NCBI GenBank assembly: GCA_949300375.1
Contig: CASGEB010000007.1
Span: forward strand, 7,439 to 71,438
Origin: an uncultured Pseudomonadota bacterium
GTDB taxonomy: Bacteria; Pseudomonadota; Alphaproteobacteria; RF32; CAG-239
Reading direction: 5' to 3'
Length of the DNA stretch: 64,000 nucleotides
Positions 1 to 64,000 of this stretch are shown in pieces. The notes beneath the pieces were generated by a model. It was given only the letters and a program-made list of their open reading frames with translations, made no database searches and was not told the DNA's origin. A program made the position numbers and the translations under genes. How positions within the stretch are numbered: position 1 is the first letter of the stretch; each line of letters starts with the position of its first letter.

Positions 1-193
1 CCTGCAGCCAATTGGCTCCCGGCATTGCCAAATCGGTCAAGACCAGTTTGAAATTTTTTTCTTTTTCAATAATTTTGAAAACCTCTGTATAGCTGTGGGC
101 AAAGACGAACTCGTCATTGGGAAAGATATCCCGCAAAATAAACTCCAAGCCCTTTAGAAACAATTCATGATCATCAGCTATCAAAATCCGCAT
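1..193 (-). CDS. response regulator receiver domain (NarL/FixJ-like), first 64 codons only; gene runs off the window start
   Basis: Own translation from ATG at 193-191: MRILIADDHELFLKGLEFILRD...FKLVLTDLAMPGANWLQ, showing the DD pair and TDLxMPG phospho-acceptor motif of CheY-like receivers. AAGGAG SD (200-205) lies 6 nt upstream. Absent from the ORF track because it is truncated. Confidence 0.6.
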   Translation of the reverse strand, partial: MRILIADDHELFLKGLEFILRDIFPNDEFVFAHSYTEVFKIIEKEKNFKLVLTDLAMPGANWLQ

Positions 194-203
194 TTTATTC
201 TCC

Positions 204-938
204 TTATTTCCAATCTCCGCAAAAAGCCTGCCAACAGGAAAGCGCTGCCGCGACAGCCGTTTCTGCCCGCAAAATCCTTTTTCCCAATGAAACGCCTTCA
301 GCATAATCCTGCCGACGCAAAAAATCAAATTCTTGTTCGGAAAATCCGCCTTCCGGACCAATCAGAAGCGCAGCCGGCCTGTCTTTTCCGGCAGCTGCGC
401 CGAAAACTTCGGAAACTGCCCGGCCTTTGCCGCTTTCGTCCATAAAATATAAAATCCGGCAGGCGTCCCAGTTTTTTAAAACCGTTTCCAACGGCAGGGC
501 ATCTTCTATTTCCGGAATTTCCAGCCGCCGGCATTGTTCTGCCGCCTCAACCGCCTGGGCTGTGTAACGTTCTTTTTTTATTTTTTCACTGATGGTTCGA
601 CGGGTAATGACCGGAATAATTTTAGACGCGCCGAGTTCTGTGGCTTTTTCAATAATGAAATCCGTCCGGTCTTTTTTTACCGGGGCAAACAGCAGCCATA
701 TGTCCGCTCCTTTTTCAAATTGTCTGGTTCGGCGGAGGATACGGGCGGAGACCCGCTTTTTGCCGCATTCCAGAATTTCACATTCAAATTCGCCGTTTTG
801 ACCGTCAAAAGCCAAAAACAAACTTCCGGCCGACAGCCGCAACACATTACATAAATAATGCGCCCGGGCATCCATCAAAAAGAGCTCCATATTCTCACGG
901 AGCCCTTGCGGTATATACAGTCTTGGTTTACTTGCCAT
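204..938 (-). CDS. rsmE: 16S rRNA (uracil1498-N3)-methyltransferase RsmE
   Basis: 244 aa. N-terminal PUA-like HYLxNVLRL motif and C-terminal LLIGPEGGFSxxE SPOUT motif typical of RsmE. Confidence 0.85.
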   Translation of the reverse strand: MASKPRLYIPQGLRENMELFLMDARAHYLCNVLRLSAGSLFLAFDGQNGEFECEILECGKKRVSARILRRTRQFEKGADIWLLFAPVKKDRTDFIIEKATELGASKIIPVITRRTISEKIKKERYTAQAVEAAEQCRRLEIPEIEDALPLETVLKNWDACRILYFMDESGKGRAVSEVFGAAAGKDRPAALLIGPEGGFSEQEFDFLRRQDYAEGVSLGKRILRAETAVAAALSCWQAFCGDWK

Positions 939-944
939 AAATTT

Positions 945-1529
945 TTAATCCACGCTGATGTTAAATACTTTGGAGTGAACTTTGATGCCTTCTCCCGGAA
1001 CATTGGTTATGCAGTCGACATACAGTTTGGAGCGTCCGAGATTTTCGGCGTTGAAAACTATTGAAAGCTCGTTTCCTTCTTTGCTGCCGCGTTCATATTT
1101 TAAAATTTTATCATTACATTCATAGGTACATGTCTGGTTGTTTTCCTCAATCAGCTTAATTGTCAGATCCTTGCCCAACGGAACAGAGATTTTACGCCGT
1201 TTGGAATTTACTCCAATCATAACATCGGCGTTAGCCTTGCTTAACAATTTTTGGGCTATAATCCGGTTATAATTGATGGCGATTTCCGTTTCCACGTCTT
1301 CCGACGCTGCCTGAGCCGCTTTTTTGGCGGCATATTTCGCCCGGTTTTCTTCCGTCCGGTAAGAAGTGGCATGTCTGGGACGGCCGCTTTCTACCGTATC
1401 GGCAGGGGCAAACATCTGATAAGACTGAGCTTTGGCAAGAGACGACACCGTTGCATTGGCATATCCGCACGGCCAGACCATCATTACGGCCGCCGCCAAA
1501 ACACATATATTTACCTTTGCTCCAGACAT
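945..1529 (-). CDS. secreted hypothetical protein
   Basis: 194 aa with an N-terminal signal-like hydrophobic segment (VLAAAVMMVWPCGYANA). Natural amino-acid composition. No family recognised. Confidence 0.5.
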   Translation of the reverse strand: MSGAKVNICVLAAAVMMVWPCGYANATVSSLAKAQSYQMFAPADTVESGRPRHATSYRTEENRAKYAAKKAAQAASEDVETEIAINYNRIIAQKLLSKANADVMIGVNSKRRKISVPLGKDLTIKLIEENNQTCTYECNDKILKYERGSKEGNELSIVFNAENLGRSKLYVDCITNVPGEGIKVHSKVFNISVD

Positions 1530-1642
1530 CTTATCACCTATTTTTTGTATAAGTAATAGTTTTGCTTTATAATTTTATTGTATACTATATATTTGAAAAA
1601 ATAAAGTTAAGATTTTGTGACATTTGGCTATAAGGAGCGGTT

Positions 1643-2305
1643 ATGATTATTACAGTAGACGGGCCGGCAGCAGCCGGGAAAGGAACATTATCAAGGGTTT
1701 TGGCAGAAAAATACGGCCTGGCTTATTTTGATACCGGAATGGTCTACCGGGCCGTGGGACTTGAAATGGCACTGCTGGGAAAAAATCTGAATGATGAGGC
1801 GGAGGCTCTGAAAATTGCCGACAGTCTGACTTTTTCCAAAATGAACGAGCTTTCGGCAAATCCGGATTTTCGTTCCGCTTTGGGCGGCAAAAACGCTTCC
1901 ATTGTTTCAGCTTATCCGTCCGTACGCGCCAGCCTTTTGAAAATGCAGCAGGATTTTTCAAAACATCCGGTTTTTGCCGACGGCACGCCGGCGAAAGGCG
2001 CTATTTATGACGGACGCGATACCGGGACGGTTGTCTGCCCGCAGGCAGATATCAAATTTTTTGTAACAGCTTCGCCGGAAGTCAGAGCAGAGAGACGCTT
2101 TAAAGAATTTCAGGCCAAGGGCGAAAAAATTTCTTATGAAGAGGTTTTGGCAGATGTCAAAGCCCGCGACGCAAGGGATATGAACCGCGCCGTTGCGCCG
2201 ATGAAGCCGGCGGCCGACGCCGTTATTCTTGACACCAGCAACGATACAATTGAAGATGTTTTGCGCCGGGCCGTGGAAATTATCGAGTCCCGCAAGCAAA
2301 AATAA
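1643..2305 (+). CDS. cmk: cytidylate kinase
   Basis: 220 aa. P-loop IITVDGPAAAGKGT and YFDTGMVYRA motif. cmk-rpsA adjacency is the usual arrangement. Confidence 0.9.
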   Translation: MIITVDGPAAAGKGTLSRVLAEKYGLAYFDTGMVYRAVGLEMALLGKNLNDEAEALKIADSLTFSKMNELSANPDFRSALGGKNASIVSAYPSVRASLLKMQQDFSKHPVFADGTPAKGAIYDGRDTGTVVCPQADIKFFVTASPEVRAERRFKEFQAKGEKISYEEVLADVKARDARDMNRAVAPMKPAADAVILDTSNDTIEDVLRRAVEIIESRKQK

Positions 2306-2454
2306 TAAAAAAACGCTTGAAAAATAATAAATTGCGTGTATAAAAGAGCCATCGGTTTATGGTGCGATAGACCGGTATGTGTTTTTTTAACCCCGCACAA
2401 GTCCGCCTCTTTTGGTTTGCGAGGCCGGCATTTTTTATGAAATATATATATTTT

Positions 2455-4140
2455 ATGACAAATACAGAAATTAAAATCCCTGAAATGACCGAAAATTTTG
2501 AAGCCCTGCTGAATGAACAGTTCGGCGACAACGGCATTACTGGTTCGGTCGTAAAAGGCACTATCATCAGATTAACTCCGGATTTTGCAATCGTTGACGT
2601 CGGATTGAAATCCGAAGGCCGTATTCCGTTGCGCGAATTCGGGCAAAATCCTGAGCTCAAAGTCGGCGACAAAATTGAAGTTTATGTTGACAGATATGAA
2701 GACAAAGACGGCAATATCGTTCTTTCCCGCGAAAAAGCACGCCGCGAAGAAGTTTGGATTGATCTTGAAAAATGCCTGAACTCCGGCGAAAGAGTTAACG
2801 GCGTTATCTTCGGCCGCGTCAAAGGCGGATTTACCGTTGATTTGAACGGCGCCATCGCGTTCCTGCCGGGTTCTCAGATTGATATCCGTCCAATCCGCGA
2901 CATTACACCGCTGATGGGCATTTCCCAACCGTTCCAGATTTTGAAAATGGACAAGGTCAGAGGCAATATCGTCGTTTCCCGCCGCGTTGTTCTGGAAGAA
3001 ACCAGAGCCGAAGCCCGCGCCGAACTGATTAACGACCTCAAGGAAGGTTCCGTTCTTGAAGGTGTTGTCAAAAACATTACCGACTACGGCGCATTTATTG
3101 ACCTCGGCGGCGTTGACGGCTTGTTGCACGTTACAGATATTTCCTGGAAAAGAATCAACCATCCGGCAGAAGTTTTGTCTGTCGGCCAGACGGTTAAAGT
3201 TCAGGTTATCAAATTTAACGAAGACAACCAACGCATTTCGCTGGGTATGAAACAGCTCGAATCCGATCCGTGGGCTCACGTTGCCGACAAGTTCAAAGTC
3301 GGTGAAATCTACAAAGGCAAAGTTACCAACATTACCGATTACGGCGCATTTGTAGAACTTGAAGACGGTATTGAAGGTTTGGTTCACGTTTCCGAAATGA
3401 GCTGGACCCGCAAAAACGTTCATCCGGGCAAAATCGTTTCTACTTCTCAGGAAGTTGAAGTTAAGGTTTTGGAAGTTGATGCAGAAAAACGACGCATCAG
3501 CCTCGGCATTAAACAATGCACGCCGAATCCTTGGGCTGCTTATGTTGAAGAGCATCCGGTCGGTTCCGTTATTGAAGGCAAAATCAAAAACATTACCGAG
3601 TTCGGTTTGTTTGTCGGTTTGTCTGACGAAATCGACGGTATGATTCACCTGTCCGACATTTCTTGGGACAAATCCGGTGAAGAAGCCGTTAAAGATTATA
3701 CCAAGGGTCAGGAAATCCAAGCCAAAATTATTGATGTCGACGTTGAGAAAGAACGTATCAGCCTCGGCATTAAACAGCTGACCGAAAATGAGTTCGCTTC
3801 TGCTTTGAACGAAGTCAAAAAAGGCGATGTTGTTAAAGTAACCGTTGTCAGCACTGATGACAAAGGCGTTTCCGTTGAGATGAACGGCATTAACGCAACG
3901 ATTAAAAAGGCTGACCTGTCTAAGGATAAAGCTGCCCAGAATCCGGACAACTACAAAGCCGGCGATGTTTTGGAAGCAAAAGTTACTTCTGTAGACCGGA
4001 AAAACAACAAGCTCGGTTTGTCTGTAAAAGCTTTGGAAATTGAAGAAGAGAAAAAAGCTCTTGAAGAATACACCAATAATTCTACCGGCGGTTCTTCTCT
4101 GGGCGAAGTTCTCGGTGAAGCTTTGAAGAAGAATGCTTAA
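2455..4140 (+). CDS. rpsA: 30S ribosomal protein S1 (start uncertain: in-frame candidates at 2377, 2437, 2455, 2485)
   Basis: Six S1 repeats (GSVVKGTI..., GxVxNITDYGAFIDLGGVDGLLHVTDISW etc.). No clear SD at any candidate start, which is common for rpsA. Confidence 0.9.
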   Translation: MTNTEIKIPEMTENFEALLNEQFGDNGITGSVVKGTIIRLTPDFAIVDVGLKSEGRIPLREFGQNPELKVGDKIEVYVDRYEDKDGNIVLSREKARREEVWIDLEKCLNSGERVNGVIFGRVKGGFTVDLNGAIAFLPGSQIDIRPIRDITPLMGISQPFQILKMDKVRGNIVVSRRVVLEETRAEARAELINDLKEGSVLEGVVKNITDYGAFIDLGGVDGLLHVTDISWKRINHPAEVLSVGQTVKVQVIKFNEDNQRISLGMKQLESDPWAHVADKFKVGEIYKGKVTNITDYGAFVELEDGIEGLVHVSEMSWTRKNVHPGKIVSTSQEVEVKVLEVDAEKRRISLGIKQCTPNPWAAYVEEHPVGSVIEGKIKNITEFGLFVGLSDEIDGMIHLSDISWDKSGEEAVKDYTKGQEIQAKIIDVDVEKERISLGIKQLTENEFASALNEVKKGDVVKVTVVSTDDKGVSVEMNGINATIKKADLSKDKAAQNPDNYKAGDVLEAKVTSVDRKNNKLGLSVKALEIEEEKKALEEYTNNSTGGSSLGEVLGEALKKNA

Positions 4141-4168
4141 AACGGTTTATTTGACTGTTTGAGCTTTG

Positions 4169-4205
4169 TTCCCCTTGTTTGTAAAAAGCAGGGGGAATTT
4201 TTTTA
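4169..4205 (+). terminator. rho-independent terminator after rpsA
   Basis: TTCCCC...GGGGAA hairpin followed by a T7 run, 29 nt after the rpsA stop. Confidence 0.5.
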
Positions 4206-4208
4206 CAA

Positions 4209-4241
4209 ATAAAAAAAGACTAATCTGTTTTGGATTAGTCT
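4209..4241 (-). terminator. rho-independent terminator after tRNA-Ala(CGC)
   Basis: On the minus strand, AGACTAATC / GATTAGTCT 9-bp stem followed by a T7 run, about 10 nt after the tRNA 3' end. Confidence 0.5.
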
Positions 4242-4251
4242 TTACAGAAAC

Positions 4252-4327
4252 TGGTGGAGCTGAGGAGGATCGAACTCCCGACCTAATGATTGCGAACCAT
4301 TCGCTCTCCCAACTGAGCTACAGCCCC
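4252..4327 (-). tRNA. tRNA-Ala (anticodon CGC)
   Basis: Hand-folded 76-nt cloverleaf: GGGGCTG acceptor with G3:U70, GCTCAGTTGGGAGAGC D arm, anticodon loop TTCGCAA, GGTTCGATCC T arm (GTTCGAT loop), encoded CCA. Confidence 0.9.
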
Positions 4328-4340
4328 AAAATTCTCCTTT

Positions 4341-4368
4341 ATAATAGAAAGCTTTTCTTTCCTGTCAA
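4341..4368 (-). promoter_or_regulatory. candidate sigma70-type promoter for tRNA-Ala(CGC)
   Basis: Minus strand TTGACA (4368-4363), 16 nt spacer, TATTAT (4346-4341), about 13 nt upstream of the mature tRNA 5' end. Confidence 0.45.
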
Positions 4369-4422
4369 GCATAATAAAAAATAATCAGCCGATACTTTTT
4401 TATTATTATTGCAAAAAAGGAC

Positions 4423-4451
4423 TTGAAATATAAAAATTTATCCCGTATAAG
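4423..4451 (+). promoter_or_regulatory. candidate sigma70-type promoter for tRNA-Ala(GGC)
   Basis: TTGAAA (4423-4428), 17 nt spacer, TATAAG (4446-4451), 21 nt upstream of the mature tRNA 5' end. Confidence 0.5.
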
Positions 4452-4472
4452 AATAACGTTCTTGATTACATC

Positions 4473-4534
<62 letters not shown>

Positions 4535-4548
<14 letters not shown>

Positions 4549-4601
4549 GTTTCCGTAAAGATCAAAATCCATTATCTGGTTTTGGTCTTTTTTCTTTTTA
4601 A
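4535..4601 (+). repeat. direct repeat copy 1 (last 14 nt of tRNA-Ala(GGC) plus its terminator)
   Basis: CCTCAGCTCCACCAGTTTCCGTAAAGATCAAAATCCATTATCTGGTTTTGGTCTTTTTTCTTTTTAA. Matches 4760-4826 at 65 of 67 positions. Confidence 0.9.
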
Positions 4602-4759
4602 ACTTTCCGTTCAAACTTCGCTAAAGCTTGTTTTCACGGAGGGGAATATACTTCGGCATCTAAATTCGCTTACTCACTTCGTTTCGGCGCTCATTAAGAT
4701 GTTCCGAAGAGCTTGCTGACAAAAACAACCGGAGCAGCGGTTGTTTTTGCTTAGCGCTT

Positions 4760-4826
4760 CCTCAGCTCCACCAGTTTCCGTAAAGATCAAAATCCATTAT
4801 CCGGATTTGGTCTTTTTTCTTTTTAA
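4760..4826 (+). repeat. direct repeat copy 2 (orphan tRNA-Ala 3' end plus terminator)
   Basis: Same 67-nt sequence with two substitutions (CTGGT to CCGGA). The upstream part of the tRNA is absent here. Confidence 0.9.
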
Positions 4827-4829
4827 CAA

Positions 4830-5798
4830 TCAGAAAATCTTTTTTATTTCTTCCGCTATGATATCGGCGGGATTATAATGTACAAATTCGCCGTCATAAT
4901 CATATTCGTTTTCTAACGGAAAAGCATAGTTTTTATAATAAAGGGATTTTATAAATCGTTCGTGTTTCGGCGTCAACCAGCGCGCGCCGCTAAAAATAAG
5001 GACTTTCTTGCCCGTACCGCAGGCTTCACAGCACATACTGACAGAATCGCCGGTAACGATAATATCATCGGCACATGCCAGATAGCCGCAATAGGGATTT
5101 TCCCCCTTGTCCACGCCCCAGAGATAGGTGTGAGCAGGAATCCCTTTCAGTTCCTGCATAATCCTGTCCTGAGCAGCTTTGCCTGTTCGGCGCGATGTTG
5201 TAATCAGAATCGAACCGCCGTACTTTTGTTTATATTTTTTTATCTGTTGCGCCAAAGCCTCTGCGTTTTCCATACTAAACGGCGCCGATTTAATTGCTCC
5301 GCCGATAATAACGGCTGTCCGAGGCTGTGGCAAAGCGGAAAATTCCGGCTGCCATTTTGCCTTTGCCTCTACCAGAACATCCGGCGTGATTTTATGGGCG
5401 CAACCGATTACTTTAAGCACATTTTTTCCCATCTTTTTTCTCCGGTCGTGATCCGGAATAAAAACACGGTCAAAATCGCCCAGACCTGAGTTTCCGGGAT
5501 GCATCAACTGGACTATCCGGGTTTTTCCCAATGAGCGTTTTTTTATCCAGCGGGCAACCGGAGCCGTACGGCGGCTGGCCGAAATAACCAGATCAGGATA
5601 CGGCGCCGACAAATTGTTACGGGATTCCTTTTTTATGCCGATTAACGTGGCTCCTTTTAAAAAGTTCGGAAGTTTTGCCCAATTGTTATAGACAATCTCT
5701 TTTTCTTCCGACGGCCAACCTAAAACTTTTGCTACGCCGCGCGCCTGGCTGTTGCTGCCGGCACGGTCATCAATCAATATCCAAACTTTTTTTTCCAT
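4830..5798 (-). CDS. ELM1/DUF1022-family protein (mitochondrial fission ELM1 homolog; glycosyltransferase-like)
   Basis: 322 aa. N-terminus VWILIDDRAGSNSQARGVAKVLGW resembles the conserved start of bacterial ELM1-family proteins common in Alphaproteobacteria. Confidence 0.7.
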   Translation of the reverse strand: MEKKVWILIDDRAGSNSQARGVAKVLGWPSEEKEIVYNNWAKLPNFLKGATLIGIKKESRNNLSAPYPDLVISASRRTAPVARWIKKRSLGKTRIVQLMHPGNSGLGDFDRVFIPDHDRRKKMGKNVLKVIGCAHKITPDVLVEAKAKWQPEFSALPQPRTAVIIGGAIKSAPFSMENAEALAQQIKKYKQKYGGSILITTSRRTGKAAQDRIMQELKGIPAHTYLWGVDKGENPYCGYLACADDIIVTGDSVSMCCEACGTGKKVLIFSGARWLTPKHERFIKSLYYKNYAFPLENEYDYDGEFVHYNPADIIAEEIKKIF

Positions 5799-5877
5799 AA
5801 TTTTACATTACCTCTGGCAAAAACGAAATTACCCGCATATTATATTATAAAAATGCAACAAGACAAGGGGAAGAAAA

Positions 5878-6228
5878 ATGAAAGTGAATTTTATTGCCGC
5901 TTTGTTTATTTTTACGTTGGCTGCAGCAATGCCGGCGCAAGCACAAAACACTAATTCCGGATTTGTCCGCACGTCCGGCACGGCTGCTTACAGTTCTCAG
6001 AAAGATGCGATGTATCTGGCGACATTAAAGGCTGTGGTTAATTATAAAATTGATGATGAAGAAACGCTTGACGATATGCAGAGCCTGCGTCAAAACGAGC
6101 GGTTTGTCCGACAGCTGCAGGGAATGCTGAACAAATTGTCAAACGCCAAAACTAAAGACAGCAAAAACAAAAGAGTTCAGAAAATTTTGGAACAGGCCGG
6201 AAAAGATATTTATAACATTTTGAAATAA
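5878..6228 (+). CDS. small secreted hypothetical protein
   Basis: 116 aa. Signal peptide ending AMPAQA-QN. GGGGAAG SD-like sequence upstream. Confidence 0.5.
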   Translation: MKVNFIAALFIFTLAAAMPAQAQNTNSGFVRTSGTAAYSSQKDAMYLATLKAVVNYKIDDEETLDDMQSLRQNERFVRQLQGMLNKLSNAKTKDSKNKRVQKILEQAGKDIYNILK

Positions 6229-6335
6229 AGCCAGCAAAAACAACCTTTTCGAGCAAGAAACCGCTTGACATTAAACTTTGTTTAAGAGAGATTTGTTATC
6301 TTGATTTTAATCGGATTTAATAACGGAGAGAATCT

Positions 6336-6488
6336 GTGAATCATTTGAAAATTTTAGAAAAACAAATTTTGGCGCTGAAAAAGAAAGTAATTGCCCTTAA
6401 AGGGGAATCGGTTTTGGCTGCGGAAGGCAAAGACAATTTGATGATGCAGGCTATTAATCTGCAGAAAGGCACAAAACATGAAAGTTAA
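6336..6488 (+). CDS. possible 50-aa coiled-coil protein (GTG start), overlapping the next gene by 11 nt
   Basis: Own translation: VNHLKILEKQILALKKKVIALKGESVLAAEGKDNLMMQAINLQKGTKHES. GGAGAG SD lies 6 nt upstream. Below the ORF-track size cut-off. Confidence 0.3.
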   Translation: MNHLKILEKQILALKKKVIALKGESVLAAEGKDNLMMQAINLQKGTKHES

Positions 6489-6795
6489 TCTGCTTACGGT
6501 TTTGAATGTTTTGTTTTTTTGTCTGGGGGTTTCGGCCTGCCAGATTCCGGATGAGAATATACAACCGGTCAGCGAAGCGGAATTTCTGAATTTTGCCAGC
6601 TTTGAAAACAAGGTTAAAATTATGGATCGCAGCGAAAATTCCATTACTTTCGAATATTCGGACGTCAGAATTGATGAGGTTTCAGTGCTGGCAGAGCAAT
6701 ATTGTCAGATAACCGCCGGACAAAACGCCTTTCTGGATAAAGTAATTCTTTACAAAAACAATGCCCGCCGGGCAAAATTTTATTGCTACAAATAA
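6478..6795 (+). CDS. small lipoprotein, hypothetical
   Basis: 105 aa. Signal sequence with lipobox LGVSA-C. Confidence 0.55.
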   Translation: MKVNLLTVLNVLFFCLGVSACQIPDENIQPVSEAEFLNFASFENKVKIMDRSENSITFEYSDVRIDEVSVLAEQYCQITAGQNAFLDKVILYKNNARRAKFYCYK

Positions 6796-6861
6796 ACTTG
6801 CAATGAATCGGCCTGCTTCCTATATTAGATAATAAAAGAAAAAGAAGGCAGGTTGAGATTT

Positions 6862-7782
6862 ATGAAAGACTTATATCAGATTTTGGGCGTTGCCAAAACA
6901 GCATCGGATTCCGAGATAAAGTCGGCATTCCGTAAGCTGGCGCGCAAATATCATCCCGATTTGAACAAAGACAACAAAGAAGCAGCCGAAAAATTCAAAG
7001 AAGTCAACGCTGCTTATGAAATTCTCGGCGATAAAGAAAAACGTCAGAAATATGACAATAACGAAATCGACGCAGAAGGCAAGCCGACCGGTTTTGGCGC
7101 CGGCGGATATGGCGCCTATTCCGGCGGAGCCGGGAATCCTTTTGGCGGAGGTTTTGCCGGCGGAAACGGAAATTTTGACTTTTCATCAATTTTCGGTGAA
7201 GACATTTTCTCGCAGTTTACAGGCGGAAACGGTGGTTTCCGGGGATTCTCGCAGGCATCGCGGCGCCCACGCAAAGGAGAAGATATTTCTTATACCATGC
7301 GGATTGACTTCTTGTCTGCCGCGCTCGGGGCTGAGAAATCCGTTTCACTGCAAGGCAAAAACATTAATGTCAAAATTCCGGCCGGAACAGCAAACGGCCA
7401 GACTTTGCGCCTGAAAGGGCTTGGTATGTCCAGCCCGAACGGCGGACCGAACGGCGATGTGCTGATTACGCTGAATGTCAGCAAACATCCGTATTTTGAA
7501 GCTGACGGGCTGAATGTGCTGTTGGAAGTTCCTATCAGCATCAAAGAAGCCGTTTTGGGCGGAAAAATTACTGTACCGACTATTTCCGGCAAGGTTGCCG
7601 TTACCATTCCACCCTATTCTTCCAGCGGGGAAAAATTACGTTTGAAGGGCAAAGGAATTAAAGGAAAGAACGGACAAGGCGATGAGATTGTTACGCTGCG
7701 CATTGTCGTTCCGCAGACGCCGAATCCGGCTTTGGAAAAAGCTTTGGCCGATTTACCGGAAAGCGTGGTCAGAACGTTTTGA
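6862..7782 (+). CDS. DnaJ-family co-chaperone lacking the zinc-finger domain (CbpA-like)
   Basis: J domain DLYQILGV...YHPDLNKD...[15 protein letters not shown], a G/F-rich linker, then DnaJ C-terminal domains with no CxxCxGxG repeats. ATG at 6862 preferred over the TTG at 6853. Confidence 0.8.
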
Positions 7783-7812
7783 AAAAAGGGAGGTTTTGGA
7801 ACCTCCCTTTCG

Positions 7813-8247
7813 TTATTCTACGTCCCACGGGAAAACAATCCATTTGTCAGGCAGTTCCCTGGCAAAAATATCAACTTCTTCTTTGCCTTTTTCTTTGGCA
7901 TAAACCGTTACATATTTTCCCTGGGGAAATTGGCGGCGCATAACCCTGAAAGTTTGTCCGCTGTCTGCCAGATCGTCAATAATCAGCGTTTTTTCATCAA
8001 CCTTGCCCACGCGTTCCGGACAATCGACTTCATCAAGTTTTAAATGAGCTGAGCCGACATAAGTTGCGATATTAATCACGGCAGAATTGCGAATGTTCAG
8101 TTCATAGGCAATAATTCCGGCCGGCAGCAGGCCGCCGCGGCTGATGGCAACTAATTTGTCATAGTCTCCGCTTTGTCTGATTTTGGCGCATAAATTTTTT
8201 ACATCTTGGTGAAATTCTTCCCAGTTAAGATAAATCTTATCAGTCAT
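7813..8247 (-). CDS. gpt: xanthine-guanine phosphoribosyltransferase
   Basis: 144 aa. Colinear with E. coli Gpt as I recall it (VAISRGGLLPAGI..., PRPP motif LIIDDLADSG, C-terminal FPWD). Confidence 0.85.
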   Translation of the reverse strand: MTDKIYLNWEEFHQDVKNLCAKIRQSGDYDKLVAISRGGLLPAGIIAYELNIRNSAVINIATYVGSAHLKLDEVDCPERVGKVDEKTLIIDDLADSGQTFRVMRRQFPQGKYVTVYAKEKGKEEVDIFARELPDKWIVFPWDVE

Positions 8248-8257
8248 TAATTTTCTT

Positions 8258-8791
8258 TCAGTTATTTTCAGCTTTGAGTTTGTAAATATATTCGATTACA
8301 CGGGGATTATCCCATTCGGCAGAACCGCGAATCCGTCCGATTTCCTGCCCTTTTTTATTGAATAACACTGTATGAGGAGAGGTGAATATGCCGAAAGCCG
8401 AAGCCAATTTTCCGTCTTTATCGGTATAAAACGGCAAATCCGGCGCGTCATATTCTTTTAAAAAACGGCGCTGCTCGGCGGTATTTTTCCATTCACGCGA
8501 CGAAGAAACCATCAAAAGCGTAATACCGTTGTCTTTGGTCTGTTTGTAAAAAGTATTCAGACCTTCCAATTCGTTAATGCAAGGGCTGCATTCACGCGAC
8601 CAATTCATCAGCAAAACAAAATTTCCTTTAAAATCATCCATAACAACCGCTTTGCCGTCTGAGGCATAAAAAGGCACTTGCGGCGTTTCCCGCGGCTGGT
8701 CATAGATGTTTACGTTTCCATCCTTTTTGGCCAGGGCGGAAAAAGCAAAACACAGACTGAAAAGAAATATGATAGCCGTTTTTTTTATCAT
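8258..8791 (-). CDS. periplasmic thiol:disulfide oxidoreductase (TlpA/ResA-like thioredoxin fold)
   Basis: 177 aa. Signal peptide, then WSRECSPC CxxC motif in a redoxin-like context. Confidence 0.8.
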   Translation of the reverse strand: MIKKTAIIFLFSLCFAFSALAKKDGNVNIYDQPRETPQVPFYASDGKAVVMDDFKGNFVLLMNWSRECSPCINELEGLNTFYKQTKDNGITLLMVSSSREWKNTAEQRRFLKEYDAPDLPFYTDKDGKLASAFGIFTSPHTVLFNKKGQEIGRIRGSAEWDNPRVIEYIYKLKAENN

Positions 8792-8884
8792 TGCTTAATA
8801 ACTTAATTTTTACTTTTAATCTTTACTTTGTTTATAGTATATAATTATTCTCAATTTAAGTAAACAAGCAAAAGGTTTATAACC

Positions 8885-9016
8885 ATGAAAAACATATGCC
8901 GGCTCACGGTTTTGGCTGCTTTTGCGGTTGTGTTGGCGCTCAGCGCCTGTGGAAAGATGGCGCCGCCTTCCCCGGTTGAGGGAAGCGGATATCCCCATAC
9001 CTATCCGAAAAGATAG
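8885..9016 (+). CDS. 43-aa lipoprotein, hypothetical
   Basis: Own translation: MKNICRLTVLAAFAVVLALSACGKMAPPSPVEGSGYPHTYPKR, with lipobox LSAC. Below the ORF-track cut-off. Confidence 0.45.
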   Translation: MKNICRLTVLAAFAVVLALSACGKMAPPSPVEGSGYPHTYPKR

Positions 9017-9038
9017 TTTTTAATCAGGAGTCCTTAAA

Positions 9039-9725
9039 ATGATTGCCGAAGACGATTTTACCGAAGATATGATTCCGTATGTGGAATTTGCCGATAACGC
9101 CAATGAGCGAACGCCGTGCGTTTTGGTGCTGGACTGTTCCGGGTCAATGCGCGGCGAACCGATTAAACAGCTGAATGCCGGACTGAAAGCCCTTGAACGC
9201 GAGCTGAAAGACGATATTGACGCCAGTTCCCGCGTGCAGCTGCTAATTATCAAAGCCTTTGGCAAAGACGAGGCTGTTATTTCTTCCGACTGGACAGATG
9301 CCATGAATTTTGAGGCTCCGACAATGGAAGCCGGCGGACTCACGCCACTCGGCAAGGCAATGGATTTGGCCTTGCAAAAAATTGAAGAGCAAAAATGTCT
9401 GTATGACAGCTGCGGCATTACATCAAAACGGCCGTGGATTTTTCTTATCAGCGACGGAGAACCGACAGACTACGACTGGGAACAGGCGGCCGAACGCTGC
9501 CGTTATGCCCAGCAAAACAAAAAAGTGGTTATTCATGCCGTCGGAACTCAGGAAGCAAATTTGGAAAAGCTGGCAAAATTTTCGATTAATCCGCCCAAGC
9601 GTCTGACCGGTCTCAAATTTACCGAATTTTTCCTTTGGCTCAGCCGGAGCGTTTCCTGCATTTCCAAAGCAGCTCCCAATATTCCCGACCAGCTTGAGAA
9701 CACCGGCGACTGGGATGAAGAATAG
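9039..9725 (+). CDS. von Willebrand factor A (vWA) domain protein, TerY-like
   Basis: 228 aa. MIDAS motif VLDCSGSM (DxSxS), later T and D positions, Rossmann-like alternation. AGGAG SD 10 nt upstream. Confidence 0.85.
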   Translation: MIAEDDFTEDMIPYVEFADNANERTPCVLVLDCSGSMRGEPIKQLNAGLKALERELKDDIDASSRVQLLIIKAFGKDEAVISSDWTDAMNFEAPTMEAGGLTPLGKAMDLALQKIEEQKCLYDSCGITSKRPWIFLISDGEPTDYDWEQAAERCRYAQQNKKVVIHAVGTQEANLEKLAKFSINPPKRLTGLKFTEFFLWLSRSVSCISKAAPNIPDQLENTGDWDEE

Positions 9726-10458
9726 AAGAATCAAAGTTGTGGCTGCCAGCGTGAAAGGCCCGATGCATCACCACAAAAATCTGCCTTGTCAGGATTTTTT
9801 CAAATTCTGCCGCAAAGGACGGAACTTTGTGGCTGTTGTTTCTGACGGCGCAGGTTCTGCAAAATATGGCAAAATCGGCGCCAAAACGGTTTGCGAAACC
9901 CTCATCGACCATCTAAAAAACGCCCCGTCGAATTCTTTTAAAGAAACAGTGAAGAAGGCCATTGAAATAGCCCGAAACAAAGTTTGCCGCCACAGACTCA
10001 ACCAAAGCAAAAGCCTTGAACACATCAACGATTTTGCCGCCACGGTTGTCGGCGTCGTGCATGACGGCGAAAAAGGAAGCTTTTTTCATATCGGAGACGG
10101 GGCGGCTTTGGCTTTTAAGAATGGAGAGCCATCCTGTTTTGTGGCTTCGCCTCCAGAAAACGGCAGTTTTTCCTGCGAGACTTTTTTCTTTACCCAAAAC
10201 AACTGGGCTGCAAATTTGCGTTTTACCGAATTTTCCGGCCTGGATACGATTTTTTTAATGAGCGACGGCTTAACAAATTTTGCTTTTTCAAAAGATTTTA
10301 ACCGGATTGAAAACGGTTTTATTCTGCCGATACATGATTTTCTGCTGGCAGAAAAACCCGAAAAAAAAGCCGGACGGGCGTTGGCAAATACGCTGAATAA
10401 TGCGCAGGCACGCAAACTCAACCAGGATGACAAGACCCTGCTTTGGGCAAAATTATGA
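9715..10458 (+). CDS. PP2C-family Ser/Thr protein phosphatase
   Basis: VAVVSDGAGSAKYG, FFHIGDGAA and IFLMSDGLTNF are PP2C_2-type metal-binding motifs. ATG 9715 overlaps the vWA stop by 11 nt; the track starts at TTG 9694. Confidence 0.8.
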   Translation: MKNRRIKVVAASVKGPMHHHKNLPCQDFFKFCRKGRNFVAVVSDGAGSAKYGKIGAKTVCETLIDHLKNAPSNSFKETVKKAIEIARNKVCRHRLNQSKSLEHINDFAATVVGVVHDGEKGSFFHIGDGAALAFKNGEPSCFVASPPENGSFSCETFFFTQNNWAANLRFTEFSGLDTIFLMSDGLTNFAFSKDFNRIENGFILPIHDFLLAEKPEKKAGRALANTLNNAQARKLNQDDKTLLWAKL

Positions 10459-11927
10459 GGCTGCTGATGGAAAATACCGAAGAAAAAAAAGAATTTAATG
10501 CAATTTACGGCGACGGACATTTTGAACAAATCCGCCTTAAGGAAATGATTAACCGCGGCGGTGCGGCCGGAAAAATCTTCAGTATTGAAAACAACCCCCG
10601 TACCGTTGCAAAAATTTTTCACAAAAAGCAAAAAAGCGATACCAACCGGCAAAAACTGATTGCCATGCTGCAAAACAATCCGAATATCAAGCCGGTGGAA
10701 AAAAACGGCGTTGAATATGTGCAAATTGCCTGGCCGGAAGCGATTTTGGAAGATGAAAACGGTTTTTGCGTCGGTTATCTGATGCCGCTTATCAATATGA
10801 GCGAGGCGGTTTCGCTCGACCACCTGATGCAAAAAGCCATCCGGCGGAAACTTCATCTTTCCGAAAAATACGCCTACCGGATTTTTGCCGCCTATAACGT
10901 GGCTTCCATGGTCAATTCTCTTCATAAATGCGGGCATTATATTGTGGATCTTAAACCGTCAAACGTATCGGTTTACAAAGATACGATGATGGTGGCGATG
11001 GTCGACTGCGACGGTTTTTCCATCAAAGGCGAAAAAAACCGTTATCCGGCGGAATTTGTCAGCGAAGAATATATTTATCCGGAGGGAATGGAGCTTTCTT
11101 GTGAAGAAATGGGCGAAGAACAAGACAAATTTGCCCTGGCCGTTATAATTTTTAAGCTGTTAAACAACGGAATCCATCCTTATTCCGGCATTCCGAGAAA
11201 AAATGACGGCGAAATGATGACAATCCAGAACAGGATTGAAAAATACCACTATGCATACGGTTTGTGGCCGGACAGTTATCAGCAGCCTCACCCTTACAGC
11301 ATTCACGAATATTTTGACAAGAAAACGCTTGAGCTTTTTGAACGCGCTTTTACCAAAGGCGGCAACCGTCCCAGCGCCTATGAATGGCAGGAACATTTGT
11401 GGAAACTGATGCACAGCCTTAAAACCTGCAAAAAAGACCATAACCATGTCTATTTTACATCAAAAGGCTGTGGTTTGTGTATGGTTGAAGAAAAATTTTC
11501 CGTTGATATGAACGGCATAAAAAAACAAAAAGAAACACCGCAGACCGTCCGGGGAATGGCCATATCGGAATTGTCGGCCGAGAGACTGAAACAAAGCAAG
11601 GCCGAAAAGCTCATTGAAGACGAGAAAATCAAACGTATCACCTGGGTCGGTATTGCCGTTTATATGCTGTTTTTTACTTTTCTTTCCCAACTTTTAAAAC
11701 CGGCGGCCGAAACGGTTACAAATCTCGGTCTGGGAATCCAGGCCATTGTTACAACTTTTGTCATGATGGGAATTAATGCCTTTTTCCGCCGTTATAACTC
11801 CAAATTTCCGCTTTTGAAAAACCGCGCCCTGACGCAAATGTTGCAGGCATATGCCCTGCTTTGCATTGTTATAGCTCTGGTTTCCGTCAATAATCTGCCG
11901 CCCGGGCTCTTGGAACTGGCTCCTTAG
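10455..11927 (+). CDS. Ser/Thr protein kinase with C-terminal Cys/His cluster and three predicted TM helices
   Basis: Gly-rich loop GGAAGKIF, VAKIFH lysine, catalytic HYIVDLKPSNV, DCDGF in the DFG position. ATG 10455 overlaps the PP2C stop (ATGA). Confidence 0.85.
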   Translation: MRLLMENTEEKKEFNAIYGDGHFEQIRLKEMINRGGAAGKIFSIENNPRTVAKIFHKKQKSDTNRQKLIAMLQNNPNIKPVEKNGVEYVQIAWPEAILEDENGFCVGYLMPLINMSEAVSLDHLMQKAIRRKLHLSEKYAYRIFAAYNVASMVNSLHKCGHYIVDLKPSNVSVYKDTMMVAMVDCDGFSIKGEKNRYPAEFVSEEYIYPEGMELSCEEMGEEQDKFALAVIIFKLLNNGIHPYSGIPRKNDGEMMTIQNRIEKYHYAYGLWPDSYQQPHPYSIHEYFDKKTLELFERAFTKGGNRPSAYEWQEHLWKLMHSLKTCKKDHNHVYFTSKGCGLCMVEEKFSVDMNGIKKQKETPQTVRGMAISELSAERLKQSKAEKLIEDEKIKRITWVGIAVYMLFFTFLSQLLKPAAETVTNLGLGIQAIVTTFVMMGINAFFRRYNSKFPLLKNRALTQMLQAYALLCIVIALVSVNNLPPGLLELAP

Positions 11928-12045
11928 AATTTTCTAATACAAAAGTTGTATAAAAAAAATCCCGAACTATATAATTTTTTACTCAACAAATTGAAATTTT
12001 TGTTGTAGAGTATGCAGGTATTGGAATCTAGATAAGGATACGAAT

Positions 12046-13434
12046 TTGATTAAGCTTAAGCCTATTATGCTTTCAGGCAAAGAGGTTTTACCTTTGATTG
12101 AGGGCGGAAAGGGAATTAATGCCAGCGACGGACGCAGTTCCGGCGCTTGGGCGCATGAAAACTGCGTGGGAACATTTTCCGGCGTCAGCCCCGATTTTTA
12201 TGATAATACGGGCAACGTCATTATTGAAAAGTTTTTTAAGAAAAAAAGAGCCGAACGCCATGAGGAAATGGTTGAATATGCCATCAGAGGCGGCGTTGCC
12301 CAAGCTCAGGTTGCTCATGAAGTTTCTAACGGAAACGGGCGAATCCATATGAATATGCTTTGGGAACTGGCGGATTCCGAAAGAATACTGACCGGCGTTC
12401 TGGAAAGAGCCAAAGGTTTGGTACACGGCGTTACCTGTGGCGCCGGGCTGCCGTACCGGCTGGGCGAACTGGCTTCGCGCTTTGGCGTTTATTATTACCC
12501 GATTGTTTCTTCCGCACGCGCCTTTCAGGTTTTGTGGAAACGCGCTTATAACCGTTTTGCCGAATATCTCGGCGGCGTTGTTTATGAAGATCCGTGGCTG
12601 GCCGGCGGACATAACGGCTTGTCAAACGCTGAAGACCCTAACAAACCGGAAAGCCCGTATAACCGTCTGGTGGAGCTGCGGCGCCTGTTAAACGGTTTTG
12701 GTTTGCAGGAAACGCCGATTATTCTGGCCGGAGGCGTTTGGTCTTTAAGCGAATGGAAAGATTATATTGACAATCCGGATATCGGCAAAATTGCTTTTCA
12801 GTTCGGCACACGCCCGATGATTACCAAAGAAAGTCCGGTTTCCGACGCTTGGAAACGGGTGATGATGCAGGTTAAAAAAGGCGATGTCATTCTGCAAAAA
12901 TTTAGTCCGACCGGCTTTTTCTCTTCTGCCATCAAAAATACTTTTTTGGAAAAACTGATTGAACGCAAAAAAGGCGAGATTGCTTTTTCGGACGAGGCAA
13001 CGGAAGAATTTTCCCACCCGCTGAATATGACGGCGAACCGTTTGATTTTTATTCGTCCGGAAGATGCAGAAAAAGCAATGAACCAAATTAATGCCGGATT
13101 GACGGAAATCAAAGAAACTCCTGATAAAACCGTCGTCTTTATGACTCCGGAAGACTGGAAACAGATGAAACAAGACAGAGCCAACTGCGTGGGTTGTCTT
13201 TCTCAGTGTCAATTTTCGACCTGGTCGCAGGCCAAAGGTACGACCGGCCGTTTGCCGGATCCGCGTTCTTATTGCATACACAAGACGTTGTATGAGGTCG
13301 GACACGGCGGAAGCGTTAAAGACCATTTGTTGTTTGCCGGACACCAGGTTTACCGTTTTGCAACGGATCCCTTGTATCGAGACGGGATTCCATCAGTCAA
13401 AGAGCTGATTGAAAAAATAAAAAACGGCGAATAA
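12046..13434 (+). CDS. FMN-dependent TIM-barrel oxidoreductase, nitronate monooxygenase (NMO/NPD) family, long form
   Basis: 462 aa. PLIEGGKGI, GVTCGAGLP and ILAGGVWS resemble NMO-family FMN-binding segments, plus a C-terminal Cys-rich extension. Family assignment from motifs only. Start is either TTG 12046 or ATG 12067. Confidence 0.5.
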   Translation: MIKLKPIMLSGKEVLPLIEGGKGINASDGRSSGAWAHENCVGTFSGVSPDFYDNTGNVIIEKFFKKKRAERHEEMVEYAIRGGVAQAQVAHEVSNGNGRIHMNMLWELADSERILTGVLERAKGLVHGVTCGAGLPYRLGELASRFGVYYYPIVSSARAFQVLWKRAYNRFAEYLGGVVYEDPWLAGGHNGLSNAEDPNKPESPYNRLVELRRLLNGFGLQETPIILAGGVWSLSEWKDYIDNPDIGKIAFQFGTRPMITKESPVSDAWKRVMMQVKKGDVILQKFSPTGFFSSAIKNTFLEKLIERKKGEIAFSDEATEEFSHPLNMTANRLIFIRPEDAEKAMNQINAGLTEIKETPDKTVVFMTPEDWKQMKQDRANCVGCLSQCQFSTWSQAKGTTGRLPDPRSYCIHKTLYEVGHGGSVKDHLLFAGHQVYRFATDPLYRDGIPSVKELIEKIKNGE

Positions 13435-13466
13435 AAGCTAAAAAGGGGAAGAAAACTTCCCCTTTT

Positions 13467-14264
13467 TTAGTCCTCAATTTTTATTTCAATCGGCTTTGGC
13501 ATTTGCTGTCGTTTGAAATTTTGCTTTTTATAGCGTTTTATTATCCACTCAACCATTTTATCATCAAAACCGGCGGCTATAATGTCTTTTTGAGATTTCT
13601 GCCCGTCAATGTACATCTTCAAAATTTTATCCAAAATGGCATAAGGCGGCAGCGTGTCTTCATCTTTCTGATTTTCTGCCAACTCAGCACTCGGCGCCCG
13701 TTCAATCACTTCTTTCGGCAAGGCATTTGATTTTTTATTCCGCCATTTGGCCAGTTCAAATACCTGACTTTTATACAAATCGCCAATCGGCATCAGACCG
13801 CCGCAAGTGTCGCCATAAAGCGTGCAGTATCCCATTGCCGCTTCCGATTTATTGCCGCAGGACAAAACGAGATAATTGTATTGGTTGGCGTAGGACATCA
13901 GAATTTTTCCACGCTCTCTGGCCTGCAGATTTTCCATTACCAGAGCATTAGGCTGCGTACCAAAAGCTTCCGTTAAAAACTTTTCCTGACTATCAATAAT
14001 TTTTTGTATTTTCAGAACCTTATAATCAATAGCATTGTATTTTGCCACTTTTTTGGCAATCAGCAGGCTGAGTTTTGATGTATATTTGCCCGGCATCATC
14101 AGAGCATGGACATGTTCCGGCCCGAGGGCATCTGCCGCCAGAACAGCCGTTACCGCCGAATCCAATCCACCGGAAAGTCCTAAGACGACATCGGTAAAAC
14201 CGTTTTGCAGACAGTAGTTTTTTAACTCCTTGCAAAGCTGCTCCCAAATTTCTTTCATAGACAT
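13467..14264 (-). CDS. nadE: NH3-dependent NAD+ synthetase
   Basis: 265 aa. PP-loop VLGLSGGLDSAV and overall NadE colinearity. Confidence 0.9.
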   Translation of the reverse strand: MSMKEIWEQLCKELKNYCLQNGFTDVVLGLSGGLDSAVTAVLAADALGPEHVHALMMPGKYTSKLSLLIAKKVAKYNAIDYKVLKIQKIIDSQEKFLTEAFGTQPNALVMENLQARERGKILMSYANQYNYLVLSCGNKSEAAMGYCTLYGDTCGGLMPIGDLYKSQVFELAKWRNKKSNALPKEVIERAPSAELAENQKDEDTLPPYAILDKILKMYIDGQKSQKDIIAAGFDDKMVEWIIKRYKKQNFKRQQMPKPIEIKIED

Positions 14265-14413
14265 CCTCCCTCATTTTGATTCCTTATATAAAAGTTCTTG
14301 CATTTTTTATCAAGAATATAGTTTAAAGATTTATTCCGCATCTTATATTTAAGTTGACTAAACCGGCATTCCAGACTTAAAATCAGGATGTTTACAATGT
14401 GGGATAAAATATA

Positions 14414-15529
14414 ATGAAAACATTTTTAGCCGTTCTTCTGGGTTCGGGAATCGTCGCGGCTCCGGCTTTGGCGGAATTTTCTTTTAATACTTACGGACGG
14501 ATAACCGGCTTGTACGGTTATACCGACGCCGAAAAACGTTTTGAAAACGTTGATTCCAAACAAAACGCAACCGGGGACTTTGAGGCCGGATTTGAGGCGC
14601 GTTATGACTTTAACGATGATTATGCTCTCAGCCTTAACCTTGACCTGATGGGCGGTATCGACCATGAAATGAAAAATTATAACCAAGGTGCCTGGGGCGA
14701 AGAAGCTTATGCCATTTTAGACAGTCCTTACGGGCGACTGATGGGCGGCCAGACTTTTAACGTTGCCAAGCAGTTTCATGTCGGCGCGCCCTCATACGGA
14801 CCGCTGAAAATCAATGACAGTAACATTGTTGACTTTATCCGCAATCCCAACTGGAAGAGAACTTCCAAAGAGTCCTATTTTGCCACCTTAAACTCAACAG
14901 ACATCAATACGGACGGCGTGGCGCCGAAAATCAGTTATATTACGCCGGAATTTTATAATACAATGCTCGGCATATCATATATTCCGGATGCCTACAACCG
15001 CCGCGGCCTTATAAACAAAGATGCAAAATATGCCAAAAAAGACGGTTATGCCGCAGCCGTTTATAACAGTTTGGATATTGGGTTTGCCGATATGACATCT
15101 TCTGCCGGTTATGCCGAATTTCATGATAACGACAAGGAAATTTCTTTAGGGCTGAATCTGGCACGCGGCAACTGGAATATCGGCGGCGGCTGGCGCAAGA
15201 CTTATATTGACGGTAAAGATACGACGACTTTTAAAACAAAGAAAAATCTGCCGGAGTTGTTTGACAATTATCGCGAAGGAAGAGCCTGGGATATTGGAAT
15301 CGGTTATGAATTCGGCCCTTATCGCGCCAGTTTGTCATATTTAAATTCCAAAGCCGAAAATACCCGGAATTATGACCAGGTCGTCATTTTATCCAACAGT
15401 TTTCAGCTTAACAAATATATTGACCTTTTTGCCATCGGTTCTTATGCCAAATTCCGCGGCGCAGACCATGAACTTGAGAACAACAATCAGGGATATGCTT
15501 TTGTTACCGGCGCCAGCCTGAACTTTTAA
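14414..15529 (+). CDS. outer-membrane porin (beta-barrel)
   Basis: 371 aa. Signal peptide ending PALA-EF, alternating beta-strand pattern, aromatic girdle residues, C-terminal ...GASLNF. Confidence 0.7.
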   Translation: MKTFLAVLLGSGIVAAPALAEFSFNTYGRITGLYGYTDAEKRFENVDSKQNATGDFEAGFEARYDFNDDYALSLNLDLMGGIDHEMKNYNQGAWGEEAYAILDSPYGRLMGGQTFNVAKQFHVGAPSYGPLKINDSNIVDFIRNPNWKRTSKESYFATLNSTDINTDGVAPKISYITPEFYNTMLGISYIPDAYNRRGLINKDAKYAKKDGYAAAVYNSLDIGFADMTSSAGYAEFHDNDKEISLGLNLARGNWNIGGGWRKTYIDGKDTTTFKTKKNLPELFDNYREGRAWDIGIGYEFGPYRASLSYLNSKAENTRNYDQVVILSNSFQLNKYIDLFAIGSYAKFRGADHELENNNQGYAFVTGASLNF

Positions 15530-15538
15530 GGAGAAAAA

Positions 15539-16165
15539 ATGCCTAATATTCTGCTGCTTTCCGAAAATGAGAAATTTGTTGAAGATCTGAGTACCCAGAT
15601 TGCTTATTACATTCCGGATTTTAACGTGCTGACGGAAGAAGAAAGCAATGTTTTTCTGGATATGATTATTGTTGACGAAGATGTCGAAAAGCTGAAAGAA
15701 ATTCATAAACGCCGCCTGCAGGTGCCGACAATATTGCTGCTTTCGGCCGGGAAAGATGCCGGAGACGCCGAAGCCAGCAATATTGTTTATAAACCCGCAG
15801 CCCTGAATAAATTTCTTAACCTGCTGCAGGCCAGCATTAATATTTATGAAAACAGCAGCGAAGGCTATCTGAAATTTAACCAATATGAACTCCGCCCTTC
15901 TAAAAAGGAGATTTTGAACCAGCGCAATAATGAAATCATCAAACTAACCGAAAAAGAAGTGGCGATTATCAAATATCTTTATAAAGCCAAAGATAAAATT
16001 GTTTCAAAAAACGAGCTGCTGCAAGAGGTTTGGGGATATAGTCCCGAGGTGACGACACATACGATAGAAACGCATATTTACCGTTTGCGGCAAAAGGTTG
16101 AGCATGAAGATGTTTCCGCACAGATTATTCTGACATCCGACGGCGGTTATCAACTGAAAATATGA
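15539..16165 (+). CDS. OmpR/PhoB-type winged-helix transcriptional regulator with atypical receiver domain
   Basis: C-terminus LTEKEVAIIKYL...VSKNELLQEVWGYSPEVTTHTIETHIYRLRQKVE is a trans_reg_C domain. The N-terminus keeps D (IIVDED), S (LLLSAG) and K (YKPA), but the acidic DD pair is replaced by SENE. Confidence 0.7.
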   Translation: MPNILLLSENEKFVEDLSTQIAYYIPDFNVLTEEESNVFLDMIIVDEDVEKLKEIHKRRLQVPTILLLSAGKDAGDAEASNIVYKPAALNKFLNLLQASINIYENSSEGYLKFNQYELRPSKKEILNQRNNEIIKLTEKEVAIIKYLYKAKDKIVSKNELLQEVWGYSPEVTTHTIETHIYRLRQKVEHEDVSAQIILTSDGGYQLKI

Positions 16166-16186
16166 AAGAAATAAGGCCTGAATGTT

Positions 16187-16996
16187 TCAGGCTTTTTTCA
16201 TTTCCAAAATAACCGGCACATGATCGGACGGACGTTCCCAGTTGCGGGCGTCTTTGAGTATATGCGCCGAAATTATGCGGTCTTTCAAATTCGGACTAAC
16301 CCAGATATGATCAAGCCGACGGCCTTTGTTGTTGGTTTGCCAATTCGGGTTGCGATAGCTCCACCAGGAATAGATTTTTTCCGGTTCCGGATAGATTTCA
16401 CGCAGGACATCTATAAAATCAAGCGAGTTTAATAATCTGTTCAGCCGTGTTATTTCAACCGGCGTGTGAGAAACGATTTTGAGCATTTGTTTATGGCTCC
16501 AGACGTCATTTTCCCGCGGGGCAACGTTAAAATCGCCGCATAATATCATTTTGCGCTGCGAAAGTTCTGTCTTATGCCGCTCATACCATTCGGAAATATC
16601 ATCCATAAACGCAAGCTTATGGGCAAAGGACAGATTAATAACCGGATCGGGAATATCGCCGCCGGCCGGAATATAAATATCGTTAATTTCGATATCATCA
16701 AAAATCATTGCTTTAATATGGCGGGCATCGTTTTTGCCGACCCAGTCTATTTTTTTAACGTTATTCAGCACTGTTTTGGAAAGAATCGCCACGCCGTTGT
16801 AGCCGGCCATACCATAAAGAGCAATATGCGGATACCCCATTTCTCTCACGGCATCAAAGGGAAAATCTTCTTCTTTGGCTTTGACCTCCTGCAGGCAGAT
16901 AACGTCCGGCTGTTCGCGTTCTATCATTTTCTTTAGCAATTCCAGCCGGATGCGGATAGAATTGACATTCCAGGTTGCCAGTTTGAAAGAGTCCAT
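16187..16996 (-). CDS. xth: exodeoxyribonuclease III
   Basis: 269 aa. KLATWNVNSIR, ICLQEVK and SDHVPV motifs of the EEP/ExoIII family. Confidence 0.9.
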   Translation of the reverse strand: MDSFKLATWNVNSIRIRLELLKKMIEREQPDVICLQEVKAKEEDFPFDAVREMGYPHIALYGMAGYNGVAILSKTVLNNVKKIDWVGKNDARHIKAMIFDDIEINDIYIPAGGDIPDPVINLSFAHKLAFMDDISEWYERHKTELSQRKMILCGDFNVAPRENDVWSHKQMLKIVSHTPVEITRLNRLLNSLDFIDVLREIYPEPEKIYSWWSYRNPNWQTNNKGRRLDHIWVSPNLKDRIISAHILKDARNWERPSDHVPVILEMKKA

Positions 16997-17008
16997 TTTG
17001 CCTTCCTA

Positions 17009-17626
17009 TTACCGTTTTTTATAATTCAACGGGTTTGATTTTTGTTTTTTGAATTTGAACAAAGAATCGTCCAGGCTGAGGTCTTTTTGCGTATCATAAA
17101 GAGAAACGGCAACTTCTACGCTTTGGGGATCAACAATCTTCCATTGTTTCAGCTCAAACGGATCGGTCGAAAAAATCAGCGTAATCGGCCCGATGTCGCC
17201 CTTTTCTTTATAATCAAGCGTTACGGACGTTTGACCGGGATCTTTGTAAAAATCGGTAATTTTGAGCTTTTTGCCGTCAATTTTAATGTTATTGGCCAAA
17301 ATCAGACTAGCCGGAATATCATCATAATCAATATGGGTAACCTGATCCAGATCTTTGTCGTTGTAAATAATATAATCTCCGTCGCCGACAATCAGAACCG
17401 ATGTCGGATCGGCATATTCCATGCGGATTTTATTGGGTTTGGCTATGTATAATTTTCCTTCCGCCGTTCCGCCGTTGCTGGCAATCTGCACAAAATCGGC
17501 TTCCAGGGTTTTGATGTTGTTCAGATAGTCTTCAATTTGCTTTACATCAGCGGCGGTTTGCGCCTTTGCCGGGAAAACAAAACCTGCCAGAACAATAAAA
17601 ACGGCAAAAATCGTAAAATTTTTCAT
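17009..17626 (-). CDS. lolA: outer-membrane lipoprotein carrier protein LolA family
   Basis: 205 aa. Signal peptide, then LxADFVQ...GKLYIAKPNKIRMEY typical of LolA. Confidence 0.8.
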   Translation of the reverse strand: MKNFTIFAVFIVLAGFVFPAKAQTAADVKQIEDYLNNIKTLEADFVQIASNGGTAEGKLYIAKPNKIRMEYADPTSVLIVGDGDYIIYNDKDLDQVTHIDYDDIPASLILANNIKIDGKKLKITDFYKDPGQTSVTLDYKEKGDIGPITLIFSTDPFELKQWKIVDPQSVEVAVSLYDTQKDLSLDDSLFKFKKQKSNPLNYKKR

Positions 17627-17786
17627 ATTACATTCCCTTTATCTTAAAATTGACCGTTATCAATATAATCAAATAATCTCAATAGTACAATAAAAAATCC
17701 CCCTGCACATAAAAACAGGCAAGGGGACATAAAAAAACAGGTCGTTTTGTATCTAGGTAGTGTAACGTATTATAAGGATGGATAAA

Positions 17787-17927
17787 TTAATTTTCATAAT
17801 CAGAGCAGCCGCAGCCCGAAGAAGATTTTGCAGTCTTGGCATTTTCTTTGCTGCTCTTTTCAGAAGAGGTTGATTTGGCTGTTTCTTCTTTTTCGTTCAT
17901 CTTCATTTTGTTTTTTTCGTTAAACAT
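17787..17927 (-). CDS. 46-aa Lys/Ser-rich peptide with C-terminal GCGC motif, hypothetical
   Basis: Own translation: MFNEKNKMKMNEKEETAKSTSSEKSSKENAKTAKSSSGCGCSDYEN. Strong AAGGAG SD 7 nt upstream. Hairpins flank it on both sides. Below the ORF-track cut-off. Confidence 0.4.
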   Translation of the reverse strand: MFNEKNKMKMNEKEETAKSTSSEKSSKENAKTAKSSSGCGCSDYEN

Positions 17928-18026
17928 CTTAAATCTCCTTAATTTGTTAAAATCCTGCCGTATTTATTAATCGGCAGCACAAGAGATTTAATCGTGTTAC
18001 GCGGTTTTTCCATGCTGATAATTCGA

Positions 18027-18806
18027 TTATCGACTTATTGATATGTCTTTTTCCGTGGCATTTCTGCTCCGATTTTGCGTTTTTTGCGGCAGGATACGGG
18101 AATCCGGAAGTTTTCCGCGTTTGGCAAGGATTTTAAGCGCCAATGCTTTTTGTGGATTTGCTGTATTCGTTTTTTTATTCGCCGAATCTTTTTGTTTTTC
18201 TGCCGCCGTTTCTTCTTTCAGAACAGCCGGGTGATGTTTTTCGGGTGCAAAAGTTTCCAGAAGTTTTTTCCGGAGCGGGTCTTTCATTTCCGCAACAACG
18301 GCATTTATATCTTTTCCCTGTTCCAAAATATAATATTCAAACAAACGCCAGTTGGAAAGAATATGGTTTATGAGGTATTTTTCCAGAAATTTATCATCAA
18401 AAACAAATTTTCTGATAACCTTATCTTTACCGACCGGTTTTGGTTGGGAAAAATTTTTGGGGGAATCGTTTTGCGGCGTCTTGTTTTTTTGAAATTCCCG
18501 CCCGGCTTCCGCTTGGGCATAGGCGGCAAACAAACTTTGCGGTTTTATTTTTGTCCGGCCAATTTCCGCCGTTTGTCCGACCGGCAGCGGATTTTGTTCA
18601 GCAGGATGCCCCGTTTGAACATAATTTTCTTTAGTTTCCTGAGAAACTTTTACCGCAGCGGCCTCAATAGCCCGACGGCTATCCTCCGGCAGAGGGACGG
18701 CGACCTGTTTTTCCGCAATACGGGACGTTTGGGGCAGACCGGACGAAACAGCCGCCGGTATTCCCATTCGCAAATTTTTAATGATTTTAGCGTCTTTTTT
18801 TCCCAT
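18027..18806 (-). CDS. hypothetical protein (partly low-complexity, basic)
   Basis: 259 aa with natural composition. The overlapping plus-strand 272-aa ORF is F/R-rich, typical of antisense reading. No family recognised. Confidence 0.55.
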   Translation of the reverse strand: MGKKDAKIIKNLRMGIPAAVSSGLPQTSRIAEKQVAVPLPEDSRRAIEAAAVKVSQETKENYVQTGHPAEQNPLPVGQTAEIGRTKIKPQSLFAAYAQAEAGREFQKNKTPQNDSPKNFSQPKPVGKDKVIRKFVFDDKFLEKYLINHILSNWRLFEYYILEQGKDINAVVAEMKDPLRKKLLETFAPEKHHPAVLKEETAAEKQKDSANKKTNTANPQKALALKILAKRGKLPDSRILPQKTQNRSRNATEKDISISR

Positions 18807-18894
18807 AACAAAAATTTCCGCCGGTTACAGTCATTGTCTTATTATATCACTGTTTTATGCCCATTGCCAGTGCTTTTGCAACGGCAGAATTGAT

Positions 18895-19818
18895 TTATCC
18901 GGCATTACGGCTTTTGAAAATGCCATCCTTGAACCCCTGAATGGCCTTATCGTTTTCTGCCATTTCCAGACGTTTTTCGGCAATGGCGGCATAAGTTTTT
19001 TCCCGTTCAATACCGATATATTGCCGTCCGAGTTTTTTGGCGGTTACAGAAGTTGTACCGGAACCGAGAAACGGATCAAAGACCACATCGCCTGGATTGC
19101 TGGAAGCCAAAATCAATTTGGCAATCAGTTTTTCGGGTTTTTGGGTCGGGTGCGGCGTATTCTCGGGCATTGACCAGAAAGGAATGGAAATGTCCGTCCA
19201 GATATTTGACGGGTGGGTCAGCCGGAACTTTTTTTCTCCGTTGTCTATCCAGTCTTTGGGCGTGCCGTTTTTGTCACGATACGGCGCAATCACTTCTTTT
19301 TGCATTTTTACAGCGTCAATATTAAACAGATATTTGTCCGAAAGCGTGAAAAACCAGATGTCTTCCAAGCAGTTTTTCCAATTGTTTTGTGCGCCGCGGC
19401 CTTTTTCCCGCTCCCAGGATATGCGGTTTTGCAAAACAAAATATTTGCCGGCAATTTCAGGAATGACAATAGAGGTTTTCCAGTCGGAACAGATATAAAT
19501 GGAGGCTTTATCCTTCAAAAGGCGGACGGTCTTTTTGAGCCATTTGTCCAGCCATTTTTTATAGGTTTTAAAATCTGTTTCCTTAAATGTGGTCGAAGCA
19601 AAATTTTTGGTCAGATTATACGGCGGATCAGCTATCATCAAATCTACACATTTGTCCGGAAGATAATCCATCGCTTTTAACGAATCCTGACAAATCGTTT
19701 TGTTCAGAACGTCAGACAGAACGGCAGGCTGCGACAGTTTGATGCTACGGGCGGCGTAAAACTTCTCTTCTTTGGCAGAGAGTTCTATGGTTTTATTACG
19801 CGGCGCTTTGTCTTTCAT
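18895..19818 (-). CDS. beta-class DNA methyltransferase (DPPY motif, probably N6-adenine), no adjacent restriction enzyme
   Basis: Motif IV LMIADPPYN precedes motif I VFDPFLGSGTT and HPTQKPEKL. ATG at 19818 lies 4 nt after the HPr stop; the track starts at TTG 19848. Confidence 0.85.
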   Translation of the reverse strand: MKDKAPRNKTIELSAKEEKFYAARSIKLSQPAVLSDVLNKTICQDSLKAMDYLPDKCVDLMIADPPYNLTKNFASTTFKETDFKTYKKWLDKWLKKTVRLLKDKASIYICSDWKTSIVIPEIAGKYFVLQNRISWEREKGRGAQNNWKNCLEDIWFFTLSDKYLFNIDAVKMQKEVIAPYRDKNGTPKDWIDNGEKKFRLTHPSNIWTDISIPFWSMPENTPHPTQKPEKLIAKLILASSNPGDVVFDPFLGSGTTSVTAKKLGRQYIGIEREKTYAAIAEKRLEMAENDKAIQGFKDGIFKSRNAG

Positions 19819-19822
19819 CCGG

Positions 19823-20104
19823 TTAGTCTTCGCCAAATTTATTGTCAATCAGCTCTTTTAAAGCATCTAAAGCTTGTTGCGCCTGATTGCCTGACGTTTT
19901 GACCAAAATGGTCGTTCCTTTGGCGGCGGCCAGCATCATCAACCCCATAATCGAACAACCGCTGACACATTGTCCAATCCGCTCAACTTCCACTTCCGCA
20001 TCAAAATTTTCCACAGTTTTTACAAAAGCAGCGGCTGCCCTGGCATGCAGCCCTTTACGGTTTTTAATTTCCAGTTCGGCGGAAAGCGTTTGATTCTCAC
20101 TCAT
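19823..20104 (-). CDS. HPr-family phosphocarrier protein (HPr/NPr)
   Basis: 93 aa. Active-site GLHARAAAAF (His) and the CSIMGLMML region carrying the regulatory Ser. Confidence 0.85.
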   Translation of the reverse strand: MSENQTLSAELEIKNRKGLHARAAAAFVKTVENFDAEVEVERIGQCVSGCSIMGLMMLAAAKGTTILVKTSGNQAQQALDALKELIDNKFGED

Positions 20105-20106
20105 CC

Positions 20107-20532
20107 TTACATCCCCAAAATCTGCGAAGCAACGTTAATGTATTTCTTTCCGGCTTCTTGCGCACCAGCAACGGTTTCTTTGAGATTTTTCTCTTTGCGG
20201 AGGGATGCAATTTTAATCAGCATCGGCAGGTTAACGCCGGCGATAATCTCAACATTCGCACGATCCATAATGGAAATTGCCAAGTTTGAAGGCGTGCCGC
20301 CAAACATATCGGTCAAAACAACAACACCTTGTCCGCTGTCGGTTTCTTCTACTTTTTTCAGAATCTCGGAACGACGCATTTCCATATCGTCTTCCGGGCC
20401 AATACAAACGGCTTCGATTTTATCCTGTTTGCCGACAACGTGCTGCATTGCCGAAATAAATTCCCGTGCCAGATTGCCGTGCGTTACCAGCACCAGCCCG
20501 ATGATATTATTGTTGTTAGAACTGTTTGTCAT
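20107..20532 (-). CDS. PTS EIIA component, mannose/fructose family
   Basis: 141 aa. GLVLVTHGNLAREF N-terminus (active-site His) and DMFGGTP motif of EIIA-Man. Confidence 0.8.
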   Translation of the reverse strand: MTNSSNNNNIIGLVLVTHGNLAREFISAMQHVVGKQDKIEAVCIGPEDDMEMRRSEILKKVEETDSGQGVVVLTDMFGGTPSNLAISIMDRANVEIIAGVNLPMLIKIASLRKEKNLKETVAGAQEAGKKYINVASQILGM

Positions 20533-20951
20533 TATCTGTTACTTCCGCTTGTCCAGGTTTTTACCGCACCAAACGACCGCAGGATATCTTCTTTGCTCTT
20601 GGCTTTGACCAGTTCATCCGCGCGGGTCTGACGCCCTTCAAAAACAATATCCTCAACATTTTCAACCGGTACGGCATAAGTTCTTTCAACCATTTTTCCT
20701 TTGAGTTCAACAATCATCACAACTTCAGCTTCTGCCAATGTATCTCTCGTATCTTCGTGAATATCGTCCAAACGGACGGCAAGACGCTCATCCCTTTTCA
20801 GCAAAGCTGTTTTTTTGCCGTCAAACTCCAAAACAGGATTGACCGGTGAACCATCGCGCGCATCAATAAAAATTGCAAGTTCTCCGTATTTGTTTTCAAT
20901 AATTTCATAAAAATCCTGTTTTTCAATAAGGGTGTAATATTGTGTTTCCAT
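20532..20951 (-). CDS. hypothetical acidic protein, translationally coupled to EIIA(Man)
   Basis: 139 aa. Stop TAA overlaps the EIIA ATG by 1 nt (TAATG). No family recognised. Confidence 0.55.
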   Translation of the reverse strand: METQYYTLIEKQDFYEIIENKYGELAIFIDARDGSPVNPVLEFDGKKTALLKRDERLAVRLDDIHEDTRDTLAEAEVVMIVELKGKMVERTYAVPVENVEDIVFEGRQTRADELVKAKSKEDILRSFGAVKTWTSGSNR

Positions 20952-21133
20952 TGTATTTTCCAGTCTGTTAACCTATTTGCAAGATGATACTATAATAAGC
21001 CAAAACTGTCAATTTTATGTTAATAAAATCTGTCGCAACAAAAATATTTCTTCCTTCCCTCTGAGTTTACTTTACTATTTCTTGTTTTGTTTTTGTTATA
21101 AAAACAGACACGTTTCGCTCCTTAATTTGTTAA

Positions 21134-21314
21134 AAGAAAACCGCCTTAACTTTAAGGCTGAGGAGCTGAAAAATTGTACTAGAACAGCATGGTTATTCGT
21201 CCTTAAAGCGGTTTCCCCAATGTGGAATTAATCTGGTGAGATGTTTTGAGACACCACAACCGCTCTTCCGGCTGCGAAAATAATCATAAACGAATCCGGG
21301 GCTTTTGTACGCGG
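21134..21314 (-). ncRNA. candidate structured RNA / 3'-UTR element, copy 1 (paralog of 45655-45860)
   Basis: Begins 3 nt after the rlmN stop. Shares conserved blocks and a covarying hairpin with copy 2. Ends in hairpin GCCTTA/TAAGGC (21143-21158) plus a T-rich tract on the minus strand. Confidence 0.35.
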
Positions 21315-21317
21315 ATT

Positions 21318-22397
21318 TTATTTCTTTTTATCTTCTTCGTCTTTTTTGGATTTTAACTGCCCGCAGGCGGCCAAAATATCCTGACCGCGGGCAACGCGTA
21401 CCGGAGCGGCATATCCGCCCTTTTCCAGCTCTCTCGAAAAAGCCATTACCCGGTTGCGGGAACTCGGCTTATAAGCGCAGCCCGGCCAGGGATTGAACGG
21501 TATCAGGTTAAATTTGGCACCGATTTTATATTTTTTCATCAAAGCAATCAGCTGACGGGCGCAATCAAGAGAATCGTTTATACCGTCCAGCATCAGATAT
21601 TCAAACGTGATAAAACGGCTTGTAACGATTTTCTGGTATTCCTGACAAGCCTGCAAGACTTCTTCCAGCGGATATTTATTGTTAATCGGCATAATTTTCG
21701 AACGCAATTCATTATTCGGCGCATGCAGGCTGACAGCCAGTTTAACGCCCAACTCTTGCGCAACTCTGATCATTTTCGGCGCAATGCCGGAAGTCGACAG
21801 CGTTATTCTGCGTTTGGAAACGGCAAGCCCTTCTCCGTCCGAAATGATTTTTAACGCAGTTATCACGTTGTCCAGATTATGCAGCGGCTCGCCCATTCCC
21901 ATAACGACAACGTTTGAGAGAAATCTGGTTTCATTTGCAGGCGTCGGCCATTCGTTATAAGCGTCTCTTGCAACCAGAAACTGTCCGACAATTTCCCCGG
22001 CGGTCAGATTCCGGGTAATGCGCTGACTGCCGGTATGACAAAAGGTACAGCCCACGGCACAGCCAACCTGCGTCGAGATGCAAACAGCGCCGCGGTCTTC
22101 TTCCGGGATATAAACCATTTCCACCCGCTGCCCGTCGGCAAATTCCAGCAGCCATTTGCTGGTTTTGTCCGAAGAAATCTGGCGGGCAACAACTTTCGGA
22201 CGGCTGATGACATAACCGGCGTTCAGTTTCTCGCGCAATTCTTTGGACAAATTAGTCATTGCGGAGAAATCCGTTACGCCCTGATTGTAAAGCCAGTGCC
22301 AGATTTGTTTGGCGCGAAAAGGCTTTTCTCCGAGTTTGGCAAGCTCGGCGGCAAGTTCATCCCGGCTCAAGCCGATAAGTTCGATTTTTTCGTTCAT
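21318..22397 (-). CDS. rlmN: 23S rRNA/tRNA (adenine-C2)-methyltransferase RlmN (radical SAM)
   Basis: 359 aa. CxxxCxxC cluster (GCAVGCTFCHTG), MGMGEP motif, C-terminal ACGQL. Confidence 0.92.
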   Translation of the reverse strand: MNEKIELIGLSRDELAAELAKLGEKPFRAKQIWHWLYNQGVTDFSAMTNLSKELREKLNAGYVISRPKVVARQISSDKTSKWLLEFADGQRVEMVYIPEEDRGAVCISTQVGCAVGCTFCHTGSQRITRNLTAGEIVGQFLVARDAYNEWPTPANETRFLSNVVVMGMGEPLHNLDNVITALKIISDGEGLAVSKRRITLSTSGIAPKMIRVAQELGVKLAVSLHAPNNELRSKIMPINNKYPLEEVLQACQEYQKIVTSRFITFEYLMLDGINDSLDCARQLIALMKKYKIGAKFNLIPFNPWPGCAYKPSSRNRVMAFSRELEKGGYAAPVRVARGQDILAACGQLKSKKDEEDKKK

Positions 22398-22910
22398 TTA
22401 ACTCTTCTTATTGCATTTTTTACTGATGGCCATATAGGCTTTGTTAAACCCTTTCAGCGAATAAGTGTCTTTGGTCAGAGTTCCTCTTGATGATGTTCCG
22501 GTTACAATCATCCGGGCGCCGCGTTTCATCTCTTTTATCAACTCGGCATCGACATCACCGTTGATTGTCCAGGCCATCGTACCGTCCGTAAAGAGTTTGT
22601 CAATCGTTTTATTGCCGATTTGGATTTTTACCCGGCTTTTGTCTTTGTAGGTATAGCCGGCATTGATATTGATAACGTCAAAGCTTTTTTCCTGCGGGCG
22701 GTGGGTTACGACCATATAAATATCTCCGCGTTTGGTATATTTTCCCTCGTCTTTAACCGGCGCGGACGCCATATAGCAAACCGAATTTTTGCCGTCTTTA
22801 TAGTAAAAAGCCGTCCAATCCCCATATTCCCCAATCGACTGAGGAACGGCTGCCGAAGCCGAAACCGCAGCAAAACAAAACAAACTCAATGCGCTAAAAA
22901 ATTTTTTCAT
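22398..22910 (-). CDS. invasion-associated locus B (IalB)-family periplasmic protein
   Basis: 170 aa. Signal peptide, then GDWTAFYYKDGKNSVCYMAS, resembling IalB-family proteins of Alphaproteobacteria. Confidence 0.6.
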   Translation of the reverse strand: MKKFFSALSLFCFAAVSASAAVPQSIGEYGDWTAFYYKDGKNSVCYMASAPVKDEGKYTKRGDIYMVVTHRPQEKSFDVININAGYTYKDKSRVKIQIGNKTIDKLFTDGTMAWTINGDVDAELIKEMKRGARMIVTGTSSRGTLTKDTYSLKGFNKAYMAISKKCNKKS

Positions 22911-23006
22911 TCCCAGATACTCACAATATTGTTATTTTGCGATAATAATATTTGAAATTTATATAAAAAATGTTAATTTCGGAGCAAAAACTAGGCTGGA
23001 TTTGAG

Positions 23007-24227
23007 ATGCTGAGAGATAAATATCTTGATATGAGCAAAATTATCCGGGACAAGAAAATTTTTGAACTGTTCCGGGTTGTTGAAAATCACGGCGGGGTTC
23101 TGCGTTTTGTCGGCGGCGCCGTGCGTGACGCTTTGTCGGGAATCGAGGGGTTTGACCTTGACCTGGCAACAGATTTGAGTCCTGACGAACTGGTGGAAAT
23201 TTGCGAAGAAAATAATATTAAAACCGTCCCCATCGGAATTAAATTCGGGACGGTCGGCGTCATCATTAACGGCAAGGTTCTTGAAATCACTTCACTCAGA
23301 AAAGACATAAAAACCGACGGGCGGCATGCGGAGGTTGAATTTACCGGCGACTGGGAAATTGACGCTTCCCGCCGCGATTTGACCATCAATGCGGTATATG
23401 CCGACGAAAAGGGCAATGTTTTTGACTATTATAACGGTATTGAAGATTTGGAAAACGGAAAAATCAGATTTATCGGAAGCCCGTCTGTGCGTATTAAAGA
23501 AGATTATTTGCGTATTTTACGTTTTTTCCGTTTCTATTCGCTTTTCGGCAAAGGCGAAATCGACCAAAAATCTCTGCAGGCCTGCATAAACAACAAAGAC
23601 GGCCTTAAACAGCTTTCTTTGGAAAGAATCCGCGACGAACTGTTTAAGATTTTAAAAACGCCGAGAGCTGCCGAAGTTTTGCAGATTATGAAAGACAATG
23701 AAATTCTTTCATCCATTTTGCCGGAGCCTAAGAATCTGGACAAGTTGGATTTTTTAATCCGGCTGGTTGAAAAATACAAAATAGAGCCTAATACCCTGCG
23801 CCGGCTGTTTTTGATTTACGACCCTGATCAGCTGTTGGCCGAAAACCTTGCCAACCGGCTGAAACTAAGCAAAAAAGAAAAACTGTTGTTTTTAAGTTGG
23901 GCGGAATTTACCCCGCCGCTACAGGATTATTTTGCCGGAGTAAGCCGCAATAAGCTGATTTATCTCTACGGAAAAGAATTCTGCCAAAATAAACTGTTGC
24001 TGCAGCTTGCTCTTGAAAAAAGGGATATTCCGGATGTTTCGGCATTGCTGGAAAAAATTGAAAAATTTAAAATTCCGTCCTTCCCGCTGCGGGGCAGAGA
24101 TATTATTAACGCCGGGATTGCCGAAAGTTCTGAAATCGGTACAATTCTTAAAAATCTTGAAAACATCTGGATTGACAGCAATTTTTCCCTGACATCGGAA
24201 CAACTGTTACAGAAAATTGCAAAATAA
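23007..24227 (+). CDS. cca: CCA-adding tRNA nucleotidyltransferase / poly(A) polymerase family
   Basis: 406 aa. FVGGAVRDALSG...DLDLAT head-domain motif and RRDLTINA. Start may be the internal ATG (MSKII...). Confidence 0.8.
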   Translation: MLRDKYLDMSKIIRDKKIFELFRVVENHGGVLRFVGGAVRDALSGIEGFDLDLATDLSPDELVEICEENNIKTVPIGIKFGTVGVIINGKVLEITSLRKDIKTDGRHAEVEFTGDWEIDASRRDLTINAVYADEKGNVFDYYNGIEDLENGKIRFIGSPSVRIKEDYLRILRFFRFYSLFGKGEIDQKSLQACINNKDGLKQLSLERIRDELFKILKTPRAAEVLQIMKDNEILSSILPEPKNLDKLDFLIRLVEKYKIEPNTLRRLFLIYDPDQLLAENLANRLKLSKKEKLLFLSWAEFTPPLQDYFAGVSRNKLIYLYGKEFCQNKLLLQLALEKRDIPDVSALLEKIEKFKIPSFPLRGRDIINAGIAESSEIGTILKNLENIWIDSNFSLTSEQLLQKIAK

Positions 24228-24294
24228 GTGGTTGTTTTGTTAACCTTTTAAAGTTATACTGATTGCCAGTGATAACAACCGGGGAGTGACAGTT

Positions 24295-24438
24295 ATGAAA
24301 AATGCTACGTTTCTATTAACATTGATGACGGCCGTTGTGCTCAGTTTTCAGGCCTTTGCCGGAACAACTTTTCTTCCGGATGCCGAAGAAGGCGGAGATC
24401 CGGACTATATGATCAGAATTTCGGAAAATCTGAATTAA
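24295..24438 (+). CDS. 47-aa secreted peptide, hypothetical
   Basis: Own translation: MKNATFLLTLMTAVVLSFQAFAGTTFLPDAEEGGDPDYMIRISENLN. GGGGAG SD-like upstream. Followed by a terminator. Below the track cut-off. Confidence 0.35.
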   Translation: MKNATFLLTLMTAVVLSFQAFAGTTFLPDAEEGGDPDYMIRISENLN

Positions 24439-24443
24439 AAAAA

Positions 24444-24480
24444 CGCAAAAAAAACGGAGCTTTCACACTCCGTTTTTTTA
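24444..24480. terminator. bidirectional rho-independent terminator (small ORF / gyrB convergent)
   Basis: CGGAG (24455-24459) / CTCCG (24468-24472) stem flanked by an A-rich tract upstream and a T run downstream. Confidence 0.6.
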
Positions 24481-24491
24481 TTCGGCTTTTC

Positions 24492-26966
<2,475 letters not shown>

Positions 26967-27097
26967 TTATTAAGGGAATCATACAGCAAATTCTTGGAAG
27001 AACCAAGCAATAAATGCAAAATATTAAGCTTTTTTGACCGGTTATTCACAAGAAAAACATCCTTTTTACCATCGATAACTTTATTTAATCAAAAATA

Positions 27098-27126
27098 TTG
27101 ACGAGTTTGACAAAAGACACTATATT
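27098..27126 (+). promoter_or_regulatory. candidate sigma70-type promoter
   Basis: TTGACG (27098-27103), 17 nt spacer, TATATT (27121-27126), 23 nt upstream of the ATG at 27150. Confidence 0.45.
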
Positions 27127-27149
27127 ACAAACCTAAATTTGTTATAATT

Positions 27150-27755
27150 ATGGATGCGAATATTATTGTTAAGATTGTAAAAGGCCTCAACACCGGCGTT
27201 AAAATTTTGGGAATTTCATTAGTTTCTTTCATCATTTGCCTGCATATTCATATTGCCCGCAACATTGTGCCGTCCCCAAACGGCATAACTATTGTAGAAT
27301 ACAAGCCGAGCATCGGAAAGAAATTTTATTATATTGAACTACCGGACAAAAAAATCCGCCCGGTTCCGTATAATCCGGAATCCCCTTTGCTGACAATAGA
27401 CGGACAAAAGATTAAACCGGGTAAGATAAAGGTTGTCAAACAGATTAAACTTTATGATTATCAAGGGATGGAACTGGTTGACACCGGCGACTGCCCTTCT
27501 CTTTTGGGAACAAAAGGATGGAGCCTGCTTTATCAGAATCAGACGGATGAAAAAAGAAAAACAATTTTCGGATTTGGGACGGAATTGTTTTTTCTGCTGG
27601 CGATTTTGATATTGTTTGTAAAGATTGTGCAATTCAGCTTTTCCAGAGTATATTTTCTGGATAAGGAATTATTGTCATCCACCGCCAATTTTTTAATTAT
27701 TGATCTTATCCTGTTTACAATTGCCGCGTTTCTGACCATTGTTGCAATCTATTAG
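27150..27755 (+). CDS. hypothetical membrane protein
   Basis: 201 aa. One N-terminal and two C-terminal hydrophobic helices. No family recognised. Confidence 0.5.
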   Translation: MDANIIVKIVKGLNTGVKILGISLVSFIICLHIHIARNIVPSPNGITIVEYKPSIGKKFYYIELPDKKIRPVPYNPESPLLTIDGQKIKPGKIKVVKQIKLYDYQGMELVDTGDCPSLLGTKGWSLLYQNQTDEKRKTIFGFGTELFFLLAILILFVKIVQFSFSRVYFLDKELLSSTANFLIIDLILFTIAAFLTIVAIY

Positions 27756-27760
27756 AAAAA

Positions 27761-27790
27761 ACCGCTGTTATAAAAACAGCGGTTTTTATT
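27761..27790 (+). terminator. rho-independent terminator
   Basis: ACCGCTGT / ACAGCGGT stem followed by TTTTTATT, 6 nt after the stop of the 201-aa ORF. Confidence 0.55.
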
Positions 27791-27865
27791 AACTTTATTT
27801 TAAATAAATATTGATATTTAATGAAAAGAGGGGTATAATTTATGTCATAAACAAGGAGAAAAACA

Positions 27866-28255
27866 ATGATTTTCCTCAAAAAAAATTTTTTAACAATCTG
27901 CCTGATTGCCGCAGCGTCCGCGCTTTTTATGTGCGATCCGGCAACGGCTGCCAGCGGCGGAAGCCAGTCAAGCCTTATGGGGACGGCAAAAGCCAAGGCT
28001 TTTACCACTTTTAACAACGTAAAGAGCATCATCTTTATCGTCGGCGGTTTCGGCCTGGTACTTTTGGCATTTGGCGCGATTTTCGGCAAGATAAACTGGG
28101 CTAAATTTGCGGCTTTAGCCGTAGGATTAGCTATTCTGGCTGCTGCCGGCGCGATTGTCCGTTACGCGACGGGCGATACGAACCTGAGCGCTACCAGTAC
28201 GGGTTCAGGCGGTTTTGGTGATACTTTCCAGGAATCTGCTGCCGATACTTACTAA
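27866..28255 (+). CDS. TrbC/VirB2-like pilin candidate (type IV secretion), orphan
   Basis: 129 aa. Long signal peptide ending ATAASGG, then two hydrophobic helices separated by a short loop (IIFIVGGFGLVLLAFGAIFGK...ALAVGLAILAAAGAIV). This is the VirB2 architecture; the call rests on topology only. Confidence 0.45.
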   Translation: MIFLKKNFLTICLIAAASALFMCDPATAASGGSQSSLMGTAKAKAFTTFNNVKSIIFIVGGFGLVLLAFGAIFGKINWAKFAALAVGLAILAAAGAIVRYATGDTNLSATSTGSGGFGDTFQESAADTY

Positions 28256-28365
28256 AAGTTTAAAGGCGTTGTTTTGACAACGCCCTGCTCTTCGGAGAGA
28301 AATTCTGCAAGCAAACCCAATTTATGAGATTAATTTTCTTATTGAGTTTCTCTCCGCCTTTATGC

Positions 28366-31069
28366 CTAGTGCGCCTGCGTCCAGTTGTCTCCGACCCCGA
28401 CTTCGGCAACAAACGGCACAGAAAGGCTGACTGCTCCTTCCATAATTTTTTTAATTATACCAGAGGCCTCTTCAACCTCGTTTTCCGGCGCCTCAAACAC
28501 CAATTCATCATGCACCTGCAGCAGCATTTTAGTTTTTAGTCCGTGTTTTTTAAGTTCGTCCGGTATCCGGTTCATCGCCAGTTTGATTATATCGGCCGCA
28601 CCGCCCTGAATCGGGGCATTAATCGCCGCACGTTCGGCATTGGCGGCCAGACGTTTATTTTTATCGTTAATCCCCATAATTGAGCAGCGTCTTCCAAACG
28701 GCGTCAGGACATAATCATTGGCACGGGCAAAGGTTATCGTATCATCCATATATTTCTTAATTTCGGGCATTTCGCGGAAATAGGCGTCAATATAAGCTTT
28801 GGCATCTTCCGGCGCCACACCGATTTGTCTGGCCAGTCCATATGCGGAAATACCGTAAACAATTCCAAAATTGATGGCTTTGGCGTGACGGCGGGTGTCG
28901 GCATCCACTTTATCATACGGAATCCCAAAAACATGCGATGCCGTTGCCGCATGAACATCCACACCTGCAGCAAAAGCGTTTTTCAGTGCCTTAACATCGG
29001 CAACAGCCGCCAACAGCCGTAATTCTACCTGCGAATAGTCGGAAGAAATGATTTTGCAGCCCGGCCGGGCGATAAAACATTCGCGGATTTTTTTGCCCTC
29101 TTCCGTTCTTATCGGAATATTTTGCAGGTTCGGATTGCTGGAAGCCAGACGCCCGGTATTGGCAACAATCTGACTGAAAGTTGTATGAACGCGAGAGTTT
29201 TTATCCAATAATTCCAACAGGGCATCGCTGTAGGTTGATTTGAGCTTGGCAAGGGCTCGCCAATCAAGGATTTTTTGTGCCAGTCCGCAACCGTCTTCCG
29301 CCAGCTGTTCAAGCACTTCAGCACCTGTTTGCCAGGCGCCTCCCGGTGTTTTTTTGCCTTTCAGCCCCATTTTTCCAAACAAAATTTCACCGATTTGTTT
29401 GGGAGACGAAAGGTTGAATTCTTCTCCGGCAAGATTATAAATTTCCGTTTCCAAAATCCGCATCCGGCTTTCAAAATCAGAGCTGAGGCGGTGCAAGGCC
29501 TGCGCATCGACCATAATTCCCTGCTGTTCCATATCTTTCAATACCGGAATCAGCGGACGGTCAAAACTTTCATAAATATTCAGCAGCCTTTCGGCAAACA
29601 AGCGTGGTTTTAAAACATTATATAACCGCAGCGTGATGTCGGCGTCTTCGGCAGCATAAGCCAGCGCCTTGTTCAATTCCACTTTGTCAAAGGTTATTTT
29701 GTCGCGACCGCTGCCGCAGACTTCCTCATATTTTATTGTCTGGTACCGCAGGAAAATTTCGGCCAATTCATCCATTCCGTGTCCATGAGTCGAACTGTCC
29801 AAAACATAAGAAATGACAGCCGTATCTTCGACCGGTGCAAAAGCGGCGCCTTCTCCGATAACCTGAGTAAAAAAGTGCATATCAAATTTGATATTATGGC
29901 CGATTTTTAAAATGGCTTTGTCAGCAAATAGCGGTGCCAGATGTTTTTTGACCGTTGCAAAATCAAGCTGCCGGATTTTATTGTCAGCCGGAGCAGAAAA
30001 AAGATTCTTCCGTTGCCAGGGAAAAGCCGACAATCTTGTCAAAAACCGGGTTAAACCCTGTGGTCTCAGTATCAAAAGCAAAAAGGCGCTTTTGTTTTAT
30101 TTTTTCCACCCATTTTTTCAGCTGTTCTTCCGTCTGCACCAGCTCATAATGTTTTTCAACCTCTTTAAATACAGTGTTTTGAACATCCTCAGGCAAAGCC
30201 GAACAGCGTTCATCCGCCCATTTTTCAATCCGACTTTTCAGACTGCGGAATCCGTAATCATCTATAAATTTATGCAAAACATCCAAATGCGGCGCCCGGC
30301 AGGAAAAAGCCGTAATGTCTTTTTCAACCGGGACGTCATTTTTTAAGGTTACCAGCTGCAGAGAAATGCGGGCATTGTCAATATTGGCAAGCAGAGTTTC
30401 ACGCCGTTTGTTTTGTTTGATTTCGGACGCACGGTTCAGCACTTCTTCCAATGAACCGAAGTCATTTATCAGCTGCGCCGCCGTTTTCAGCCCGATACCG
30501 GGAACGCCGGGAACATTGTCTATCGAATCGCCGGCCAGCGCCTGCACGTCGACAACCCGTTCCGGATAGACGCCGAACTTTTCTTTAACGTCTTCCGGCC
30601 CGTAGAATTTGTCTTTCATCGGGTCATAATATTCCACACCATCGCGAATCAGCTGCATCAGGTCTTTATCGGCAGACACAACAACAACTTCCATACCCTT
30701 TTCCGTTGCCTGGCGCGCATAAGTCGCAATCAGGTCATCGGCTTCATAGCCTTCCATTTCCAAATAGTTTAAATTCAACGCGTTTGTCGCCTCGCGGATT
30801 ATCGGAAACTGAGGAATCAGTTCTTCGGGGATTTCGGCGCGCGTACCTTTATAATCGGGGAAAATTTCATTGCGGTAATTTCGGCGTTTGGCGTCAAAAA
30901 GCACCAGACAATAATCGCATTTGATATTCTGAGTCAGGCGCAAAAACATATTGGTATAGCCAAATACGGCATTAACCGGTACGCCGGACGGACTGGTCAT
31001 CATCGGAAGACCGTAAAAGGCACGGAAAATATAGCCGGAGCCGTCAATGAGACAAACTTTCTGAGTCAT
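28366..31069 (-). pseudogene. polA: DNA polymerase I, reading frame interrupted once (or a sequencing indel) at an A6/T6 run
   Basis: ORF 29984-31069 gives the 5'-3' exonuclease plus the start of the 3'-5' exo-like domain (FAFDTETTG). ORF 28366-30081 gives the rest (ILKIGHNIKFD, DYSQVELRLLA, QVHDELVFE). The frames differ by +1. Removing one base of the run at 29997-30002 gives a continuous ...GFSLATEESFSAPADNK... Confidence 0.9.
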
Positions 31070-31123
31070 TATTTTTCACTTTGCGAAAGATTAAAACATA
31101 ATGACAATATAGATGATAAAAAC

Positions 31124-31324
31124 CTATTCGCCAACAGATAAAAAGAAAGAACGTTCGAGCTTGTCGACCGCATAAATATCAGAATTGTAAAAATTCTCAT
31201 AATTATCAACATATTCACGCAAAGCCAGAGCAACGCAGTCATCAAAAGTCCGACCGCTTTTTTGAGCAATTTTACAGATTTTATCCTGCAAATCAGCACT
31301 TATTGAAACCGAGACATTACTCAT
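31124..31324 (-). CDS. ribbon-helix-helix (CopG/antitoxin-like) DNA-binding protein
   Basis: 66 aa. N-terminal VSVSISADLQDKICKIAQKSGRTFDDCVALALREYV matches the beta-strand/helix/helix RHH pattern. Confidence 0.6.
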   Translation of the reverse strand: MSNVSVSISADLQDKICKIAQKSGRTFDDCVALALREYVDNYENFYNSDIYAVDKLERSFFLSVGE

Positions 31325-31413
31325 AAATTTTCCCTTAACTTATTTGTGTTATGTATGCATATATTTTTAAAGTATTTATCGAGTCGACGCAAGCAGTTAT
31401 TGAGGTTTTGAAC

Positions 31414-33195
31414 ATGACCAAGCGAAAAAGAAACGCCAAAAAAAGCAAAAAAAGAGTCGCAAAACAACGGTTTACTTTTCGAAAGCTGATTTTATATTTT
31501 GCCGCAGCGCTGGTGATAACTCTGGCTGCTTATATCGGTTATTGTTTTTTTACCCTGCCGGATATTGAAGAAGCGGTTATGCGCACGCGCCAGCCATCGA
31601 CGACCATTATTGCCGAAAACGGCAATGAGATTCAGACTTTCGGACAGGTTTATTCAGAAGTCATTCGTTCCGAAGAGCTGCCGCAATATGTGATTGACGC
31701 GATAATCTCTACCGAAGACCGCCGGTTTTATTCGCATTTTGGTTTTGACATCATTTCTTTTTCGCGGGCAATGATAACCAATATTTTTCTCGGACGCTAT
31801 GCCCAGGGCGGCAGTACGATTACCCAACAAGTGGCAAAAAACCTGTTTTTAACGCCAAACAAGACGATAAAAAGAAAAATTCAGGAACTATTACTGGCTT
31901 TCTGGCTTGAAAACAAATTTACCAAAGAACAAATTTTAACACTGTATCTGAACCGGGTGTATCTCGGCGCCGGGACTTACGGCATTGAAGCGGCTTCACA
32001 GAAATATTTTCAAAAGACGTCGCGGGATTTGAATATGAAAGAAGCCGCCATTATCGCCGGTATGTTAAAAGCCCCGTCGCGCTATAATCCGATTGCTTCG
32101 ATGGAAAGGGCGGAAAACCGCGCCAAAGTGGTTTTACAAAATATGGTTAATACCCAGGTCATCAGCGAAGAAGAAAGAGATGCCGCCCTGAAAATGCGGA
32201 TCGGGCCGGAAAAGTCTTATAAAGTCGAGGGTGCAAAATATTTTGCCGACTGGGTTTATAACGAGACCAACGATTATATCGGAGAAAGAGAAAACGACGT
32301 TTATGTCTATACCACCCTTGACCAGGAGCTGCAGCAAAAAGCGGAAAAAGCACTGCAACGCAATATTGCCGCCAACAGGCATAAAAACGTTACCCAGGGC
32401 GCCGTGGTTATTCTGAATAAGAATGGCGCCGTTTTGGCGATGGCGGGCGGCGTTGATTATGAAAAAAGCCAATTTAACCGCGCGACTCAGGCCTGGCGGC
32501 AGCCGGGTTCGGCCTTTAAGCCCTTTATTTATCTGGAAGCTTTGCAGGAAGGCTGGAAACCGGAAGACAAACTGCAGGACAAGCCTGTCAGCATAAACGG
32601 CTGGAAACCGGAAAATATTTCAAAAAAATATTACGGCGAAGTTACTTTCCGGGAAGCGCTCATTCGTTCCCTCAACCTGGCAACGATTGATCTGGCGCGT
32701 CAGATTTCCATCCCAAAGACCATCAAACTGGCTCGAAAAATGGGCATTACCACGCCTTTGGAAAATTCGGCAGCATTGGCTTTGGGCGTTTCGGAGGTAA
32801 AAGTTCTGGATATGGCGGCTGCTTATGCATCCATAGCCAACGGCGGATATGCCGTCTGGCCTTATGCAATCAAAGAAATTTATACCCGCGACGGTTATCA
32901 GATTTTTATGCGCAGCGCCGAAGAACCAGACAGAATCATTAAAGAAAAATATATTGAGCAATTGACTCCGATTTTGCAAAAAGTGATTGAAAAAGGCACC
33001 GGAAAAGCTGCAAGAATCGGACGTTTTGCAGCCGGAAAAACAGGAACGTCGCAAGATTATCGCGATGCCTGGTTTGCCGGATTTACCGATGATTTAATCT
33101 GCGTGGTCTGGGTCGGCAACGACGACAGCTCGCCGATGAAAGGGATTTCGGGAGGAAATCTGCCGGCTAAAATATGGAAAGAAATTATGCAATAA
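31414..33195 (+). CDS. class A penicillin-binding protein (glycosyltransferase 51 + transpeptidase)
   Basis: EDRRFYSHFGFD and GGSTITQQ (GT51), then SAFKPF (SxxK) and KTGT. ATG 31414 with a GAGG SD is preferred over the track start at 31351. Confidence 0.85.
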   Translation: MTKRKRNAKKSKKRVAKQRFTFRKLILYFAAALVITLAAYIGYCFFTLPDIEEAVMRTRQPSTTIIAENGNEIQTFGQVYSEVIRSEELPQYVIDAIISTEDRRFYSHFGFDIISFSRAMITNIFLGRYAQGGSTITQQVAKNLFLTPNKTIKRKIQELLLAFWLENKFTKEQILTLYLNRVYLGAGTYGIEAASQKYFQKTSRDLNMKEAAIIAGMLKAPSRYNPIASMERAENRAKVVLQNMVNTQVISEEERDAALKMRIGPEKSYKVEGAKYFADWVYNETNDYIGERENDVYVYTTLDQELQQKAEKALQRNIAANRHKNVTQGAVVILNKNGAVLAMAGGVDYEKSQFNRATQAWRQPGSAFKPFIYLEALQEGWKPEDKLQDKPVSINGWKPENISKKYYGEVTFREALIRSLNLATIDLARQISIPKTIKLARKMGITTPLENSAALALGVSEVKVLDMAAAYASIANGGYAVWPYAIKEIYTRDGYQIFMRSAEEPDRIIKEKYIEQLTPILQKVIEKGTGKAARIGRFAAGKTGTSQDYRDAWFAGFTDDLICVVWVGNDDSSPMKGISGGNLPAKIWKEIMQ

Positions 33196-33287
33196 AATGC
33201 GAAAAAAGATATAAAAATTAGTGCTTTTATGTTTGGAATTATTATATATAATGAGAAAAGTTTTATAAAGATGATAAGGAAAAAAAG

Positions 33288-34823
33288 ATGAGACAAAAAC
33301 CAGTTATGCTCTTAATCCTTGACGGATGGGGATACCGCAAGGACATTACCAAAGACAACGCCATCGAGCAAGGACATACACCGAATTGGCACCGTATTTT
33401 GCAAGAGAATCCGCATAGCCTGATTGAAACTTCCGGTTTGGATGTCGGACTGCCGAACGGACAAATGGGAAATTCGGAAGTCGGGCATATGAATTTGGGC
33501 GCCGGACGCGTCGTTATGCAGGATTTGCCGAAAATCGACCTGGCAATCAAAGATGGTTCCATTAATAAGAATCCGGTTGTTGTCGAACTGATTGACACGC
33601 TTAAAAAGAACGGCAAAACCTGCCACGTCATGGGTCTGATGTCGCCGGGCGGCGTTCATTCACATCAGAGCCATATTATTGCAATGTGCAAAATTTTAGC
33701 CGAAAACGGCATTAAGGCCAGGGTTCATGCTTTTTTGGACGGACGAGACACACCGCCGACTTCCGCCAAAGATTTTGTTGCGGAATTTGAAAAAGAAATC
33801 AGCGGTCTGAAAGATGTTAAGATTGCAACGGTTGAAGGGCGTTTTTACGCGATGGACCGCGACAAGCGCTGGGACCGCGTTGAATTGGCTTATAATACAA
33901 TCGCCCTCGGGGAAGGCAAGCATTATGCCACGGCAGAAGAAGCCATTGCCCAATCTTACAAAGACGGCGTTAACGACGAGTTTGTCGTTCCGTGCGTTAT
34001 CGGTGATTATAAGGGAATCGAAGACGGCGACGCCGTTTTGATGTGCAATTTCCGCGCCGACCGCGCCCGGGAAATCTTATATGCACTGGCAGACAAAGAT
34101 TTTAACGGTTTTGTCCGCAAAAAAAACATTGCAACTTCCATTAATGTCGGAATGGCCGAATACTCCGTCGACCACCGCCGTTTTATGAAAACGATTTTCG
34201 GCCCGGAGGCTTTGACCAACATCTTTGGCGAAGTTGTTTCCAAACACGGCTTAACTCAGCTGAGGATTGCCGAAACAGAAAAATATGCGCATGTTACATT
34301 CTTCTTTAACGGCGGCGAAGAACGCGAGTTTGAAGGAGAATCCCGCATTCTGGTTCCAAGCCCGAAAGTCGCAACTTATGACCTGAAGCCGGAGATGAGC
34401 GTGTATGAAGTAACAGATCATCTGGTTGATGCTATTGAAAATCAGCGCTTTGACGTGATTATCTGCAATTTTGCCAACGGCGATATGGTCGGGCATACCG
34501 GTATTATGGAAGCGGCGCTTAAAGCCGTGGCTGCGGTTGACGAATGTCTCGGCAGGGTTGAAAAAGCCATAAAAAGCGCCGGAGGCGTCCTTTTGGTTAC
34601 GGCCGATCACGGTAATGTTGAGAAAATGGTTGACGAGAAAACCGGCGAACCCTATACGGCACATACGGTTGGAAAAGTTCAGGCCGTTCTGGTTAACGAC
34701 AAACAACCGGTCAAAGCTCTGAAAGACGGACGGCTGGCGGATATTTCCCCCACGCTGCTTGATTTGCTCGGAATTGAAAAACCTGCCGAAATGACCGGTT
34801 CTTCATTGATTGAAAAGGCCTAG
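33288..34823 (+). CDS. gpmI: 2,3-bisphosphoglycerate-independent phosphoglycerate mutase
   Basis: 511 aa. LLILDGWG, GNSEVGHMNLGAGR and TADHGN motifs. Confidence 0.93.
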   Translation: MRQKPVMLLILDGWGYRKDITKDNAIEQGHTPNWHRILQENPHSLIETSGLDVGLPNGQMGNSEVGHMNLGAGRVVMQDLPKIDLAIKDGSINKNPVVVELIDTLKKNGKTCHVMGLMSPGGVHSHQSHIIAMCKILAENGIKARVHAFLDGRDTPPTSAKDFVAEFEKEISGLKDVKIATVEGRFYAMDRDKRWDRVELAYNTIALGEGKHYATAEEAIAQSYKDGVNDEFVVPCVIGDYKGIEDGDAVLMCNFRADRAREILYALADKDFNGFVRKKNIATSINVGMAEYSVDHRRFMKTIFGPEALTNIFGEVVSKHGLTQLRIAETEKYAHVTFFFNGGEEREFEGESRILVPSPKVATYDLKPEMSVYEVTDHLVDAIENQRFDVIICNFANGDMVGHTGIMEAALKAVAAVDECLGRVEKAIKSAGGVLLVTADHGNVEKMVDEKTGEPYTAHTVGKVQAVLVNDKQPVKALKDGRLADISPTLLDLLGIEKPAEMTGSSLIEKA

Positions 34824-34830
34824 ATTTTTT

Positions 34831-36093
34831 ATGAAACTGCCTGCCGTTTACAAAACCTTTTTATGGGGATGCTGCTGTCTGGGACTGATGTTTCCGGCAG
34901 CAGATGCGGCGGCGGTTTCTAAAAAAGACCTTGAACTGATGGAGAAAAAAGTTCAGGAACAAAACATAGAACACCGCAAACTCCAGGCTCAGGCGAATCA
35001 GATTAACATTGAACTGGCTTCCGTCAGCCAGGATATGATTGCAACAGCAAAAAAAATCCAAAACAGCGAAGAAAAACTTTCGTCCATGGAAGAACAGCTA
35101 AACAAGCTGCAAGACAGTCTGAAAAAAGCGGAAAGCGATTTTTCATCGGAAGACCGAAATCTTATCCGGACATTGTCCGCCTTGCAAAATCTGGCCTTGA
35201 AACCGACGGAAGCCCTGTTTGTACAGCCGCTGACGCCGGTGGAGATTATCCGCAGCGCCATGCTTTTGCGCGAGACCGTGCCTTATCTGGAAGAAAACGC
35301 CGAGCGAATCCGGGAAGAACTTAGGCAGATTGCCGACAAAAAAAGCCTGGTTGAAAAGCAGGTTGCCCAGATTTCAAAACAGAAAAAAATTCTGGAACAA
35401 GACCATGAGCGGATGAAACGTCTGGTGCAAAAAAAATCAAAAATCAGAAATGCCGTTGAAATTGAAAGTGTAAAAGCACAGCGAAATATGCAAAAGCTGG
35501 CATCGCAGGCACAGGATTTGCGGGAATTGCTGGATAAGCTGGAAAAAGACCGTCTGGCCAAGCAGAAAAAAGCCGAGGCCGAACGCAAAAGGCAGGAAGA
35601 ACTGCGGCGGATTGCCGAGAAAAAAAATGCAAAATCAAAAAAAGAAGAGGAAACTCAAAGTGCTGACTTGATTAAATATAATCAAGAGGTTATAAGTGAA
35701 GTAGGAAAAGGTTTTGCCAAGGCAAAAGGAAAACTGTCCATGCCTGCCAAAGGATCTGTGATTACAGCTTACGGCGAGCAAAAGGTCAAAGGCGTAACAT
35801 CAAAAGGAATTATGATAAAGACCCGCAGCCAGGCTCAGGTTATTGCTCCTTTTGACGGAACCGTTGCTTTTGCCGGACCGTTCAGAGGATACGGGAATCT
35901 GATTATTATTGAGCATGGAGACGGATATTTGTCGTTGCTGGCCGGGTTGGGAAGCCTGAACTGCGAGGTCGGACAGCTGCTTTTGGCAGGAGAGCCGGTC
36001 GGACAAATGCCGGAAAGCAAAGATGCAAAACTTTATGTTGAAATGCGCCGGAACAATAATCCGGTTAACCCGCTTAAATGGATGAAAAATTAA
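34831..36093 (+). CDS. murein hydrolase activator, coiled-coil + M23/LytM domain (EnvC-like)
   Basis: Signal peptide, a long Q/K/E-rich coiled coil, then a C-terminal LytM-like domain (GYGNLIIIEHGDGYLSLLAG). Confidence 0.8.
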   Translation: MKLPAVYKTFLWGCCCLGLMFPAADAAAVSKKDLELMEKKVQEQNIEHRKLQAQANQINIELASVSQDMIATAKKIQNSEEKLSSMEEQLNKLQDSLKKAESDFSSEDRNLIRTLSALQNLALKPTEALFVQPLTPVEIIRSAMLLRETVPYLEENAERIREELRQIADKKSLVEKQVAQISKQKKILEQDHERMKRLVQKKSKIRNAVEIESVKAQRNMQKLASQAQDLRELLDKLEKDRLAKQKKAEAERKRQEELRRIAEKKNAKSKKEEETQSADLIKYNQEVISEVGKGFAKAKGKLSMPAKGSVITAYGEQKVKGVTSKGIMIKTRSQAQVIAPFDGTVAFAGPFRGYGNLIIIEHGDGYLSLLAGLGSLNCEVGQLLLAGEPVGQMPESKDAKLYVEMRRNNNPVNPLKWMKN

Positions 36094-36116
36094 TTTGAAA
36101 AGACAGGAAGAGTAAT

Positions 36117-37409
36117 ATGCTGAAAAAATCATCAATTTGTATTTTGGTATTTTTAGGTTTGCTGGGGGCTGCCGCAGTCAATGCAAAAGAAAACAAAAAA
36201 TCCCAGGAGGAAGATGCCGTTGACACATATGAAATGCTCAACCTGTTCGGCGAGGTTTTGGAGAGAACGAAACTTTCTTACGTTGAAGAAGTCAGCGACA
36301 AAAAGCTTATTGAATCTGCCATTAACGGTATGTTGGTTTCGCTTGATCCGCATTCCAGTTTTTTAGACGCTCAAAGCTTTAAATATATGAATGAGCAGAC
36401 AAAAGGAAAATTCGGCGGGCTCGGGATTGAAGTTACAATGGAGCAAGGCGTGGTTAAAGTTGTTTCTCCAATTGACGATACACCGGCATCGGAAGCAGGG
36501 ATAAAACCGGGCGATTATATTACCCATATTGACGGACGGCAGGTTATGGGACTCAGCCTTAATGACGCAGTAGACAAGATGCGCGGAAAAGTCGGCACAA
36601 AAGTCCGCCTGACAATTGTTCGCGCCAATGAACAGCCGTTTGACGTTGTCGTTAAAAGAGAAGAAATCAAAATCCAATCAGTCAAGAATGATATTAAAGC
36701 CGATGACGTTGTTTATATCCGGATTACGTCTTTTAGCGAAGATGTTGACAAGATGACCGAAAAGGCCATTGAAAAAGCAAAAAAAAGCGTCAAAAATCTG
36801 AAAGGCATTGTGATTGATGTCCGCAATAACCCCGGCGGTTTGCTTGACCAAGCCGTTAACGTAAGCGACTTGTTCCTTGATAAAGGGGAAATCGTTTCTA
36901 CCCGTTCCCGCAACGCCGAAGATACCGTCAGATATTCCGCCCAAAAAGGAGATATTGCCAAAGGACTGCCGATTGTCGTTCTTATTAACAGCGGTTCGGC
37001 TTCGGCTTCCGAGATTGTTGCCGGTGCGCTGCAAGATCATAAAAGAGCGGTTATTCTCGGAGAGAAATCTTTTGGAAAAGGTTCGGTTCAAACGGTTATT
37101 CCTCTTGACAAATACGGCGCAATGCGTTTGACAACAGCCAGATATTACACGCCTTCCGGACGCTCCATCCAAGCAGAAGGAATTACGCCGGATATTATTG
37201 TTCATCCGGCCAAGGTCGAAGTTATAGACAACAGCTTTAACATGAGCGAGGCGGAATTTGACAATGCGTTGAAAAATGATACGAAAAAAGCTTCAACCAA
37301 ACAATCGGACAAGGAAAAAGAGGACGAAGATTTGGAAAAAGATTATCAGCTGTCCAGAGCCGTTGATATGGTCAAGGCTCTTGCCATCTACAGCCAGACA
37401 GAAAAATAG
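36117..37409 (+). CDS. ctpA: carboxy-terminal processing protease (S41)
   Basis: 430 aa. PDZ (GIKPGDYITHIDG), then NPGGLL, SASASEI and KSFGKGSVQ motifs. Confidence 0.88.
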   Translation: MLKKSSICILVFLGLLGAAAVNAKENKKSQEEDAVDTYEMLNLFGEVLERTKLSYVEEVSDKKLIESAINGMLVSLDPHSSFLDAQSFKYMNEQTKGKFGGLGIEVTMEQGVVKVVSPIDDTPASEAGIKPGDYITHIDGRQVMGLSLNDAVDKMRGKVGTKVRLTIVRANEQPFDVVVKREEIKIQSVKNDIKADDVVYIRITSFSEDVDKMTEKAIEKAKKSVKNLKGIVIDVRNNPGGLLDQAVNVSDLFLDKGEIVSTRSRNAEDTVRYSAQKGDIAKGLPIVVLINSGSASASEIVAGALQDHKRAVILGEKSFGKGSVQTVIPLDKYGAMRLTTARYYTPSGRSIQAEGITPDIIVHPAKVEVIDNSFNMSEAEFDNALKNDTKKASTKQSDKEKEDEDLEKDYQLSRAVDMVKALAIYSQTEK

Positions 37410-37418
37410 GAAAACCGG

Positions 37419-38558
37419 ATGTTAAAGAAAATCTGGACATTTTTGATTGCGGCAGCAATTATAGCAGCAGTAGCGGCAACGGGATATTTCTTTGCCAAAA
37501 AGAAAAGCGAACCATTGTATCAGTCAAAAATCGACCGGGTTATGTTTGACAGAAAAAATAAAGTTCCTGGCTTTATTATGCGGCTGCCGGACAAAGAACC
37601 GCCCGAGACCAAAAGGCCGGTTACGCCAAAAGAAGAAGAGGATATATCTCCCAGAGCTCTCGAAGCAAAAGCTTTGCTGGATAAAATCCCTTTGGCGGCC
37701 AAACTTCCGAAGAACAGTGTTCAGATTCCGTTGGAACATATTAATGCCGATAAAAATCTAATTGAAGAAAATGACGGCGTTTTTCTTCCTAAAATCGGAA
37801 GAAACGGAGAAAAAGCCTGGATAGAATACGGAAAGACGGAAGAAGTTCAGCCTAATTTTTACAAGGTATCCGTCATTATTAACGGATTGGGGCTGGATTC
37901 AATGGTTACCAATGCCGCCATAGAAAGCCTTCCGATTAATGTTTCTTTGTCCTTTTCGCCTTATTCTCTCGATTTAGACAAGCAAATCAAAGCCGCCCGC
38001 ACTATCGGGCATGAAACTTATGTTGATTTGCTTTTGCCTTCAAAAAACTTTTTAAAATCGGATACCGGCCCTTTGGCAATGAGTATAACGGCGACATCGG
38101 ACGAAAATATCAACCGGTTGAAAAAATCTCTTAATGTTAACGCTCCTATCGGCGGAATGGTTTTTCAGCGCGGTATTGTTGATGAAGAAAATCCGCAGCG
38201 GATGCAGCAGCTTTTAAAAGAAATTGCAGATATGGGACTGCTGGCTGTTGACGCTACCGGAGAATCCCATATGGAAAAAATTACTTATAACGGCTTACCG
38301 AGAAAAAAAGCCGACATTGTCATTGACAGTTACTTTACCCGGGAAGATATTGACGAGCGTTTGAAAGAAGCGGAAAGAATAGCTCAAAACAACGGCAGCG
38401 TCTTAGTGGTAGCAAACCCCAAACCGGTTGTTTTATATGCCATAAAAGACTGGGTTTCTTCTTTTTCGCCGCAGATTTCCGATTATAAAGAAATAAAAAA
38501 CACTATTATAGAAAAACCGCTGGCTTTGGTTCCGGTATCAAATATCGTGGTGGAATGA
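37419..38558 (+). CDS. divergent polysaccharide deacetylase family protein (YibQ-like)
   Basis: 379 aa. N-terminal TM, then a C-terminal domain resembling the YibQ family. Its position after envC-like and ctpA matches what I recall as the usual proteobacterial arrangement. Confidence 0.65.
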   Translation: MLKKIWTFLIAAAIIAAVAATGYFFAKKKSEPLYQSKIDRVMFDRKNKVPGFIMRLPDKEPPETKRPVTPKEEEDISPRALEAKALLDKIPLAAKLPKNSVQIPLEHINADKNLIEENDGVFLPKIGRNGEKAWIEYGKTEEVQPNFYKVSVIINGLGLDSMVTNAAIESLPINVSLSFSPYSLDLDKQIKAARTIGHETYVDLLLPSKNFLKSDTGPLAMSITATSDENINRLKKSLNVNAPIGGMVFQRGIVDEENPQRMQQLLKEIADMGLLAVDATGESHMEKITYNGLPRKKADIVIDSYFTREDIDERLKEAERIAQNNGSVLVVANPKPVVLYAIKDWVSSFSPQISDYKEIKNTIIEKPLALVPVSNIVVE

Positions 38559-39058
38559 TGAACAAATTATATCGGCCAAACGCGGGAATCGTGCTTTTTA
38601 ACCGGGAGGGAAAAGTTTTTGTTTGCGCCCGCGCCGACAAACAAGATATGCAATGGCAATTTCCACAAGGCGGAATTGATGACGGGGAAACAGCAGAACA
38701 GGCTGCTGTCAGAGAGTTGAAAGAAGAAACAGGCATAACATCGGCAAAATTTGTTTATGCCGCTCCGCAAACCGTAAAATACGACTATCCGCCATTCGTT
38801 TTAAAAAAATTTCAAAAGCTCGGCCGGCCGCATATCGGACAGGAACAACATTGGTTTTTATTTTTTTATGACGGCGCGGAAAAACCTGATTTTACAACGC
38901 ATCTGGAAGAAATTGAATTTAAAGCTTACGATTGGGTCGGATTTGACGAGGCGGTTAAAAGAATTATCGGTTTTAAAAAAGAAAGTTATCAATATGCTCA
39001 AAATGTTTTTGAACCGGTAATCGCCGCTTATCTTAAAAAAGAAGAAAAAACTAACTAA
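38555..39058 (+). CDS. rppH: RNA pyrophosphohydrolase (Nudix)
   Basis: 167 aa. YRPNAGIVLFN start and Nudix box GGIDDGETAEQAAVRELKEETG. Confidence 0.85.
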   Translation: MMNKLYRPNAGIVLFNREGKVFVCARADKQDMQWQFPQGGIDDGETAEQAAVRELKEETGITSAKFVYAAPQTVKYDYPPFVLKKFQKLGRPHIGQEQHWFLFFYDGAEKPDFTTHLEEIEFKAYDWVGFDEAVKRIIGFKKESYQYAQNVFEPVIAAYLKKEEKTN

Positions 39059-39416
39059 TCCAAGCGTTTTCAATATGCTTAATCTGCAGCGGAAAAGAAA
39101 TTAAAACAGCGTCAAACCGGCAATCATATCCGGCATATTGCGGATTTTTCTGCAAAAAAGATTCAGCCCCGCGGATAATACGCTGCTGCTGGCGGCTGCT
39201 AACGGCATAAGCGGCTTTGTTCAAATCGGAGCGTTTTTTGACCTCAACAAAAACCAAAAGATTTGCCCGGGCGGCAATAATATCAACTTCGCCGGCATTT
39301 GTTCCGCGGCCGGTTATATAATTTCGGGCAAGAATGCGAAAGCCCTTTAACCGGAGATAATTGCGGGCAACAAATTCGGCGGTTTTTCCAAACTTATATG
39401 AATTGTTATTTTTCAT
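39051..39416 (-). CDS. yraN: YraN-family (UPF0102) predicted endonuclease
   Basis: 121 aa. GKTAEFVARNYLRLKGFRILARNY...GEVDIIA...LVFVEVK pattern. Confidence 0.75.
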   Translation of the reverse strand: MKNNNSYKFGKTAEFVARNYLRLKGFRILARNYITGRGTNAGEVDIIAARANLLVFVEVKKRSDLNKAAYAVSSRQQQRIIRGAESFLQKNPQYAGYDCRFDAVLISFPLQIKHIENAWIS

Positions 39417-40242
39417 TTTTTATTTTCAGCGCCAGTTCATAAACTTCATTTTTATTCAGGCCGTATTCGTCTACCAGCGTTTTGACTGCCGATTTTAAGC
39501 TCATTTCAGACAATTTTTCGGTCAGCAGGGCAGAAATATCTGTCTTTTCTGCGCTTTTTTCTTCTGCCGGAGCCACCATAAAGACAAACTCGCCTTTCGG
39601 TTCTTTTTCGGTAAAAAGGGCGGACAGTTCTTCTGCCGTCCCGGTCAGACATTCTTCATAAACTTTGCTGATTTCGCGAACGACAGCAATTTCCCTGCCG
39701 CCGAAAACTTCTTTTGCCGCTGCCAGGGTTTTTAAGATACGCGGCGCCGTTTCATAATAAACTACCGTTGCATCCAATCCGGCGTAAGACTTGAATAATT
39801 CAATCCGCGCCTTATCTTTATTGGGAATAAAACCGGCAAACATAAATTTGTTGGTCGGCAGACCCGACAACTGGAGCGCACAAATCAATGCGCAGGCACC
39901 AGGCAAAACCGTTACATAAACACCTTGCGTCCGGCAGCGGCGGATCAGCTTATAACCGGGGTCGGATATCAGCGGAGAACCGGCATCGCTAACCAGCGCA
40001 ACGGCTTGCCCGCCGTCCAAAATAATATTTATCAGTTTCTGCGCCTGTTCTTCTTCATTGTGGTCATGCAGCGTTATAAACGTTTTTTTCAAGCTGATGC
40101 CTAACAAGGAAAAAAGTTTTTTGGTTATTCTGGTATCTTCGCAGGCAATGACCGGCGCCTCCCGCAGCGTTTCTGCCGCACGGGAAGAAATGTCTCCAAG
40201 ATTGCCTATCGGCGTTGCAACGATGTATAATCCGTTTTTCAT
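39406..40242 (-). CDS. rsmI: 16S rRNA (cytidine1402-2'-O)-methyltransferase
   Basis: 278 aa. LYIVATPIGNLGDIS and CEDTR motifs. Confidence 0.9.
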   Translation of the reverse strand: MKNGLYIVATPIGNLGDISSRAAETLREAPVIACEDTRITKKLFSLLGISLKKTFITLHDHNEEEQAQKLINIILDGGQAVALVSDAGSPLISDPGYKLIRRCRTQGVYVTVLPGACALICALQLSGLPTNKFMFAGFIPNKDKARIELFKSYAGLDATVVYYETAPRILKTLAAAKEVFGGREIAVVREISKVYEECLTGTAEELSALFTEKEPKGEFVFMVAPAEEKSAEKTDISALLTEKLSEMSLKSAVKTLVDEYGLNKNEVYELALKIKNEK

Positions 40243-40322
40243 ATTATCTCTTCTTTACAACAGCTTATTTTTACTTTAAACATTATGCAGATGATTGTTT
40301 TATATTTTGGGAAAAAAAGCAA

Positions 40323-41708
40323 GTGTTAAAAAAATTCAGTCTGGCCGTTCTGTGTCTGGTTATAGCCGGTTGCGGAACTTCGCGAATCAATACAACCGGA
40401 GGCGTGCGGGATATTAATACCGATATTTCCGAAGTTACGCTGACATCAGACAGCTATCAGAACGAGCAGTTGTTTCGCGTCGGGATGCTGCTGCCGCTCA
40501 CGGGAAGCGCCTCTACCGTTGGAAAAGGCCTGAAAAACGCAGCCCTTTTAGCACTTGACGATGTTCAAAATCCTAATCTGGTTCTGCAATTTTATGATAC
40601 GCAAAGTTCACAAAGCGGCGCCCGGATAGCCGTTGAAAACGCCGTTTCCCAGCAGTCCGACCTGATTGTCGGCCCTTTGATGAGCACTGAAGTTCAGGCC
40701 TCTTCCGGACGCGCCGTATCCGACAATATTCCGATGATTGCTTTTTCTACCTCCAAAGACGTTTTGCAGCCGGGCGTTTATACGCTCGGACTTTTGATTG
40801 ACGAGCAGGTCGAAAGAATTATGAATTATGCCGCGGCGGAAGGCAGAAGCCGTTTTGCATTGTTGATTCCCGATAACAATCTTGGCATTTCCGTTGCCCG
40901 GGCTGCCGTTCGTACGGCTCAGAAAAACGGCACAAAAGTTGTGCGTATTGCTTTTTATCCGCCCAATACTTCCAATTTTTCAGAGATATTGAAAAAACTG
41001 ACCGATTATTCAACCCGGCATGCCGAAATGCAGCGGCAAAAAGCTATTTTGAAAGCTCAGGCCAAAGCCGGCAACGCTAATGCCAAAAGGGAACTTGCCT
41101 TGATTAAAACAACAGATTCATCCGACGAGGTTGATTTTGACGCCGTTTTAATCCCGGAATCGGGTGCTAAACTGAAGTCGGCAATTTCAATGTTCGGTTA
41201 TTATGACATTTATGCTCCGAAAGTAAAATTTCTCGGCACCTCTATTTGGGAAAACACCAGATTGAACAAGGAATCTTTGATTGTCAACAGCTGGTATCCG
41301 CGGCTTTCCCGTTATCAAAGCGGCTATTTTGCCGATAAATATTATAAATTTTACGGCGAAAGACCCCGAAGCCTGTATTCTTTTGCCTATGATGCCGTAG
41401 CCCTGGCTTCCGCATTATCAAAATATCAGGGAGACAATATAAACGCCGCCATTACCAGCCCGGAAGGCTTTATGGGAATTAACGGCACTTTCCGCTTTTT
41501 TGAAGACGGAAGCAATCAGCATAGCCTGGACATTATGGAAATCAGGCCGCAAAGTGATGTTGTGGTTGATGCCGCTCCAAAGAAATTTGACGTTTTTGAT
41601 TATACAATATCTTACAATAACGCCTTTTATGATTTTTCAGAAGAAGAATCTCCTTTGATTTTTGGAAAAGATCCGGCACTTGCCCGTTCGCAAATTTATG
41701 CCCGTTAG
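40323..41708 (+). CDS. LpoA/LppC-like lipoprotein with periplasmic-binding-protein fold (penicillin-binding protein activator candidate)
   Basis: GTG start gives VLKKFSLAVLCLVIAGC (lipobox). Type-1 PBP-like body. Divergent from rsmI as in E. coli lpoA. The track start at 40215 is unlikely. Confidence 0.55.
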   Translation: MLKKFSLAVLCLVIAGCGTSRINTTGGVRDINTDISEVTLTSDSYQNEQLFRVGMLLPLTGSASTVGKGLKNAALLALDDVQNPNLVLQFYDTQSSQSGARIAVENAVSQQSDLIVGPLMSTEVQASSGRAVSDNIPMIAFSTSKDVLQPGVYTLGLLIDEQVERIMNYAAAEGRSRFALLIPDNNLGISVARAAVRTAQKNGTKVVRIAFYPPNTSNFSEILKKLTDYSTRHAEMQRQKAILKAQAKAGNANAKRELALIKTTDSSDEVDFDAVLIPESGAKLKSAISMFGYYDIYAPKVKFLGTSIWENTRLNKESLIVNSWYPRLSRYQSGYFADKYYKFYGERPRSLYSFAYDAVALASALSKYQGDNINAAITSPEGFMGINGTFRFFEDGSNQHSLDIMEIRPQSDVVVDAAPKKFDVFDYTISYNNAFYDFSEEESPLIFGKDPALARSQIYAR

Positions 41709-41772
41709 GATTTTTAGCATAATAACTCAGATTTTGCTTGAAAAGTAAAGCAAAACAGATGATATTAAAAAA

Positions 41773-41863
41773 CGGAGAGCGCCGGACCGGCTGCCCGCCA
41801 ATCTGGTCAGGTTCGAGAGGAAGCAGCCATAACGGGATTTGACGGGGTCGGTTGTTCTCCACC
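41773..41863 (+). ncRNA. ffs: signal recognition particle RNA (4.5S, small type)
   Basis: Contains the conserved domain IV sequence GGTCAGGTTCGAGAGGAAGCAGCC. The 5' GGAGAGCGCCGGACCG pairs with the 3' CGGGGTCGGTTGTTCTCC, followed by T6. Sits immediately upstream of dnaX. Confidence 0.8.
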
Positions 41864-41881
41864 TTTTTTAAGAATACGACA

Positions 41882-43624
41882 ATGGCTGAAGATAATAAAG
41901 ATCAATATGTTGTTTTAGCAAGAAAATACCGTCCGCAGAGTTTTGACGACCTGCTCGGGCAGGATGCGCTTGTGCAGACCCTTACCAACGCCATTCAAAA
42001 CAACCGTCTGCACCATGCTTATATGCTGACGGGAATCCGAGGCGTCGGAAAAACAACAACAGCCAGAATCATTGCCAAAGCATTGAACTGCACCGGTCCG
42101 GACGGTAAAGGCGGCCCGACGGTTCATCCCTGCGGCGTGTGCGAAAACTGCAAAGCAATCGCCGCCGACCGGCATATTGACGTTATGGAACTTGATGCCG
42201 CTTCCCGTACCGGCGTGGACGACATTCGCGAAATTCTTGACGGCGTACGTTATAAACCAACCAACGCTCGTTATAAAATATATATCATCGACGAAGTTCA
42301 TATGCTTTCAAAAAACGCATTCAATGCCTTATTGAAGACTTTGGAAGAGCCGCCGTCGCATGTTAAATTTATTTTTGCCACGACCGAAATCCGCAAAGTT
42401 CCGGTTACCGTACTTTCCCGCTGCCAGCGCTTTGATTTGCAACGACTGACGATTGACACGCTGTTTAATCATTTTAAAAATATTATCGGAAAAGAAGGCC
42501 TGCAGGCGGAAGACGAAGCCTTAAAAATCATTGCCAAAGCGGCCGATGGTTCCTGCCGAGACGGCTTGTCGCTGCTTGACCAGGCTATTTCTCTGAGTGC
42601 CGGCGGTATAGTCAAGACCGATATTGTCAAAAATATGATCGGCCTGGCCGACAGAAATCAGACGTTTGAACTTTTTGAACAATTGGCAGAAGGCAAAACC
42701 AAAGATATGCTGGAGAATTTGCAGGAACAATACCGCAACGGCGCCAATCCGGTTACAATTTTGCAAGACCTTGTCAATATAACTCATATGATTGCCAAAA
42801 CAAAAATTATTCCGGCCGCACTGAACGGTTCTGACCTCTCGGAAAGCGAAAAAGAGCTTTGTACAAAGCTCGGCCCGAAAATCCCGATTGCCGTGCTGTC
42901 AAAAATCTGGCAAATGCTGCTGAAAGGAATCGCCGAACTGTCTGTTGCTCCGGTACAGATTGACGCCGTGGAAATGATTTTAATCCGGATTGCTTACGCG
43001 GCCGGCCTACCAACGCCTTATGAACTTTTAAATGACGTAAAAAAAAACTCTAGCCTAGCCACTCCGCTTATTATGCCGGAAAAAAAAAGTGCTGACGACA
43101 TCTTAAAAGCCGTCGGCAGCGGAAAAAAAATAAGCCCGGTGCTGATTGATGCCTCAAATGAGGTTCCGACCGGGGATTTTCTGACTTTTTCTTCTCCCGA
43201 GCAACTTGTCGATTATCTGGAAAACAACAAAAAAATGCTGTTGGCTTACAGCTTGAAAAATGATGTTTCCATCTGCGAATTTCGCGACGGCTATATTAAA
43301 ATGACGCTGGACAAGAAAGCGGATACCGATTTTATTATGACTCTGCACAAAATGCTGCTTGAAGTTACAGGTAAACAATGGAAAATCGACTCGCAGCACG
43401 GCGAACTGGGCGTTACTTTGGCAGCAAAAGAACGCGCCAAAGACGAAGAGGCCAAAAAAGACATTATGGAATATCCTCTGGTCAAGGCGATTATGGCGGA
43501 ATTTAAAGGCGCCAGAATCGAGACCATGACCAGAAACATTATAGAAAACGAGCAAAATTCGTTATTAAACAGCTTTGATGACGAACTCGGCGAAAATGAA
43601 AATTATACCAATGATGAGGAGTAA
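41882..43624 (+). CDS. dnaX: DNA polymerase III subunits tau/gamma
   Basis: ARKYRPQSFDDLLGQ, GIRGVGKTT and IDEVHML motifs. ATG 41882 (MAEDNKDQY) is preferred because the track start overlaps ffs. Confidence 0.92.
   Translation: MAEDNKDQYVVLARKYRPQSFDDLLGQDALVQTLTNAIQNNRLHHAYMLTGIRGVGKTTTARIIAKALNCTGPDGKGGPTVHPCGVCENCKAIAADRHIDVMELDAASRTGVDDIREILDGVRYKPTNARYKIYIIDEVHMLSKNAFNALLKTLEEPPSHVKFIFATTEIRKVPVTVLSRCQRFDLQRLTIDTLFNHFKNIIGKEGLQAEDEALKIIAKAADGSCRDGLSLLDQAISLSAGGIVKTDIVKNMIGLADRNQTFELFEQLAEGKTKDMLENLQEQYRNGANPVTILQDLVNITHMIAKTKIIPAALNGSDLSESEKELCTKLGPKIPIAVLSKIWQMLLKGIAELSVAPVQIDAVEMILIRIAYAAGLPTPYELLNDVKKNSSLATPLIMPEKKSADDILKAVGSGKKISPVLIDASNEVPTGDFLTFSSPEQLVDYLENNKKMLLAYSLKNDVSICEFRDGYIKMTLDKKADTDFIMTLHKMLLEVTGKQWKIDSQHGELGVTLAAKERAKDEEAKKDIMEYPLVKAIMAEFKGARIETMTRNIIENEQNSLLNSFDDELGENENYTNDEE
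43039..43053 (+). other. candidate slippage site 1 in dnaX: A9 run with TAG two codons into the -1 frame
   Basis: Zero frame is GTA AAA AAA AAC TCT AGC CTA. The -1 frame reads AAA CTC TAG (43051-43053). The +1 frame reads ACT CTA GCC TAG (43056-43058). Confidence 0.4.
43080..43095 (+). other. candidate slippage site 2 in dnaX: A9 run with TGA in the -1 frame, followed by a hairpin
   Basis: Zero frame is GAA AAA AAA AGT GCT GAC. The -1 frame reads AAG TGC TGA (43093-43095). GCTGACGAC...GTCGGCAGC (one mismatch) starts 3 nt after the run. Confidence 0.4.
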
Positions 43625-43633
43625 CAAAAAACA

Positions 43634-43954
43634 ATGATGAATATTCAGAGAATTATGAAACAGGCTCAGGCCATGCAGAAAAAAATGGAAGAAATGCAGG
43701 AAAAGCTTGCCCAGGAAGAATGCGAAGGGTCTTCCGGCGGCGGCATGGTCAAAGTTACGCTGAACGGCAAATTCGATATGAAGAAGATTGTTATTGACAA
43801 GTCGTTGGTGAATCCGGAAGAGACCGATATATTGGAAGATTTGATTACCGCCGCTTATAATGACGCCAAAAACAAAGTTGACGCCAATATGCAAAAGGGC
43901 GTTTCCGACGTAACCGGCGGTTTGAACCTCGGCGGGCTGAAACTGCCGTTCTAG
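43634..43954 (+). CDS. ybaB: nucleoid-associated protein YbaB/EbfC
   Basis: 106 aa. MQKKMEEMQ...GGGMVKVTLNG pattern. Located between dnaX and recR. Confidence 0.88.
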   Translation: MMNIQRIMKQAQAMQKKMEEMQEKLAQEECEGSSGGGMVKVTLNGKFDMKKIVIDKSLVNPEETDILEDLITAAYNDAKNKVDANMQKGVSDVTGGLNLGGLKLPF

Positions 43955-43964
43955 GAGAGTTCTG

Positions 43965-44561
43965 TTGGCCGGACAAGATATTGAAAAATTGATAAAACTT
44001 GTATCTAAACTGCCATCTTTGGGGACACGTTCCGCCCGCAGGATTGTTTTGCAGCTGCTCAAAAAGAAAGAAACACTGTTTCTGCCCTTAATCGAATCTA
44101 TGCAGCAGGTGGCAGAAAATATCAAAACCTGCGAAATCTGCGGTAATTATGATACAACGTCGCCCTGCTCTATTTGTTCATCCCAAGTGCGGGAGAATCA
44201 TATTTTATGCGTTGTGCAAGACGTGGCCGATTTATGGGCGATGGAGAGGGTTTCTTTTTTCAAAGGAAAATACCACGTTCTGGGCGGTATTCTCTCTGCT
44301 ATCGACGGAATAACGCCCGAGGATTTGAATATTGAGCCGCTGTTAAAGCGAATCGATGAAAAAGGCATTAAAGAAATCATTTTGGCACTGCCGGCAACGG
44401 TAGACGGACAGATTACCGCAAATTACATCAATTCCCGCCTGAAAAATCGTGAAGATATTAAAGTCTCAACTCTGGCACAGGGGATTCCGATGGGCGCGGA
44501 ACTTGACTATATGGATGAAGGCACTATTCAACTGGCTCTTAATGCCCGTAAACTTTTGTAA
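43965..44561 (+). CDS. recR: recombination protein RecR
   Basis: 198 aa. LPSLGTRSARR HhH, C4 zinc finger CEICGNY...CSIC, Toprim. TTG start with an AGGAGAG SD. Confidence 0.93.
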   Translation: MAGQDIEKLIKLVSKLPSLGTRSARRIVLQLLKKKETLFLPLIESMQQVAENIKTCEICGNYDTTSPCSICSSQVRENHILCVVQDVADLWAMERVSFFKGKYHVLGGILSAIDGITPEDLNIEPLLKRIDEKGIKEIILALPATVDGQITANYINSRLKNREDIKVSTLAQGIPMGAELDYMDEGTIQLALNARKLL

Positions 44562-44573
44562 AGGAAATTTATA

Positions 44574-45059
44574 ATGAAAAATAAAATTGGCTACTTTCTG
44601 GCTTCTTATTTCGGCGTCGGCTATTTTCCCTTTGCCTCAGGGACGGCAGGATCTTTGATGACGCTTCCATTGGCTATGCTGGCCGGATATTTCGGCGGAG
44701 CAACAGGAATTATCATTACGGCTGTTTTGGTTTTTGCCGCCGGCGTATGGGCAACAAACGAGGTTTTAAAGACTTCTGAAAACAAAGATCCATCATTGGT
44801 CGTTATTGATGAAACGGCCGGACAACTGGTCAGCTTTTCTCTGGTCGGCAATTTGCTTTATCAGAGTTTTGACAACTGGTATCTGTACGTTATCGGCTTT
44901 GTTTTGTTCCGGGTTTTTGACATTATCAAAATGGGACCGGTCAAGTGGGCGGATTCCAAACTGCATAATGCCTGGGGCGTTATGCTTGACGATGTTTTCG
45001 CCGGAATTTTTGCAGCGGTTTTGCTGTTGGGAATTGAGAAATATTTTATGGCTTTTTAA
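44574..45059 (+). CDS. pgpA: phosphatidylglycerophosphatase A
   Basis: 161 aa. GTAGSL and VIDETAGQ motifs, multi-TM. Confidence 0.85.
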   Translation: MKNKIGYFLASYFGVGYFPFASGTAGSLMTLPLAMLAGYFGGATGIIITAVLVFAAGVWATNEVLKTSENKDPSLVVIDETAGQLVSFSLVGNLLYQSFDNWYLYVIGFVLFRVFDIIKMGPVKWADSKLHNAWGVMLDDVFAGIFAAVLLLGIEKYFMAF

Positions 45060-45070
45060 TTAGAAGGAAA

Positions 45071-45095
45071 GGGGAACTTGTTCCCCCTTTTTTTA
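45071..45095 (+). terminator. rho-independent terminator after pgpA
   Basis: GGGGAA CTTG TTCCCC followed by CTTTTTTT. Confidence 0.6.
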
Positions 45096-45372
45096 TTTTC
45101 CCCCTAGGGGATTTTTTCTATTTTTATTGTTACTTTTTTGGTGCCAAAAAATCTTTTCCTTACTTCTTGTTTTGTTTTTTTATCCGAAATTATTTTTTCT
45201 TTGTTACTTTTTGGGTGCCAAAAAGTAACCAAAAAGGCAGCCCTCTCTCGCTTTCTAGGCTTTCAAGAAAAAGTTAGGGTCGCTACGCTCTCTACCATTG
45301 TACTTCAATTTTATCTCTTTTTCTTAAAAGCCAAGAAGTTGCTCGCGAAGGGCAAGGTCTAACTCCCCCTTT

Positions 45373-45405
45373 CCCCCTCTTATCAAAGAGGGGGAATTAT
45401 TTTTA
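45373..45405 (+). terminator. terminator-like hairpin
   Basis: CCCCCTCTT ATCA AAGAGGGGG perfect 9-bp stem followed by AATTATTTTT. Confidence 0.4.
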
Positions 45406-45563
45406 AGCACTGTCATTCTCGGGCTTGAAGTCGATAGTTGGTGAGAACGAGTGCAAATCTCTAGCTTTAGCTTAGATTTGTACGAAGTTCGAACCCTACG
45501 GGACGCAATTGCATTCGGCGTCGCGTGCCGCAGGCACTGGGACTGCCGGATAAAATCGCTGAG

Positions 45564-45635
45564 CTACGGCAGGTACGCGGCCAGTTGACGGCATTGTGCT
45601 GCAGAGGCCGCGGTATGATAATAAAACTTTCCCAT
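45564..45635 (-). CDS. possible 23-aa ORF with a consensus SD inside a structured GC-rich region
   Basis: Own translation: MGKFYYHTAASAAQCRQLAAYLP. AAGGAG (45643-45648) lies 7 nt upstream. May be coincidental. Confidence 0.2.
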   Translation of the reverse strand: MGKFYYHTAASAAQCRQLAAYLP

Positions 45636-45654
45636 TTTTTAGCTCCTTCGTTTT

Positions 45655-45860
45655 GTTAAAAACAAAATCCGCCTAAAAAACAGGCGGATGGAGCCGAAAA
45701 ACTGCATAGACCAGTTATGGCTATTCGTCGTGCGGGCACGCTTATATCGGATACTCCGCTGAAGCGGAATATTGTTTACAAGATGTTTTTGAGACACCAC
45801 AGTCCGTCTCCGGACCGCGTGAATTATATTAAACGAATCTATGCTTTTTGTACGCGCCTT
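45655..45860 (-). ncRNA. candidate structured RNA element, copy 2 (paralog of 21134-21314)
   Basis: Downstream of cvpA on the minus strand. Shares conserved blocks with copy 1. Ends in ATCCGCC/GGCGGAT hairpin (45667-45689) plus TTTTGTTTTT on the minus strand. Confidence 0.35.
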
Positions 45861-45910
45861 TTTGAGGGAGGGAGGATGTGTCCCGGATGATACAGACCTA
45901 ATTGTTTAAC

Positions 45911-46636
45911 TTAATGGATATTATCAATCAACCGGTCAAGATTATCCCTTTCCAGTTTATTATAGCCTTCTTCCACTTGTTCATCGAGCTTTTTAGCTTT
46001 CTCAACATCTTTTTTGAACTTTTTGACCTGCGGCTGAGTCAGTTTGTCAAACAGTGCCTGAGCTTCTTTTTGCTTTCTTTCTTCTTTGGCAACAGCTTCT
46101 TTCTTTTTGTCTTCTTCCTCTTTACCGTTCATCTCTTCGGCCTTTTTACGGATGCTTTCCAAAGTTTCTTCCGGTATCAGGTTTTCAATCGGTTTGGCAA
46201 AATTGCCGGCAATGTTAAAATATTTTGATTCCTGCAAAACTTCCGGCTGCTTGTCGTGCGGCATAATCCAGCTCAGCAGGATATAAACCAGGACAATCAG
46301 CAGAAAAGCTCTCGCTATGCCGAAAAACAGCCCCAGAATCCTGTCCAGAGAGCTCATTTTGGATATTCGGATATCGTTGATAATCCCGCTGGTGGAAACA
46401 TTCCAGATTATCATAAAAACAATCAGAATGCTTAAGGCGGTGATGATTCCGCCAATCATCCCTTCGGCAATATATTTTTCCGTCAGAGGATTTAAGACCG
46501 GGAGGAGATAAATAACGGCAATCGTACCCAGAACCCAGCCGATAATCGACAAGACTTCTTTTACCAGGCCGCGGCTCAGCGCTATCAGTCCGGAAATTCC
46601 GACTACAAACAGAATTATGACGTCTACGTTATTCAT
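45911..46636 (-). CDS. cvpA: CvpA-family membrane protein with K/E-rich C-terminal tail
   Basis: 241 aa. N-terminus DVIILFVVGISGLIALSRGLVKEVLSIIGWVLG and four TM helices typical of CvpA. Confidence 0.8.
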   Translation of the reverse strand: MNNVDVIILFVVGISGLIALSRGLVKEVLSIIGWVLGTIAVIYLLPVLNPLTEKYIAEGMIGGIITALSILIVFMIIWNVSTSGIINDIRISKMSSLDRILGLFFGIARAFLLIVLVYILLSWIMPHDKQPEVLQESKYFNIAGNFAKPIENLIPEETLESIRKKAEEMNGKEEEDKKKEAVAKEERKQKEAQALFDKLTQPQVKKFKKDVEKAKKLDEQVEEGYNKLERDNLDRLIDNIH

Positions 46637-46652
46637 CTTTTACCCTTTAACT

Positions 46653-48032
46653 TTAATTAAACCAATTAATCAGCCTTTGAACATTGCCGATTTCGTACAG
46701 CGACATTCCGTAGTCCCGCTTATTGCCGGAATTGTCCTTTTTATGCTCCGGCGGCATTATAGCGCTGGCAAAACCAAGCTTATGCGCTTCTTTCAACCTT
46801 AAATTCGGCTGGCTGACCGCACGAATCTCACCAGAAAGGCCGATTTCGCCAAAGATAACCATATCATGCGGCAAAGGTTTGTTGGTCAGCGAGGATATTA
46901 CGGCCATAGCAACGGCCAAATCAGCCGCCGGTTCGGTTATTCTTAATCCGCCGGCAATATTCAGATAAACATCCTGAGAACTCAGATTTATGCCGCAGCG
47001 GGCTTCCAATACCGCCAGAACCATTGACAAACGGTTGCTGTCCCAGCCGACGACGGCGCGTTTGGGACTGGCATATCCGGTTTGGCTGACCAGCGCCTGG
47101 ATTTCTACCAAAACAGGGCGAGAGCCTTCTATGCCTGCAAAAACACAGGAGCCGGAGATATTTCCCTGCCTTTCCGCCAAAAACAGAGCCGAAGGGTTGT
47201 CTACTTCTACCAGCCCCTGATCCTGCATTTCAAAAACTCCGATTTCGTCAGTAGCGCCGTAACGGTTTTTTACCGCCCGCAAAATCCGGAAATGGTGTCC
47301 TCTTTCGCCCTCAAAATACAAAACTGTATCGACCATATGTTCCAAAACGCGCGGCCCGGCAATGGACCCCTGTTTAGTAACATGCCCGACCAAAAACAGC
47401 GTAAAGCCTTTCTTTTTGGCCAATTTTATCAATTCATAGCTACAGGCTCTGACCTGGGCGACGCTGCCCGGCGTTGACTCGACTTCTTCCAGATACATGG
47501 TTTGGATGGAATCGATAATCACTACAGCGGCATTCGACTTTTCCAATGTGGCGATAATGTCTTTAATGTCGGTAGCACTGGCCAGTCTGACCGGCGCTTG
47601 TTCCAACCCTAAACGTTTGGCGCGAATCCGCACCTGGTCTATTGCCTCTTCGCCCGAAATATAGTAGCATTCCGGATGTTCCGGCAGATTGGCGATTTTA
47701 GCGCAGGTTTGCAGCAGCAGCGTTGATTTTCCGATACCCGGGTCGCCACCGACTAAAATAACCGATCCGGCGACTAAACCGCCGCCGCAAACACGATCCA
47801 GTTCTTTGATTGATGTTGATAAGCGGTTGAGTTTTTCCTGTGCGCCGCTCAACGGCACAAAATCGATGATTTTACCTTTATGTCTGGGCGCAAGATTGGA
47901 AAAACCTTCTCCGCCGACTTTTTCTTCAACAATCGTATTCCATTCGCCGCAGGCATCGCATTTCCCCTGCCAGCGCGGATATACCGTGCCGCAGTTCTGA
48001 CAAACAAACTCGCTGCCGCCTTTTTTTGCCAT
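46653..48032 (-). CDS. radA: DNA repair protein RadA/Sms
   Basis: 459 aa. N-terminal zinc ribbon CQNCG...CDACGEWN, Walker A GDPGIGKST, KNRYG motif, Lon-like C-terminus. Confidence 0.95.
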   Translation of the reverse strand: MAKKGGSEFVCQNCGTVYPRWQGKCDACGEWNTIVEEKVGGEGFSNLAPRHKGKIIDFVPLSGAQEKLNRLSTSIKELDRVCGGGLVAGSVILVGGDPGIGKSTLLLQTCAKIANLPEHPECYYISGEEAIDQVRIRAKRLGLEQAPVRLASATDIKDIIATLEKSNAAVVIIDSIQTMYLEEVESTPGSVAQVRACSYELIKLAKKKGFTLFLVGHVTKQGSIAGPRVLEHMVDTVLYFEGERGHHFRILRAVKNRYGATDEIGVFEMQDQGLVEVDNPSALFLAERQGNISGSCVFAGIEGSRPVLVEIQALVSQTGYASPKRAVVGWDSNRLSMVLAVLEARCGINLSSQDVYLNIAGGLRITEPAADLAVAMAVISSLTNKPLPHDMVIFGEIGLSGEIRAVSQPNLRLKEAHKLGFASAIMPPEHKKDNSGNKRDYGMSLYEIGNVQRLINWFN

Positions 48033-48035
48033 AGT

Positions 48036-48800
48036 TTAAACCTCTACTTTAATCGGGCCTTTGGAACTTCCGTGAATAAACTGGCAGACATACGGATTGT
48101 CCGTTTTATCCATTTCCTTGACCGTTCCCTGCCAGATAATTTTTCCTTTGTAAAGCATGGCAATCCTATCGGCAATTTTGCGGGCGGAGGCCATATCGTG
48201 CGTGATGGTCAAGGCTGTTGCGCCCAGACCTTTTACCGACTCAATAATCAGATCATTAATCACGTCGGACATAATCGGGTCAAGTCCGGTCGTCGGCTCG
48301 TCAAAAAAGATAATTTCCGGTTTGGTTGCAATAGCGCGTGCCAGACCGACGCGTTTTTGCATACCGCCGGAAAGCTCGGACGGAGACAAATCGGCAACGT
48401 CAGGCGCCAGTCCAACCTGCCGCAAGACATTGATTGCCGCCAGTTTGGCTTCTTTTTTCGGCATTTTCTGATTTTCAATCAGGCCAAAAGCAACATTTTC
48501 CCAAACGCTTAAACTGTCAAACAAGGCGCCGCCCTGAAACAGCATACCCATTTTGGCATGCATTTCTTCTTTTTGTTTTTCGTTAACACCGACAATTTCA
48601 TTGTTGTCAATCTTGATTGAACCGGTCTCCGGCACCAAAATTCCCTGAATGCATTTTATCAAAACCGATTTTCCGGTTCCGGATCCGCCGATAACAACCA
48701 GAGACTCTCCTTTTTTGACTTCCAAATCTACGCCGTCGAGAACAACTTTGCGTCCGAAAGCTTTTTTCAAATTCGTAATTTTAATTTTTGTTTCTGACAT
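48036..48800 (-). CDS. mlaF: ABC transporter ATP-binding protein (MlaF-like)
   Basis: 254 aa. GGSGTGKS, LSGGMQKRVGLARA and IFFDEPTTGLD. Paired with an MlaE-like permease. Confidence 0.85.
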   Translation of the reverse strand: MSETKIKITNLKKAFGRKVVLDGVDLEVKKGESLVVIGGSGTGKSVLIKCIQGILVPETGSIKIDNNEIVGVNEKQKEEMHAKMGMLFQGGALFDSLSVWENVAFGLIENQKMPKKEAKLAAINVLRQVGLAPDVADLSPSELSGGMQKRVGLARAIATKPEIIFFDEPTTGLDPIMSDVINDLIIESVKGLGATALTITHDMASARKIADRIAMLYKGKIIWQGTVKEMDKTDNPYVCQFIHGSSKGPIKVEV

Positions 48801-48820
48801 TGTTTATTCCTCTGCTGCGG

Positions 48821-49645
48821 TTATTTGGAAAAGAAGACTTCGGTAATGATATAGTTGAATATCAAAATCAGGATGGAAGCAGAAACAACGGCGTTGGTTG
48901 TTGCTTCGCCCACACCTTGCGCGCCGCCTTTTGATTTGTATCCGTTATAACACCCCATTAAGGCAATGATAAAGCCAAAGACGCAGGCTTTGACCACGCC
49001 GGTGGTGATATCAATGGCCTGCAGCTCCTGCAAGGTGGAATTGATGTAGTTTGCCGGGTTAAAACCAAGTTTATAAACACCGATGACATATCCGCCGAAA
49101 ATGCCGATAACATCACCAAACAAAACCAGCAGCGGCAAAACCAGAACGCCGGCAACAATCCGGGGCGTTACCAGGTATTTAAACGGATTGGTCGACAAAG
49201 TCGTTAAGGCATCAATTTGTTCGGTAACACGCATTGTGCCGATTTCTGCCGCCATTGCCGCACCGATACGTCCGGCAACCATCAGAGCCGATAAAACCGG
49301 TGCCAGCTCGCGGGTTACGGAGATAAGAACAACGGTAGCAACCGCACTTTCCGCTCCAAAACGGGCAAAACCGGAATAACTTTGCAAGGCAATAACCATA
49401 CCGGCAAAGATTGTGGTCAGTCCGACGACCGGCAGAGAATAAAAGCCGATATCTATCATTTGTTTGCCCAGCAGGCGGAGGTAAAACGGCGGGGTAACAC
49501 AGTTGTATAAGGCGCGGGCGATAAACATTGACAGTTCGCCGAGGCGCGAAATAAACGCAACAAGCGGTTTTCCTTGTTTTCTTAAAAATCTTTCAACATA
49601 TTTTTTTACCATGGTCATCTCTCTTTGAATTAACGCGTTGGGCAT
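48821..49645 (-). CDS. mlaE: ABC transporter permease (MlaE-like)
   Basis: 274 aa multi-TM protein with MlaE-family pattern (RELAPVLSALMVAGRIGAAMAAEIGTMRVTEQIDAL). Start uncertain. Confidence 0.85.
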   Translation of the reverse strand: MPNALIQREMTMVKKYVERFLRKQGKPLVAFISRLGELSMFIARALYNCVTPPFYLRLLGKQMIDIGFYSLPVVGLTTIFAGMVIALQSYSGFARFGAESAVATVVLISVTRELAPVLSALMVAGRIGAAMAAEIGTMRVTEQIDALTTLSTNPFKYLVTPRIVAGVLVLPLLVLFGDVIGIFGGYVIGVYKLGFNPANYINSTLQELQAIDITTGVVKACVFGFIIALMGCYNGYKSKGGAQGVGEATTNAVVSASILILIFNYIITEVFFSK

Positions 49646-49724
49646 ATATTATATATAAAAACAGCAGAAATCAACAAACTAATCAAAGTCATCCCCTTAG
49701 TTCGTTTATCTTTTTGCAACAGAA

Positions 49725-50147
49725 TCAAATGCGCGGAAAATTTAAGAAGGCAATAATTTTGGCAGCAATGGCAGAATCGTTTTCATTAAAATGCAGCAAG
49801 GGAATATTTACATTTTCCAGGCTGTAAGTTTCCGGCTCCGGCAGACGCTCCAGCAAAACAGAGGCCGGTTCCAGTTTGACAACGACATTTATTCTGCTTT
49901 TTTCTTTAGAAGGCAGGTGCAATATCCCGACATTGCGCACTTCCAAAAGACCTTTGATGTTTTCCGGCGAAGAAGCATAAATTTCTCCTGCTTTCGGCTC
50001 AACTTCCACCCGGTCATCGGCTACCAGTGCGGCATTATAATTCAAAATCAATTCCAGGCACAGGCCGGATTTTCCGCTGCCTGACACCCCGAGAAGCAGT
50101 ATTCCCTTGTTTTCATAATCGACGCAGGATGCATGAATATTACTCAT
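49725..50147 (-). CDS. hprK: short HPr kinase/phosphorylase (C-terminal catalytic domain only)
   Basis: 140 aa. GILLLGVSGSGKSGLCLEL P-loop, ALVADD, LEVRNVGIL. ATGA overlap with the tsaE stop. Confidence 0.75.
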   Translation of the reverse strand: MSNIHASCVDYENKGILLLGVSGSGKSGLCLELILNYNAALVADDRVEVEPKAGEIYASSPENIKGLLEVRNVGILHLPSKEKSRINVVVKLEPASVLLERLPEPETYSLENVNIPLLHFNENDSAIAAKIIAFLNFPRI

Positions 50148-50611
50148 ATGATTTTTTCCAATTCCGCCAGCCGTTGTTTTTTTTCTTCAGAATTGCCGGA
50201 TATGGTTATCTTCCGCCCGTTTTCAAAAGGCGTGATCTCAACCCGGAAACAATTGCGCGGCAGATATCCCCCCATCATTTCCGGCCATTCAATCAGACTG
50301 ACGCCCTGATACATGGCGTCTTCCATACCGATTTCAAAAATTTCTTCCGGCGATTTAATCCGGTATAAATCGTAGTGAAAAATTTCAAAATCCGGCGCAT
50401 CATAACTTTGCACCAGCGTAAAAGTCGGGCTCGGAACCTCCCCTGCTCCGGACAGGCTTTGGATAAAAGCACGAGCCAATACACTTTTTCCCATTCCTAA
50501 CGTGCCAAACAGGGCAAAAACATCGCCGATTTTGGCAATCTGCGCCAATTTTTGCCCGAATCTTGCCGTTGAAGATTCGTCTGTCGAGATATATTCAAAA
50601 GTTTCCGTCAT
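50144..50611 (-). CDS. tsaE: tRNA threonylcarbamoyladenosine biosynthesis ATPase TsaE
   Basis: GTLGMGKSVLARAF P-loop, SPTFTLVQSY, HYDLYR. ATG 50611 is preferred over TTG 50623. Confidence 0.85.
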   Translation of the reverse strand: MTETFEYISTDESSTARFGQKLAQIAKIGDVFALFGTLGMGKSVLARAFIQSLSGAGEVPSPTFTLVQSYDAPDFEIFHYDLYRIKSPEEIFEIGMEDAMYQGVSLIEWPEMMGGYLPRNCFRVEITPFENGRKITISGNSEEKKQRLAELEKII

Positions 50612-50615
50612 ATGT

Positions 50616-51569
50616 TTACTCAAAAATATCGCCGATGTGCCTGCGTTTCGGACGGGTGATTTTGATTTCCGGACGCTGCTGCTGAATTTGCCGCCAGTCC
50701 CAAGGTTTATAAAACTTTCCGTTCCACAGGCCGCGGCGGTTTATTTTCGCCTGTTGCTCGTAAGGAACATAAATATCGGTGTATTTTTCATAAGCAACCG
50801 CCCAGCCGGCATTGACGATTGCCGCGCCTAAATCATAAGCTCCCAAAGCACAGTTGCCGACCATATTGCCTTTTTTATCCTGCTGCATAATCCGGCATTC
50901 CAGAGGATTGTCCATAATCCAGTCCCGCAGCCAGCGCGCCGCTATTTTGCCGCAACTGTAAGAACGTCCGTTTCCGTCGGCGCAACGCTGATTAAGCTCC
51001 GGCGCATCAATTCCGTATAGTTTGAAAAAACGCCCTTTAATTTTTAACGTATCCCCGCTGATTACGCCGGCAGAACCATAAATCGTCGGATAAGCAGGCG
51101 CCCGGGGGACAGGCTGTTGAACAGCTCCGCCGCCGAAACCTTCCGATAAACGGTTGACCAGTTGTTCCATACCGTTTTCTTGTTCTTCAGAAGCCTGCCG
51201 GTTTTGAGTATTGTAAAATTCTTCATCCATTTCCTGAGGAATTTCCGCCGTGCGGGAAAACTGCCGGGGAGAAGAATTTTGTCCGAGAAAGGATTTGATA
51301 TTCGGAATGATTCCCCCTATTCCGTTATTAAAAGCTCCGATGGCATACAAAATAAATACAATAATGCCCAGGATAATCAGTACTGACGGCAGACAGCCCA
51401 TTGCCCGCCAGGCCATCCGGGCAAAAAGATATAAAATGACCAGACCAATCAATAATCCGAAGAAACCGCCGCCCTGTAATACAGTGCTGGAACTCTGGGT
51501 TCCGGCTCCGCCCGCCAATATCAGAAACAAAGCGCCGCAGCCCAGCATTATCTTTTTTAAAAATCCCAT
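50616..51569 (-). CDS. membrane-anchored thermonuclease (SNase-like) domain protein
   Basis: 317 aa. Gly-rich N-terminal TM segments, a linker, then GDTLKIKGRFFKLYGIDAPE...GLWNG resembling staphylococcal nuclease homologs. Confidence 0.7.
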   Translation of the reverse strand: MGFLKKIMLGCGALFLILAGGAGTQSSSTVLQGGGFFGLLIGLVILYLFARMAWRAMGCLPSVLIILGIIVFILYAIGAFNNGIGGIIPNIKSFLGQNSSPRQFSRTAEIPQEMDEEFYNTQNRQASEEQENGMEQLVNRLSEGFGGGAVQQPVPRAPAYPTIYGSAGVISGDTLKIKGRFFKLYGIDAPELNQRCADGNGRSYSCGKIAARWLRDWIMDNPLECRIMQQDKKGNMVGNCALGAYDLGAAIVNAGWAVAYEKYTDIYVPYEQQAKINRRGLWNGKFYKPWDWRQIQQQRPEIKITRPKRRHIGDIFE

Positions 51570-51730
51570 AGAATTTTCCCGTTTGTCTGATTTTTATTGC
51601 TTTTACCTTAGGAGATTTTAGTAAATATATGGTTACTTTTTTTGTTATCAATTGCCAATTTATACTGGTTTTGTGCTTTTTATCCGAATATCATTATTGT
51701 TGTTTTATACTTAAAACTTAAGGAAAATTT

Positions 51731-52387
51731 ATGGTTAGAGTAATTGAACCCAGTTATGAGATATGGACTCCGATTGACGGCGATTATATTTTGAAATTTA
51801 TAGAAAAATGCGCTCGCAACTGTTATAAATCCGAAGGCGCCATTACCGAGGGCAGCGCCGCAAAAATGGTCAAAAAACTGATTGAGCTCGGGCATACCGC
51901 CATGTTGGAACATTACAATATTACAGTCAAAATAACCTGTGATCTCGGTTGTTATAAAGACTTGACACGCCACCGCCATGTTTCTTTTGCAATAGAAAGC
52001 ACCCGTTACTGTAATTATTTCAAAGATAAATTCGGATCAGAAATCACCGTTATCAAACCCTGCCATATTCAGGAGGGTACAGAAATGTACAAAACCTGGT
52101 ATGACGGAATGTGTGAAATAGAAAAACAATATATGAAAATGTGCGAATTGGGAGCAAAGGCTGACCAGGCAAGAATGCTGCTGCCGCATTCCGTTAAGGC
52201 CGATGTGGTGATGACGGCTAATTTGCGCGAATGGCGCCATGTTTTGACATTAAGGACAGCTGCCGCAGCTCATCCGACGGTTCAGCAGATTATGAAAGCT
52301 GTCTTGAAAGACTTTAAACAGCATATTCCGGTTGTGTTTGACGATATCGGACAAGATTTAAATACACCGTTACAAAATGCGTCATAA
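51731..52387 (+). CDS. thyX: FAD-dependent thymidylate synthase
   Basis: 218 aa. ThyX signature RHRHVSFAIESTRY. Confidence 0.9.
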   Translation: MVRVIEPSYEIWTPIDGDYILKFIEKCARNCYKSEGAITEGSAAKMVKKLIELGHTAMLEHYNITVKITCDLGCYKDLTRHRHVSFAIESTRYCNYFKDKFGSEITVIKPCHIQEGTEMYKTWYDGMCEIEKQYMKMCELGAKADQARMLLPHSVKADVVMTANLREWRHVLTLRTAAAAHPTVQQIMKAVLKDFKQHIPVVFDDIGQDLNTPLQNAS

Positions 52388-52485
52388 TAAAAAATATTAA
52401 AAGAAAATCCCTGAACTTTGAACAGTCCCCCGAAAGTTGGACAGTAAAAAAGTCCCGGGGATTTTCTTCAATAAAATAATTTGTT

Positions 52486-54915
52486 TTATCTGAACATACT
52501 GCCATGCGTTTCTCTGGCATAATGAACATATTTTTTATACAGATATTCCAGACGTTTTTGAACCTCATAATTAACGGTTCCTTTTTTATAGCGGCCATTT
52601 TTATCAGATTTTCCGGCTTTTATTCCGGTCAAAATTTCAATGCCGTCATCAACCGTATCTATGGCATAAATATGAAATTTTCCTTCATCGACAGCCGTTA
52701 AAATATCATCACGCAGCATCAGGTTTTTAATATTTGTCCGCGGAATGATAACGCCTTGCGTCCCGGTCAGCCCGTGATGTTTGCAGACATCGAAAAAGCC
52801 TTCGATTTTCTCATTCACGCCGCCAATCGGCTGAATTTCGCCAAACTGGTTGATAGACCCGGTTACGGCAATGTTTTGTTTAATCGGAATTCCGGAAATG
52901 GCTGACAAAAGGCAGTAATATTCGGTTGAAGACGCACTGTCGCCGTCCACGCCGCCGTAAGACTGCTCAAAAACTATCGAAGCGCTCAAGGACAACGGTG
53001 TTTCTTTGGCAAAACGATTGGCCAGCAAACTTTGTAAGATAAGCACGCCTTTAGTATGAATTGGACCACTCATTTCGACTTCGCGCTCAATATTAACAAA
53101 ATCGCCGCTGCCAATCCGAACCTGAGCTGTGATTCTTGCCGGTTTGCCAAAGCTGGTGCGGGAGAAGTTATATACGACCAGGCCGTTAATCTGCCCGACG
53201 CGCGAACCGGTTACATCCATCAAAATCGAACCATCGTCAATTTGTTCCAACATCGCTTCTTTTATCCGGCTGCTCCGGTAAATTTGTGCTTCTATTGCCT
53301 GTTCAACGTGATTTTTGCCGATTTGGTTGGATTTTGAAACCCGGGCCCAATAGTCTGCTTCTCTCAACAAATCGCCTATCGAGGCAATATGGGCGGTTAA
53401 TTTTTCAGAATCTTCCGCCAAACGGGACGAATATTCAATAATTTTGGCAACGGCCTGTTTATTCAATGAACGCAGTTTCTTTTTCTTGGACAACGAACCG
53501 ATTAACTTGGCATATTCGATTTCATTATCGTGCGTTCTGTCCATCAACATACCAAAGTCGGCTTCAACTTTGAAGAAATCATTGAAGTCGGGATCCCTTT
53601 CCGACAAAACGTCATATAAATCGGCATCGCCCGTCAGAATAACTTTGACATCCAACGGAATCGGCTCGGGATCAAGAGAGATGGTCGTAAAACTGGTTTC
53701 ATCGCTCGGCGCCTCAATTTTTATGCATTTTGAGGCTAATGCCCGTTTCAGGGAATCCCAGGCAAATGGCTGCAAAAGAAGCTTGCGGGCGTCAATCAGC
53801 AGAAAGCCTCCGTTGGCGCGGTGCAAAGCGCCGGCTTTAATCAAAGTAAAGTCTGTCAGCAAAGCACCATATTGCTGCAGCCGTTCAACCCGTCCGACCA
53901 GATTGCCCTGCGTCGGGTGATCAAGGTGAACTATCGGGGCGCCGGAGTTTTTCTCGTTTTTAACAACGACATTAACCTTAAATTTGGCGAACTTATCTTC
54001 TTCCTGTTTGTTCATCCGGTTGAGCAGGGAAGTCAGAGCATCTTCTTCGCAGCCGGCGTTTTCTTTGTCCGGCAAAAATTCTTCAATATGTTCAACAATA
54101 TATTTCTGAATACTGCGCAGAAATTCTCCTGCCTGGCGGTGTCCTTTATATTTCTGACGCAAGGCGTCTATCGGGCGCTTAACGGCTATTTTGATAAATT
54201 TTTCACGCAAAATGTTAATTTCTTTACGCTGCTTTTCTTCATAATCGGGCAAATCCTGCGCTGTGTTTTCAATCTCTTCCTGCATGGCATTGAGATCGCT
54301 CATCAACTGCTGTTTTTCGTTATCCGGGAGTTCTTCAAACGCTTCCGGACTCAAAACTTCGCCGTTTTTGACCGGGGCAACAACCAGCCCGACCGGCATA
54401 TGAAGCAGAGATACGCTTTTTCCCTTGGCTTTTTTTTGCAGGATTTTTATATATTCTTCTTTTTTCTGCTTATATTTTTCTTTGATAATGCTTAATCCGG
54501 CTTTATATTCGTCGCTGTCAACAATTGCCGGCAGGGAAACAGAAAAGTCTTCAATCAATTTATCAATATCTTTGGCAAATTCGGTTGCTTTGGACGGCGG
54601 AAAACTGATTGCCAGAGGTTTATGCGGTTCTTCAAAATTGTAAATATACGCCCAGTCATCCGGGGTCGGGCGTTTTTTGGCCTCTTCGACCAAAACGCGT
54701 TTGACCAGGCTGGTTTTGCCGGTTCCTTCCGGCCCCAGACAAAACAGGTTATATCCTTTTGACTTGATGTTTATTCCAACTTCAACAGCACTTAAAGCCC
54801 TATCCTGCCCAAGAGCGGAAAGGCGTTCGGCAAGTTCGGCCGTTGTGCTGAAATCAAATTTTTTGGGATCGCATTTGGTATAAAGCTGCTCGGATTTTAA
54901 TTTTGAAATGCTCAT
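52486..54915 (-). CDS. Lon-like ATP-dependent protease (AAA+ with large insertion + S16 Lon C-terminal domain)
   Basis: 809 aa. Walker A GPEGTGKTS. C-terminal Lon proteolytic domain with SYGGVDGDSASS (catalytic Ser context) and a downstream GGVNEKIEGF segment (probably the catalytic Lys context). Confidence 0.8.
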   Translation of the reverse strand: MSISKLKSEQLYTKCDPKKFDFSTTAELAERLSALGQDRALSAVEVGINIKSKGYNLFCLGPEGTGKTSLVKRVLVEEAKKRPTPDDWAYIYNFEEPHKPLAISFPPSKATEFAKDIDKLIEDFSVSLPAIVDSDEYKAGLSIIKEKYKQKKEEYIKILQKKAKGKSVSLLHMPVGLVVAPVKNGEVLSPEAFEELPDNEKQQLMSDLNAMQEEIENTAQDLPDYEEKQRKEINILREKFIKIAVKRPIDALRQKYKGHRQAGEFLRSIQKYIVEHIEEFLPDKENAGCEEDALTSLLNRMNKQEEDKFAKFKVNVVVKNEKNSGAPIVHLDHPTQGNLVGRVERLQQYGALLTDFTLIKAGALHRANGGFLLIDARKLLLQPFAWDSLKRALASKCIKIEAPSDETSFTTISLDPEPIPLDVKVILTGDADLYDVLSERDPDFNDFFKVEADFGMLMDRTHDNEIEYAKLIGSLSKKKKLRSLNKQAVAKIIEYSSRLAEDSEKLTAHIASIGDLLREADYWARVSKSNQIGKNHVEQAIEAQIYRSSRIKEAMLEQIDDGSILMDVTGSRVGQINGLVVYNFSRTSFGKPARITAQVRIGSGDFVNIEREVEMSGPIHTKGVLILQSLLANRFAKETPLSLSASIVFEQSYGGVDGDSASSTEYYCLLSAISGIPIKQNIAVTGSINQFGEIQPIGGVNEKIEGFFDVCKHHGLTGTQGVIIPRTNIKNLMLRDDILTAVDEGKFHIYAIDTVDDGIEILTGIKAGKSDKNGRYKKGTVNYEVQKRLEYLYKKYVHYARETHGSMFR

Positions 54916-54998
54916 TTTGAAAAATTTCCTATACTTCTGTTTTTTTATTGCTATGCTGATAATATAAGTGCAATAACTAAGATAATGTTAAAGATTTG

Positions 54999-56471
54999 AT
55001 GAAATATTTGTTACTGACCACAATTTTATTTTTCAGCGTTTTGTTTCTGCTGTTGAGAAAGTCATTGCTGACGGCCTGCTGGAAAAAGAAAATTTTTCAG
55101 CATTTGTTGTATTTGCAGTCCTTTAATACCGGAGAAAAATTTTTTGCCAGACCGACTTCCGACCGAATCTGCCGTCTTGCATTGCAGCAAAGCGGCGGAG
55201 AAGAAGCCCTGCAGCATTTTATTTCCGAACAGAGCAAGCCGCTGCGTTATCTTTTGAAAAAAGCAGGTTTGCAAAAAGAAGCCGCCGTTCTGACAGCTTG
55301 CCGAAAACCGGAAAAAGCCATCCGCCCTCTTGTTTCCTGTTTGAAAAACAAACCTGATGACCATGAAACGGCTGTTTATCTGGCAGAACTCTATTTTTTG
55401 ACAGGAAAAAAGGAAAAAGGAATGGCTTTGCTGGAAAAAATTCCTTCCAAAATTAAAAACCGCTATATCCGCGCGGTTAAAAATTATTTGCTGGCTCAAG
55501 ACGCCGCAAGCTGCGGCTGTCTGCAGGAGGCATCGGAATACGGCGCAGCAGCCGTTGCCGGTTTTGAAAAAGAACACGCCTTCTACGAGGCGGCAAGGGC
55601 GCAGATCTTTTTGGGAACAATTTACCGCGTTTCTGCCATAGAAGATGTTTCCGAGCTAATGCTGCGGGCTGCGAAAAAAATTTATGAAGACATAAAATTT
55701 CCGGACGGCGTGGCCGATGCCTGCGGAAATCTTGGTATGCTGATGGTTATGCAAAAACGCTTTGATGAAGCTGAAAATTATTTTCACCAAGCCCGCTGCA
55801 TAAATAAAAAACTCGGCAGAAAAACGGCTGAAGCTGAAATCATCAACCAATCGGCCTTAATGAAACTTATCCGAGGAGATGCCAAAGGAGCGCACAAAAC
55901 AGTTTTGGACGCATTAAAAATGCACCAAGAACAAAAAAATCCACAGGGAGAAGCCTTTAGTTTTGATATCTCCTGTTATATTCTGCTGCATCAGAAAAAT
56001 TATAAACCTTTGATTAAAACTGCGGAAAAAGCAGAAAAGCTGCATACGGCGCTTAATGATGCGTCGTCGCGACTGGATTGTCTATATTTGCAGGCAACGG
56101 CTTATTTTGAACTGGGTGAAACGGAAAAAGCGGAATCTATTTTGCGACAAATTGCCGAAGAAGCAAAAAACGAATCCGCCAATTTTCATATTGCCAACGC
56201 TTACAGCCTGCTCGGACTTATTTTTTTGCAAAAGGGAGAATTGCTGCGGGCAAAGGGCTTTTTTGCCCAGTCTCTGCAGTTGGAACAGAAAAACGACCGA
56301 TTAAACGCTGCCGCAACAGATTTTGCCAATATAGCCCTGATTGAACATAAGCGCGGGCAAAAAGAAGATGCACGCAAGAATTTGGAACAAGCCGTTCAAT
56401 GCGCAAAAATCTGTGGTGATGAGGAATTGGAAAAAATTCTGAGCGAAGAATTATCTAAATATTCAGATTAA
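54999..56471 (+). CDS. TPR-repeat protein with N-terminal membrane anchor
   Basis: About 490 aa. N-terminal hydrophobic helix, then repeated 34-residue A/L/Y/G patterns (e.g. ANAYSLLGLIFLQKGELLRAKGFFAQSLQLEQ). Confidence 0.65.
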   Translation: MKYLLLTTILFFSVLFLLLRKSLLTACWKKKIFQHLLYLQSFNTGEKFFARPTSDRICRLALQQSGGEEALQHFISEQSKPLRYLLKKAGLQKEAAVLTACRKPEKAIRPLVSCLKNKPDDHETAVYLAELYFLTGKKEKGMALLEKIPSKIKNRYIRAVKNYLLAQDAASCGCLQEASEYGAAAVAGFEKEHAFYEAARAQIFLGTIYRVSAIEDVSELMLRAAKKIYEDIKFPDGVADACGNLGMLMVMQKRFDEAENYFHQARCINKKLGRKTAEAEIINQSALMKLIRGDAKGAHKTVLDALKMHQEQKNPQGEAFSFDISCYILLHQKNYKPLIKTAEKAEKLHTALNDASSRLDCLYLQATAYFELGETEKAESILRQIAEEAKNESANFHIANAYSLLGLIFLQKGELLRAKGFFAQSLQLEQKNDRLNAAATDFANIALIEHKRGQKEDARKNLEQAVQCAKICGDEELEKILSEELSKYSD

Positions 56472-56528
56472 CTCTTTGACATTTAAGAAAAAAGCCCTGC
56501 TACATATACAGGGCTCTTTGAAAAACAA

Positions 56529-56783
56529 CTATGCCGATTGTTCTTTTTTGACCTCAGCGGCTTTTTGATAACAATTACAATGGCAAACGCCTTTTTCTTC
56601 AATATCTTTGCGGCATTGTTCCGAAATGCAGTAACGAGCGGGATTTTGTCCGTCACAGGGGCATCTCTGCCATTCGGCGTCACCAAACATCATACTTTTG
56701 GCTTTGGCAATTTTTTCAATGTTTTTGGTCGGCGTATATCCGGCTTCTTCACATTTTTTAAGCATATTATCCAGAATTGTCAT
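56529..56783 (-). CDS. ferredoxin-thioredoxin reductase catalytic subunit-like small Cys-rich protein
   Basis: CPC...C...C...CHC spacing (RCPCDGQNPARYCISEQCRKDIEEKGVCHCNCY) resembles the FTR catalytic chain. ATG 56783 lies 13 nt after the parB stop; the track starts at TTG 56804. Confidence 0.55.
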   Translation of the reverse strand: MTILDNMLKKCEEAGYTPTKNIEKIAKAKSMMFGDAEWQRCPCDGQNPARYCISEQCRKDIEEKGVCHCNCYQKAAEVKKEQSA

Positions 56784-56796
56784 TTTTATTCTCTCT

Positions 56797-57849
56797 TTAA
56801 TCAACTACTTTTATGGTAAATTTTTCGGAATTGCCGGCCGGTGCGGCGGCAGATGTCCGGGCAGGCATCTGATTTTCCGGATTCACGTTATTTTTGCGCT
56901 TATTTTCCAAGATGTCAACAATCATATCCAACTCGGCAACAGAAGCATATTGCAGAACGACTTTTCCGCCGCCTTGTTTGCTTGGCGTAATTTTTATCCG
57001 CAAACCCAGAGATTTTTTCAAATCCCTTTCAATAGTTTCCAAATCTTCATTCTTTTTGACTGATTTTTTTTCTTCTGTTTTATCGCCTTTTTCTTTCAGA
57101 CGGTTGACGAGTTCTTCTACCTGCCGGACGCTTAAATCTTTTTGGATGATTGTTTTAGCCAGTTCCTCGGCATTTTCCAGCCCTATCAGACAACGGGCGT
57201 GGCCGGCGCTCAATTTACCTTCTTTTATCATTTCTTTTATCGAATCGGGCAAACTAAGCAAGCGCAATGTGTTGGCAATATGGCTGCGGGATTTGCCGAC
57301 AATTTGCGACAAAGCTTCCTGAGTGTGGGAAAATTCGTCAATCAGACGCTGAAAACCTTCGGCTTCTTCTATAGCAGACAAATTTTCACGCAGCAGATTC
57401 TCAACCAGGGCAACTTCTAAAACTTCTTTATCATTAAGGTCTTTGATGATAACGGGAAGTTTTTCTAATCCGGCTTTTTGTGCGGCACGCCAACGGCGCT
57501 CGCCGGCAATGATTTCATATTTATCGTCTTTTTTGCGAACCAATAAGGGTTGGAGAACTCCCTTTTCTTTGATTGATTCGGCCAAAGCATTTAAGGCCTC
57601 TTCATCAAATTCGCTTCTTGGCTGATATTTCCCCGGAACAATGCTGCTGACGGGAATTTCGATATCTGTATGGCTCCCGGCAGGGGAATCGGCTGTTAAA
57701 AAAACATCTTCGGCTGTTAAATCATCATCGCCCAGCAAGGCGCCGAGCCCGCGTCCTAGACTTTTGCGTTTGTGATGTTCCGTATTTTCCGTATGAGAAT
57801 TTTCGTTTTCGCCGCTATTCAGCAGTTCGTCCAATTCATTATCTAACAT
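56797..57849 (-). CDS. parB: chromosome partitioning protein ParB
   Basis: 350 aa. LGRGLGALL, QPRSEFDEEAL, GERRWRAA, HTH region. Confidence 0.92.
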   Translation of the reverse strand: MLDNELDELLNSGENENSHTENTEHHKRKSLGRGLGALLGDDDLTAEDVFLTADSPAGSHTDIEIPVSSIVPGKYQPRSEFDEEALNALAESIKEKGVLQPLLVRKKDDKYEIIAGERRWRAAQKAGLEKLPVIIKDLNDKEVLEVALVENLLRENLSAIEEAEGFQRLIDEFSHTQEALSQIVGKSRSHIANTLRLLSLPDSIKEMIKEGKLSAGHARCLIGLENAEELAKTIIQKDLSVRQVEELVNRLKEKGDKTEEKKSVKKNEDLETIERDLKKSLGLRIKITPSKQGGGKVVLQYASVAELDMIVDILENKRKNNVNPENQMPARTSAAAPAGNSEKFTIKVVD

Positions 57850-58622
57850 GCAACCAATTCCTTCTCTCTTTTTAATACTTCACCGGTCAGGCTGATATAT
57901 GCCTGCGAACCCGGGCATTTGAAATCATAAAGCAAAACAGGTTTGCCGTGCGACGGCGCTTCCGAAATCCGGACGTTCCGCGGTATAACAGTGTTATAAA
58001 CCTTTTTTCCGAAGAAGTTGCGAACATCTTCTTCGACCATTTGAGTCAGGTTGTTTCTTTTATCGTACATTGTTAAGACAACACCCTGAAGCTCCAATGA
58101 CGGGTTAAATCTTTTTTTAATCGTATTAATATTCCGAATCAAATCCGTAATGCCTTCCAAAGCCAAAAATTCACATTGCAGAGGAACAATTACGGCGTTG
58201 GCCGCCACAAGTGCGTTTATGGTTACGAGGCTCAAAGACGGCGGACAATCAATCAGGACATAATCATAATTAACGGCATCACGCTGAATGGCCTTTTTCA
58301 GCGCATATTCACGGTTATCCATATCGACAAGCTCAATTTCGGCTCCGGCCAGATCCGGAGACGACGGAACCAGAGAAAAATTTGGAATCTCCGTCCAGAC
58401 AATTGCTTCGCTCAATTTACGCGCCCCCAAGAGAACTTCATATGAAGAGACCATACGGCCGCGTTTGTCGATACCCATGGAAGTTGACGCATTTCCCTGC
58501 GGATCCAAATCAATTACCAAAACCTTTTTGCCGGTGGCGGCCATTGCCGTTGCAACATTGACTGTCGTCGTGGTCTTGCCGACGCCTCCTTTGCGGTTGG
58601 CTATAGCAATTATTCTTGGCAT
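57843..58622 (-). CDS. parA: chromosome partitioning ATPase ParA
   Basis: 259 aa. Deviant Walker A NRKGGVGKTT, DLDPQGN. Confidence 0.93.
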   Translation of the reverse strand: MPRIIAIANRKGGVGKTTTTVNVATAMAATGKKVLVIDLDPQGNASTSMGIDKRGRMVSSYEVLLGARKLSEAIVWTEIPNFSLVPSSPDLAGAEIELVDMDNREYALKKAIQRDAVNYDYVLIDCPPSLSLVTINALVAANAVIVPLQCEFLALEGITDLIRNINTIKKRFNPSLELQGVVLTMYDKRNNLTQMVEEDVRNFFGKKVYNTVIPRNVRISEAPSHGKPVLLYDFKCPGSQAYISLTGEVLKREKELVAC

Positions 58623-58625
58623 ACA

Positions 58626-59243
58626 TTATCTCCTTTTCTGAATATCCGTTATAATTAAAACAACACCTTCATTGCTTTCACTGCCGGGCAAAATTTCCAT
58701 AGAGAATTTCCAAAACTTTTCAGCTTCTTCTATTTCTTCTTTGTAACTTTTGCCTTTGAGAAAAATACATCTGGTTTTTTTAGTGCAAAATTTCTGAGCG
58801 TAGCCCAACAGGCTGTTTAATGACGCCATTGCCCGCGACGTAATGGCGGCCGCCGGGTCGGCAGGCAAGTTTTCAATCCGTTGATTTATAATCTCAACAT
58901 TGGTTATACCGGTTATTTTTTCCACTTCTTTTAAATACAGCGTTTTTTTATTAACACTTTCAACAAGCTTGAATTTTAAATACGGCGTTTTTTCTTGAGC
59001 CATAATAGCCAGCACCATCCCCGGAAAGCCAGCTCCTGAGCCAAAATCATAAACCGTCCCCTTATCCGGCAACAAAGAAAAAATTTGCATAGAATCTAAA
59101 AAATGACGTTTCCAAGCATTTTCCAGTGAATTACGGCTAACCAGATTCATACGATTTTGCCACTCATAAAGTGATGATTCGTACAACTTTAACTTTTCCA
59201 TTGTTTCACGTGAAACAGTATATTTATGCTCTAAATTTTCCAT
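58626..59243 (-). CDS. rsmG: 16S rRNA (guanine527-N7)-methyltransferase
   Basis: 205 aa. HFLDS, DFGSGAGFPG SAM motif. Located upstream of parA. Confidence 0.9.
   Translation of the reverse strand: MENLEHKYTVSRETMEKLKLYESSLYEWQNRMNLVSRNSLENAWKRHFLDSMQIFSLLPDKGTVYDFGSGAGFPGMVLAIMAQEKTPYLKFKLVESVNKKTLYLKEVEKITGITNVEIINQRIENLPADPAAAITSRAMASLNSLLGYAQKFCTKKTRCIFLKGKSYKEEIEEAEKFWKFSMEILPGSESNEGVVLIITDIQKRR
59202..59217. repeat. 16-bp perfect palindrome TGTTTCACGTGAAACA (copy in rsmG codons 9-14)
   Basis: Read directly from the sequence. The 18-nt ATTGTTTCACGTGAAACA is identical to 63943-63960. Confidence 0.9.
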
Positions 59244-59400
59244 AAAATATTTATATAATTTTTATAAAAAATTTAAAATATAAAAAATACAGTTATAAAC
59301 ACCTAATTTAAGATAAAAAAAACGAAACACAGACAACAAAACCTTTTATAAAAAAGATTCTAAAATCAACAACTTAAACATAGTTTTCTGAATCAATTCA

Positions 59401-60240
59401 TCAATATTTATTTAATTTCCAATAATTTTTATATCCAATATTTTGCAAAAAGCTTTCAGCATCTGTAAAATTACGGCACAATTCACTCGTTCGATGGGCG
59501 TCATCACTAATAAGAATTGGAATATTGAGCATATGCATCTTTTGCAACAGTATCGGCGCCGGGTAGTAATGACCGTCTTTTCGGAGTCCTTTGGTGCTTA
59601 ACTCCGCCGGAATATTGTTGTTTGCCAGAGTTTGCAGCAACTGTTCTTTTTCCGGCATAAAGCTTTCGTCATTACATCCCGGAACCCGACGCATATAATC
59701 AATATGCGCCACAAAGCTAAATAGTCCGCTGGCAGCGGCATCTTTTATCGTAAGAAAGTGCCGACGGAGAAAATCTTTTTGCTGAGAAAGATTCGGAATA
59801 TGTTTGGTTAATTCATCGGCATCAATGGGATATTCACAGTTTTCGGAAAAAAGAAAATGGTTACCGGTGATATAATAATCCAGGTTCGTTTGTTTTTGAA
59901 AATTTTTAAATTCTTCCAACCAACCGTCATAAGTGAAAAAATCTACTTCGGCGCCAACAAAGATTTTTAGAGGATAATTTTTTTTAAGCTTTTCTATTTC
60001 GGCCTTATATTTTGCAAAAGCATCGGCAGCTTCGGCAAAATCAGTCCGATAGATATGGGCGCCGTGATAAGCCTGAAGTTTTGGCCAACTCGGACTCTGT
60101 TTAAAATTTTTATGAACGACCAGATGTTCGGAAAAGCCAATCTCTGCCAAGCCGCATTTAACGGCTTGTTCCAACATTTCTTCGGCAGTATTGCGACCGT
60201 CGGAAAACAACGTATGTGTGTGATAACTGAAATTTTGCAT
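59401..60240 (-). CDS. PHP-domain phosphoesterase (HisJ-type histidinol-phosphatase family)
   Basis: 279 aa. YHTHTLFSDG (HxH), GFSEHL, FVAHIDY and SDDAHR metal-ligand motifs of the PHP fold. Confidence 0.8.
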   Translation of the reverse strand: MQNFSYHTHTLFSDGRNTAEEMLEQAVKCGLAEIGFSEHLVVHKNFKQSPSWPKLQAYHGAHIYRTDFAEAADAFAKYKAEIEKLKKNYPLKIFVGAEVDFFTYDGWLEEFKNFQKQTNLDYYITGNHFLFSENCEYPIDADELTKHIPNLSQQKDFLRRHFLTIKDAAASGLFSFVAHIDYMRRVPGCNDESFMPEKEQLLQTLANNNIPAELSTKGLRKDGHYYPAPILLQKMHMLNIPILISDDAHRTSELCRNFTDAESFLQNIGYKNYWKLNKY

Positions 60241-60242
60241 AG

Positions 60243-61667
60243 CTAAACTTCATAATACGGCAAAAGTTTTATATCTTCCCCTTCAACAGAAGTTTGAATA
60301 TCTATGCCGATATTTTGTAAATTATGCACCAGGTTCGGATATCCGCGCAAAGCATATGAAGGCGTTTTGATTGTGCTTTTTCCTTTCGCAACGGCAGCAG
60401 TCAAAATCAGACCTATTGTGCCGCGCAAATCCATTCCGCTGACATCGGCTCCTTGATATTTTGATGGGTGGATTTTAACAATTAAAGCTTCTTTGTTGGC
60501 GATGACCTGACTGGTTACGATATCTATTTTTTCACTTTCGCAATTTAATCCGAATTTGCGCATTTCTTTTAAATGTCCGTCGCGTCCCGGCCAAATGGCA
60601 TCGGTTATCATCGAATCATTCTCGGCCAAACCTAATATCGGCGTCCAAATCTGTTGAATATCCGTTTCAGCTCCGGGAAACGGCGTCATTTGCATAACGA
60701 CACCATTAAATTTCGGACGATTGCAAAAATTAAAACTAAGCTGTGTTCTGTCGGGAGAATAAAAAATTCCGCTTGAAAACATTTTATTTAACTGTGAAAA
60801 CCACGGACGGCAGTGTTCAAAATTGATTCCATTAATCTGTATCTCTCCTTTTGTTCCCAACGCAAGCAACGCATAAGTCGCAGCCTCTATCCGGTCTGGT
60901 ATAACATAAAAACTTCCGCCTTTAAGCAGAGATTTGTTTTTTCCATCATAAATTATGCCGGTGCTTTCACTATCTGTTAATCCCAGTCCCATTTGCTGCA
61001 GCATATCTATCAGGTTTGAAACTTCCGGCTCGAGCGAGGCATTGTAAATCATTTTGACATCCTGAGCGCCGGCAACCGCCAAAAGCCAGTGAAACGTCGC
61101 CCCATGAGAAACGCGCAATGTGGTGTAAATTGGACGGATTGTTTTTGGATTTTTTTTCGGAAGGGTGAAAATCAGATAATTTCCTCCGCCGGTATTTTCT
61201 TCTTCTATTGATGCTCCCAAAACCGAACGAATTAAATCTTCATGAAAATCCGTCGGACGTTTGCCGCCAAAAGAACAGCCGCCCGGAACATAAACTTTCA
61301 GACTGTCAAACTCTTTGGTATAACGAAACCGGGCCAGCAGCGACCCCCAAAGGTAATAACTTGCGCGGATATGCGAAGCTTTTTGTGAAACAATATTATT
61401 GCTGATTTTTGCCGCATGAAGATATAAAATTTTCTGCCGGAAATTATAGCGGACATCAACGCCCAATTCTATCAATATCTGTCCTAATTCCAGAACATCG
61501 CTGATATTCGGAACATTATGCAATATAACCGGTTCATTGGTCAGTAATGCTGCGCACATCAATCCGAGAATCGAGTTTTTTGCTCCGCTGATGTCAACTG
61601 AACCGGCAACCGGTTTTCCGCCATTTATAATTAAATTTTCCGGAATAAAAAATCTTGATTTCAGCAT
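60243..61667 (-). CDS. MurA-like enolpyruvyl transferase (EPSP synthase fold), divergent long paralog
   Basis: 474 aa. Colinear with MurA: ISGAKNS, IRASYYLWGSLLARF, VPGGCSFGGKRPTDFH (Cys in the MurA catalytic-loop position), PDRIEAATY, DLRGT, RGY. Confidence 0.8.
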   Translation of the reverse strand: MLKSRFFIPENLIINGGKPVAGSVDISGAKNSILGLMCAALLTNEPVILHNVPNISDVLELGQILIELGVDVRYNFRQKILYLHAAKISNNIVSQKASHIRASYYLWGSLLARFRYTKEFDSLKVYVPGGCSFGGKRPTDFHEDLIRSVLGASIEEENTGGGNYLIFTLPKKNPKTIRPIYTTLRVSHGATFHWLLAVAGAQDVKMIYNASLEPEVSNLIDMLQQMGLGLTDSESTGIIYDGKNKSLLKGGSFYVIPDRIEAATYALLALGTKGEIQINGINFEHCRPWFSQLNKMFSSGIFYSPDRTQLSFNFCNRPKFNGVVMQMTPFPGAETDIQQIWTPILGLAENDSMITDAIWPGRDGHLKEMRKFGLNCESEKIDIVTSQVIANKEALIVKIHPSKYQGADVSGMDLRGTIGLILTAAVAKGKSTIKTPSYALRGYPNLVHNLQNIGIDIQTSVEGEDIKLLPYYEV

Positions 61668-61724
61668 TGCGCACCTTCCTTTATTTTGATTGCGCTATTA
61701 TATTTTATAATGGTTAATTACGGC

Positions 61725-62360
61725 TTAATAATCCCTCTCTTTTATTCCCAGAATGCGGTAAACATCTGTCTTACACAAAATGTCAAAATGTCTTTTTAAA
61801 GGTAAAACATCGCGAATCAGGTTTTGTTTTTGAGCTGCTGACAAGTGATAGCGCCGGGCAATGCCTTCGGCTCGCTGTTCAATGGTTACAAAATTAAAAT
61901 CTTCGGTCAACATATCGCAAAACTGGATTAAGCGGTCGTAATCATCATATTTATAATTGCGAAGTTTTGTTTTTGCCCAATCAAGCCATTCTTTCGGGTA
62001 ATTATATTCTTCATCCGAAAAATTTTGAATATGAAAAGTATGAGTCAGGCAAATGCGGGCAACGTCATCATAACCGAGTTTTAACATTTCTTCATAGCCT
62101 TCGCGTCCGTGAAAGCGGTTTTCTTCCCGTTCGTTAATTCTTTTGCCGTAATCGTGCAAAAGGCCTAATATATACGCTTTTTCAGAATCAAGAAAAGGTA
62201 TGCATTCTGCAATAATTTTTGCAAAACGCGCTACATTTCTGGTATGAAAGGCGTAAGCATCCCGGTCTTTAAAATGATACGGTTTAGACAAGCGGTTAAG
62301 AATTACCGCGTGCCAAAGTTTCTCGGCCGTGACCAGATCCGGAAATTTTGGTTTTATCAT
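61725..62360 (-). CDS. HD-domain metal-dependent phosphohydrolase, paralog C
   Basis: 211 aa. H...GLLHDYGK...FHG...THTF...FCDML, i.e. an H-HD-H-H-D ligand pattern. Confidence 0.75.
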   Translation of the reverse strand: MIKPKFPDLVTAEKLWHAVILNRLSKPYHFKDRDAYAFHTRNVARFAKIIAECIPFLDSEKAYILGLLHDYGKRINEREENRFHGREGYEEMLKLGYDDVARICLTHTFHIQNFSDEEYNYPKEWLDWAKTKLRNYKYDDYDRLIQFCDMLTEDFNFVTIEQRAEGIARRYHLSAAQKQNLIRDVLPLKRHFDILCKTDVYRILGIKERDY

Positions 62361-62979
62361 ATTTTACTCCTACCAAATCGTAAATATTCCGGCCGCATTT
62401 TTGTTCAAAATATGTCTTGATTTGCTGCAATTGTTTCACGTGAATCAAAATTCCGGGATTGTTGTAACGTCGCGCCAAACTGGCAAAACGGTATTCTATC
62501 GTACAACTCGTCCCTTTGTCATTCAACACATCAGCCAGCTGCAGCAACAGGTCGTAATCATTATAGGTCACGTTTTTGAGATACGCCTGACATTTTAGCA
62601 AATCATCATACGGCTGGGTAAATTTTTTAATATCGAAATCTTTATCATAAAAACTATGGGTAATGCATATGCGGGCAACATCGTTATATCCTTCGGACAT
62701 CATCCAGTCAAAACCGACGTTGGCGTGAAAACGGTTTTCGGCAAATTCATTAATACAACGGCCGCAATCATGCAATAATCCCAGGACATAGGCTTTTTCA
62801 GAATCAAGCCCGGGGCAGCAGCCGGCTATTTTTTCGGCAATTGAAGCAACAGCATGGCAATGTTTGCGAAATTCGGTTTCCCATTCCGGCTTAAAAGGGT
62901 ATTTTGTGGCATTGCGTTTTTGAATCACTGTTTCAAAAAGTTCTTCCGCTTTTTTTCTGTCGGGATACAACCGATTCAT
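62296..62979 (-). CDS. HD-domain metal-dependent phosphohydrolase, paralog B (3' end overlaps paralog C by 65 nt)
   Basis: 227 aa. HCH...GLLHDCGR...FHA...THSF...LADVL. Its C-terminus runs about 15 residues beyond where paralogs A and C stop. Confidence 0.75.
   Translation of the reverse strand: MNRLYPDRKKAEELFETVIQKRNATKYPFKPEWETEFRKHCHAVASIAEKIAGCCPGLDSEKAYVLGLLHDCGRCINEFAENRFHANVGFDWMMSEGYNDVARICITHSFYDKDFDIKKFTQPYDDLLKCQAYLKNVTYNDYDLLLQLADVLNDKGTSCTIEYRFASLARRYNNPGILIHVKQLQQIKTYFEQKCGRNIYDLVGVKYDKTKISGSGHGRETLARGNS
62432..62447. repeat. near-copy of the palindrome (TGTTTCACGTGAATCA) inside HD paralog B
   Basis: 17 of 18 match to ATTGTTTCACGTGAAACA. The corresponding residues (IHVKQ) are not conserved in paralogs A or C. 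Confidence 0.8.
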
Positions 62980-63014
62980 TTTTCATATTTTCCTTTTTAA
63001 ATACATTGTTTAAA

Positions 63015-63644
63015 TCAAACAGATATTTTATGTTCTATTTCTAATAAATCATAAATATTGCACCGACATTTTTTATCAAAATACTCTTTCAATTCATTCA
63101 TTTTTTTAACTGAGGCTTTTACTACCTGATCATTCAGGTTATGTCTTCTGGCAACACTGTCAAAACGATATTCTATGGTGCACTGGCGTCCACAATCGTT
63201 TAAAATATCAGCCAGCTGAATCAGATAGTCGTAATCATTAAACGACAAAGATTTAAGAAGTTCGCGGCAGCGGACATAATCCTGCGGTTTCATTCGGTAC
63301 ATTGAAAGATTTAAGCGCGGTTCATAGAAACAATGAGTAAAGGCGATACGGGCGGCATCAGGCATTTTATGAGAAAAGAGATAGTCAAAACCCGTCAAAC
63401 CATGAAAAACACATTCTGTTCTTTCATCTTTTATTCTGCCGGCATCATGCAAAAGCCCGTATATATATGATTTTTCAGGGTCAAGATTTGAGGCGGCCTG
63501 AGCGATTTTTTTAGAAATAAAGGCAACGGAAAGACAATGATCATAAAATTTCTGTTCTATTTCAGCCGAAAAAGGGCATAATGAATGCCTGCGCGTTTCT
63601 ATGACCTTATTTAAAAGAGATTTTGCTTTTTCAACTTCCGACAT
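63015..63644 (-). CDS. HD-domain metal-dependent phosphohydrolase, paralog A
   Basis: 209 aa. H36, H66-D67 (GLLHDAGR), H81 (FHG), H104 (THCF), D146 (LADIL). ATG lies 3 nt after the mnmG stop. Confidence 0.75.
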   Translation of the reverse strand: MSEVEKAKSLLNKVIETRRHSLCPFSAEIEQKFYDHCLSVAFISKKIAQAASNLDPEKSYIYGLLHDAGRIKDERTECVFHGLTGFDYLFSHKMPDAARIAFTHCFYEPRLNLSMYRMKPQDYVRCRELLKSLSFNDYDYLIQLADILNDCGRQCTIEYRFDSVARRHNLNDQVVKASVKKMNELKEYFDKKCRCNIYDLLEIEHKISV

Positions 63645-63647
63645 TTG

Positions 63648-64000
63648 CTACCTGTTTATATAAGATAAAATTGCCATAACCGCAGCTGGGGTTACCCCCG
63701 GAATGCGCGATGCTTCGCCGATTGTCGCCGGACGGACTTTACTGAGTTTGAAAACCATTTCACGCGACAGACCACCGATTTTGCTATAATCTATGTCATT
63801 GCGCAAACGCAAATTTTCGTCTTTTTTGAATATTTGAATATCAGCCAGCTGGCGTTTTAAATATCCGGCATATTTTGCTTCAATTTCTATTTCTTCATAA
63901 ACATCTGCCGGAATCTCTTTTAATTCAGGCCAGATATTCGTTATTGTTTCACGTGAAACACCTTCATAGGACATTACGTTAAAGGCCGTTCTTTTTGTTC
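63648..64000 (-). CDS. mnmG: tRNA uridine 5-carboxymethylaminomethyl modification enzyme MnmG, C-terminal part (gene continues beyond window end)
   Basis: C-terminus ...IEAKYAGYLKRQ...GLSREMVFKLSKVRPATIGEASRIPGVTPAAVMAILSYI matches MnmG. The frame stays open upstream of the track's Met to position 64000. Confidence 0.9.
   Translation of the reverse strand, partial: TKRTAFNVMSYEGVSRETITNIWPELKEIPADVYEEIEIEAKYAGYLKRQLADIQIFKKDENLRLRNDIDYSKIGGLSREMVFKLSKVRPATIGEASRIPGVTPAAVMAILSYINR
63945..63960. repeat. 16-bp perfect palindrome TGTTTCACGTGAAACA (copy in mnmG)
   Basis: Read directly from the sequence. Encodes VSRET, as does the rsmG copy. Confidence 0.9.

What the first reader, a model, noticed from the sequence alone, without database searches (positions are those of the whole stretch)
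9039..11927. Translationally coupled vWA / PP2C phosphatase / Ser-Thr kinase triad (TerY-P-type architecture)
**Seen**
- Three co-oriented genes with overlapping junctions. The PP2C ATG at 9715 overlaps the vWA stop by 11 nt. The kinase ATG overlaps the PP2C stop as ATGA at 10455-10458.
- The vWA protein has an intact MIDAS DxSxS (DCSGSM).
- The phosphatase has PP2C metal-binding Asp motifs.
- The kinase has a Gly loop, the VAKIF lysine, HYIVDLKPSN and DCDGF.

**Established (from memory)**
- This vWA(TerY)-PP2C-STK trio was defined by comparative genomics as the TerY-phosphorylation triad (Anantharaman, Iyer and Aravind 2012).
- A TerY-P system was among those reported to protect against phage by Gao et al. 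2020.

**Inference**
- This is an accessory signalling or defence module embedded between housekeeping genes (tlpA-like, nadE). It sits in what otherwise looks like a compact genome.
Basis: partly seen in the sequence, partly recalled or inferred. Interest (0 to 1): 0.65.

Follow-up and report, generated by a model that had tools for sequence, protein, structure and literature searches.

The report
Core-genome vWA, phosphatase, kinase operon
Three overlapping genes for a metal-binding vWA protein, a PP2C phosphatase and a membrane-anchored Ser/Thr kinase are real and belong to the known TerY-P / E. coli YegL-PphC-YegI triad family, but in this gut alphaproteobacterial lineage they form a fixed, vertically inherited, very strongly conserved operon rather than a mobile defence island.

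Summary
vWA (9039-9725), PP2C (9715-10458) and the Ser/Thr kinase (10455-11927) are intact and co-oriented, with 11-nt and 4-nt overlaps and all the cited motifs.

All three proteins are homologues of E. coli K-12 YegL/PphC/YegI. They are more distant homologues of the TerY3/PP2C/kinase trio in IncHI2 tellurite-resistance clusters. The kinase has the kinase + Zn-ribbon core typical of TerY-P kinases, followed by three C-terminal membrane helices. The "TerY-P-type architecture" reading is therefore supported.

The "accessory/defence module" inference is not supported:
- The trio sits at the same place (tlpA divergent upstream) in about 72 species-level genomes of gut and rumen Alphaproteobacteria.
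- It is also there in all 79 evaluable metagenome loci.
- Its divergence tracks that of neighbouring housekeeping genes.
- Its G+C matches the flanks.
- It has no defence neighbours.
- It fails the PADLOC TerY-P models, although the archetypal triads fail them too.
- The vWA protein is as conserved as ribosomal protein S1.

Most likely function: a housekeeping phospho-switch acting on the TerY-type vWA protein. This is a new member of a known kind and of modest interest.

The parts
8885..9016 (+). 43-aa lipoprotein ORF. It has a signal peptide and an LSAC lipobox; the mature peptide is CGKMAPPSPVEGSGYPHTYPKR. It is LptM-like and is the first gene of the operon, ending 22 nt before the vWA start.
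   Evidence: Translation is. The ORF lies directly upstream of vWA (gap -1 to 68 nt) in 71 of 72 lineage loci. vWA follows it in all 79 evaluable metagenome loci found by anchoring on the lipoprotein itself. The NCBIfam LptM match is E = 1.1e-4, 22.2 bits, below the 27.7-bit cut-off. In L068 a homologue precedes lysA, which I recall (not checked here) as the usual lptM position.
9039..9725 (+). TerY/YegL-type single-domain vWA protein, 228 aa. The MIDAS residues are D32, S34, S36, T102 and D139. The C-terminal motif is W200-L-S202-R-S204-VSCI-S209.
   Evidence: Pfam VWA E = 1.6e-7. Identity to E. coli YegL is 42%, E = 7e-49, and 28-32% to IncHI2 TerY1-3. The AF2 model (pLDDT 77) matches vWA domains in the PDB. 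In 71 lineage sequences, 52% of positions are invariant. The residues invariant across the superfamily sample are listed.
9715..10458 (+). PP2C-family Ser/Thr phosphatase, 247 aa. Its start overlaps the vWA stop by 11 nt.
   Evidence: Pfam PP2C_2 E = 1.5e-39. Full-length alignment to E. coli PphC gives 24% identity, E = 3e-12. The DGAGS, GDGA, SDG and DDKT metal-binding motifs are conserved in 69 lineage sequences. Junction overlaps are conserved.
10455..11927 (+). Hanks-type Ser/Thr kinase, 490 aa, with an ATGA overlap onto the PP2C stop. Architecture: kinase domain, then a CHCC Zn-ribbon, a linker helix and three C-terminal hydrophobic helices.
   Evidence: Pfam Pkinase E = 2e-11. Identity to YegI is 28%, E = 1e-31, running through the Zn-ribbon. 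The AF2 model's best PDB matches are the PknA and PknB kinase domains. A profile search finds 954 clusters (at 50% identity) with E <= 1e-30; the 150 listed mostly align over profile positions ~10-350 and their lengths vary widely.
10482..11414 (+). Kinase catalytic domain, about aa 10-320. Key residues: G35-G36-A-A-G39, K53, D165-L-K167-P-S-N170, D184-C-D186-G-F-S189, and P209-E210.
   Evidence: These residues are invariant in 30 homologues and in 67 lineage sequences. YegI's equivalent DSD motif and activation-loop serine are required for its activity (bioRxiv 10.1101/819920).
11427..11480 (+). Zn-ribbon-like knuckle: C325-x5-H331-x7-C339-G-L-C342.
   Evidence: C325, H331, C339 and C342 are invariant. 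The segment aligns with YegI C...H...CPWC. The same pattern occurs in distant triad kinases and in the ter-cluster kinase. TerY-P kinases are described as STK-ZnR fusions in PMC11090510.
11628..11900 (+). C-terminal membrane anchor with three hydrophobic segments, about aa 392-412, 424-445 and 460-482.
   Evidence: The Kyte-Doolittle scan is. AF2 predicts helices 375-408, 410-424, 426-447 and 457-479. E. coli YegI was shown experimentally to be an inner-membrane protein with two TM segments.
8258..8791 (-). TlpA/ResA-like periplasmic thiol:disulfide oxidoreductase. This is an invariant divergent neighbour and is listed as context, not as a demonstrated component.
   Evidence: Pfam Redoxin E = 3e-15 and NCBIfam TlpA E = 4e-18, the latter below its cut-off. 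It lies upstream of the operon in every lineage locus and in 65 of 65 metagenome loci with enough upstream sequence.

Best explanation
**What it is.** This is a chromosomal member of the TerY-P / YegL-PphC-YegI triad family. It is transcribed as one unit behind a small LptM-like lipoprotein gene.

**Proposed mechanism (inferred).**
1. The kinase is held at the inner membrane by its three C-terminal helices, with the kinase domain and Zn-ribbon in the cytoplasm.
2. It activates by autophosphorylation in the DCDGFS activation segment, as shown for YegI.
3. It then phosphorylates the cytoplasmic TerY-type vWA protein, most likely on the invariant serines at the end of its last helix and tail (S202, S204, S209).
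4. The PP2C resets both the kinase and the vWA protein.
5. Phosphorylation next to the C-terminal helix is proposed to switch the MIDAS site between binding and non-binding states for a still unknown partner.

**Role in this lineage.** The module is a vertically inherited core function, most likely housekeeping or stress signalling at the membrane. It is not a mobile anti-phage island.

**Shown here:** gene structure, family membership, intact catalytic and MIDAS residues, membrane-anchor architecture, fixed synteny and very strong conservation.

**Inferred:** the substrate, the allosteric switch and the physiological role.
For: **Family membership**
- BLASTP against YegL, PphC and YegI gives 42%, 24% and 28% identity, with E = 7e-49, 3e-12 and 1e-31.
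- Against the IncHI2 ter cluster, identity is 28-32% to TerY1-3, 23% to the PP2C and 26% to the kinase.
- Gene order is the same in Azospirillum, Pseudomonas, Betaproteobacteria, Actinomycetota, Vulcanimicrobiota and E. coli. In the Caldilinea locus (L079) only vWA and PP2C were detected, on a short contig.

**Enzymes probably active**
- Catalytic residues are invariant.
- YegI autophosphorylates and PphC dephosphorylates it in vitro.

**Membrane anchoring**
- See; YegI is experimentally membrane-bound.

**vWA as the regulated element**
- The MIDAS residues and the W200 / S-T202 / S204 / S209 motif are invariant in 18 sequences spanning several phyla and the plasmid TerY proteins.
- The motif lies at the end of helix 194-206, where the model becomes disordered.
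- In Sulfolobus, all phosphorylation sites identified so far in the vWA protein ArnB lie in its C-terminus (PMC6509490). ArnAB is among the structural matches.

**Core, not accessory**
- The trio and the tlpA neighbour are present in all lineage loci. vWA follows the lipoprotein anchor in 79 of 79 evaluable metagenome loci, and all 48 loci with enough downstream sequence carry the full trio.
- Identity to the window co-varies with NMO and tlpA (rho 0.69-0.84).
- Window versus L002: vWA 90%, rpsA 90%, cmk 72%, gpt 66%.
- G+C is 0.43-0.45, the same as the flanks.
- No PADLOC hit occurs in ten neighbouring proteins.
- Only 2 of 2.9 million viral contigs match, and one of those is a mis-binned fragment of this locus.
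Against: - No substrate, signal or phenotype is known for any member of the YegL/PphC/YegI branch. The E. coli genes are barely expressed under laboratory conditions.
- Phosphorylation of the vWA serines is an inference from conservation. These serines could be purely structural.
- 'Core' status rests on loci found through the vWA or through the adjacent lipoprotein. Lineage genomes that lack both would not have been sampled.
- Other TerY-P triads do sit in mobile or defence contexts: L074 next to IS3 fragments and a KAP NTPase, a provirus-borne triad in L171, CoCoNuT/McrBC systems, and a related system that protects against T7-like phages. A fixed defence gene is therefore not excluded.
Confidence: 0.6

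Rival explanations
1. The trio is an anti-phage TerY-P defence system, as reported by Gao et al. 2020. Infection would be sensed and the kinase-phosphatase-vWA switch would trigger an abortive or protective response. Here the system would simply have become fixed in the chromosome.
For: - The three-gene architecture matches. A TerY-P system protects against T7-like phages (summarised in PMC7699616).
- TerY-P triads are integrated into CoCoNuT/McrBC systems (PMC11090510).
- Distant relatives lie in mobile contexts.
- The kinase weakly matches the PADLOC defence-kinase model PD-T4-6 (E = 1e-6).
Against: - PADLOC TerY gives E = 0.054, and there are no TerY-P-specific hits for the phosphatase or kinase. 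The model is narrow and also misses the archetypal triads.
- The tested system's kinase has a C-terminal OB fold, whereas this one has a membrane anchor.
- The position is invariant and divergence tracks neighbouring housekeeping genes, with the vWA as conserved as ribosomal protein S1. I would expect defence genes to be patchy and fast-evolving (general knowledge, not tested here).
- There are no defence neighbours.
Confidence: 0.2
2. The trio is a metal or tellurite-type stress module. The MIDAS of the TerY-like protein would sense a metal or oxyanion, and the kinase and phosphatase would relay the signal, as proposed for Ter-associated triads.
For: - The vWA is homologous to the TerY proteins of tellurite-resistance clusters.
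- The MIDAS is complete.
- TerY-P was hypothesised to be a metal-sensing phosphorylation switch (PMC11090510 citing Anantharaman 2012).
Against: - No TerZ/A/B/C/D/E, TerX, TerW or associated biosynthetic genes lie next to the trio. The neighbours are tlpA, gpt, an NMO-like gene and nadE.
- The window proteins are closer to YegL/PphC/YegI than to the ter-cluster proteins (versus 72).
- A MIDAS usually uses its metal to bind a protein ligand rather than to sense metal (general knowledge).
Confidence: 0.08
3. The trio is part of an envelope-biogenesis unit with its invariant partners, the LptM-like lipoprotein and the divergent TlpA-like oxidoreductase. The membrane kinase would report or regulate periplasmic oxidative folding or LPS-translocon maturation, with the vWA protein as the cytoplasmic output.
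For: - The lipoprotein gene ends -1 to 68 nt before vWA in 71 of 72 lineage loci. vWA follows it in 79 of 79 metagenome loci.
- tlpA is always divergent upstream.
- The kinase is membrane-anchored.
Against: - In L068 the lipoprotein homologue precedes lysA, which I recall (not checked here) as the usual lptM position, and it is about 2.5 kb from the trio. The tight adjacency elsewhere may therefore be inherited synteny after gene loss.
- Distant triads and E. coli lack both neighbours.
- The predicted periplasmic loops of the kinase are very short.
- The LptM match is below the curated cut-off.
Confidence: 0.12

Closest known systems
E. coli K-12 yegL-pphC(yegK)-[yegJ]-yegI
   Same: - The three proteins and the gene order are the same: vWA, then PP2C, then kinase. 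Identities are 42%, 24% and 28%.
- The kinase has the same kinase + CHCC Zn-ribbon core followed by TM segments.
- YegI is a membrane kinase that autophosphorylates, and PphC dephosphorylates it.
- The physiological role is unknown in both.
   Different: - YegI is 648 aa, with two TM segments and a long cytoplasmic C-terminal region. The related long kinases L082, L084 and L085 show coiled-coil and HhH-like sequence there. The window kinase is 490 aa and ends in three TM helices.
- The catalytic loop here is canonical (DLKPSN), whereas YegI lacks several conserved residues.
- E. coli has no lptM-like or tlpA neighbour, and K-12 has yegJ inserted.
- The E. coli locus varies between strains, whereas this one is invariant across a whole lineage.
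Archetypal TerY-P triad of tellurite-resistance clusters (IncHI2 plasmids: TerY3, PP2C, kinase)
   Same: - It has a TerY-type vWA with a MIDAS and the C-terminal W-x-S/T-x-S-x4-S motif.
- A PP2C and a kinase with a post-kinase Zn-ribbon lie adjacent, in the same order.
   Different: - Similarity is only 23-32%.
- The ter proteins are larger: the PP2C is 545 aa, the kinase is 499 aa with a soluble C-terminal domain, and TerY3 carries a TerY-C domain.
- They are embedded among terZ, terW, terX and biosynthetic genes on conjugative plasmids. None of those genes is present here.
TerY-P anti-phage system (Gao et al. 2020; PADLOC/DefenseFinder 'TerY-P')
   Same: It has the same three-component logic: vWA, PP2C and a Ser/Thr kinase.
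   Different: - The tested kinase carries a C-terminal OB fold, not a Zn-ribbon plus membrane anchor.
- PADLOC's TerY model does not recognise the window protein (E = 0.054).
- The context here is a conserved housekeeping region, not a defence island.
Sulfolobus ArnA/ArnB with kinases ArnC/ArnD and phosphatase PP2A
   Same: - A cytoplasmic vWA protein has its C-terminal region phosphorylated by Hanks-type kinases and reset by a phosphatase, which switches a protein-protein interaction (PMC6509490, PMC12852372).
- ArnAB is among the structural matches of the vWA model.
   Different: - The system is archaeal, with no detectable sequence relationship beyond the vWA fold.
- It uses an FHA-ZnR partner and a PP2A-type phosphatase.
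- Its genes are not arranged as a three-gene operon.
- It is an analogy for the mechanism only.

Membership tests
TerY-P triad (comparative-genomic definition: TerY-like vWA + PP2C + Ser/Thr kinase-ZnR in one neighbourhood) | A TerY-type vWA domain with an intact MIDAS | tested here: met
   D32-x-S34-x-S36, T102 and D139 are present and invariant across the sample. Identity is 28-32% to plasmid TerY1-3 (E down to 4e-22) and 42% to YegL. IMG names lineage homologues 'uncharacterized protein YegL'. The shared C-terminal W-x-S/T-x-S-x4-S motif is shown.
TerY-P triad (comparative-genomic definition) | An adjacent PP2C-family phosphatase in the same operon | tested here: met
   Pfam PP2C_2 E = 1.5e-39. 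The start overlaps the vWA stop by 11 nt. The protein is homologous to PphC and to the ter-cluster PP2C.
TerY-P triad (comparative-genomic definition) | An adjacent Ser/Thr kinase carrying a C-terminal zinc ribbon | tested here: met
   Pfam Pkinase E = 2e-11. The Foldseek top hits are PknA and PknB. C325, H331, C339 and C342 are invariant and align with the YegI knuckle. Zinc binding itself was not tested.
TerY-P triad (comparative-genomic definition) | The three genes are conserved as a unit in unrelated genomes | tested here: met
   The order is the same in about 72 lineage genomes and in E. coli, Azospirillum, Pseudomonas, Betaproteobacteria, Actinomycetota, Vulcanimicrobiota and a provirus contig. 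In the Caldilinea locus (L079) only vWA and PP2C were detected, on a short contig.
Experimentally validated TerY-P anti-phage system (Gao 2020, as modelled in PADLOC-DB 2.0) | The proteins match the system's profile HMMs | tested here: not met
   TerY gives E = 0.054 at 11 bits. There is no TerY-P phosphatase or kinase hit. Caveat: the same models also miss E. coli YegL/PphC/YegI and the IncHI2 ter-cluster triad. DefenseFinder was not available.
Experimentally validated TerY-P anti-phage system (Gao 2020) | The kinase is fused to a C-terminal OB fold (as described in PMC11090510) | tested here: not met
   After the Zn-ribbon, the C-terminus is a linker helix followed by three hydrophobic helices.
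Experimentally validated TerY-P anti-phage system (Gao 2020) | Protects against phage | not testable with these tools
   This needs heterologous expression and a phage challenge.
Experimentally validated TerY-P anti-phage system (Gao 2020) | Located in a defence island or mobile context | tested here: not met
   Ten flanking proteins have no PADLOC hit. The flanks are rpsA, cmk, gpt, tlpA, an NMO-like gene and nadE. G+C equals that of the surroundings.
Ter (tellurite-resistance) stress-response cluster | Linkage to TerD-family genes (terZ/A/D/E/X), terB, terC or terW | tested here: not met
   None of these lies among the neighbours. Compare the IncHI2 cluster. Only the 64-kb window was examined, not the whole genome.
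YegL-PphC-YegI branch (E. coli-type chromosomal triad) | Full-length homology of all three proteins and a membrane-anchored kinase | tested here: met
   Homology is shown. YegI membrane localisation is from bioRxiv 10.1101/819920. The window kinase lacks YegI's long post-TM cytoplasmic region.
LptM (for the upstream 43-aa lipoprotein) | A match to the curated LptM model above its cut-off | tested here: inconclusive
   NF047847 gives E = 1.1e-4 at 22.2 bits, against a 27.7-bit cut-off. Pfam LptM_cons gives E = 0.6. Supporting synteny: in L068 a homologue lies immediately upstream of lysA.

The most novel reading that the evidence does not exclude
A TerY-P triad has been domesticated into an indispensable housekeeping switch. 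In a whole clade of small-genome gut and rumen Alphaproteobacteria, the module is known elsewhere from defence islands, ter clusters and plasmids. Here it would be a core membrane-signalling unit, co-transcribed with an LptM-like lipoprotein and paired with TlpA. Its vWA protein, as constrained as ribosomal protein S1, would be a central hub whose MIDAS-dependent partner binding is toggled by phosphorylation. That would give the long-enigmatic YegL/PphC/YegI family a tractable physiological role.
Probability: 0.3. Interest if true: 0.55.

Novelty: new member of a known kind. Interest (0 to 1): 0.3.

Why it matters
- The TerY-P / YegL-PphC-YegI triad is widespread. A profile of the kinase finds 954 clusters (at 50% identity) with E <= 1e-30. 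Apart from one anti-phage report for a divergent subtype, no physiological function is known.
- A lineage where the triad is invariant, syntenic and as conserved as a ribosomal protein argues that at least one branch has a housekeeping role. It also cautions against labelling every vWA-PP2C-kinase trio as a defence system.
- The analysis nominates specific residues for testing: S202, S204 and S209 of the vWA protein, and S189 of the kinase activation segment.
- It has practical value for annotation. NCBI records name the kinase and the lipoprotein 'hypothetical protein'.

Tried and rejected
- **PADLOC scans.** I scanned the three proteins and added controls with E. coli YegL/PphC/YegI and the IncHI2 ter-cluster triad. 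The TerY model recognises none of them, so the negative result excludes only the narrow validated subfamily.
- **PDB sequence searches.** Profiles of the vWA and the kinase found nothing. Fold searches gave only generic vWA and Hanks-kinase matches.
- **Primary papers.** Gao 2020 (PMC7985843) and Anantharaman 2012 (PMC4104200) are not held. I used descriptions in PMC11090510, PMC7699616 and PMC4978471 instead.
- **Phage carriage.** The two high-identity 'Bacteriophage sp.' records and one IMG/VR contig are bacterial fragments of this same locus. I rejected them as evidence of mobility.
- **The lipoprotein as a new fourth component.** I weakened this idea after finding its homologue upstream of lysA in L068 and a sub-threshold LptM match.
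- **Promoter and terminator scan of 8200-12300.** Counts were only modestly above the shuffled expectation (10 vs 6.0 ± 2.5 and 10 vs 6.8 ± 2.8). The one candidate promoter, at 8809-8838, is unproven.
- **Apparent exceptions.** Two metagenome loci seemed to have the lipoprotein without vWA (L108, L158). They turned out to be an inverted or chimeric short contig and a frameshifted vWA.
- **Compositional anomaly.** I looked for one and found none.

Full report
**1. Observation**

The three ORFs are as described:

| Gene | Coordinates (+ strand) | Length | Junction |
|---|---|---|---|
| vWA | 9039-9725 | 228 aa | stop TAG at 9723-9725 |
| PP2C | 9715-10458 | 247 aa | ATG overlaps the vWA stop by 11 nt |
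| Ser/Thr kinase | 10455-11927 | 490 aa | ATGA overlap with the PP2C TGA |

- An AGGAG lies 9-13 nt before the vWA ATG. The two internal starts have only weak purine runs, which fits translational coupling.
- Public gene calls contain exactly the 247-aa and 490-aa products.
- Pfam confirms VWA (1.6e-7), PP2C_2 (1.5e-39) and Pkinase (2e-11).

**2. Origin of the window and neighbouring genes**

- The window is about 97% identical at protein level to contig CALXUP010000001.1 of an uncultured gut alphaproteobacterial MAG (L006).
- Related genomes carry titles such as 'Proteobacteria bacterium CAG:495', 'Acetobacter sp. 46_36' and gut or rumen 'Alphaproteobacteria bacterium' MAGs.
- From memory, this is the GTDB RF32 / CAG-239 group. 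I did not test that placement.
- One relative has the locus on a 1.886-Mb contig.
- The neighbours are housekeeping genes: rsmE-like, cmk, rpsA, two tRNA-Ala genes, a DnaJ/CbpA-like gene, gpt, a TlpA-like oxidoreductase, then the operon, an NMO/FabK-like oxidoreductase, nadE, a porin and xthA.
- G+C of the trio is 0.43-0.45, the same as the rest of the window.
- Ten flanking proteins have no PADLOC hit.

**3.

- A 43-aa ORF at 8885-9016 (+) encodes a lipoprotein with an LSAC lipobox. Its mature peptide is CGKMAPPSPVEGSGYPHTYPKR, and it ends 22 nt before the vWA start.
- The same mini-gene, with an almost invariant ...EGSGYPHxYP... tail, lies -1 to 68 nt upstream of vWA in 71 of 72 lineage loci.
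- It scores just below the curated LptM model: 22.2 bits against a 27.7-bit cut-off, E = 1e-4.
- In the most divergent lineage member (L068), a homologue (CGKRGPIEPYSHGNYQKYTYPAE) lies directly upstream of lysA. From memory, that is the usual lptM position; I did not check it here. A 409-aa ORF and the trio follow.
- I therefore read it as the lineage's LptM-like lipoprotein. It has ended up as the first gene of the operon, probably through loss or relocation of lysA. It is not a new dedicated component.

**4. Family assignment**

| Comparison | vWA | PP2C | Kinase |
|---|---|---|---|
| E. coli K-12 YegL / PphC / YegI | 42% (7e-49) | 24% (3e-12, full length) | 28% (1e-31) |
| IncHI2 ter cluster | 28-32% (TerY1-3) | 23% | 26% |

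- E. coli keeps the same gene order. The kinase alignment runs through the post-kinase C...H...CxxC knuckle.
- The IncHI2 cluster is terW, TerY1, TerX, TerY2, TerY3(TerY-C), PP2C, kinase.
- Invariant residues across 18 vWA sequences from several phyla plus plasmid TerY1-3 are the MIDAS (D32, S34, S36, T/S102, D139) and the C-terminal motif W200-x-S/T202-x-S204-x4-S209.
- PMC11090510 describes TerY-P as a TerY-like vWA, a PP2C and an STK fused to a C-terminal zinc ribbon. It describes the Gao 2020 defence version as carrying an OB fold instead.
- The window kinase has the Zn-ribbon (C325, H331, C339, C342, all invariant). A linker helix and three hydrophobic helices follow.
- A profile of the kinase finds 954 clusters (at 50% identity) with E <= 1e-30. 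In the 150 listed, the aligned part is mostly profile positions ~10-350, i.e. kinase plus Zn-ribbon, and protein lengths vary widely.
- Distant triads carry either short kinases (421-433 aa, one TM) or long YegI-like kinases (640-653 aa). The long kinases have coiled-coil and HhH-like sequence after the TM.
- Membership of the TerY-P / YegLKI triad family is therefore met on every sequence feature I could test.

**5. Defence or accessory?**

- PADLOC gives only TerY E = 0.054 for the vWA protein, a candidate family (PDC-M21C) for the phosphatase, and generic defence-kinase models (PD-T4-6) for the kinase.
- The controls matter. E. coli YegL/PphC/YegI and even the IncHI2 ter-cluster triad are also missed. 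The PADLOC negative therefore excludes only the narrow validated subfamily.

The stronger argument is evolutionary:

- Among 80 genome loci retrieved with a vWA alignment, about 72 belong to the lineage. Every one that extends far enough has vWA, PP2C and kinase in order, with tlpA divergent upstream. NMO follows in 56.
- The junctions mostly overlap or abut.
- I also anchored on the lipoprotein rather than on the trio. That retrieved 80 metagenome loci:
  - vWA follows the lipoprotein in 79 of 79 evaluable loci. Two apparent exceptions are a frameshift and a chimeric short contig.
  - All 48 loci with at least 3 kb downstream have the full trio.
  - All 65 loci with enough upstream sequence have tlpA.
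- Identity to the window co-varies among vWA, PP2C, kinase, NMO and tlpA (Spearman 0.69-0.84). This indicates vertical descent.

| Protein | Median identity to the window |
|---|---|
| vWA | 85% |
| NMO-like | 78% |
| Kinase | 59% |
| gpt | 57% |
| PP2C | 55% |
| tlpA | 48% |

- Against one relative (L002), vWA is 90% identical, the same as ribosomal protein S1 (90%) and well above cmk (72%).
- In the vWA protein, 52% of positions are invariant in 71 sequences. The figure is 17-19% for the two enzymes.
- 'Phage' database hits at 85-91% identity are mis-binned fragments of this very locus.

By contrast, more distant triads do occur in mobile settings:

- next to IS3 fragments and a KAP NTPase in a marine MAG;
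- in a 95.6-kb provirus contig;
- on plasmids;
- in H. pylori islands and CoCoNuT systems.

The family is mobile in general, but this branch is fixed.

**6. Mechanism**

Shown here or in the literature:

- The catalytic residues of both enzymes and the MIDAS are intact and conserved.
- The kinase model matches the PknA and PknB kinase domains.
- The homologous YegI is an active inner-membrane kinase that autophosphorylates on activation-loop serine. It needs its DSD motif, which is DCD here, followed by the invariant S189.
- PphC dephosphorylates YegI.

Inferred:

- The cytoplasmic vWA protein is the regulated substrate or adaptor.
- Its invariant serines lie at the end of the last helix (194-206) and at the start of a low-confidence tail.
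- From general knowledge of integrin I domains, movement of the C-terminal helix is allosterically coupled to MIDAS affinity. Phosphorylation there is therefore a plausible switch.
- A precedent exists in Sulfolobus. All phosphorylation sites identified so far in the vWA protein ArnB lie in its C-terminus, and phosphorylation by the kinase ArnC tightens the ArnA-ArnB complex (PMC6509490, PMC12852372). ArnAB is among the structural matches.

The signal, the MIDAS ligand and the physiological output remain unknown.

**7. Verdict**

- The architectural assignment (TerY-P type) is supported.
- The 'accessory/defence' reading is not supported for this lineage, although defence is not excluded.
- This is a new member of a known kind. 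The noteworthy twist is core-genome fixation and ribosomal-protein-level conservation of the vWA component.
- Interest is modest (0.3).

Noticed in passing
window 8885-9016 (+): This is an unannotated-type 43-aa lipoprotein gene. It is LptM-like and sub-threshold, with an almost invariant EGSGYPHxYP tail, and lies 22 nt upstream of vWA. It precedes vWA in nearly every relative. NCBI records call it 'hypothetical' or 'unknown'.
   Followed up: yes
window 12046-13434 (+): This 462-aa NMO/FabK-like oxidoreductase has a Cys-rich C-terminal part (CVGCLSQC...). It is 62-98% identical across the lineage and follows the kinase in 56 loci. Its Pfam NMO match is only weak (E = 1.8e-7), and its function is not resolved.
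   Followed up: partly
window 8258-8791 (-): This TlpA/ResA-like thiol:disulfide oxidoreductase is always divergent from the lipoprotein-trio operon, although it evolves fast (29-94% identity). Whether it is functionally linked to the LptM-like gene or to the trio is unknown.
   Followed up: partly
window 4252-4327 (-) and 4473-4548 (+): Two divergently oriented tRNA-Ala genes (anticodons CGC and GGC) lie 145 nt apart. They fall within a segment (about 4.2-7.8 kb) that is absent between rpsA and gpt in the relative L002.
   Followed up: no
GenBank MT836238.1 (L086), MT839721.1; IMGVR_UViG_3300024268_003428 (L170): L086 and L170, deposited or predicted as bacteriophage sequences, carry tlpA next to the trio genes and so are bacterial fragments of this locus. 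MT839721.1 (4 kb, vWA 91% identical) probably is too, but I did not check it.
   Followed up: yes
L074 7739-8926 and 13029-14879: In a marine alphaproteobacterial MAG, the homologous trio (vWA 57% identical) is flanked by IS3-type transposase fragments and a KAP-family P-loop NTPase. This is a mobile or defence-like context, unlike the window.
   Followed up: partly
L171 6001-8468 (IMGVR_UViG_2928826531_000001): A 95.6-kb predicted viral or proviral contig carries a complete distant triad, with 44%, 27% and 31% identity.
   Followed up: no
L082, L084, L085 kinases (about aa 440-650): The YegI-type long kinases have a cytoplasmic coiled-coil after the TM segment. They also carry helix-hairpin-helix-like repeats (e.g. 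GIGPSRVATLSSFGVDTAKDV), which suggests nucleic-acid binding. This region is absent from the window kinase.
   Followed up: no
PADLOC-DB TerY model PDLC02224: The model fails to recognise E. coli YegL and the IncHI2 TerY1-3 proteins. Profile-based defence callers therefore cover only a narrow slice of TerY-P triads.
   Followed up: yes
window 10455-11927 and its cluster members: NCBI annotates this kinase as 'hypothetical protein' in the related MAGs. Most relatives are called 4 aa shorter (486 aa, apparently starting at the equivalent of M5).
   Followed up: partly

What the first reader, a model, noticed from the sequence alone, without database searches (positions are those of the whole stretch)
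43039..43130. Three A8-A9 homopolymers in dnaX at the domain III/IV boundary, with stops immediately in the alternative frames
**Seen**
- A9 at 43039-43047: the -1 frame reaches TAG at 43051, and the +1 frame reaches TAG at 43056.
- A9 at 43080-43088: the -1 frame reaches TGA at 43093. An imperfect 9-bp hairpin GCTGACGAC/GTCGGCAGC starts 3 nt downstream.
- A8 at 43123-43130: the +1 frame reaches TAA at 43131.
- All lie around codons 386-417 of a 580-codon gene. That is just past the clamp-loader core.
- A shift at either A9 run would yield a product of about 390-405 aa.

**Established**
- E. coli makes gamma by -1 ribosomal frameshifting on A AAA AAG followed by a nearby stop.
- Thermus thermophilus makes it by transcriptional slippage on an A run.
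- Caulobacter instead trims tau by ClpXP.

**Inference**
- This organism may generate a gamma-like short DnaX by slippage. That would be notable for an alphaproteobacterium.
Basis: partly seen in the sequence, partly recalled or inferred. Interest (0 to 1): 0.6.

Follow-up and report, generated by a model that had tools for sequence, protein, structure and literature searches.

The report
Conserved poly-A slippage site in dnaX
A run of nine A's just after the clamp-loader core of the replication gene dnaX is kept base-for-base, with stop codons in both shifted frames, across a whole clade of uncultured gut Alphaproteobacteria, so it most likely lets RNA polymerase (or the ribosome) slip to make a short gamma-like protein beside full-length tau, as shown in Thermus but apparently unreported in this class.

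Summary

**Run 1 (A9, 43039-43047)** is under strong selection at the nucleotide level.
- 42 related dnaX sequences (at least 18 lineages with unalignable linkers) all read [G/A]TA AAA AAA AAC TCT A[G/A]Y YTA [G/A].
- That includes 33 of 33 hits to a pattern that allowed every synonymous codon.
- The stops in the -1 and +1 frames switch between TAG and TAA but are never lost.
- Synonymous conservation peaks here: 0.93 against a gene mean of 0.50.
- In 420 kb of these genomes, 58 of 59 A/T runs of 9 or more lie in dnaX.
- No Shine-Dalgarno-like motif or conserved stem-loop flanks the site.

This points to Thermus-type transcriptional slippage rather than E. coli-type frameshifting. The predicted product is about 390 aa (43 kDa), against tau at 580 aa (64 kDa).

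**Runs 2 and 3** are conserved only in the window's subclade. Similar extra runs recur in other lineages, so they are probably auxiliary sites.

**A second clade**, GC-rich and including cultured Hyphococcus and Marinicaulis, has an A9 at the same codon position. The two clades are not sisters.

No RNA or protein evidence could be obtained. Verdict: a well-supported new member of a known kind.

The parts
41882..43624 (+). dnaX CDS. It encodes tau, 580 aa and 64.4 kDa, in a single open frame.
   Evidence: ORF list. Pfam hits: DNA_pol3_delta2, ATPase lid, domain III (aa 245-384) and PF12362 (aa 438-547). The N-terminus at ATG 41882 agrees with 18 homologs.
43034..43058 (+). Conserved nucleotide block GAC GTA AAA AAA AAC TCT AGC CTA G. 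This is the core recoding cassette.
   Evidence: Identical codon choice in 9 of 9 relatives and in 33 of 33 hits to a degenerate pattern. It is the synonymous-conservation peak: 0.934 against a mean of 0.502 (sd 0.10), top of 305 windows. Probability from codon usage is 6.8e-4 per lineage.
43039..43047 (+). Run 1: A9, the primary slippage site, starting at the third base of codon 386.
   Evidence: The length is exactly 9 in all 42 sequences of the gut clade. A GC-rich clade has an A9 at the homologous position and in the same phase.
43051..43053 (+). TAG stop in the -1 frame. It is read after +1 A or a -1 ribosomal shift and gives ...VKKKL (390 aa, 43.0 kDa).
   Evidence: It is TAG or TAA in all relatives, covarying with the Ser/Asn codon (AGY/AAY) after an invariant TCT.
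43056..43058 (+). TAG stop in the +1 frame. It is read after -1 A or +2 A and gives ...VKKTLA (391 aa) or ...VKKKTLA (392 aa).
   Evidence: The Leu codon is always YTA (11% of Leu codons in this genome) and the next codon always starts with G or A, in 42 of 42 sequences.
43080..43088 (+). Run 2: A9 (GAA AAA AAA AGT), a probable auxiliary slippage site. Stops: -1 frame TGA at 43093-43095, +1 frame TAA at 43104-43106.
   Evidence: It is a conserved island GAAAAAAAAA in an otherwise divergent linker in the window, L102, L081 and L082. Analogous runs occur at +11 to +36 codons in five other lineages and are absent in about ten.
43091..43120 (+). Imperfect hairpin after run 2. It is probably incidental.
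   Evidence: -11.6 kcal/mol, z = -1.6. It is retained only in the near-identical L102, not in L081 or L082.
43123..43130 (+). Run 3: A8 (GGA AAA AAA ATA), a weaker auxiliary site. Stops: +1 frame TAA at 43131-43133, -1 frame TGA at 43147-43149.
   Evidence: The run is A9 (GAA AAA AAA AT) in L081 and L082, and A8 in the window and L102.
43193..43522 (+). Tau-specific C-terminal domain (PF12362/DUF3646). All slipped products lack it.
   Evidence: Pfam E = 4.4e-23, aa 438-547.
43634..44561 (+). ybaB (43634-43954) and recR (43965-44561), the conserved downstream context.
   Evidence: Pfam. The same synteny is seen in relatives.

Best explanation
Run 1 is a programmed recoding site that lets one dnaX gene make two proteins.

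- **Templated product.** Transcripts with the templated A9 (or A9 plus or minus 3n) give full-length tau, 580 aa.
- **Slipped products.** RNA polymerase slips on the nine-base rA:dT hybrid and makes a share of transcripts with A10, A11 or A8. Normal translation of these ends 2-3 codons after the run at the conserved off-frame stops. The products are gamma-like proteins of 390-392 aa (about 43 kDa): domains I-III without the tau C-terminal domain.
- **Ribosomal contribution.** The in-frame heptamer A_AAA_AAA / A_AAA_AAC may add some -1 ribosomal frameshifting. That would yield the same ...VKKKL product.
- **Runs 2 and 3.** They probably act the same way on transcripts that passed run 1 in frame. 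This would raise the gamma share and add isoforms of about 404-422 aa.

Shown: the sequence features, their conservation and the lack of frameshift stimulators. Inferred: the slippage itself, its efficiency and the existence of the short protein.
For: 1. **Exact conservation at synonymous sites.** A9 plus stops in both non-zero frames is fixed in 9 of 9 relatives at 70-98% protein identity. It is also fixed in 33 of 33 metagenome loci found with a pattern that allowed all synonymous codons.
2. **The codons used are rare ones.** GTA is 10% of Val, TCT 18% of Ser and YTA 11% of Leu. That gives P = 6.8e-4 per lineage.
3. **Both stops vary in form but persist.** Each switches between TAG and TAA and is never lost.
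4. **Synonymous conservation peaks here.** 0.934 against 0.502 +/- 0.10. The protein becomes unalignable immediately afterwards.
5. **A genome-wide cut-off at nine.** 58 of 59 A/T runs of 9 or more lie in dnaX, while 65 of 70 runs of exactly 8 lie outside it. This fits the nine-base threshold of selection in Baranov et al. 2005.
6. **AAG is never used,** although GTA AAA AAG would create the optimal E. coli heptamer in frame.
7. **No frameshift stimulators.** No SD-like motif in 18 of 18 lineages and no consistent flanking structure: mean z -0.10 downstream and +0.38 upstream.
8. **The architecture matches Thermus.** A9, a single tau ORF and nearby stops in both non-zero frames, as described in PMC5009743 and PMC1088944.
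9. **KK is absent elsewhere.** Other alphaproteobacteria do not have KK at this position. AT-rich outgroups L049, L063, L071 and L075 lack the run.
10. **A second clade has it too.** A GC-rich clade (56-62% GC) has an A9 at the same codon position and phase, with stops close in both shifted frames.
11. **The run is stable in DNA.** Contigs at 14-38x run straight through it. Strain variants down to 92% nt identity show no indels.
Against: - There is no direct evidence. Only assembled contigs of RNA runs were available.
- Four low-depth RNA/cDNA contigs span the A9 at the templated length.
- None shows A8 or A10.
- One RNA contig ends exactly on the last A of the run. That is only suggestive.
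- The slippage threshold of this organism's RNA polymerase is unknown.
- An in-frame X_XXY_YYZ heptamer is present, so ribosomal frameshifting cannot be excluded.
- Runs 2 and 3 are missing in about ten lineages, so they are not essential.
Confidence: 0.72

Rival explanations
1. Purely ribosomal -1 programmed frameshifting on A_AAA_AAA / A_AAA_AAC, of the E. coli dnaX type. The transcript is homogeneous and ribosomes slip back one base, ending at the -1 stop.
For: - The heptamer is in the correct zero-frame register.
- The -1 stop follows two codons later.
- One Hyphococcus sequence (L124) reads TTA AAA AAA AAG, which is the E. coli heptamer in frame.
Against: - No SD-like stimulator and no conserved downstream stem-loop in 18 lineages.
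- In E. coli, A_AAA_AAA and A_AAA_AAC are much less shift-prone than A_AAA_AAG (PMC5009743). Yet AAG is never used in 42 gut-clade sequences.
- Frameshifting alone does not explain the strictly conserved +1-frame stop (rare YTA Leu codon plus a following purine).
- It also does not explain why the run is extended to exactly nine by a rare GTA/ATA/TTA codon.
Confidence: 0.13
2. No decoding function. The runs are Lys-Lys codons in a genome that prefers AAA, and the conservation reflects a protein-level KKNS motif at the end of domain III.
For: - AAA is 83% of Lys codons. AAA-AAA is the commonest KK codon pair outside dnaX (70 of 107).
- The peptide KKNS[S/N]L is invariant.
Against: - Synonymous positions of Val, Asn, Ser and Leu are fixed on rare codons.
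- The Ser/Asn alternation is exactly the one that keeps TAG or TAA in the -1 frame.
- Other alphaproteobacteria have no KK at this position.
- A9 occurs at the same spot in genomes of 56-62% GC.
- Runs of 9 or more are otherwise almost absent from these genomes.
Confidence: 0.04
3. The conserved block is a nucleic-acid signal of another kind, for example an internal regulatory site for ybaB-recR or a protein- or sRNA-binding site. The off-frame stops would be incidental.
For: Conservation at the nucleotide level does not by itself name a function.
Against: - The variation allowed (TAG/TAA in two frames) is what stop-codon preservation predicts, not a fixed binding motif.
- The GC-rich clade shares only the A9 and the close off-frame stops, not the flanking sequence.
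- No conserved structure was found.
Confidence: 0.04
4. The runs are DNA-level hypermutable tracts, that is, contingency or phase variation of dnaX by replication slippage.
For: - Homopolymers also slip in replication.
- One contig at 1.6x coverage (L108) has A11 instead of A10 at a second-site run.
Against: - Tau is essential in the bacteria studied, so heritable truncation would be lethal.
- All 42 assemblies and all 78 members of the protein cluster carry the intact frame.
- DNA contigs at 14-38x show no length variants.
Confidence: 0.02

Closest known systems
Thermus thermophilus dnaX: programmed transcriptional slippage at A9 (Larsen et al. 2000, as described in PMC5009743 and PMC1088944)
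   Same: - A9 in the sense strand.
- Tau is encoded in one uninterrupted ORF.
- Stops lie close by in both non-zero frames.
- The short product lacks the tau C-terminal region.
- No ribosomal stimulators are needed.
   Different: - The phylum differs: Alphaproteobacteria, not Deinococcota.
- The site sits directly at the end of domain III (codon 386 of 580). [quoted passage not shown]
- Up to three tandem runs are present here.
- Slippage has not been shown experimentally here.
E. coli dnaX -1 programmed ribosomal frameshift (A_AAA_AAG, upstream SD-like element, downstream stem-loop)
   Same: - The same gene.
- The same outcome: gamma consisting of domains I-III.
- An in-frame all-A heptamer.
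- A -1 stop within two codons.
   Different: - No SD-like element and no conserved stem-loop.
- AAG is never used.
- The +1-frame stop is also conserved.
- The run length is fixed at nine.
Two-ORF ('reversed') dnaX genes with poly-A junctions (Antonov et al. 2013, PMC3711429)
   Same: A poly-A tract of 7-10 at the gamma/tau junction, with transcriptional slippage proposed.
   Different: - In those genes the zero frame stops and tau needs the slip.
- Here tau is templated and gamma needs the slip.
- L065, seen in passing, does look like the two-ORF type.
Caulobacter crescentus DnaX processing by ClpXP (Vass and Chien 2013; preprint 10.1101/2022.11.10.516041)
   Same: The same bacterial class and the same end result: tau plus shorter gamma forms. 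More than one gamma form is made.
   Different: - That route is post-translational proteolysis, not recoding.
- The sampled Caulobacterales dnaX (L053) has no A run at this position (LKRDSG).
- L053 is nevertheless the sister of the A9-bearing Hyphococcus clade in the DnaX tree.

Membership tests
Thermus-type programmed transcriptional slippage in dnaX | A homopolymeric A run of about 9 in the sense strand of dnaX, downstream of domain III | tested here: met
   A9 at 43039-43047, two codons after the end of Pfam domain III.
Thermus-type programmed transcriptional slippage in dnaX | Full-length tau is encoded by the templated single ORF | tested here: met
   A 580-aa ORF with PF12362 at aa 438-547. 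All relatives have the same arrangement.
Thermus-type programmed transcriptional slippage in dnaX | Stop codons close by in both non-zero frames | tested here: met
   TAG at 43051 (-1 frame) and TAG at 43056 (+1 frame). Both are kept as TAG or TAA in 42 of 42 sequences.
Thermus-type programmed transcriptional slippage in dnaX | The mRNA population varies in the number of A's while the DNA is uniform | tested here: inconclusive
   - Only contigs of RNA runs were available.
- Four span the A9 at the templated length.
- One ends on the last A of the run.
- None shows A8 or A10.
- DNA contigs are uniform.
Thermus-type programmed transcriptional slippage in dnaX | Two protein products, tau and a truncated gamma | not testable with these tools
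   No proteomic data. Predicted sizes are 64.4 kDa and 42.9-43.2 kDa.
E. coli-type -1 programmed ribosomal frameshift in dnaX | A slippery heptamer X_XXY_YYZ in the zero frame | tested here: met
   A_AAA_AAA and A_AAA_AAC are in register. The E. coli heptamer A_AAA_AAG is not used.
E. coli-type -1 programmed ribosomal frameshift in dnaX | An upstream Shine-Dalgarno-like stimulator | tested here: not met
   No AGGA, GGAG, GAGG, AGGG or GGGA within 20 nt upstream in 18 of 18 lineages.
E. coli-type -1 programmed ribosomal frameshift in dnaX | A downstream stem-loop stimulator | tested here: not met
   The 45 nt downstream of run 1 has a mean z of -0.10 over 18 lineages. The hairpin after run 2 has z = -1.6 and is not conserved.
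Two-ORF dnaX (tau requires recoding) | The zero frame terminates at or just after the poly-A tract, and the tau C-terminus lies in another frame | tested here: not met
   The zero frame stays open to codon 580.
Caulobacter-type ClpXP processing of DnaX | A ClpXP recognition element and partial proteolysis of tau | not tested
   No sequence definition of the degron was available to search for. The route cannot be excluded as an additional one.

The most novel reading that the evidence does not exclude
Making gamma by slippage on an A9 placed exactly ten residues after the LPTP motif at the end of domain III may have arisen at least twice in Alphaproteobacteria. One origin would be the uncultured gut clade. 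The other would be the GC-rich Hyphococcus/Marinicaulis clade, which is sister to Caulobacterales-like lineages that lack the run, in an order whose model species uses proteolysis instead. In the gut clade the device may have been multiplied into tandem arrays of up to three slippage sites. Such arrays would set the gamma:tau ratio and produce a ladder of gamma isoforms. This would make the need for gamma, rather than any one mechanism, the conserved trait, and would give cultured strains in which to test it.
Probability: 0.3. Interest if true: 0.65.

Novelty: new member of a known kind. Interest (0 to 1): 0.5.

Why it matters
Why bacteria keep a short gamma form of DnaX has been an open question for more than 30 years. 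Three unrelated ways of making it are known.

- **A new class for the Thermus-type device.** In Alphaproteobacteria the only documented route is ClpXP proteolysis in Caulobacter. This finding suggests the Thermus-type device is also used there.
- **Very strong comparative support.** The selection is visible at single synonymous bases and in two off-frame stops.
- **Possible repeated origin.** The site appears in two non-sister clades at the same codon, which argues that gamma itself is what is selected.
- **Annotation.** Public records call these genes plain "gamma/tau" with no recoding.
- **Testability.** Hyphococcus flavus and Marinicaulis aureus are cultured and carry the site, so ordinary RNA and protein assays could settle the matter.

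Tried and rejected
No whole-genome count of A runs, no tRNA-Lys census and no genome-based taxonomy could be made. I substituted 420 kb of fetched loci.
- Larsen et al. 2000 (PMC26496) is not held. The Thermus details come from two reviews.

**RNA evidence**
- The window's own "RNA" runs X21-X23 look like DNA, with contigs up to 80 kb, and are held only as contigs.
- Genuine RNA libraries that contain the L083 relative were also held only as contigs, at 2-6x depth.
- Minority A-length variants therefore cannot be seen.

**Ideas tested and dropped**
- The hairpin after run 2 is a frameshift stimulator: rejected. z = -1.6, only about 3 nt of spacer, and not conserved.
- An upstream nascent-RNA hairpin stimulates slippage: no signal, mean z +0.38.
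- The runs are a by-product of AT-richness: rejected by the codon-usage calculation, by AT-rich outgroups without the run and by the GC-rich clade with it.

**Limits of the searches**
- Close relatives had to be reached through the protein collection.
- The window holds no tRNA-Lys gene.
Full report
**Observation**

The window (44% GC) carries dnaX at 41882-43624 on the + strand, followed by ybaB and recR.

- **Run 1.** A9 at 43039-43047 in GTA AAA AAA AAC. The -1 frame gives KKKL then TAG at 43051. The +1 frame gives KKTLA then TAG at 43056.
- **Run 2.** A9 at 43080-43088 in GAA AAA AAA AGT. The -1 frame gives KKKC then TGA at 43093.
- **Run 3.** A8 at 43123-43130 in GGA AAA AAA ATA. The +1 frame reaches TAA at 43131.

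Pfam domain III ends at residue 384, and the tau-specific C-terminal domain PF12362 covers residues 438-547. The runs therefore open the linker between the clamp-loader core and the tau-only part. They are the only A/T runs of 9 or more in the 64-kb window. Three runs of 8 or more within 92 nt is expected about once per thousand such windows.

**Who carries it**

The organism is an uncultured gut alphaproteobacterium.
- The stretch is found in chicken, bird and other gut metagenomes.
- Public records name the protein only [quoted passage not shown].
- The nearest species representatives found in the genome collection are only about 45% identical.
- The large protein collection holds many relatives at 68-98% identity.

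**Conservation of run 1**

In a protein alignment of 19 homologs, LPTPxELLND[V/I]KKNS[S/N]L is invariant and the sequences become unalignable directly after it. Of the 120 best homologs, 118 have the exact motif.

I fetched DNA for eight relatives at 70-80% protein identity, with locus GC of 38-48%. All read [G/A]TA AAA AAA AAC TCT A[G/A]Y YTA [G/A]. That means:
- The run is always nine A's.
- Lys is always AAA and Asn is always AAC.
- Ser is always TCT, so its T plus the next AG or AA forms the -1 stop.
- Leu is always YTA followed by a purine, which forms the +1 stop.

Both stops alternate between TAG and TAA but are never lost. A 7-codon window on the site has 0.934 identical codons among same-residue pairs. 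The gene mean is 0.502 (sd 0.10), and this window is the highest of 305.

To avoid selecting for the run, I scanned the metagenome contigs with a pattern encoding PTPxExLND[V/I]KKN[S][S/N]L with all synonymous choices open. It found 33 loci, mostly from human gut, with at least 12 unrelated linker sequences. All 33 use the identical codons.

From this genome's codon usage (GTA 10% of Val, TCT 18% of Ser, TTA+CTA 11% of Leu, AAA 83% of Lys), the chance of that choice is 6.8e-4 per independent lineage.

Strain variants down to 92% nucleotide identity keep all three runs without indels.

**Genome background**

The background was counted over 419.5 kb: the window plus 41 related loci.
- There are 59 A/T runs of 9 or more. 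58 are inside dnaX, and the other lies 48 nt past its end in one contig.
- Of 70 runs of exactly 8, 65 are outside dnaX.

That sharp cut-off matches the nine-base threshold at which Baranov et al. 2005 saw selection against slippage-prone runs in many bacterial genomes. It implies that runs of nine are costly in these organisms except in dnaX.

**Mechanism**

Known routes to gamma are as follows.
- -1 ribosomal frameshifting in E. coli on A_AAA_AAG, with an upstream SD-like element and a downstream stem-loop.
- Transcriptional slippage on A9 in Thermus thermophilus, with nearby stops in both non-zero frames.
- ClpXP proteolysis in Caulobacter.
- A two-ORF variant in which tau needs the slip.

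Here the anatomy is that of Thermus. In 18 lineages there is no SD-like motif within 20 nt upstream. There is also no consistent structure downstream (mean z -0.10) or upstream (mean z +0.38).

A single synonymous change (AAA to AAG) would create the optimal E. coli heptamer in frame, yet it never occurs in 42 sequences. The run is instead stretched to nine by a rare Val codon. The conserved +1-frame stop has no role in a pure -1 frameshift. It is needed if transcripts gain two A's or lose one.

I therefore favour transcriptional slippage. Some ribosomal -1 shifting on the in-frame A_AAA_AAA / A_AAA_AAC remains possible and would give the same ...VKKKL product.

Predicted products:

| Event | Length | Mass | C-terminus |
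|---|---|---|---|
| Templated (tau) | 580 aa | 64.4 kDa | full length |
| +1 A | 390 aa | 43.0 kDa | ...VKKKL |
| +2 A | 392 aa | 43.2 kDa | ...VKKKTLA |
| -1 A | 391 aa | 43.1 kDa | ...VKKTLA |
| +3 A | 581 aa | 64.5 kDa | tau with one extra Lys |

**Runs 2 and 3**

Within the window's subclade (window, L102, L081, L082) they are conserved islands, GAAAAAAAAA and CGRAAAAAAAAT, in an otherwise divergent linker.

Elsewhere, an extra GAA AAA AAA A run (A9 or A10, always in the same phase) recurs at +11 to +36 codons in five other lineages. Off-frame stops follow it, always within 5 codons after +1 A and usually within 3 codons after -1 A (16 and 40 codons in two lineages). About ten lineages have none.

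They look like repeatedly gained auxiliary slippage sites that would raise the gamma share and add isoforms of about 404-422 aa. They are not essential. I put this reading at about 50%.

The hairpin after run 2 (-11.6 kcal/mol, z = -1.6) is not conserved.

**Beyond the gut clade**

Most alphaproteobacterial dnaX genes sampled are GC-rich and have no A run. At the homologous position (+10 to +13 residues from LPTP) they have variable residues, not KK. AT-rich outgroups (L049, L063, L071, L075) also lack the run.

The Marinicaulis MAG L058 does have TTA AAA AAA AAC at that exact position. Its relatives include the cultured Hyphococcus flavus and Marinicaulis aureus.
- 93 of 120 relatives carry [L/I]KK[N/K] there.
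- In four further loci of 57-62% GC, the DNA is [T/A]TA AAA AAA AA[C/G/T]: nine A's in the same phase.
- A stop follows 1-2 codons after +1 A and 5-16 codons after -1 A.
- It is the only A run of 9 or more in each 22-kb locus.

In a DnaX domain I-III tree, each A9 clade is monophyletic (support 1.0 and 0.99) and the two are not sisters. The Hyphococcus clade is sister to a Caulobacterales MAG that lacks the run. This suggests two origins, or many losses. A single-gene tree cannot settle which.

**Direct evidence sought**

The RNA-labelled runs holding the window's stretch are held only as contigs and look like DNA.

For the relative L083, genuine RNA libraries exist but again only as contigs at 2-6x depth.
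- Four contigs span the A9 at the templated length.
- One ends exactly on the last A of the run.
- None shows A8 or A10.
- DNA-like runs at 14-38x pass straight through.

This shows that the run is stable in DNA and that templated transcripts exist. It says nothing about minority slipped transcripts.

**Earlier notes of this scan**

Other agents reached similar readings for related alphaproteobacterial dnaX genes, and for A9 sites in other phyla. None reported RNA evidence. I treat these as agreement, not as support. The claims I rely on were tested here.

**Literature**

I found no report of dnaX slippage or frameshifting in Alphaproteobacteria. Baranov et al. 2005 note that truncating slippage of the Thermus type is hard to find by their comparative method and was not surveyed.

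**Verdict**

- This is a new member of a known kind (Thermus-type dnaX slippage) in a class where only proteolysis was known.
- Two extra points of interest are the tandem auxiliary sites and the apparently independent occurrence in a GC-rich clade with cultured members.

**Tools unavailable**

- PMC26496 is not held.

Noticed in passing
L065:3790-3830 and downstream: In an AT-rich MAG labelled Paracoccaceae LRMED-264, the dnaX zero frame stops two codons after an A12 run (aa 444-448). The tau C-terminal domain continues in the -1 frame. This is either the two-ORF 'reversed' arrangement, where tau needs slippage, or a homopolymer assembly error. A second A9 lies further on in that -1 frame.
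   Followed up: partly
L108 (human gut contig, coverage 1.6), second dnaX run: This contig has A11 where its near-identical relatives L083, L107 and L116 have A10. That breaks the frame (EKKK**). It is either a sequencing error at very low coverage or a real DNA-level length variant.
   Followed up: no
L124:11188-11200 (Hyphococcus sp.): The site reads TTA AAA AAA AAG. It is therefore both an A9 run and the in-frame E. coli-type heptamer A_AAA_AAG. This lineage could use either mechanism or both.
   Followed up: no
L083:11226-11250 (also L107, L116): The second run in this lineage is followed by the same peptide as the first site (EKKNSNL against VKKNS[S/N]L), with stops 1 and 3 codons away. 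It looks like a duplicate or convergent copy of the primary cassette inside the linker.
   Followed up: partly
window and L081-L121 (419.5 kb): There is a sharp cut-off in homopolymer length. 65 A/T runs of exactly 8 lie outside dnaX, but only one run of 9 or more does. This suggests genome-wide selection against nine-base runs in this clade.
   Followed up: yes
L083:11155-11163 in RNA run X24: The single RNA contig covering the upstream part of dnaX ends exactly on the last A of the A9. An assembly graph would branch there if transcripts carried both A9 and A10. Depth is only about 4x, so this is anecdotal.
   Followed up: partly
L071 and L075 (Pelagibacteraceae and Rickettsiales MAGs): Their dnaX ORFs are only 417-423 aa. 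A short tail after domain III keeps a ...FPG.K[IV] motif near the C-terminus but lacks most of the PF12362 domain. These lineages seem to have a naturally short DnaX.
   Followed up: no
window:41852-41881: The longest dnaX ORF starts at TTG 41852. Homolog N-termini (MAE[ED]N...) indicate that the real start is ATG 41882.
   Followed up: yes
P0093 and P0096 (gut-clade homologs): These are the two of 120 homologs that lack the exact motif. P0093 has KKNFNL, which could still keep a -1 stop if Phe is encoded TTT. P0096 has VKFNSS and is a singleton contig, possibly a sequencing error. Their DNA was not fetched.
   Followed up: no

Follow-up and report, generated by a model that had tools for sequence, protein, structure and literature searches.

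Between mnmG (gidA) and rsmG (gidB), the window (the whole 64-kb stretch of DNA analysed, from a lineage of uncultured, mostly gut-associated alphaproteobacteria) displays five co-oriented genes coding for three HD-domain proteins, a long-form MurA-like enolpyruvyl transferase and a PHP protein (Table 1). All ORFs, coordinates and gaps given for these genes in the initial annotation were reproduced, and its view of the locus as a departure from the usual mnmG-rsmG adjacency is correct. Its domain calls were likewise recovered with Pfam profiles: HD PF01966 (E = 1e-8 for HD_A, 5.7e-6 for HD_B and 1e-10 for HD_C), EPSP_synthase PF00275 over the full length of the MurA-like protein (5.9e-44) and PHP PF02811 (1.4e-15).

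Table 1. Features of the mnmG-to-rsmG block and its flanks (positions in the window)
Feature	Position	Strand	Remarks
mnmG (gidA), 3′ part	63648..64000	-	Runs off the window end; ORF 63648-63974
parS-type ParB-binding palindrome (predicted) TGTTTCACGTGAAACA in mnmG	63945..63960	.	Exact match
HD_A, 209 aa, orthogroup A	63015..63644	-	3 nt past the mnmG stop
HD_B, 227 aa, orthogroup B	62296..62979	-	35-nt gap after HD_A
parS-like third site in HD_B	62432..62447	.	1 mismatch
HD_C, 211 aa, orthogroup C	61725..62360	-	Overlaps the HD_B 3′ end by 65 nt
Long-form MurA-like enolpyruvyl transferase, 474 aa	60243..61667	-	57-nt gap after HD_C
PHP, HisJ family, PHP1 type, 279 aa	59401..60240	-	2-nt gap after the MurA-like gene
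AT-rich spacer, 157 nt, 16.6% GC	59244..59400	.	Upstream of rsmG
parS-type palindrome in the rsmG 5′ part	59202..59217	.	Exact match
rsmG (gidB)	58626..59243	-	TIGR00138, 135.6 bits, above the cutoff of 99.5
parA (57843-58622) and parB (56797-57849)	56797..58622	-	Downstream members of the operon

On one flank, the MnmG fragment is 86% identical to the MnmG C-terminus of a related locus (L002), and another relative (L001) holds the full mnmG, with Pfam GIDA and SAM_GIDA_C matches. On the other, the parB product scores 207.6 bits against the ParB/RepB/Spo0J domain model TIGR00180 (cutoff 58.45), and parA-parB is syntenic across all relatives. The long start of HD_C is supported by homology to its paralogs from residue 5-6. 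A spacer of 117-156 nt occupies the same place before rsmG in L002, L094, L097, L098, L090 and L092; the 157-nt copy of the window, which has no match in Rfam, is probably an internal promoter region. A search of the block for internal transcription units returned no promoter- or terminator-like signal above shuffle expectation.

The block is also flanked by two conserved parS centromere sites, one in mnmG and one in rsmG. The former matches exactly the parS consensus as given in PMC7022226, with 0 such matches expected by chance in 64 kb, and is conserved in 18 of the 18 junction loci checked; the rsmG-internal palindrome is exact in the same 18 of 18. The third, parS-like site is also found inside the HD_B ortholog of L002.

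Separability and vertical inheritance of the block

The genes of the block recur together in relatives at the same locus, in varying combinations: 29 complete mnmG-rsmG junctions display 15 architectures (HP, HPP, HHP, HH, H, MP, HMP, HHMP, HHHMP and others, where H, P and M stand for HD, PHP and MurA-like). HD and PHP genes are each present in 26 of these; 11 carry the MurA-like gene and three a NUDIX gene. The commonest type is HD and PHP without the MurA-like gene, which is absent from 16 of the 17 metagenome junctions sampled via an HD gene. The MurA-like gene, single copy at every locus seen, accompanies PHP without HD at L008, L009 and L098, stands without PHP at L005 and, in the case of distant family members, lies alone beside obg (L006, L010); it has disappeared from the junction on at least three occasions. 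PHP2 and the HD orthogroups are present irrespective of it, a NUDIX-HD pair is also found at a second locus, and HD homologs outside the lineage are solitary genes with unrelated neighbours. The five-gene block consists of separable parts, and a single pathway is not supported.

This bears directly on the earlier proposal that the five products share a single target molecule. In its fuller form, the MurA-like protein would generate an enolpyruvyl-nucleotide or phospho-sugar that is then processed by PHP, HD and NUDIX enzymes in a clade-specific pathway. Enolpyruvyl transfer followed by dephosphorylation has a precedent in nikkomycin and polyoxin biosynthesis, the partners all belong to phosphohydrolase superfamilies typical of nucleotide chemistry, and PHP is present in 10 of the 11 junctions with a MurA-like gene and, in most genomes where the two co-occur, follows it directly after 0-3 nt. 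We nevertheless consider such a pathway improbable, given that HD and PHP persist without the MurA-like gene in most sampled junctions, that the latter is retained where HD, PHP or both are missing, that MurA-like fusions with PHP or HD are absent among hundreds of homologs, and that the MurA-like substrate residues are of the UDP-GlcNAc type and not those of NikO (see below).

The neighbour-joining trees of the MurA-like protein and mnmG, which are without usable support values, have the same topology; pairwise MurA-like distances correlate with those of mnmG and of rsmG (r = 0.93 each), and the divergence rate of the MurA-like protein equals that of rsmG. This match between the two trees indicates that the arrangement is ancient and has been passed on vertically. 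Thus, while the genes do lie between mnmG and rsmG, calling them an insertion was misleading: what the block represents is an extension of the mnmE-mnmG-rsmG-parAB operon with a vertical history, and not a recent insertion. The explanation that we favour, by a modest measure of confidence, is a lineage-specific vertical enlargement of the origin-proximal mnmE-mnmG-rsmG-parA-parB operon, a housekeeping operon, by independent modules, the first being the HD and PHP hydrolases and the second the long-form MurA. The 0-3 nt gap between the MurA-like and PHP genes counts against this independence, as it could reflect functional coupling.

Composition departs from the surroundings in the direction noted earlier, with a GC content of 38.8% in the block against 43.9% in the window and GC3 values of 0.31-0.41 in the five genes against 0.474 +/- 0.040 in the 43 other window genes (HD_A, z = -4.0). 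However, rsmG, a housekeeping gene on the flank, has values just as low (GC 37.4%, GC3 0.369), so that the trend is mild and regional and falls short of a clear foreign-island signature. The low GC3, the differing number of paralogs between genomes and the presence of HD and NUDIX domains in some defence systems are the points in favour of a horizontally acquired island, mobile or defensive, that acts by nucleotide depletion or modification. That idea, which the initial annotation had raised as a nucleotide-based defence, is effectively refuted: PADLOC families match only through a trivial Cas3-HD motif, homologs are absent from 2.9 million viral contigs, and signatures of mobility are lacking, in that the block neither contains nor adjoins a tRNA or other RNA gene and the only flanking repeats returned by a repeat search are the parS copies. 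The block moreover descends vertically with mnmG and occupies an identical chromosomal site in all relatives. The gene combination itself fits no described system, as the initial annotation had stated: none was found in the literature, and PADLOC returned nothing real.

The MurA-like protein as a probable, divergent MurA

The MurA-like protein shares the full-length, two-domain EPSP-synthase fold of MurA (e.g., 3zh3, 1uae), and its top PDB match is the Streptococcus pneumoniae enzyme (3zh3, 7e-52). In a comparison with 137 canonical MurAs, the family majority carries the canonical residue at 31 of the 32 near-invariant positions, 27 of which are kept in at least 90% of the members. The kept residues include K30, N31, R101, C131, R137, H142, D336, R362, R415 and R441-G442-Y443; in MurA terms, the GGC catalytic loop with Cys115 is shared, and Lys22-Asn23, Arg91, the Arg120-Pro-x-Asp-[LF]-His loop, Asp305, Arg331, Arg371 and Arg397-Gly-Tyr are invariant, so that all catalytic and UDP-GlcNAc/PEP-binding residues are retained. 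Judged by these residues, the protein is most likely a genuine MurA, divergent yet catalytically intact. The UMP 3′-enolpyruvyl transferases NikO and PolA of nikkomycin and polyoxin biosynthesis, in whose pathways a phosphatase acts later, share the fold and the enolpyruvyl-transfer chemistry, and supplied the analogy behind the notion of an enolpyruvyl-nucleotide trimmed by phosphatases. The similarity to NikO (4fqd) is, however, much weaker (E = 1.3e-19 vs 7.3e-52 for MurA), the GlcNAc-contacting residues of MurA are retained, and radical-SAM or other nucleoside-antibiotic genes are absent near the MurA-like gene, all of which argues against that notion.

In contrast to canonical MurAs, the family is about 55 residues longer by virtue of four insertions (about 470 aa across the clade), shows only 30-38% identity to any of them, and carries two invariant substitutions adjoining the active site, His for Val163 (H188) and Glu for Pro303 (E334). 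Its members score 236-290 bits against 380-550 for canonical enzymes and so fall, without exception, below the NCBI subfamily cutoffs; the window protein reaches 270.8 bits on TIGR01072 (cutoff 392.7, i.e., 69% of the cutoff) and 287.2 on NF006873 (cutoff 297), whereas RsmG, GyrB, DnaX, RadA and RpsA of the same genome pass their equivalog cutoffs. The clade is discrete, as members of the family score 352 bits or more and proteins outside it 195 or less, and is restricted to uncultured Alphaproteobacteria.

These differences count against our favoured explanation, and are what an accessory paralog would predict, i.e., a MurA2-like or neofunctionalised enzyme that transfers enolpyruvate to UDP-GlcNAc or a close analogue, in a role such as an alternative wall or envelope glycan or regulation, with a canonical MurA elsewhere in the genome and the HD and PHP genes as unrelated neighbours. 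Beyond the score gap, the divergence relative to the genome's other housekeeping proteins and the substitutions close to the active site, this alternative draws on a PDB ranking in which Gram-positive MurA (180 bits) comes ahead of the gammaproteobacterial enzyme (about 125 bits), and on the patchy junction presence, as at least three losses are easier to explain for an accessory than for an essential gene. We regard it as rather unlikely in view of vertical descent at an rsmG-like rate across the whole lineage, the single copy at every locus and the solitary distant members in a housekeeping context by obg. Further, the tree places MurA-like lineages without known context where copies relocated from junctions that lack the gene would be expected, no canonical murA is present in about 60 related loci, which sample only a few percent of each genome, and a second MurA is rare among Gram-negative bacteria.

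Genes for a class A PBP, an M23 peptidase, a Ctp protease and an LpoA-like protein in the window indicate that the organism makes peptidoglycan, and the 64-kb window has no other murA. The MurA-like protein is most probably the housekeeping, and possibly the sole, MurA of the cell. As the second module of the enlarged operon, it would transfer the enolpyruvyl group of PEP to UDP-GlcNAc by means of Lys22, Cys115, Asp305, Arg120, Arg371 and Arg397 and would most probably be the peptidoglycan-committing enzyme; it appears to have come into the operon within part of the lineage and to have later dropped out of the junction in several sublineages.

The HD and PHP hydrolases

HD_A, HD_B and HD_C are true paralogs with 31-44% identity (HD_B is 44% identical to HD_A and 40% to HD_C), and have orthologs in L002 (HD_A, 60% identity), in L002, L094 and L097 (HD_B), and in L002, L090 and L092 (HD_C). 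Their metal ligands are invariant in 67 sequences (H36, H66-D67, H81, H104 and D139 in HD_A), and their sequences mark them as an uncharacterised subfamily of predicted metal-dependent phosphohydrolases with the full H..HD..H..H..D ligand set. The AF2 model of HD_A (pLDDT 93.8) finds only generic HD-fold matches in the PDB (TM about 0.45), the nearest all being nucleotide hydrolases (PgpH, YqeK, YpgQ, YfbR and SAH). The Ap4A hydrolase YqeK and the PgpH-type two-metal HD phosphohydrolases (8jja, 2ogi, 4s1b), which rank high among the matches by both sequence and fold, are likewise stand-alone all-helical HD proteins of about 200 aa with the same ligand pattern. However, the similarity to them is confined to the first 50-60 residues (E = 0.003-0.4), the folds align with a TM of only 0.41-0.47, and an HD protein scores 18.6 bits on the YqeK model TIGR00488 (cutoff 70). 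The family, in contrast to these enzymes, has its own invariant residues (R18, Y60, E74, Y138, R160 and R167) and is without any characterised member.

The PHP protein passes the HisJ-family model TIGR01856 (100.1 bits, cutoff 90.2), its nine trinuclear-site ligands (H7, H9, D14, H39, E98, H128, H179, D247 and H249) are invariant, and the best folds for its AF2 model (pLDDT 96.8) are the histidinol phosphatases 2yxo (TM 0.74-0.78), 3dcp and 4gyf (TM 0.66-0.78 overall). Sequence and model thus point to a HisJ-type phosphomonoesterase. Unlike the solved HisJ/HisK enzymes, to which it is only 18-23% identical, it fails the HisJ equivalog models (75.6 vs 133), is part of an ancient paralog set (PHP1, PHP2) with one to three copies per genome and never adjoins his genes in the loci seen; the 64-kb window contains no his genes.

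The position of these genes could alternatively mean that they serve the host operon, either in tRNA/rRNA end healing or processing alongside MnmEG and RsmG, with HD as a 2′,3′-cyclic phosphodiesterase and PHP as a phosphatase or exonuclease, or in regulating a nucleotide that matters to the ParABS partition complex. Several observations are consistent with this. Translation of the block is tightly coupled to that of mnmG (a spacing of 3 nt in the window and an overlap of 4 nt in L090), and its place between the two parS sites is constant in every relative. Among the HD fold neighbours, a tRNA-processing enzyme complex (3wfr) and E. coli glycyl-tRNA synthetase (7eiv) are represented by their HD-like domains; RNase AM belongs to the PHP superfamily, and the cca gene of the window is without an HD domain match. 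Such a role is quite improbable, since the PHP fold is that of small-molecule HisJ phosphatases (TM 0.72-0.78) and not of RNase AM (TM 0.32-0.37), the solitary HD homologs of other bacteria have no RNA or partition context, and adjacency is weak evidence in compact genomes.

Under the modular enlargement of the operon, the first module would be the widespread resident of the junction, with one to three stand-alone HD hydrolases and one to three HisJ-type PHP phosphomonoesterases, the predicted H..HD..H..H..D and trinuclear metal sites of both being complete, and with a NUDIX hydrolase joining them in one subclade. We posit a role in salvage or house-cleaning for these proteins, as soluble hydrolases of nucleotides or phospho-metabolites whose substrates probably differ between the paralogs; one PHP copy may be the histidinol-phosphate phosphatase of the lineage.

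The mnmG-rsmG interval and its parS-type sites

The junction between mnmG and rsmG, inside the mnmE-mnmG-rsmG-parA-parB operon, holds a block of genes for three HD proteins (HD_A, HD_B and HD_C), a long-form MurA homolog (MurA-like) and a PHP protein. The initial annotation had proposed five minus-strand ORFs here, and these, with their coordinates and intergenic distances, were all reproduced exactly; its domain calls are borne out by Pfam, which gives three HD proteins, a full-length EPSP_synthase protein and a PHP protein. Its impression of a distinct base composition holds in part, as the block is AT-richer (GC 38.8% vs 43.9% in the window; GC3 0.31-0.41 vs 0.474 +/- 0.040 in the window), though rsmG, a flanking housekeeping gene, has a GC3 as low as that of the block genes.

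Features of the mnmG-rsmG interval and its edges (positions within the window)
Feature	Position	Strand	Remark
parS-type palindrome	63945-63960		exact; 3' part of mnmG
HD_A	63015-63644	minus	starts 3 nt past the mnmG stop
HD_B	62296-62979	minus	35-nt gap from HD_A
parS-type palindrome	62432-62447		one mismatch; inside HD_B
HD_C	61725-62360	minus	65-nt overlap with HD_B
MurA-like gene	60243-61667	minus	57-nt gap from HD_C
PHP gene	59401-60240	minus	2-nt gap from the MurA-like gene
AT-rich spacer before rsmG	59244-59400		157 nt, 16.6% GC
rsmG start	59243		first base after the spacer
parS-type palindrome	59202-59217		exact; 5' part of rsmG

Promoter-like and terminator-like matches across the block are about as frequent as expected from shuffled sequence, so that the scan yields no operon boundaries, and an Rfam search of the block and spacer gave no match. 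The AT-rich spacer, a probable internal promoter region, measures 117-157 nt in the window and in six related loci (L002, L094, L097, L098, L090 and L092), whichever genes precede it.

The 16-nt palindrome TGTTTCACGTGAAACA is, by sequence, the ParB-binding parS consensus (TGTTNCACGTGAAACA; PMC7022226). The 64-kb window has three parS-type matches in all, against zero expected by chance. The mnmG and rsmG copies, both of which encode the peptide VSRET, are kept in 18 of the 18 junction loci checked, so that a variable block is flanked by two conserved centromere sites; the HD_B copy is common to the window and L002. That fast-changing hydrolase paralogs lie precisely between these conserved sites is a curious point for studies of chromosome organisation.

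Junction architectures and inheritance in relatives

Related junctions were gathered by context look-ups, a genome scan and a metagenome scan that took the HD alignment as its seed; the genome scan, run with the MurA-like alignment, returned mostly canonical MurAs, with four in-family loci among the matches listed. In one-letter shorthand (H, HD; P, PHP; M, MurA-like; N, NUDIX; f', a flavodoxin-like gene in reverse orientation), the 29 complete mnmG-rsmG junctions display 15 architectures: HP and HPP (six each), HHP and MP (three each), and, once each, H, HH, HHPP, HMP, HHMP, HMPP, HHHMP (that of the window), HHHMPP, NMHHf', NMPHHf' and NMHPHHPf'. HD genes occur in 26 of these junctions, PHP in 26, MurA-like in 11 and NUDIX in three, in a sample biased by the query used; among the 17 junctions found via the HD gene, the MurA-like gene is present in L101 alone.

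The initial annotation had thought it plausible that all five products act on one small molecule, with an enolpyruvyl-modified nucleotide as one scenario, and a check of their co-occurrence runs counter to this. HD and PHP are commonly found together without the MurA-like gene, which in turn accompanies PHP without any HD gene (L008, L009 and L098) or stands without PHP (L005). The most distant members of the MurA-like family (46-48% identity) are solitary beside obg (L006 and L010), and HD homologs from outside the lineage (32-40% identity) are solitary with unrelated neighbours. Since the parts occur apart in relatives, the five genes do not make up an inseparable set, and a coupled pathway appears improbable. 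Rather, HD and PHP widely occupy the junction slot, and the MurA-like gene is a passenger separable from them.

In neighbor-joining (NJ) trees the MurA-like proteins branch in the same order as the MnmG proteins of those loci, and the pairwise distances of the two proteins correlate (r = 0.93); the gene has accordingly descended vertically at the junction. Its product diverges at about the rate of RsmG. This congruence rules out a recent horizontal insertion of the block, despite its lower GC3. In a larger mnmG tree (NJ, without support values) the junctions with the MurA-like gene fall into three clades, between which lie clades without it, and thus at least three losses or relocations of the MurA-like gene are indicated. 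The MurA-like tree also has 'orphan' clades not assigned to any locus (the proteins P0042/P0044/P0048 and others), and one such lineage occupies the position expected for a copy of the L090/L092 lineage. At least four orthogroups can be told apart among the HD copies and two, both ancient, among the PHP copies; of these, the window retains three for HD (A, B and C) and one for PHP (PHP1).

A defence role, likewise entertained for the block, finds no footing either. PADLOC gave trivial matches to the block proteins, namely marginal Cas3-HD motif matches (E >= 1e-5), and the HD and MurA-like families are absent from IMG/VR viral contigs; these negatives rule out a defence or phage origin, and vertical inheritance also speaks against the idea. 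No tRNA or other RNA genes lie in or adjoin the block, and a repeat search around it found no flanking repeats besides the parS copies. Literature searches on the gene combination and on the lineage returned nothing relevant. The block is made of known kinds of enzymes and is not a new kind of system.

The phosphohydrolases and the MurA-like enzyme

The mutual identity of HD_A, HD_B and HD_C (31-44%) marks them as old paralogs. All three score above the gathering threshold of PF01966, and H36, H66-D67, H81, H104 and D139 do not vary across 67 diverse sequences of the subfamily, a ligand set that, as far as the residues indicate, corresponds to that of two-metal HD hydrolases. The AF2 model of an HD protein is all-helical (pLDDT 93.8) and matches solved structures at the generic fold level only (best E 7.6e-3, TM 0.47), its neighbours being PgpH, an HDOD protein, YqeK, YpgQ, YfbR and small alarmone hydrolases. 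Membership of the YqeK family of Ap4A hydrolases is not supported: the YqeK profile TIGR00488 gives 18.6 vs 70.15 bits, over the first ~45 residues only, the fold comparison with YqeK gives TM 0.42-0.46, and sequence likeness to YqeK or HDOD is confined to the first 50-60 residues. The HDOD profile (PF08668) gives 25.6-30.4 bits against a gathering score of 22.9, spanning only positions ~87-134 of 196. HDOD signalling output domains are typically non-catalytic, and the HD proteins that match the profile carry all catalytic ligands; we would read the match as a common likeness in the H..HD region and not as membership.

Relatives feature HD-HD fusions of ~411-421 aa (L004 12862-14097; L005 11495-12760; proteins P0121-P0129), in the light of which the separate HD paralogs of the window may act together as hetero-oligomers. 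The subfamily comprises 2,776 clusters in a word-indexed search and is common in gut metagenomes; since it is large, has a complete catalytic site and includes no characterised member or structurally close relative, it is a reasonable target for substrate screening. At a second chromosomal locus of the MAG that contains L005, away from the junction and beside tuf (L088, 7365-8642), an HD gene of this family lies 3 nt past a NUDIX gene. An AraC-family regulator precedes a solitary HD homolog at L174 (6841-7833) and at seven other metagenome loci (8 of 48 loci, in unrelated bacteria).

The PHP protein passes the cutoff of TIGR01856 (hisJ_fam; 100.1 vs 90.2 bits) and falls below the HisJ equivalog models (NF005996, 75.6 vs 133 bits). 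Nine trinuclear-site ligands are invariant (H7, H9, D14, H39, E98, H128, H179, D247 and H249). Its AF2 model (pLDDT 96.8) best matches histidinol-phosphate phosphatases (2yxo, TM 0.74-0.78; 3dcp, 0.72; 4gyf, 0.66-0.70), with PolX, YcdX, RNase AM and CpsB scoring well under these. Accordingly placed by both profile and model, it is predicted to be a HisJ-type phosphomonoesterase. Genomes carry one to three PHP copies, which are ancient paralogs, and histidinol phosphate is a possible substrate of one of them; no his genes were found in the window or the related loci. In L089 (6541-7359), the PHP gene 3' of the MurA-like gene is split into ORFs of 198 and 63 aa and is thus probably a pseudogene.

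The MurA-like protein aligns with MurA from end to end (PF00275 positions 2-417 of 417, E 5.9e-44; TIGR01072 positions 3-415 of 416). At 32 positions conserved in >=93% of 137 canonical MurAs, the canonical residue is the family majority at 31 and is present in >=90% of members at 27. The catalytic and PEP-binding set (K30, C131, R137, D336, R415 and R441) is invariant in the family, the UDP-GlcNAc-contact set is kept (N31, R101, R137-P-T-D-F-H142, S187-H188-G189 and R362) and R441-G-Y is also retained. We take the E. coli MurA equivalents to be Lys22 (K30), Asn23 (N31), Arg91 (R101), Cys115 (C131), Arg120-His125 (R137-H142), Asp305 (D336), Arg331 (R362), Arg371 (R415) and Arg397-Gly-Tyr (R441-G-Y); S187-H188-G189 presumably equals Ser162-x-Gly164, the sole change in the contact set being its middle residue, Val163 to His. 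The family is set apart from canonical MurA by four insertions, by this invariant His188 (Val in 92% of canonical MurAs) and by Glu334 at a canonical Pro position.

The UMP enolpyruvyl transferases NikO/PolA are a much weaker match (NikO 4fqd, 73.6 bits, 1e-19, vs MurA, 179.9 bits, 7e-52), and the neighbours of the MurA-like gene are housekeeping genes instead of a nucleoside-antibiotic cluster. Because the MurA residues are kept and the NikO match is so much weaker, the protein, judging by its sequence, very probably transfers an enolpyruvyl group to UDP-GlcNAc.

It nevertheless falls below the curated NCBIfam cutoffs (TIGR01072, 270.8 vs 392.7 bits; NF006873, 287.2 vs 297), as do all eight other family members tested, and RsmG, GyrB, DnaX, RadA and RpsA of the same genome are all above their own equivalog cutoffs. 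On the subfamily model (cutoff 297) the family members tested reach 236-290 bits vs 381 and 546 for canonical neighbours; the latter score belongs to P0248 (Rickettsiales, 484 aa), a candidate intermediate that is actually a canonical MurA extended at its N-terminus. Searched exhaustively, 1.84 billion representatives gave six clusters of full-length family proteins (352-663 bits, 466-481 aa), with the next best at <=195 bits. In an NJ tree with canonical MurAs the family is monophyletic and no sister group emerged. Among the named homologs of the block proteins, most derive from MAGs with an Alphaproteobacteria or Rickettsiales label, with human gut and termite gut metagenomes among the source samples, and PGAP names most of the MurA-like ones 'hypothetical protein'.

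The window also encodes a class A PBP, an M23 peptidase, a Ctp protease and an LpoA-like lipoprotein, from which it follows that the organism builds peptidoglycan; no second murA was found within the 64-kb window. We lean towards the block being a modular, vertically inherited operon extension that combines uncharacterised HD and HisJ-type PHP phosphohydrolases with a discrete, divergent and catalytically complete MurA, which would probably be the cell-wall enzyme of the lineage. The main rival, that the MurA-like protein is an accessory paralog, has the sub-cutoff scores and the altered residues on its side and vertical inheritance at a pace like that of RsmG against it, and we regard it as unlikely. 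There is an outside chance that the long-form MurA is neofunctionalised and non-housekeeping, its product being handled by PHP and, in some lineages, by HD and NUDIX in a clade-specific nucleotide-sugar or phospho-metabolite pathway of the parS-bracketed region, or, as a variant sharing that same small chance, that HD, PHP and NUDIX act on a nucleotide tied to the origin-proximal functions of the operon.

Should the long form be the only MurA of the lineage, annotation pipelines would be failing to name an enzyme that is essential for the cell wall and targeted by fosfomycin, across a widespread gut group of Alphaproteobacteria, and the altered residues beside its active site would merit structural study. 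Were it instead a second copy, it would be a rare Gram-negative MurA paralog, possibly with a new role.

Other features of the window

The remainder of the window is ordinary housekeeping DNA (rsmE, cmk, rpsA, nadE, xth, lolA, rlmN, cca, gyrB, polA, dnaX, recR, radA, mlaEF and thyX), with two tRNA-Ala genes and one SRP RNA. polA (28366-31069, minus) consists of two overlapping ORFs, one for the 5'-3' exonuclease (29984-31069) and one for the 3'-5' exonuclease and polymerase (28366-30081), with a T6 run near 30000; a frameshift, pseudogenization or misassembly might account for the split. The CCA-adding/poly(A) polymerase family enzyme at 23007-24227 has head and RNA-binding domains and no HD domain match.

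A separate NUDIX hydrolase (38555-39058, E 2e-25) has the lowest GC3 of the window (0.345) and lies downstream of a run of PBP1A, iPGM, M23, Ctp and polysaccharide-deacetylase genes. Between parB and thyX, the window has genes for an 809-aa Lon-related protein (153 bits vs the LonB cutoff of 517) and an adjoining 491-aa TPR protein (52486-56471), and in L002 and L094 thyX comes almost directly past parB. At 9039-11927 (plus), a VWA-domain protein, a PP2C phosphatase and a Ser/Thr protein kinase are encoded by consecutive ORFs, whose overlap gives the trio the look of a compact signalling module.
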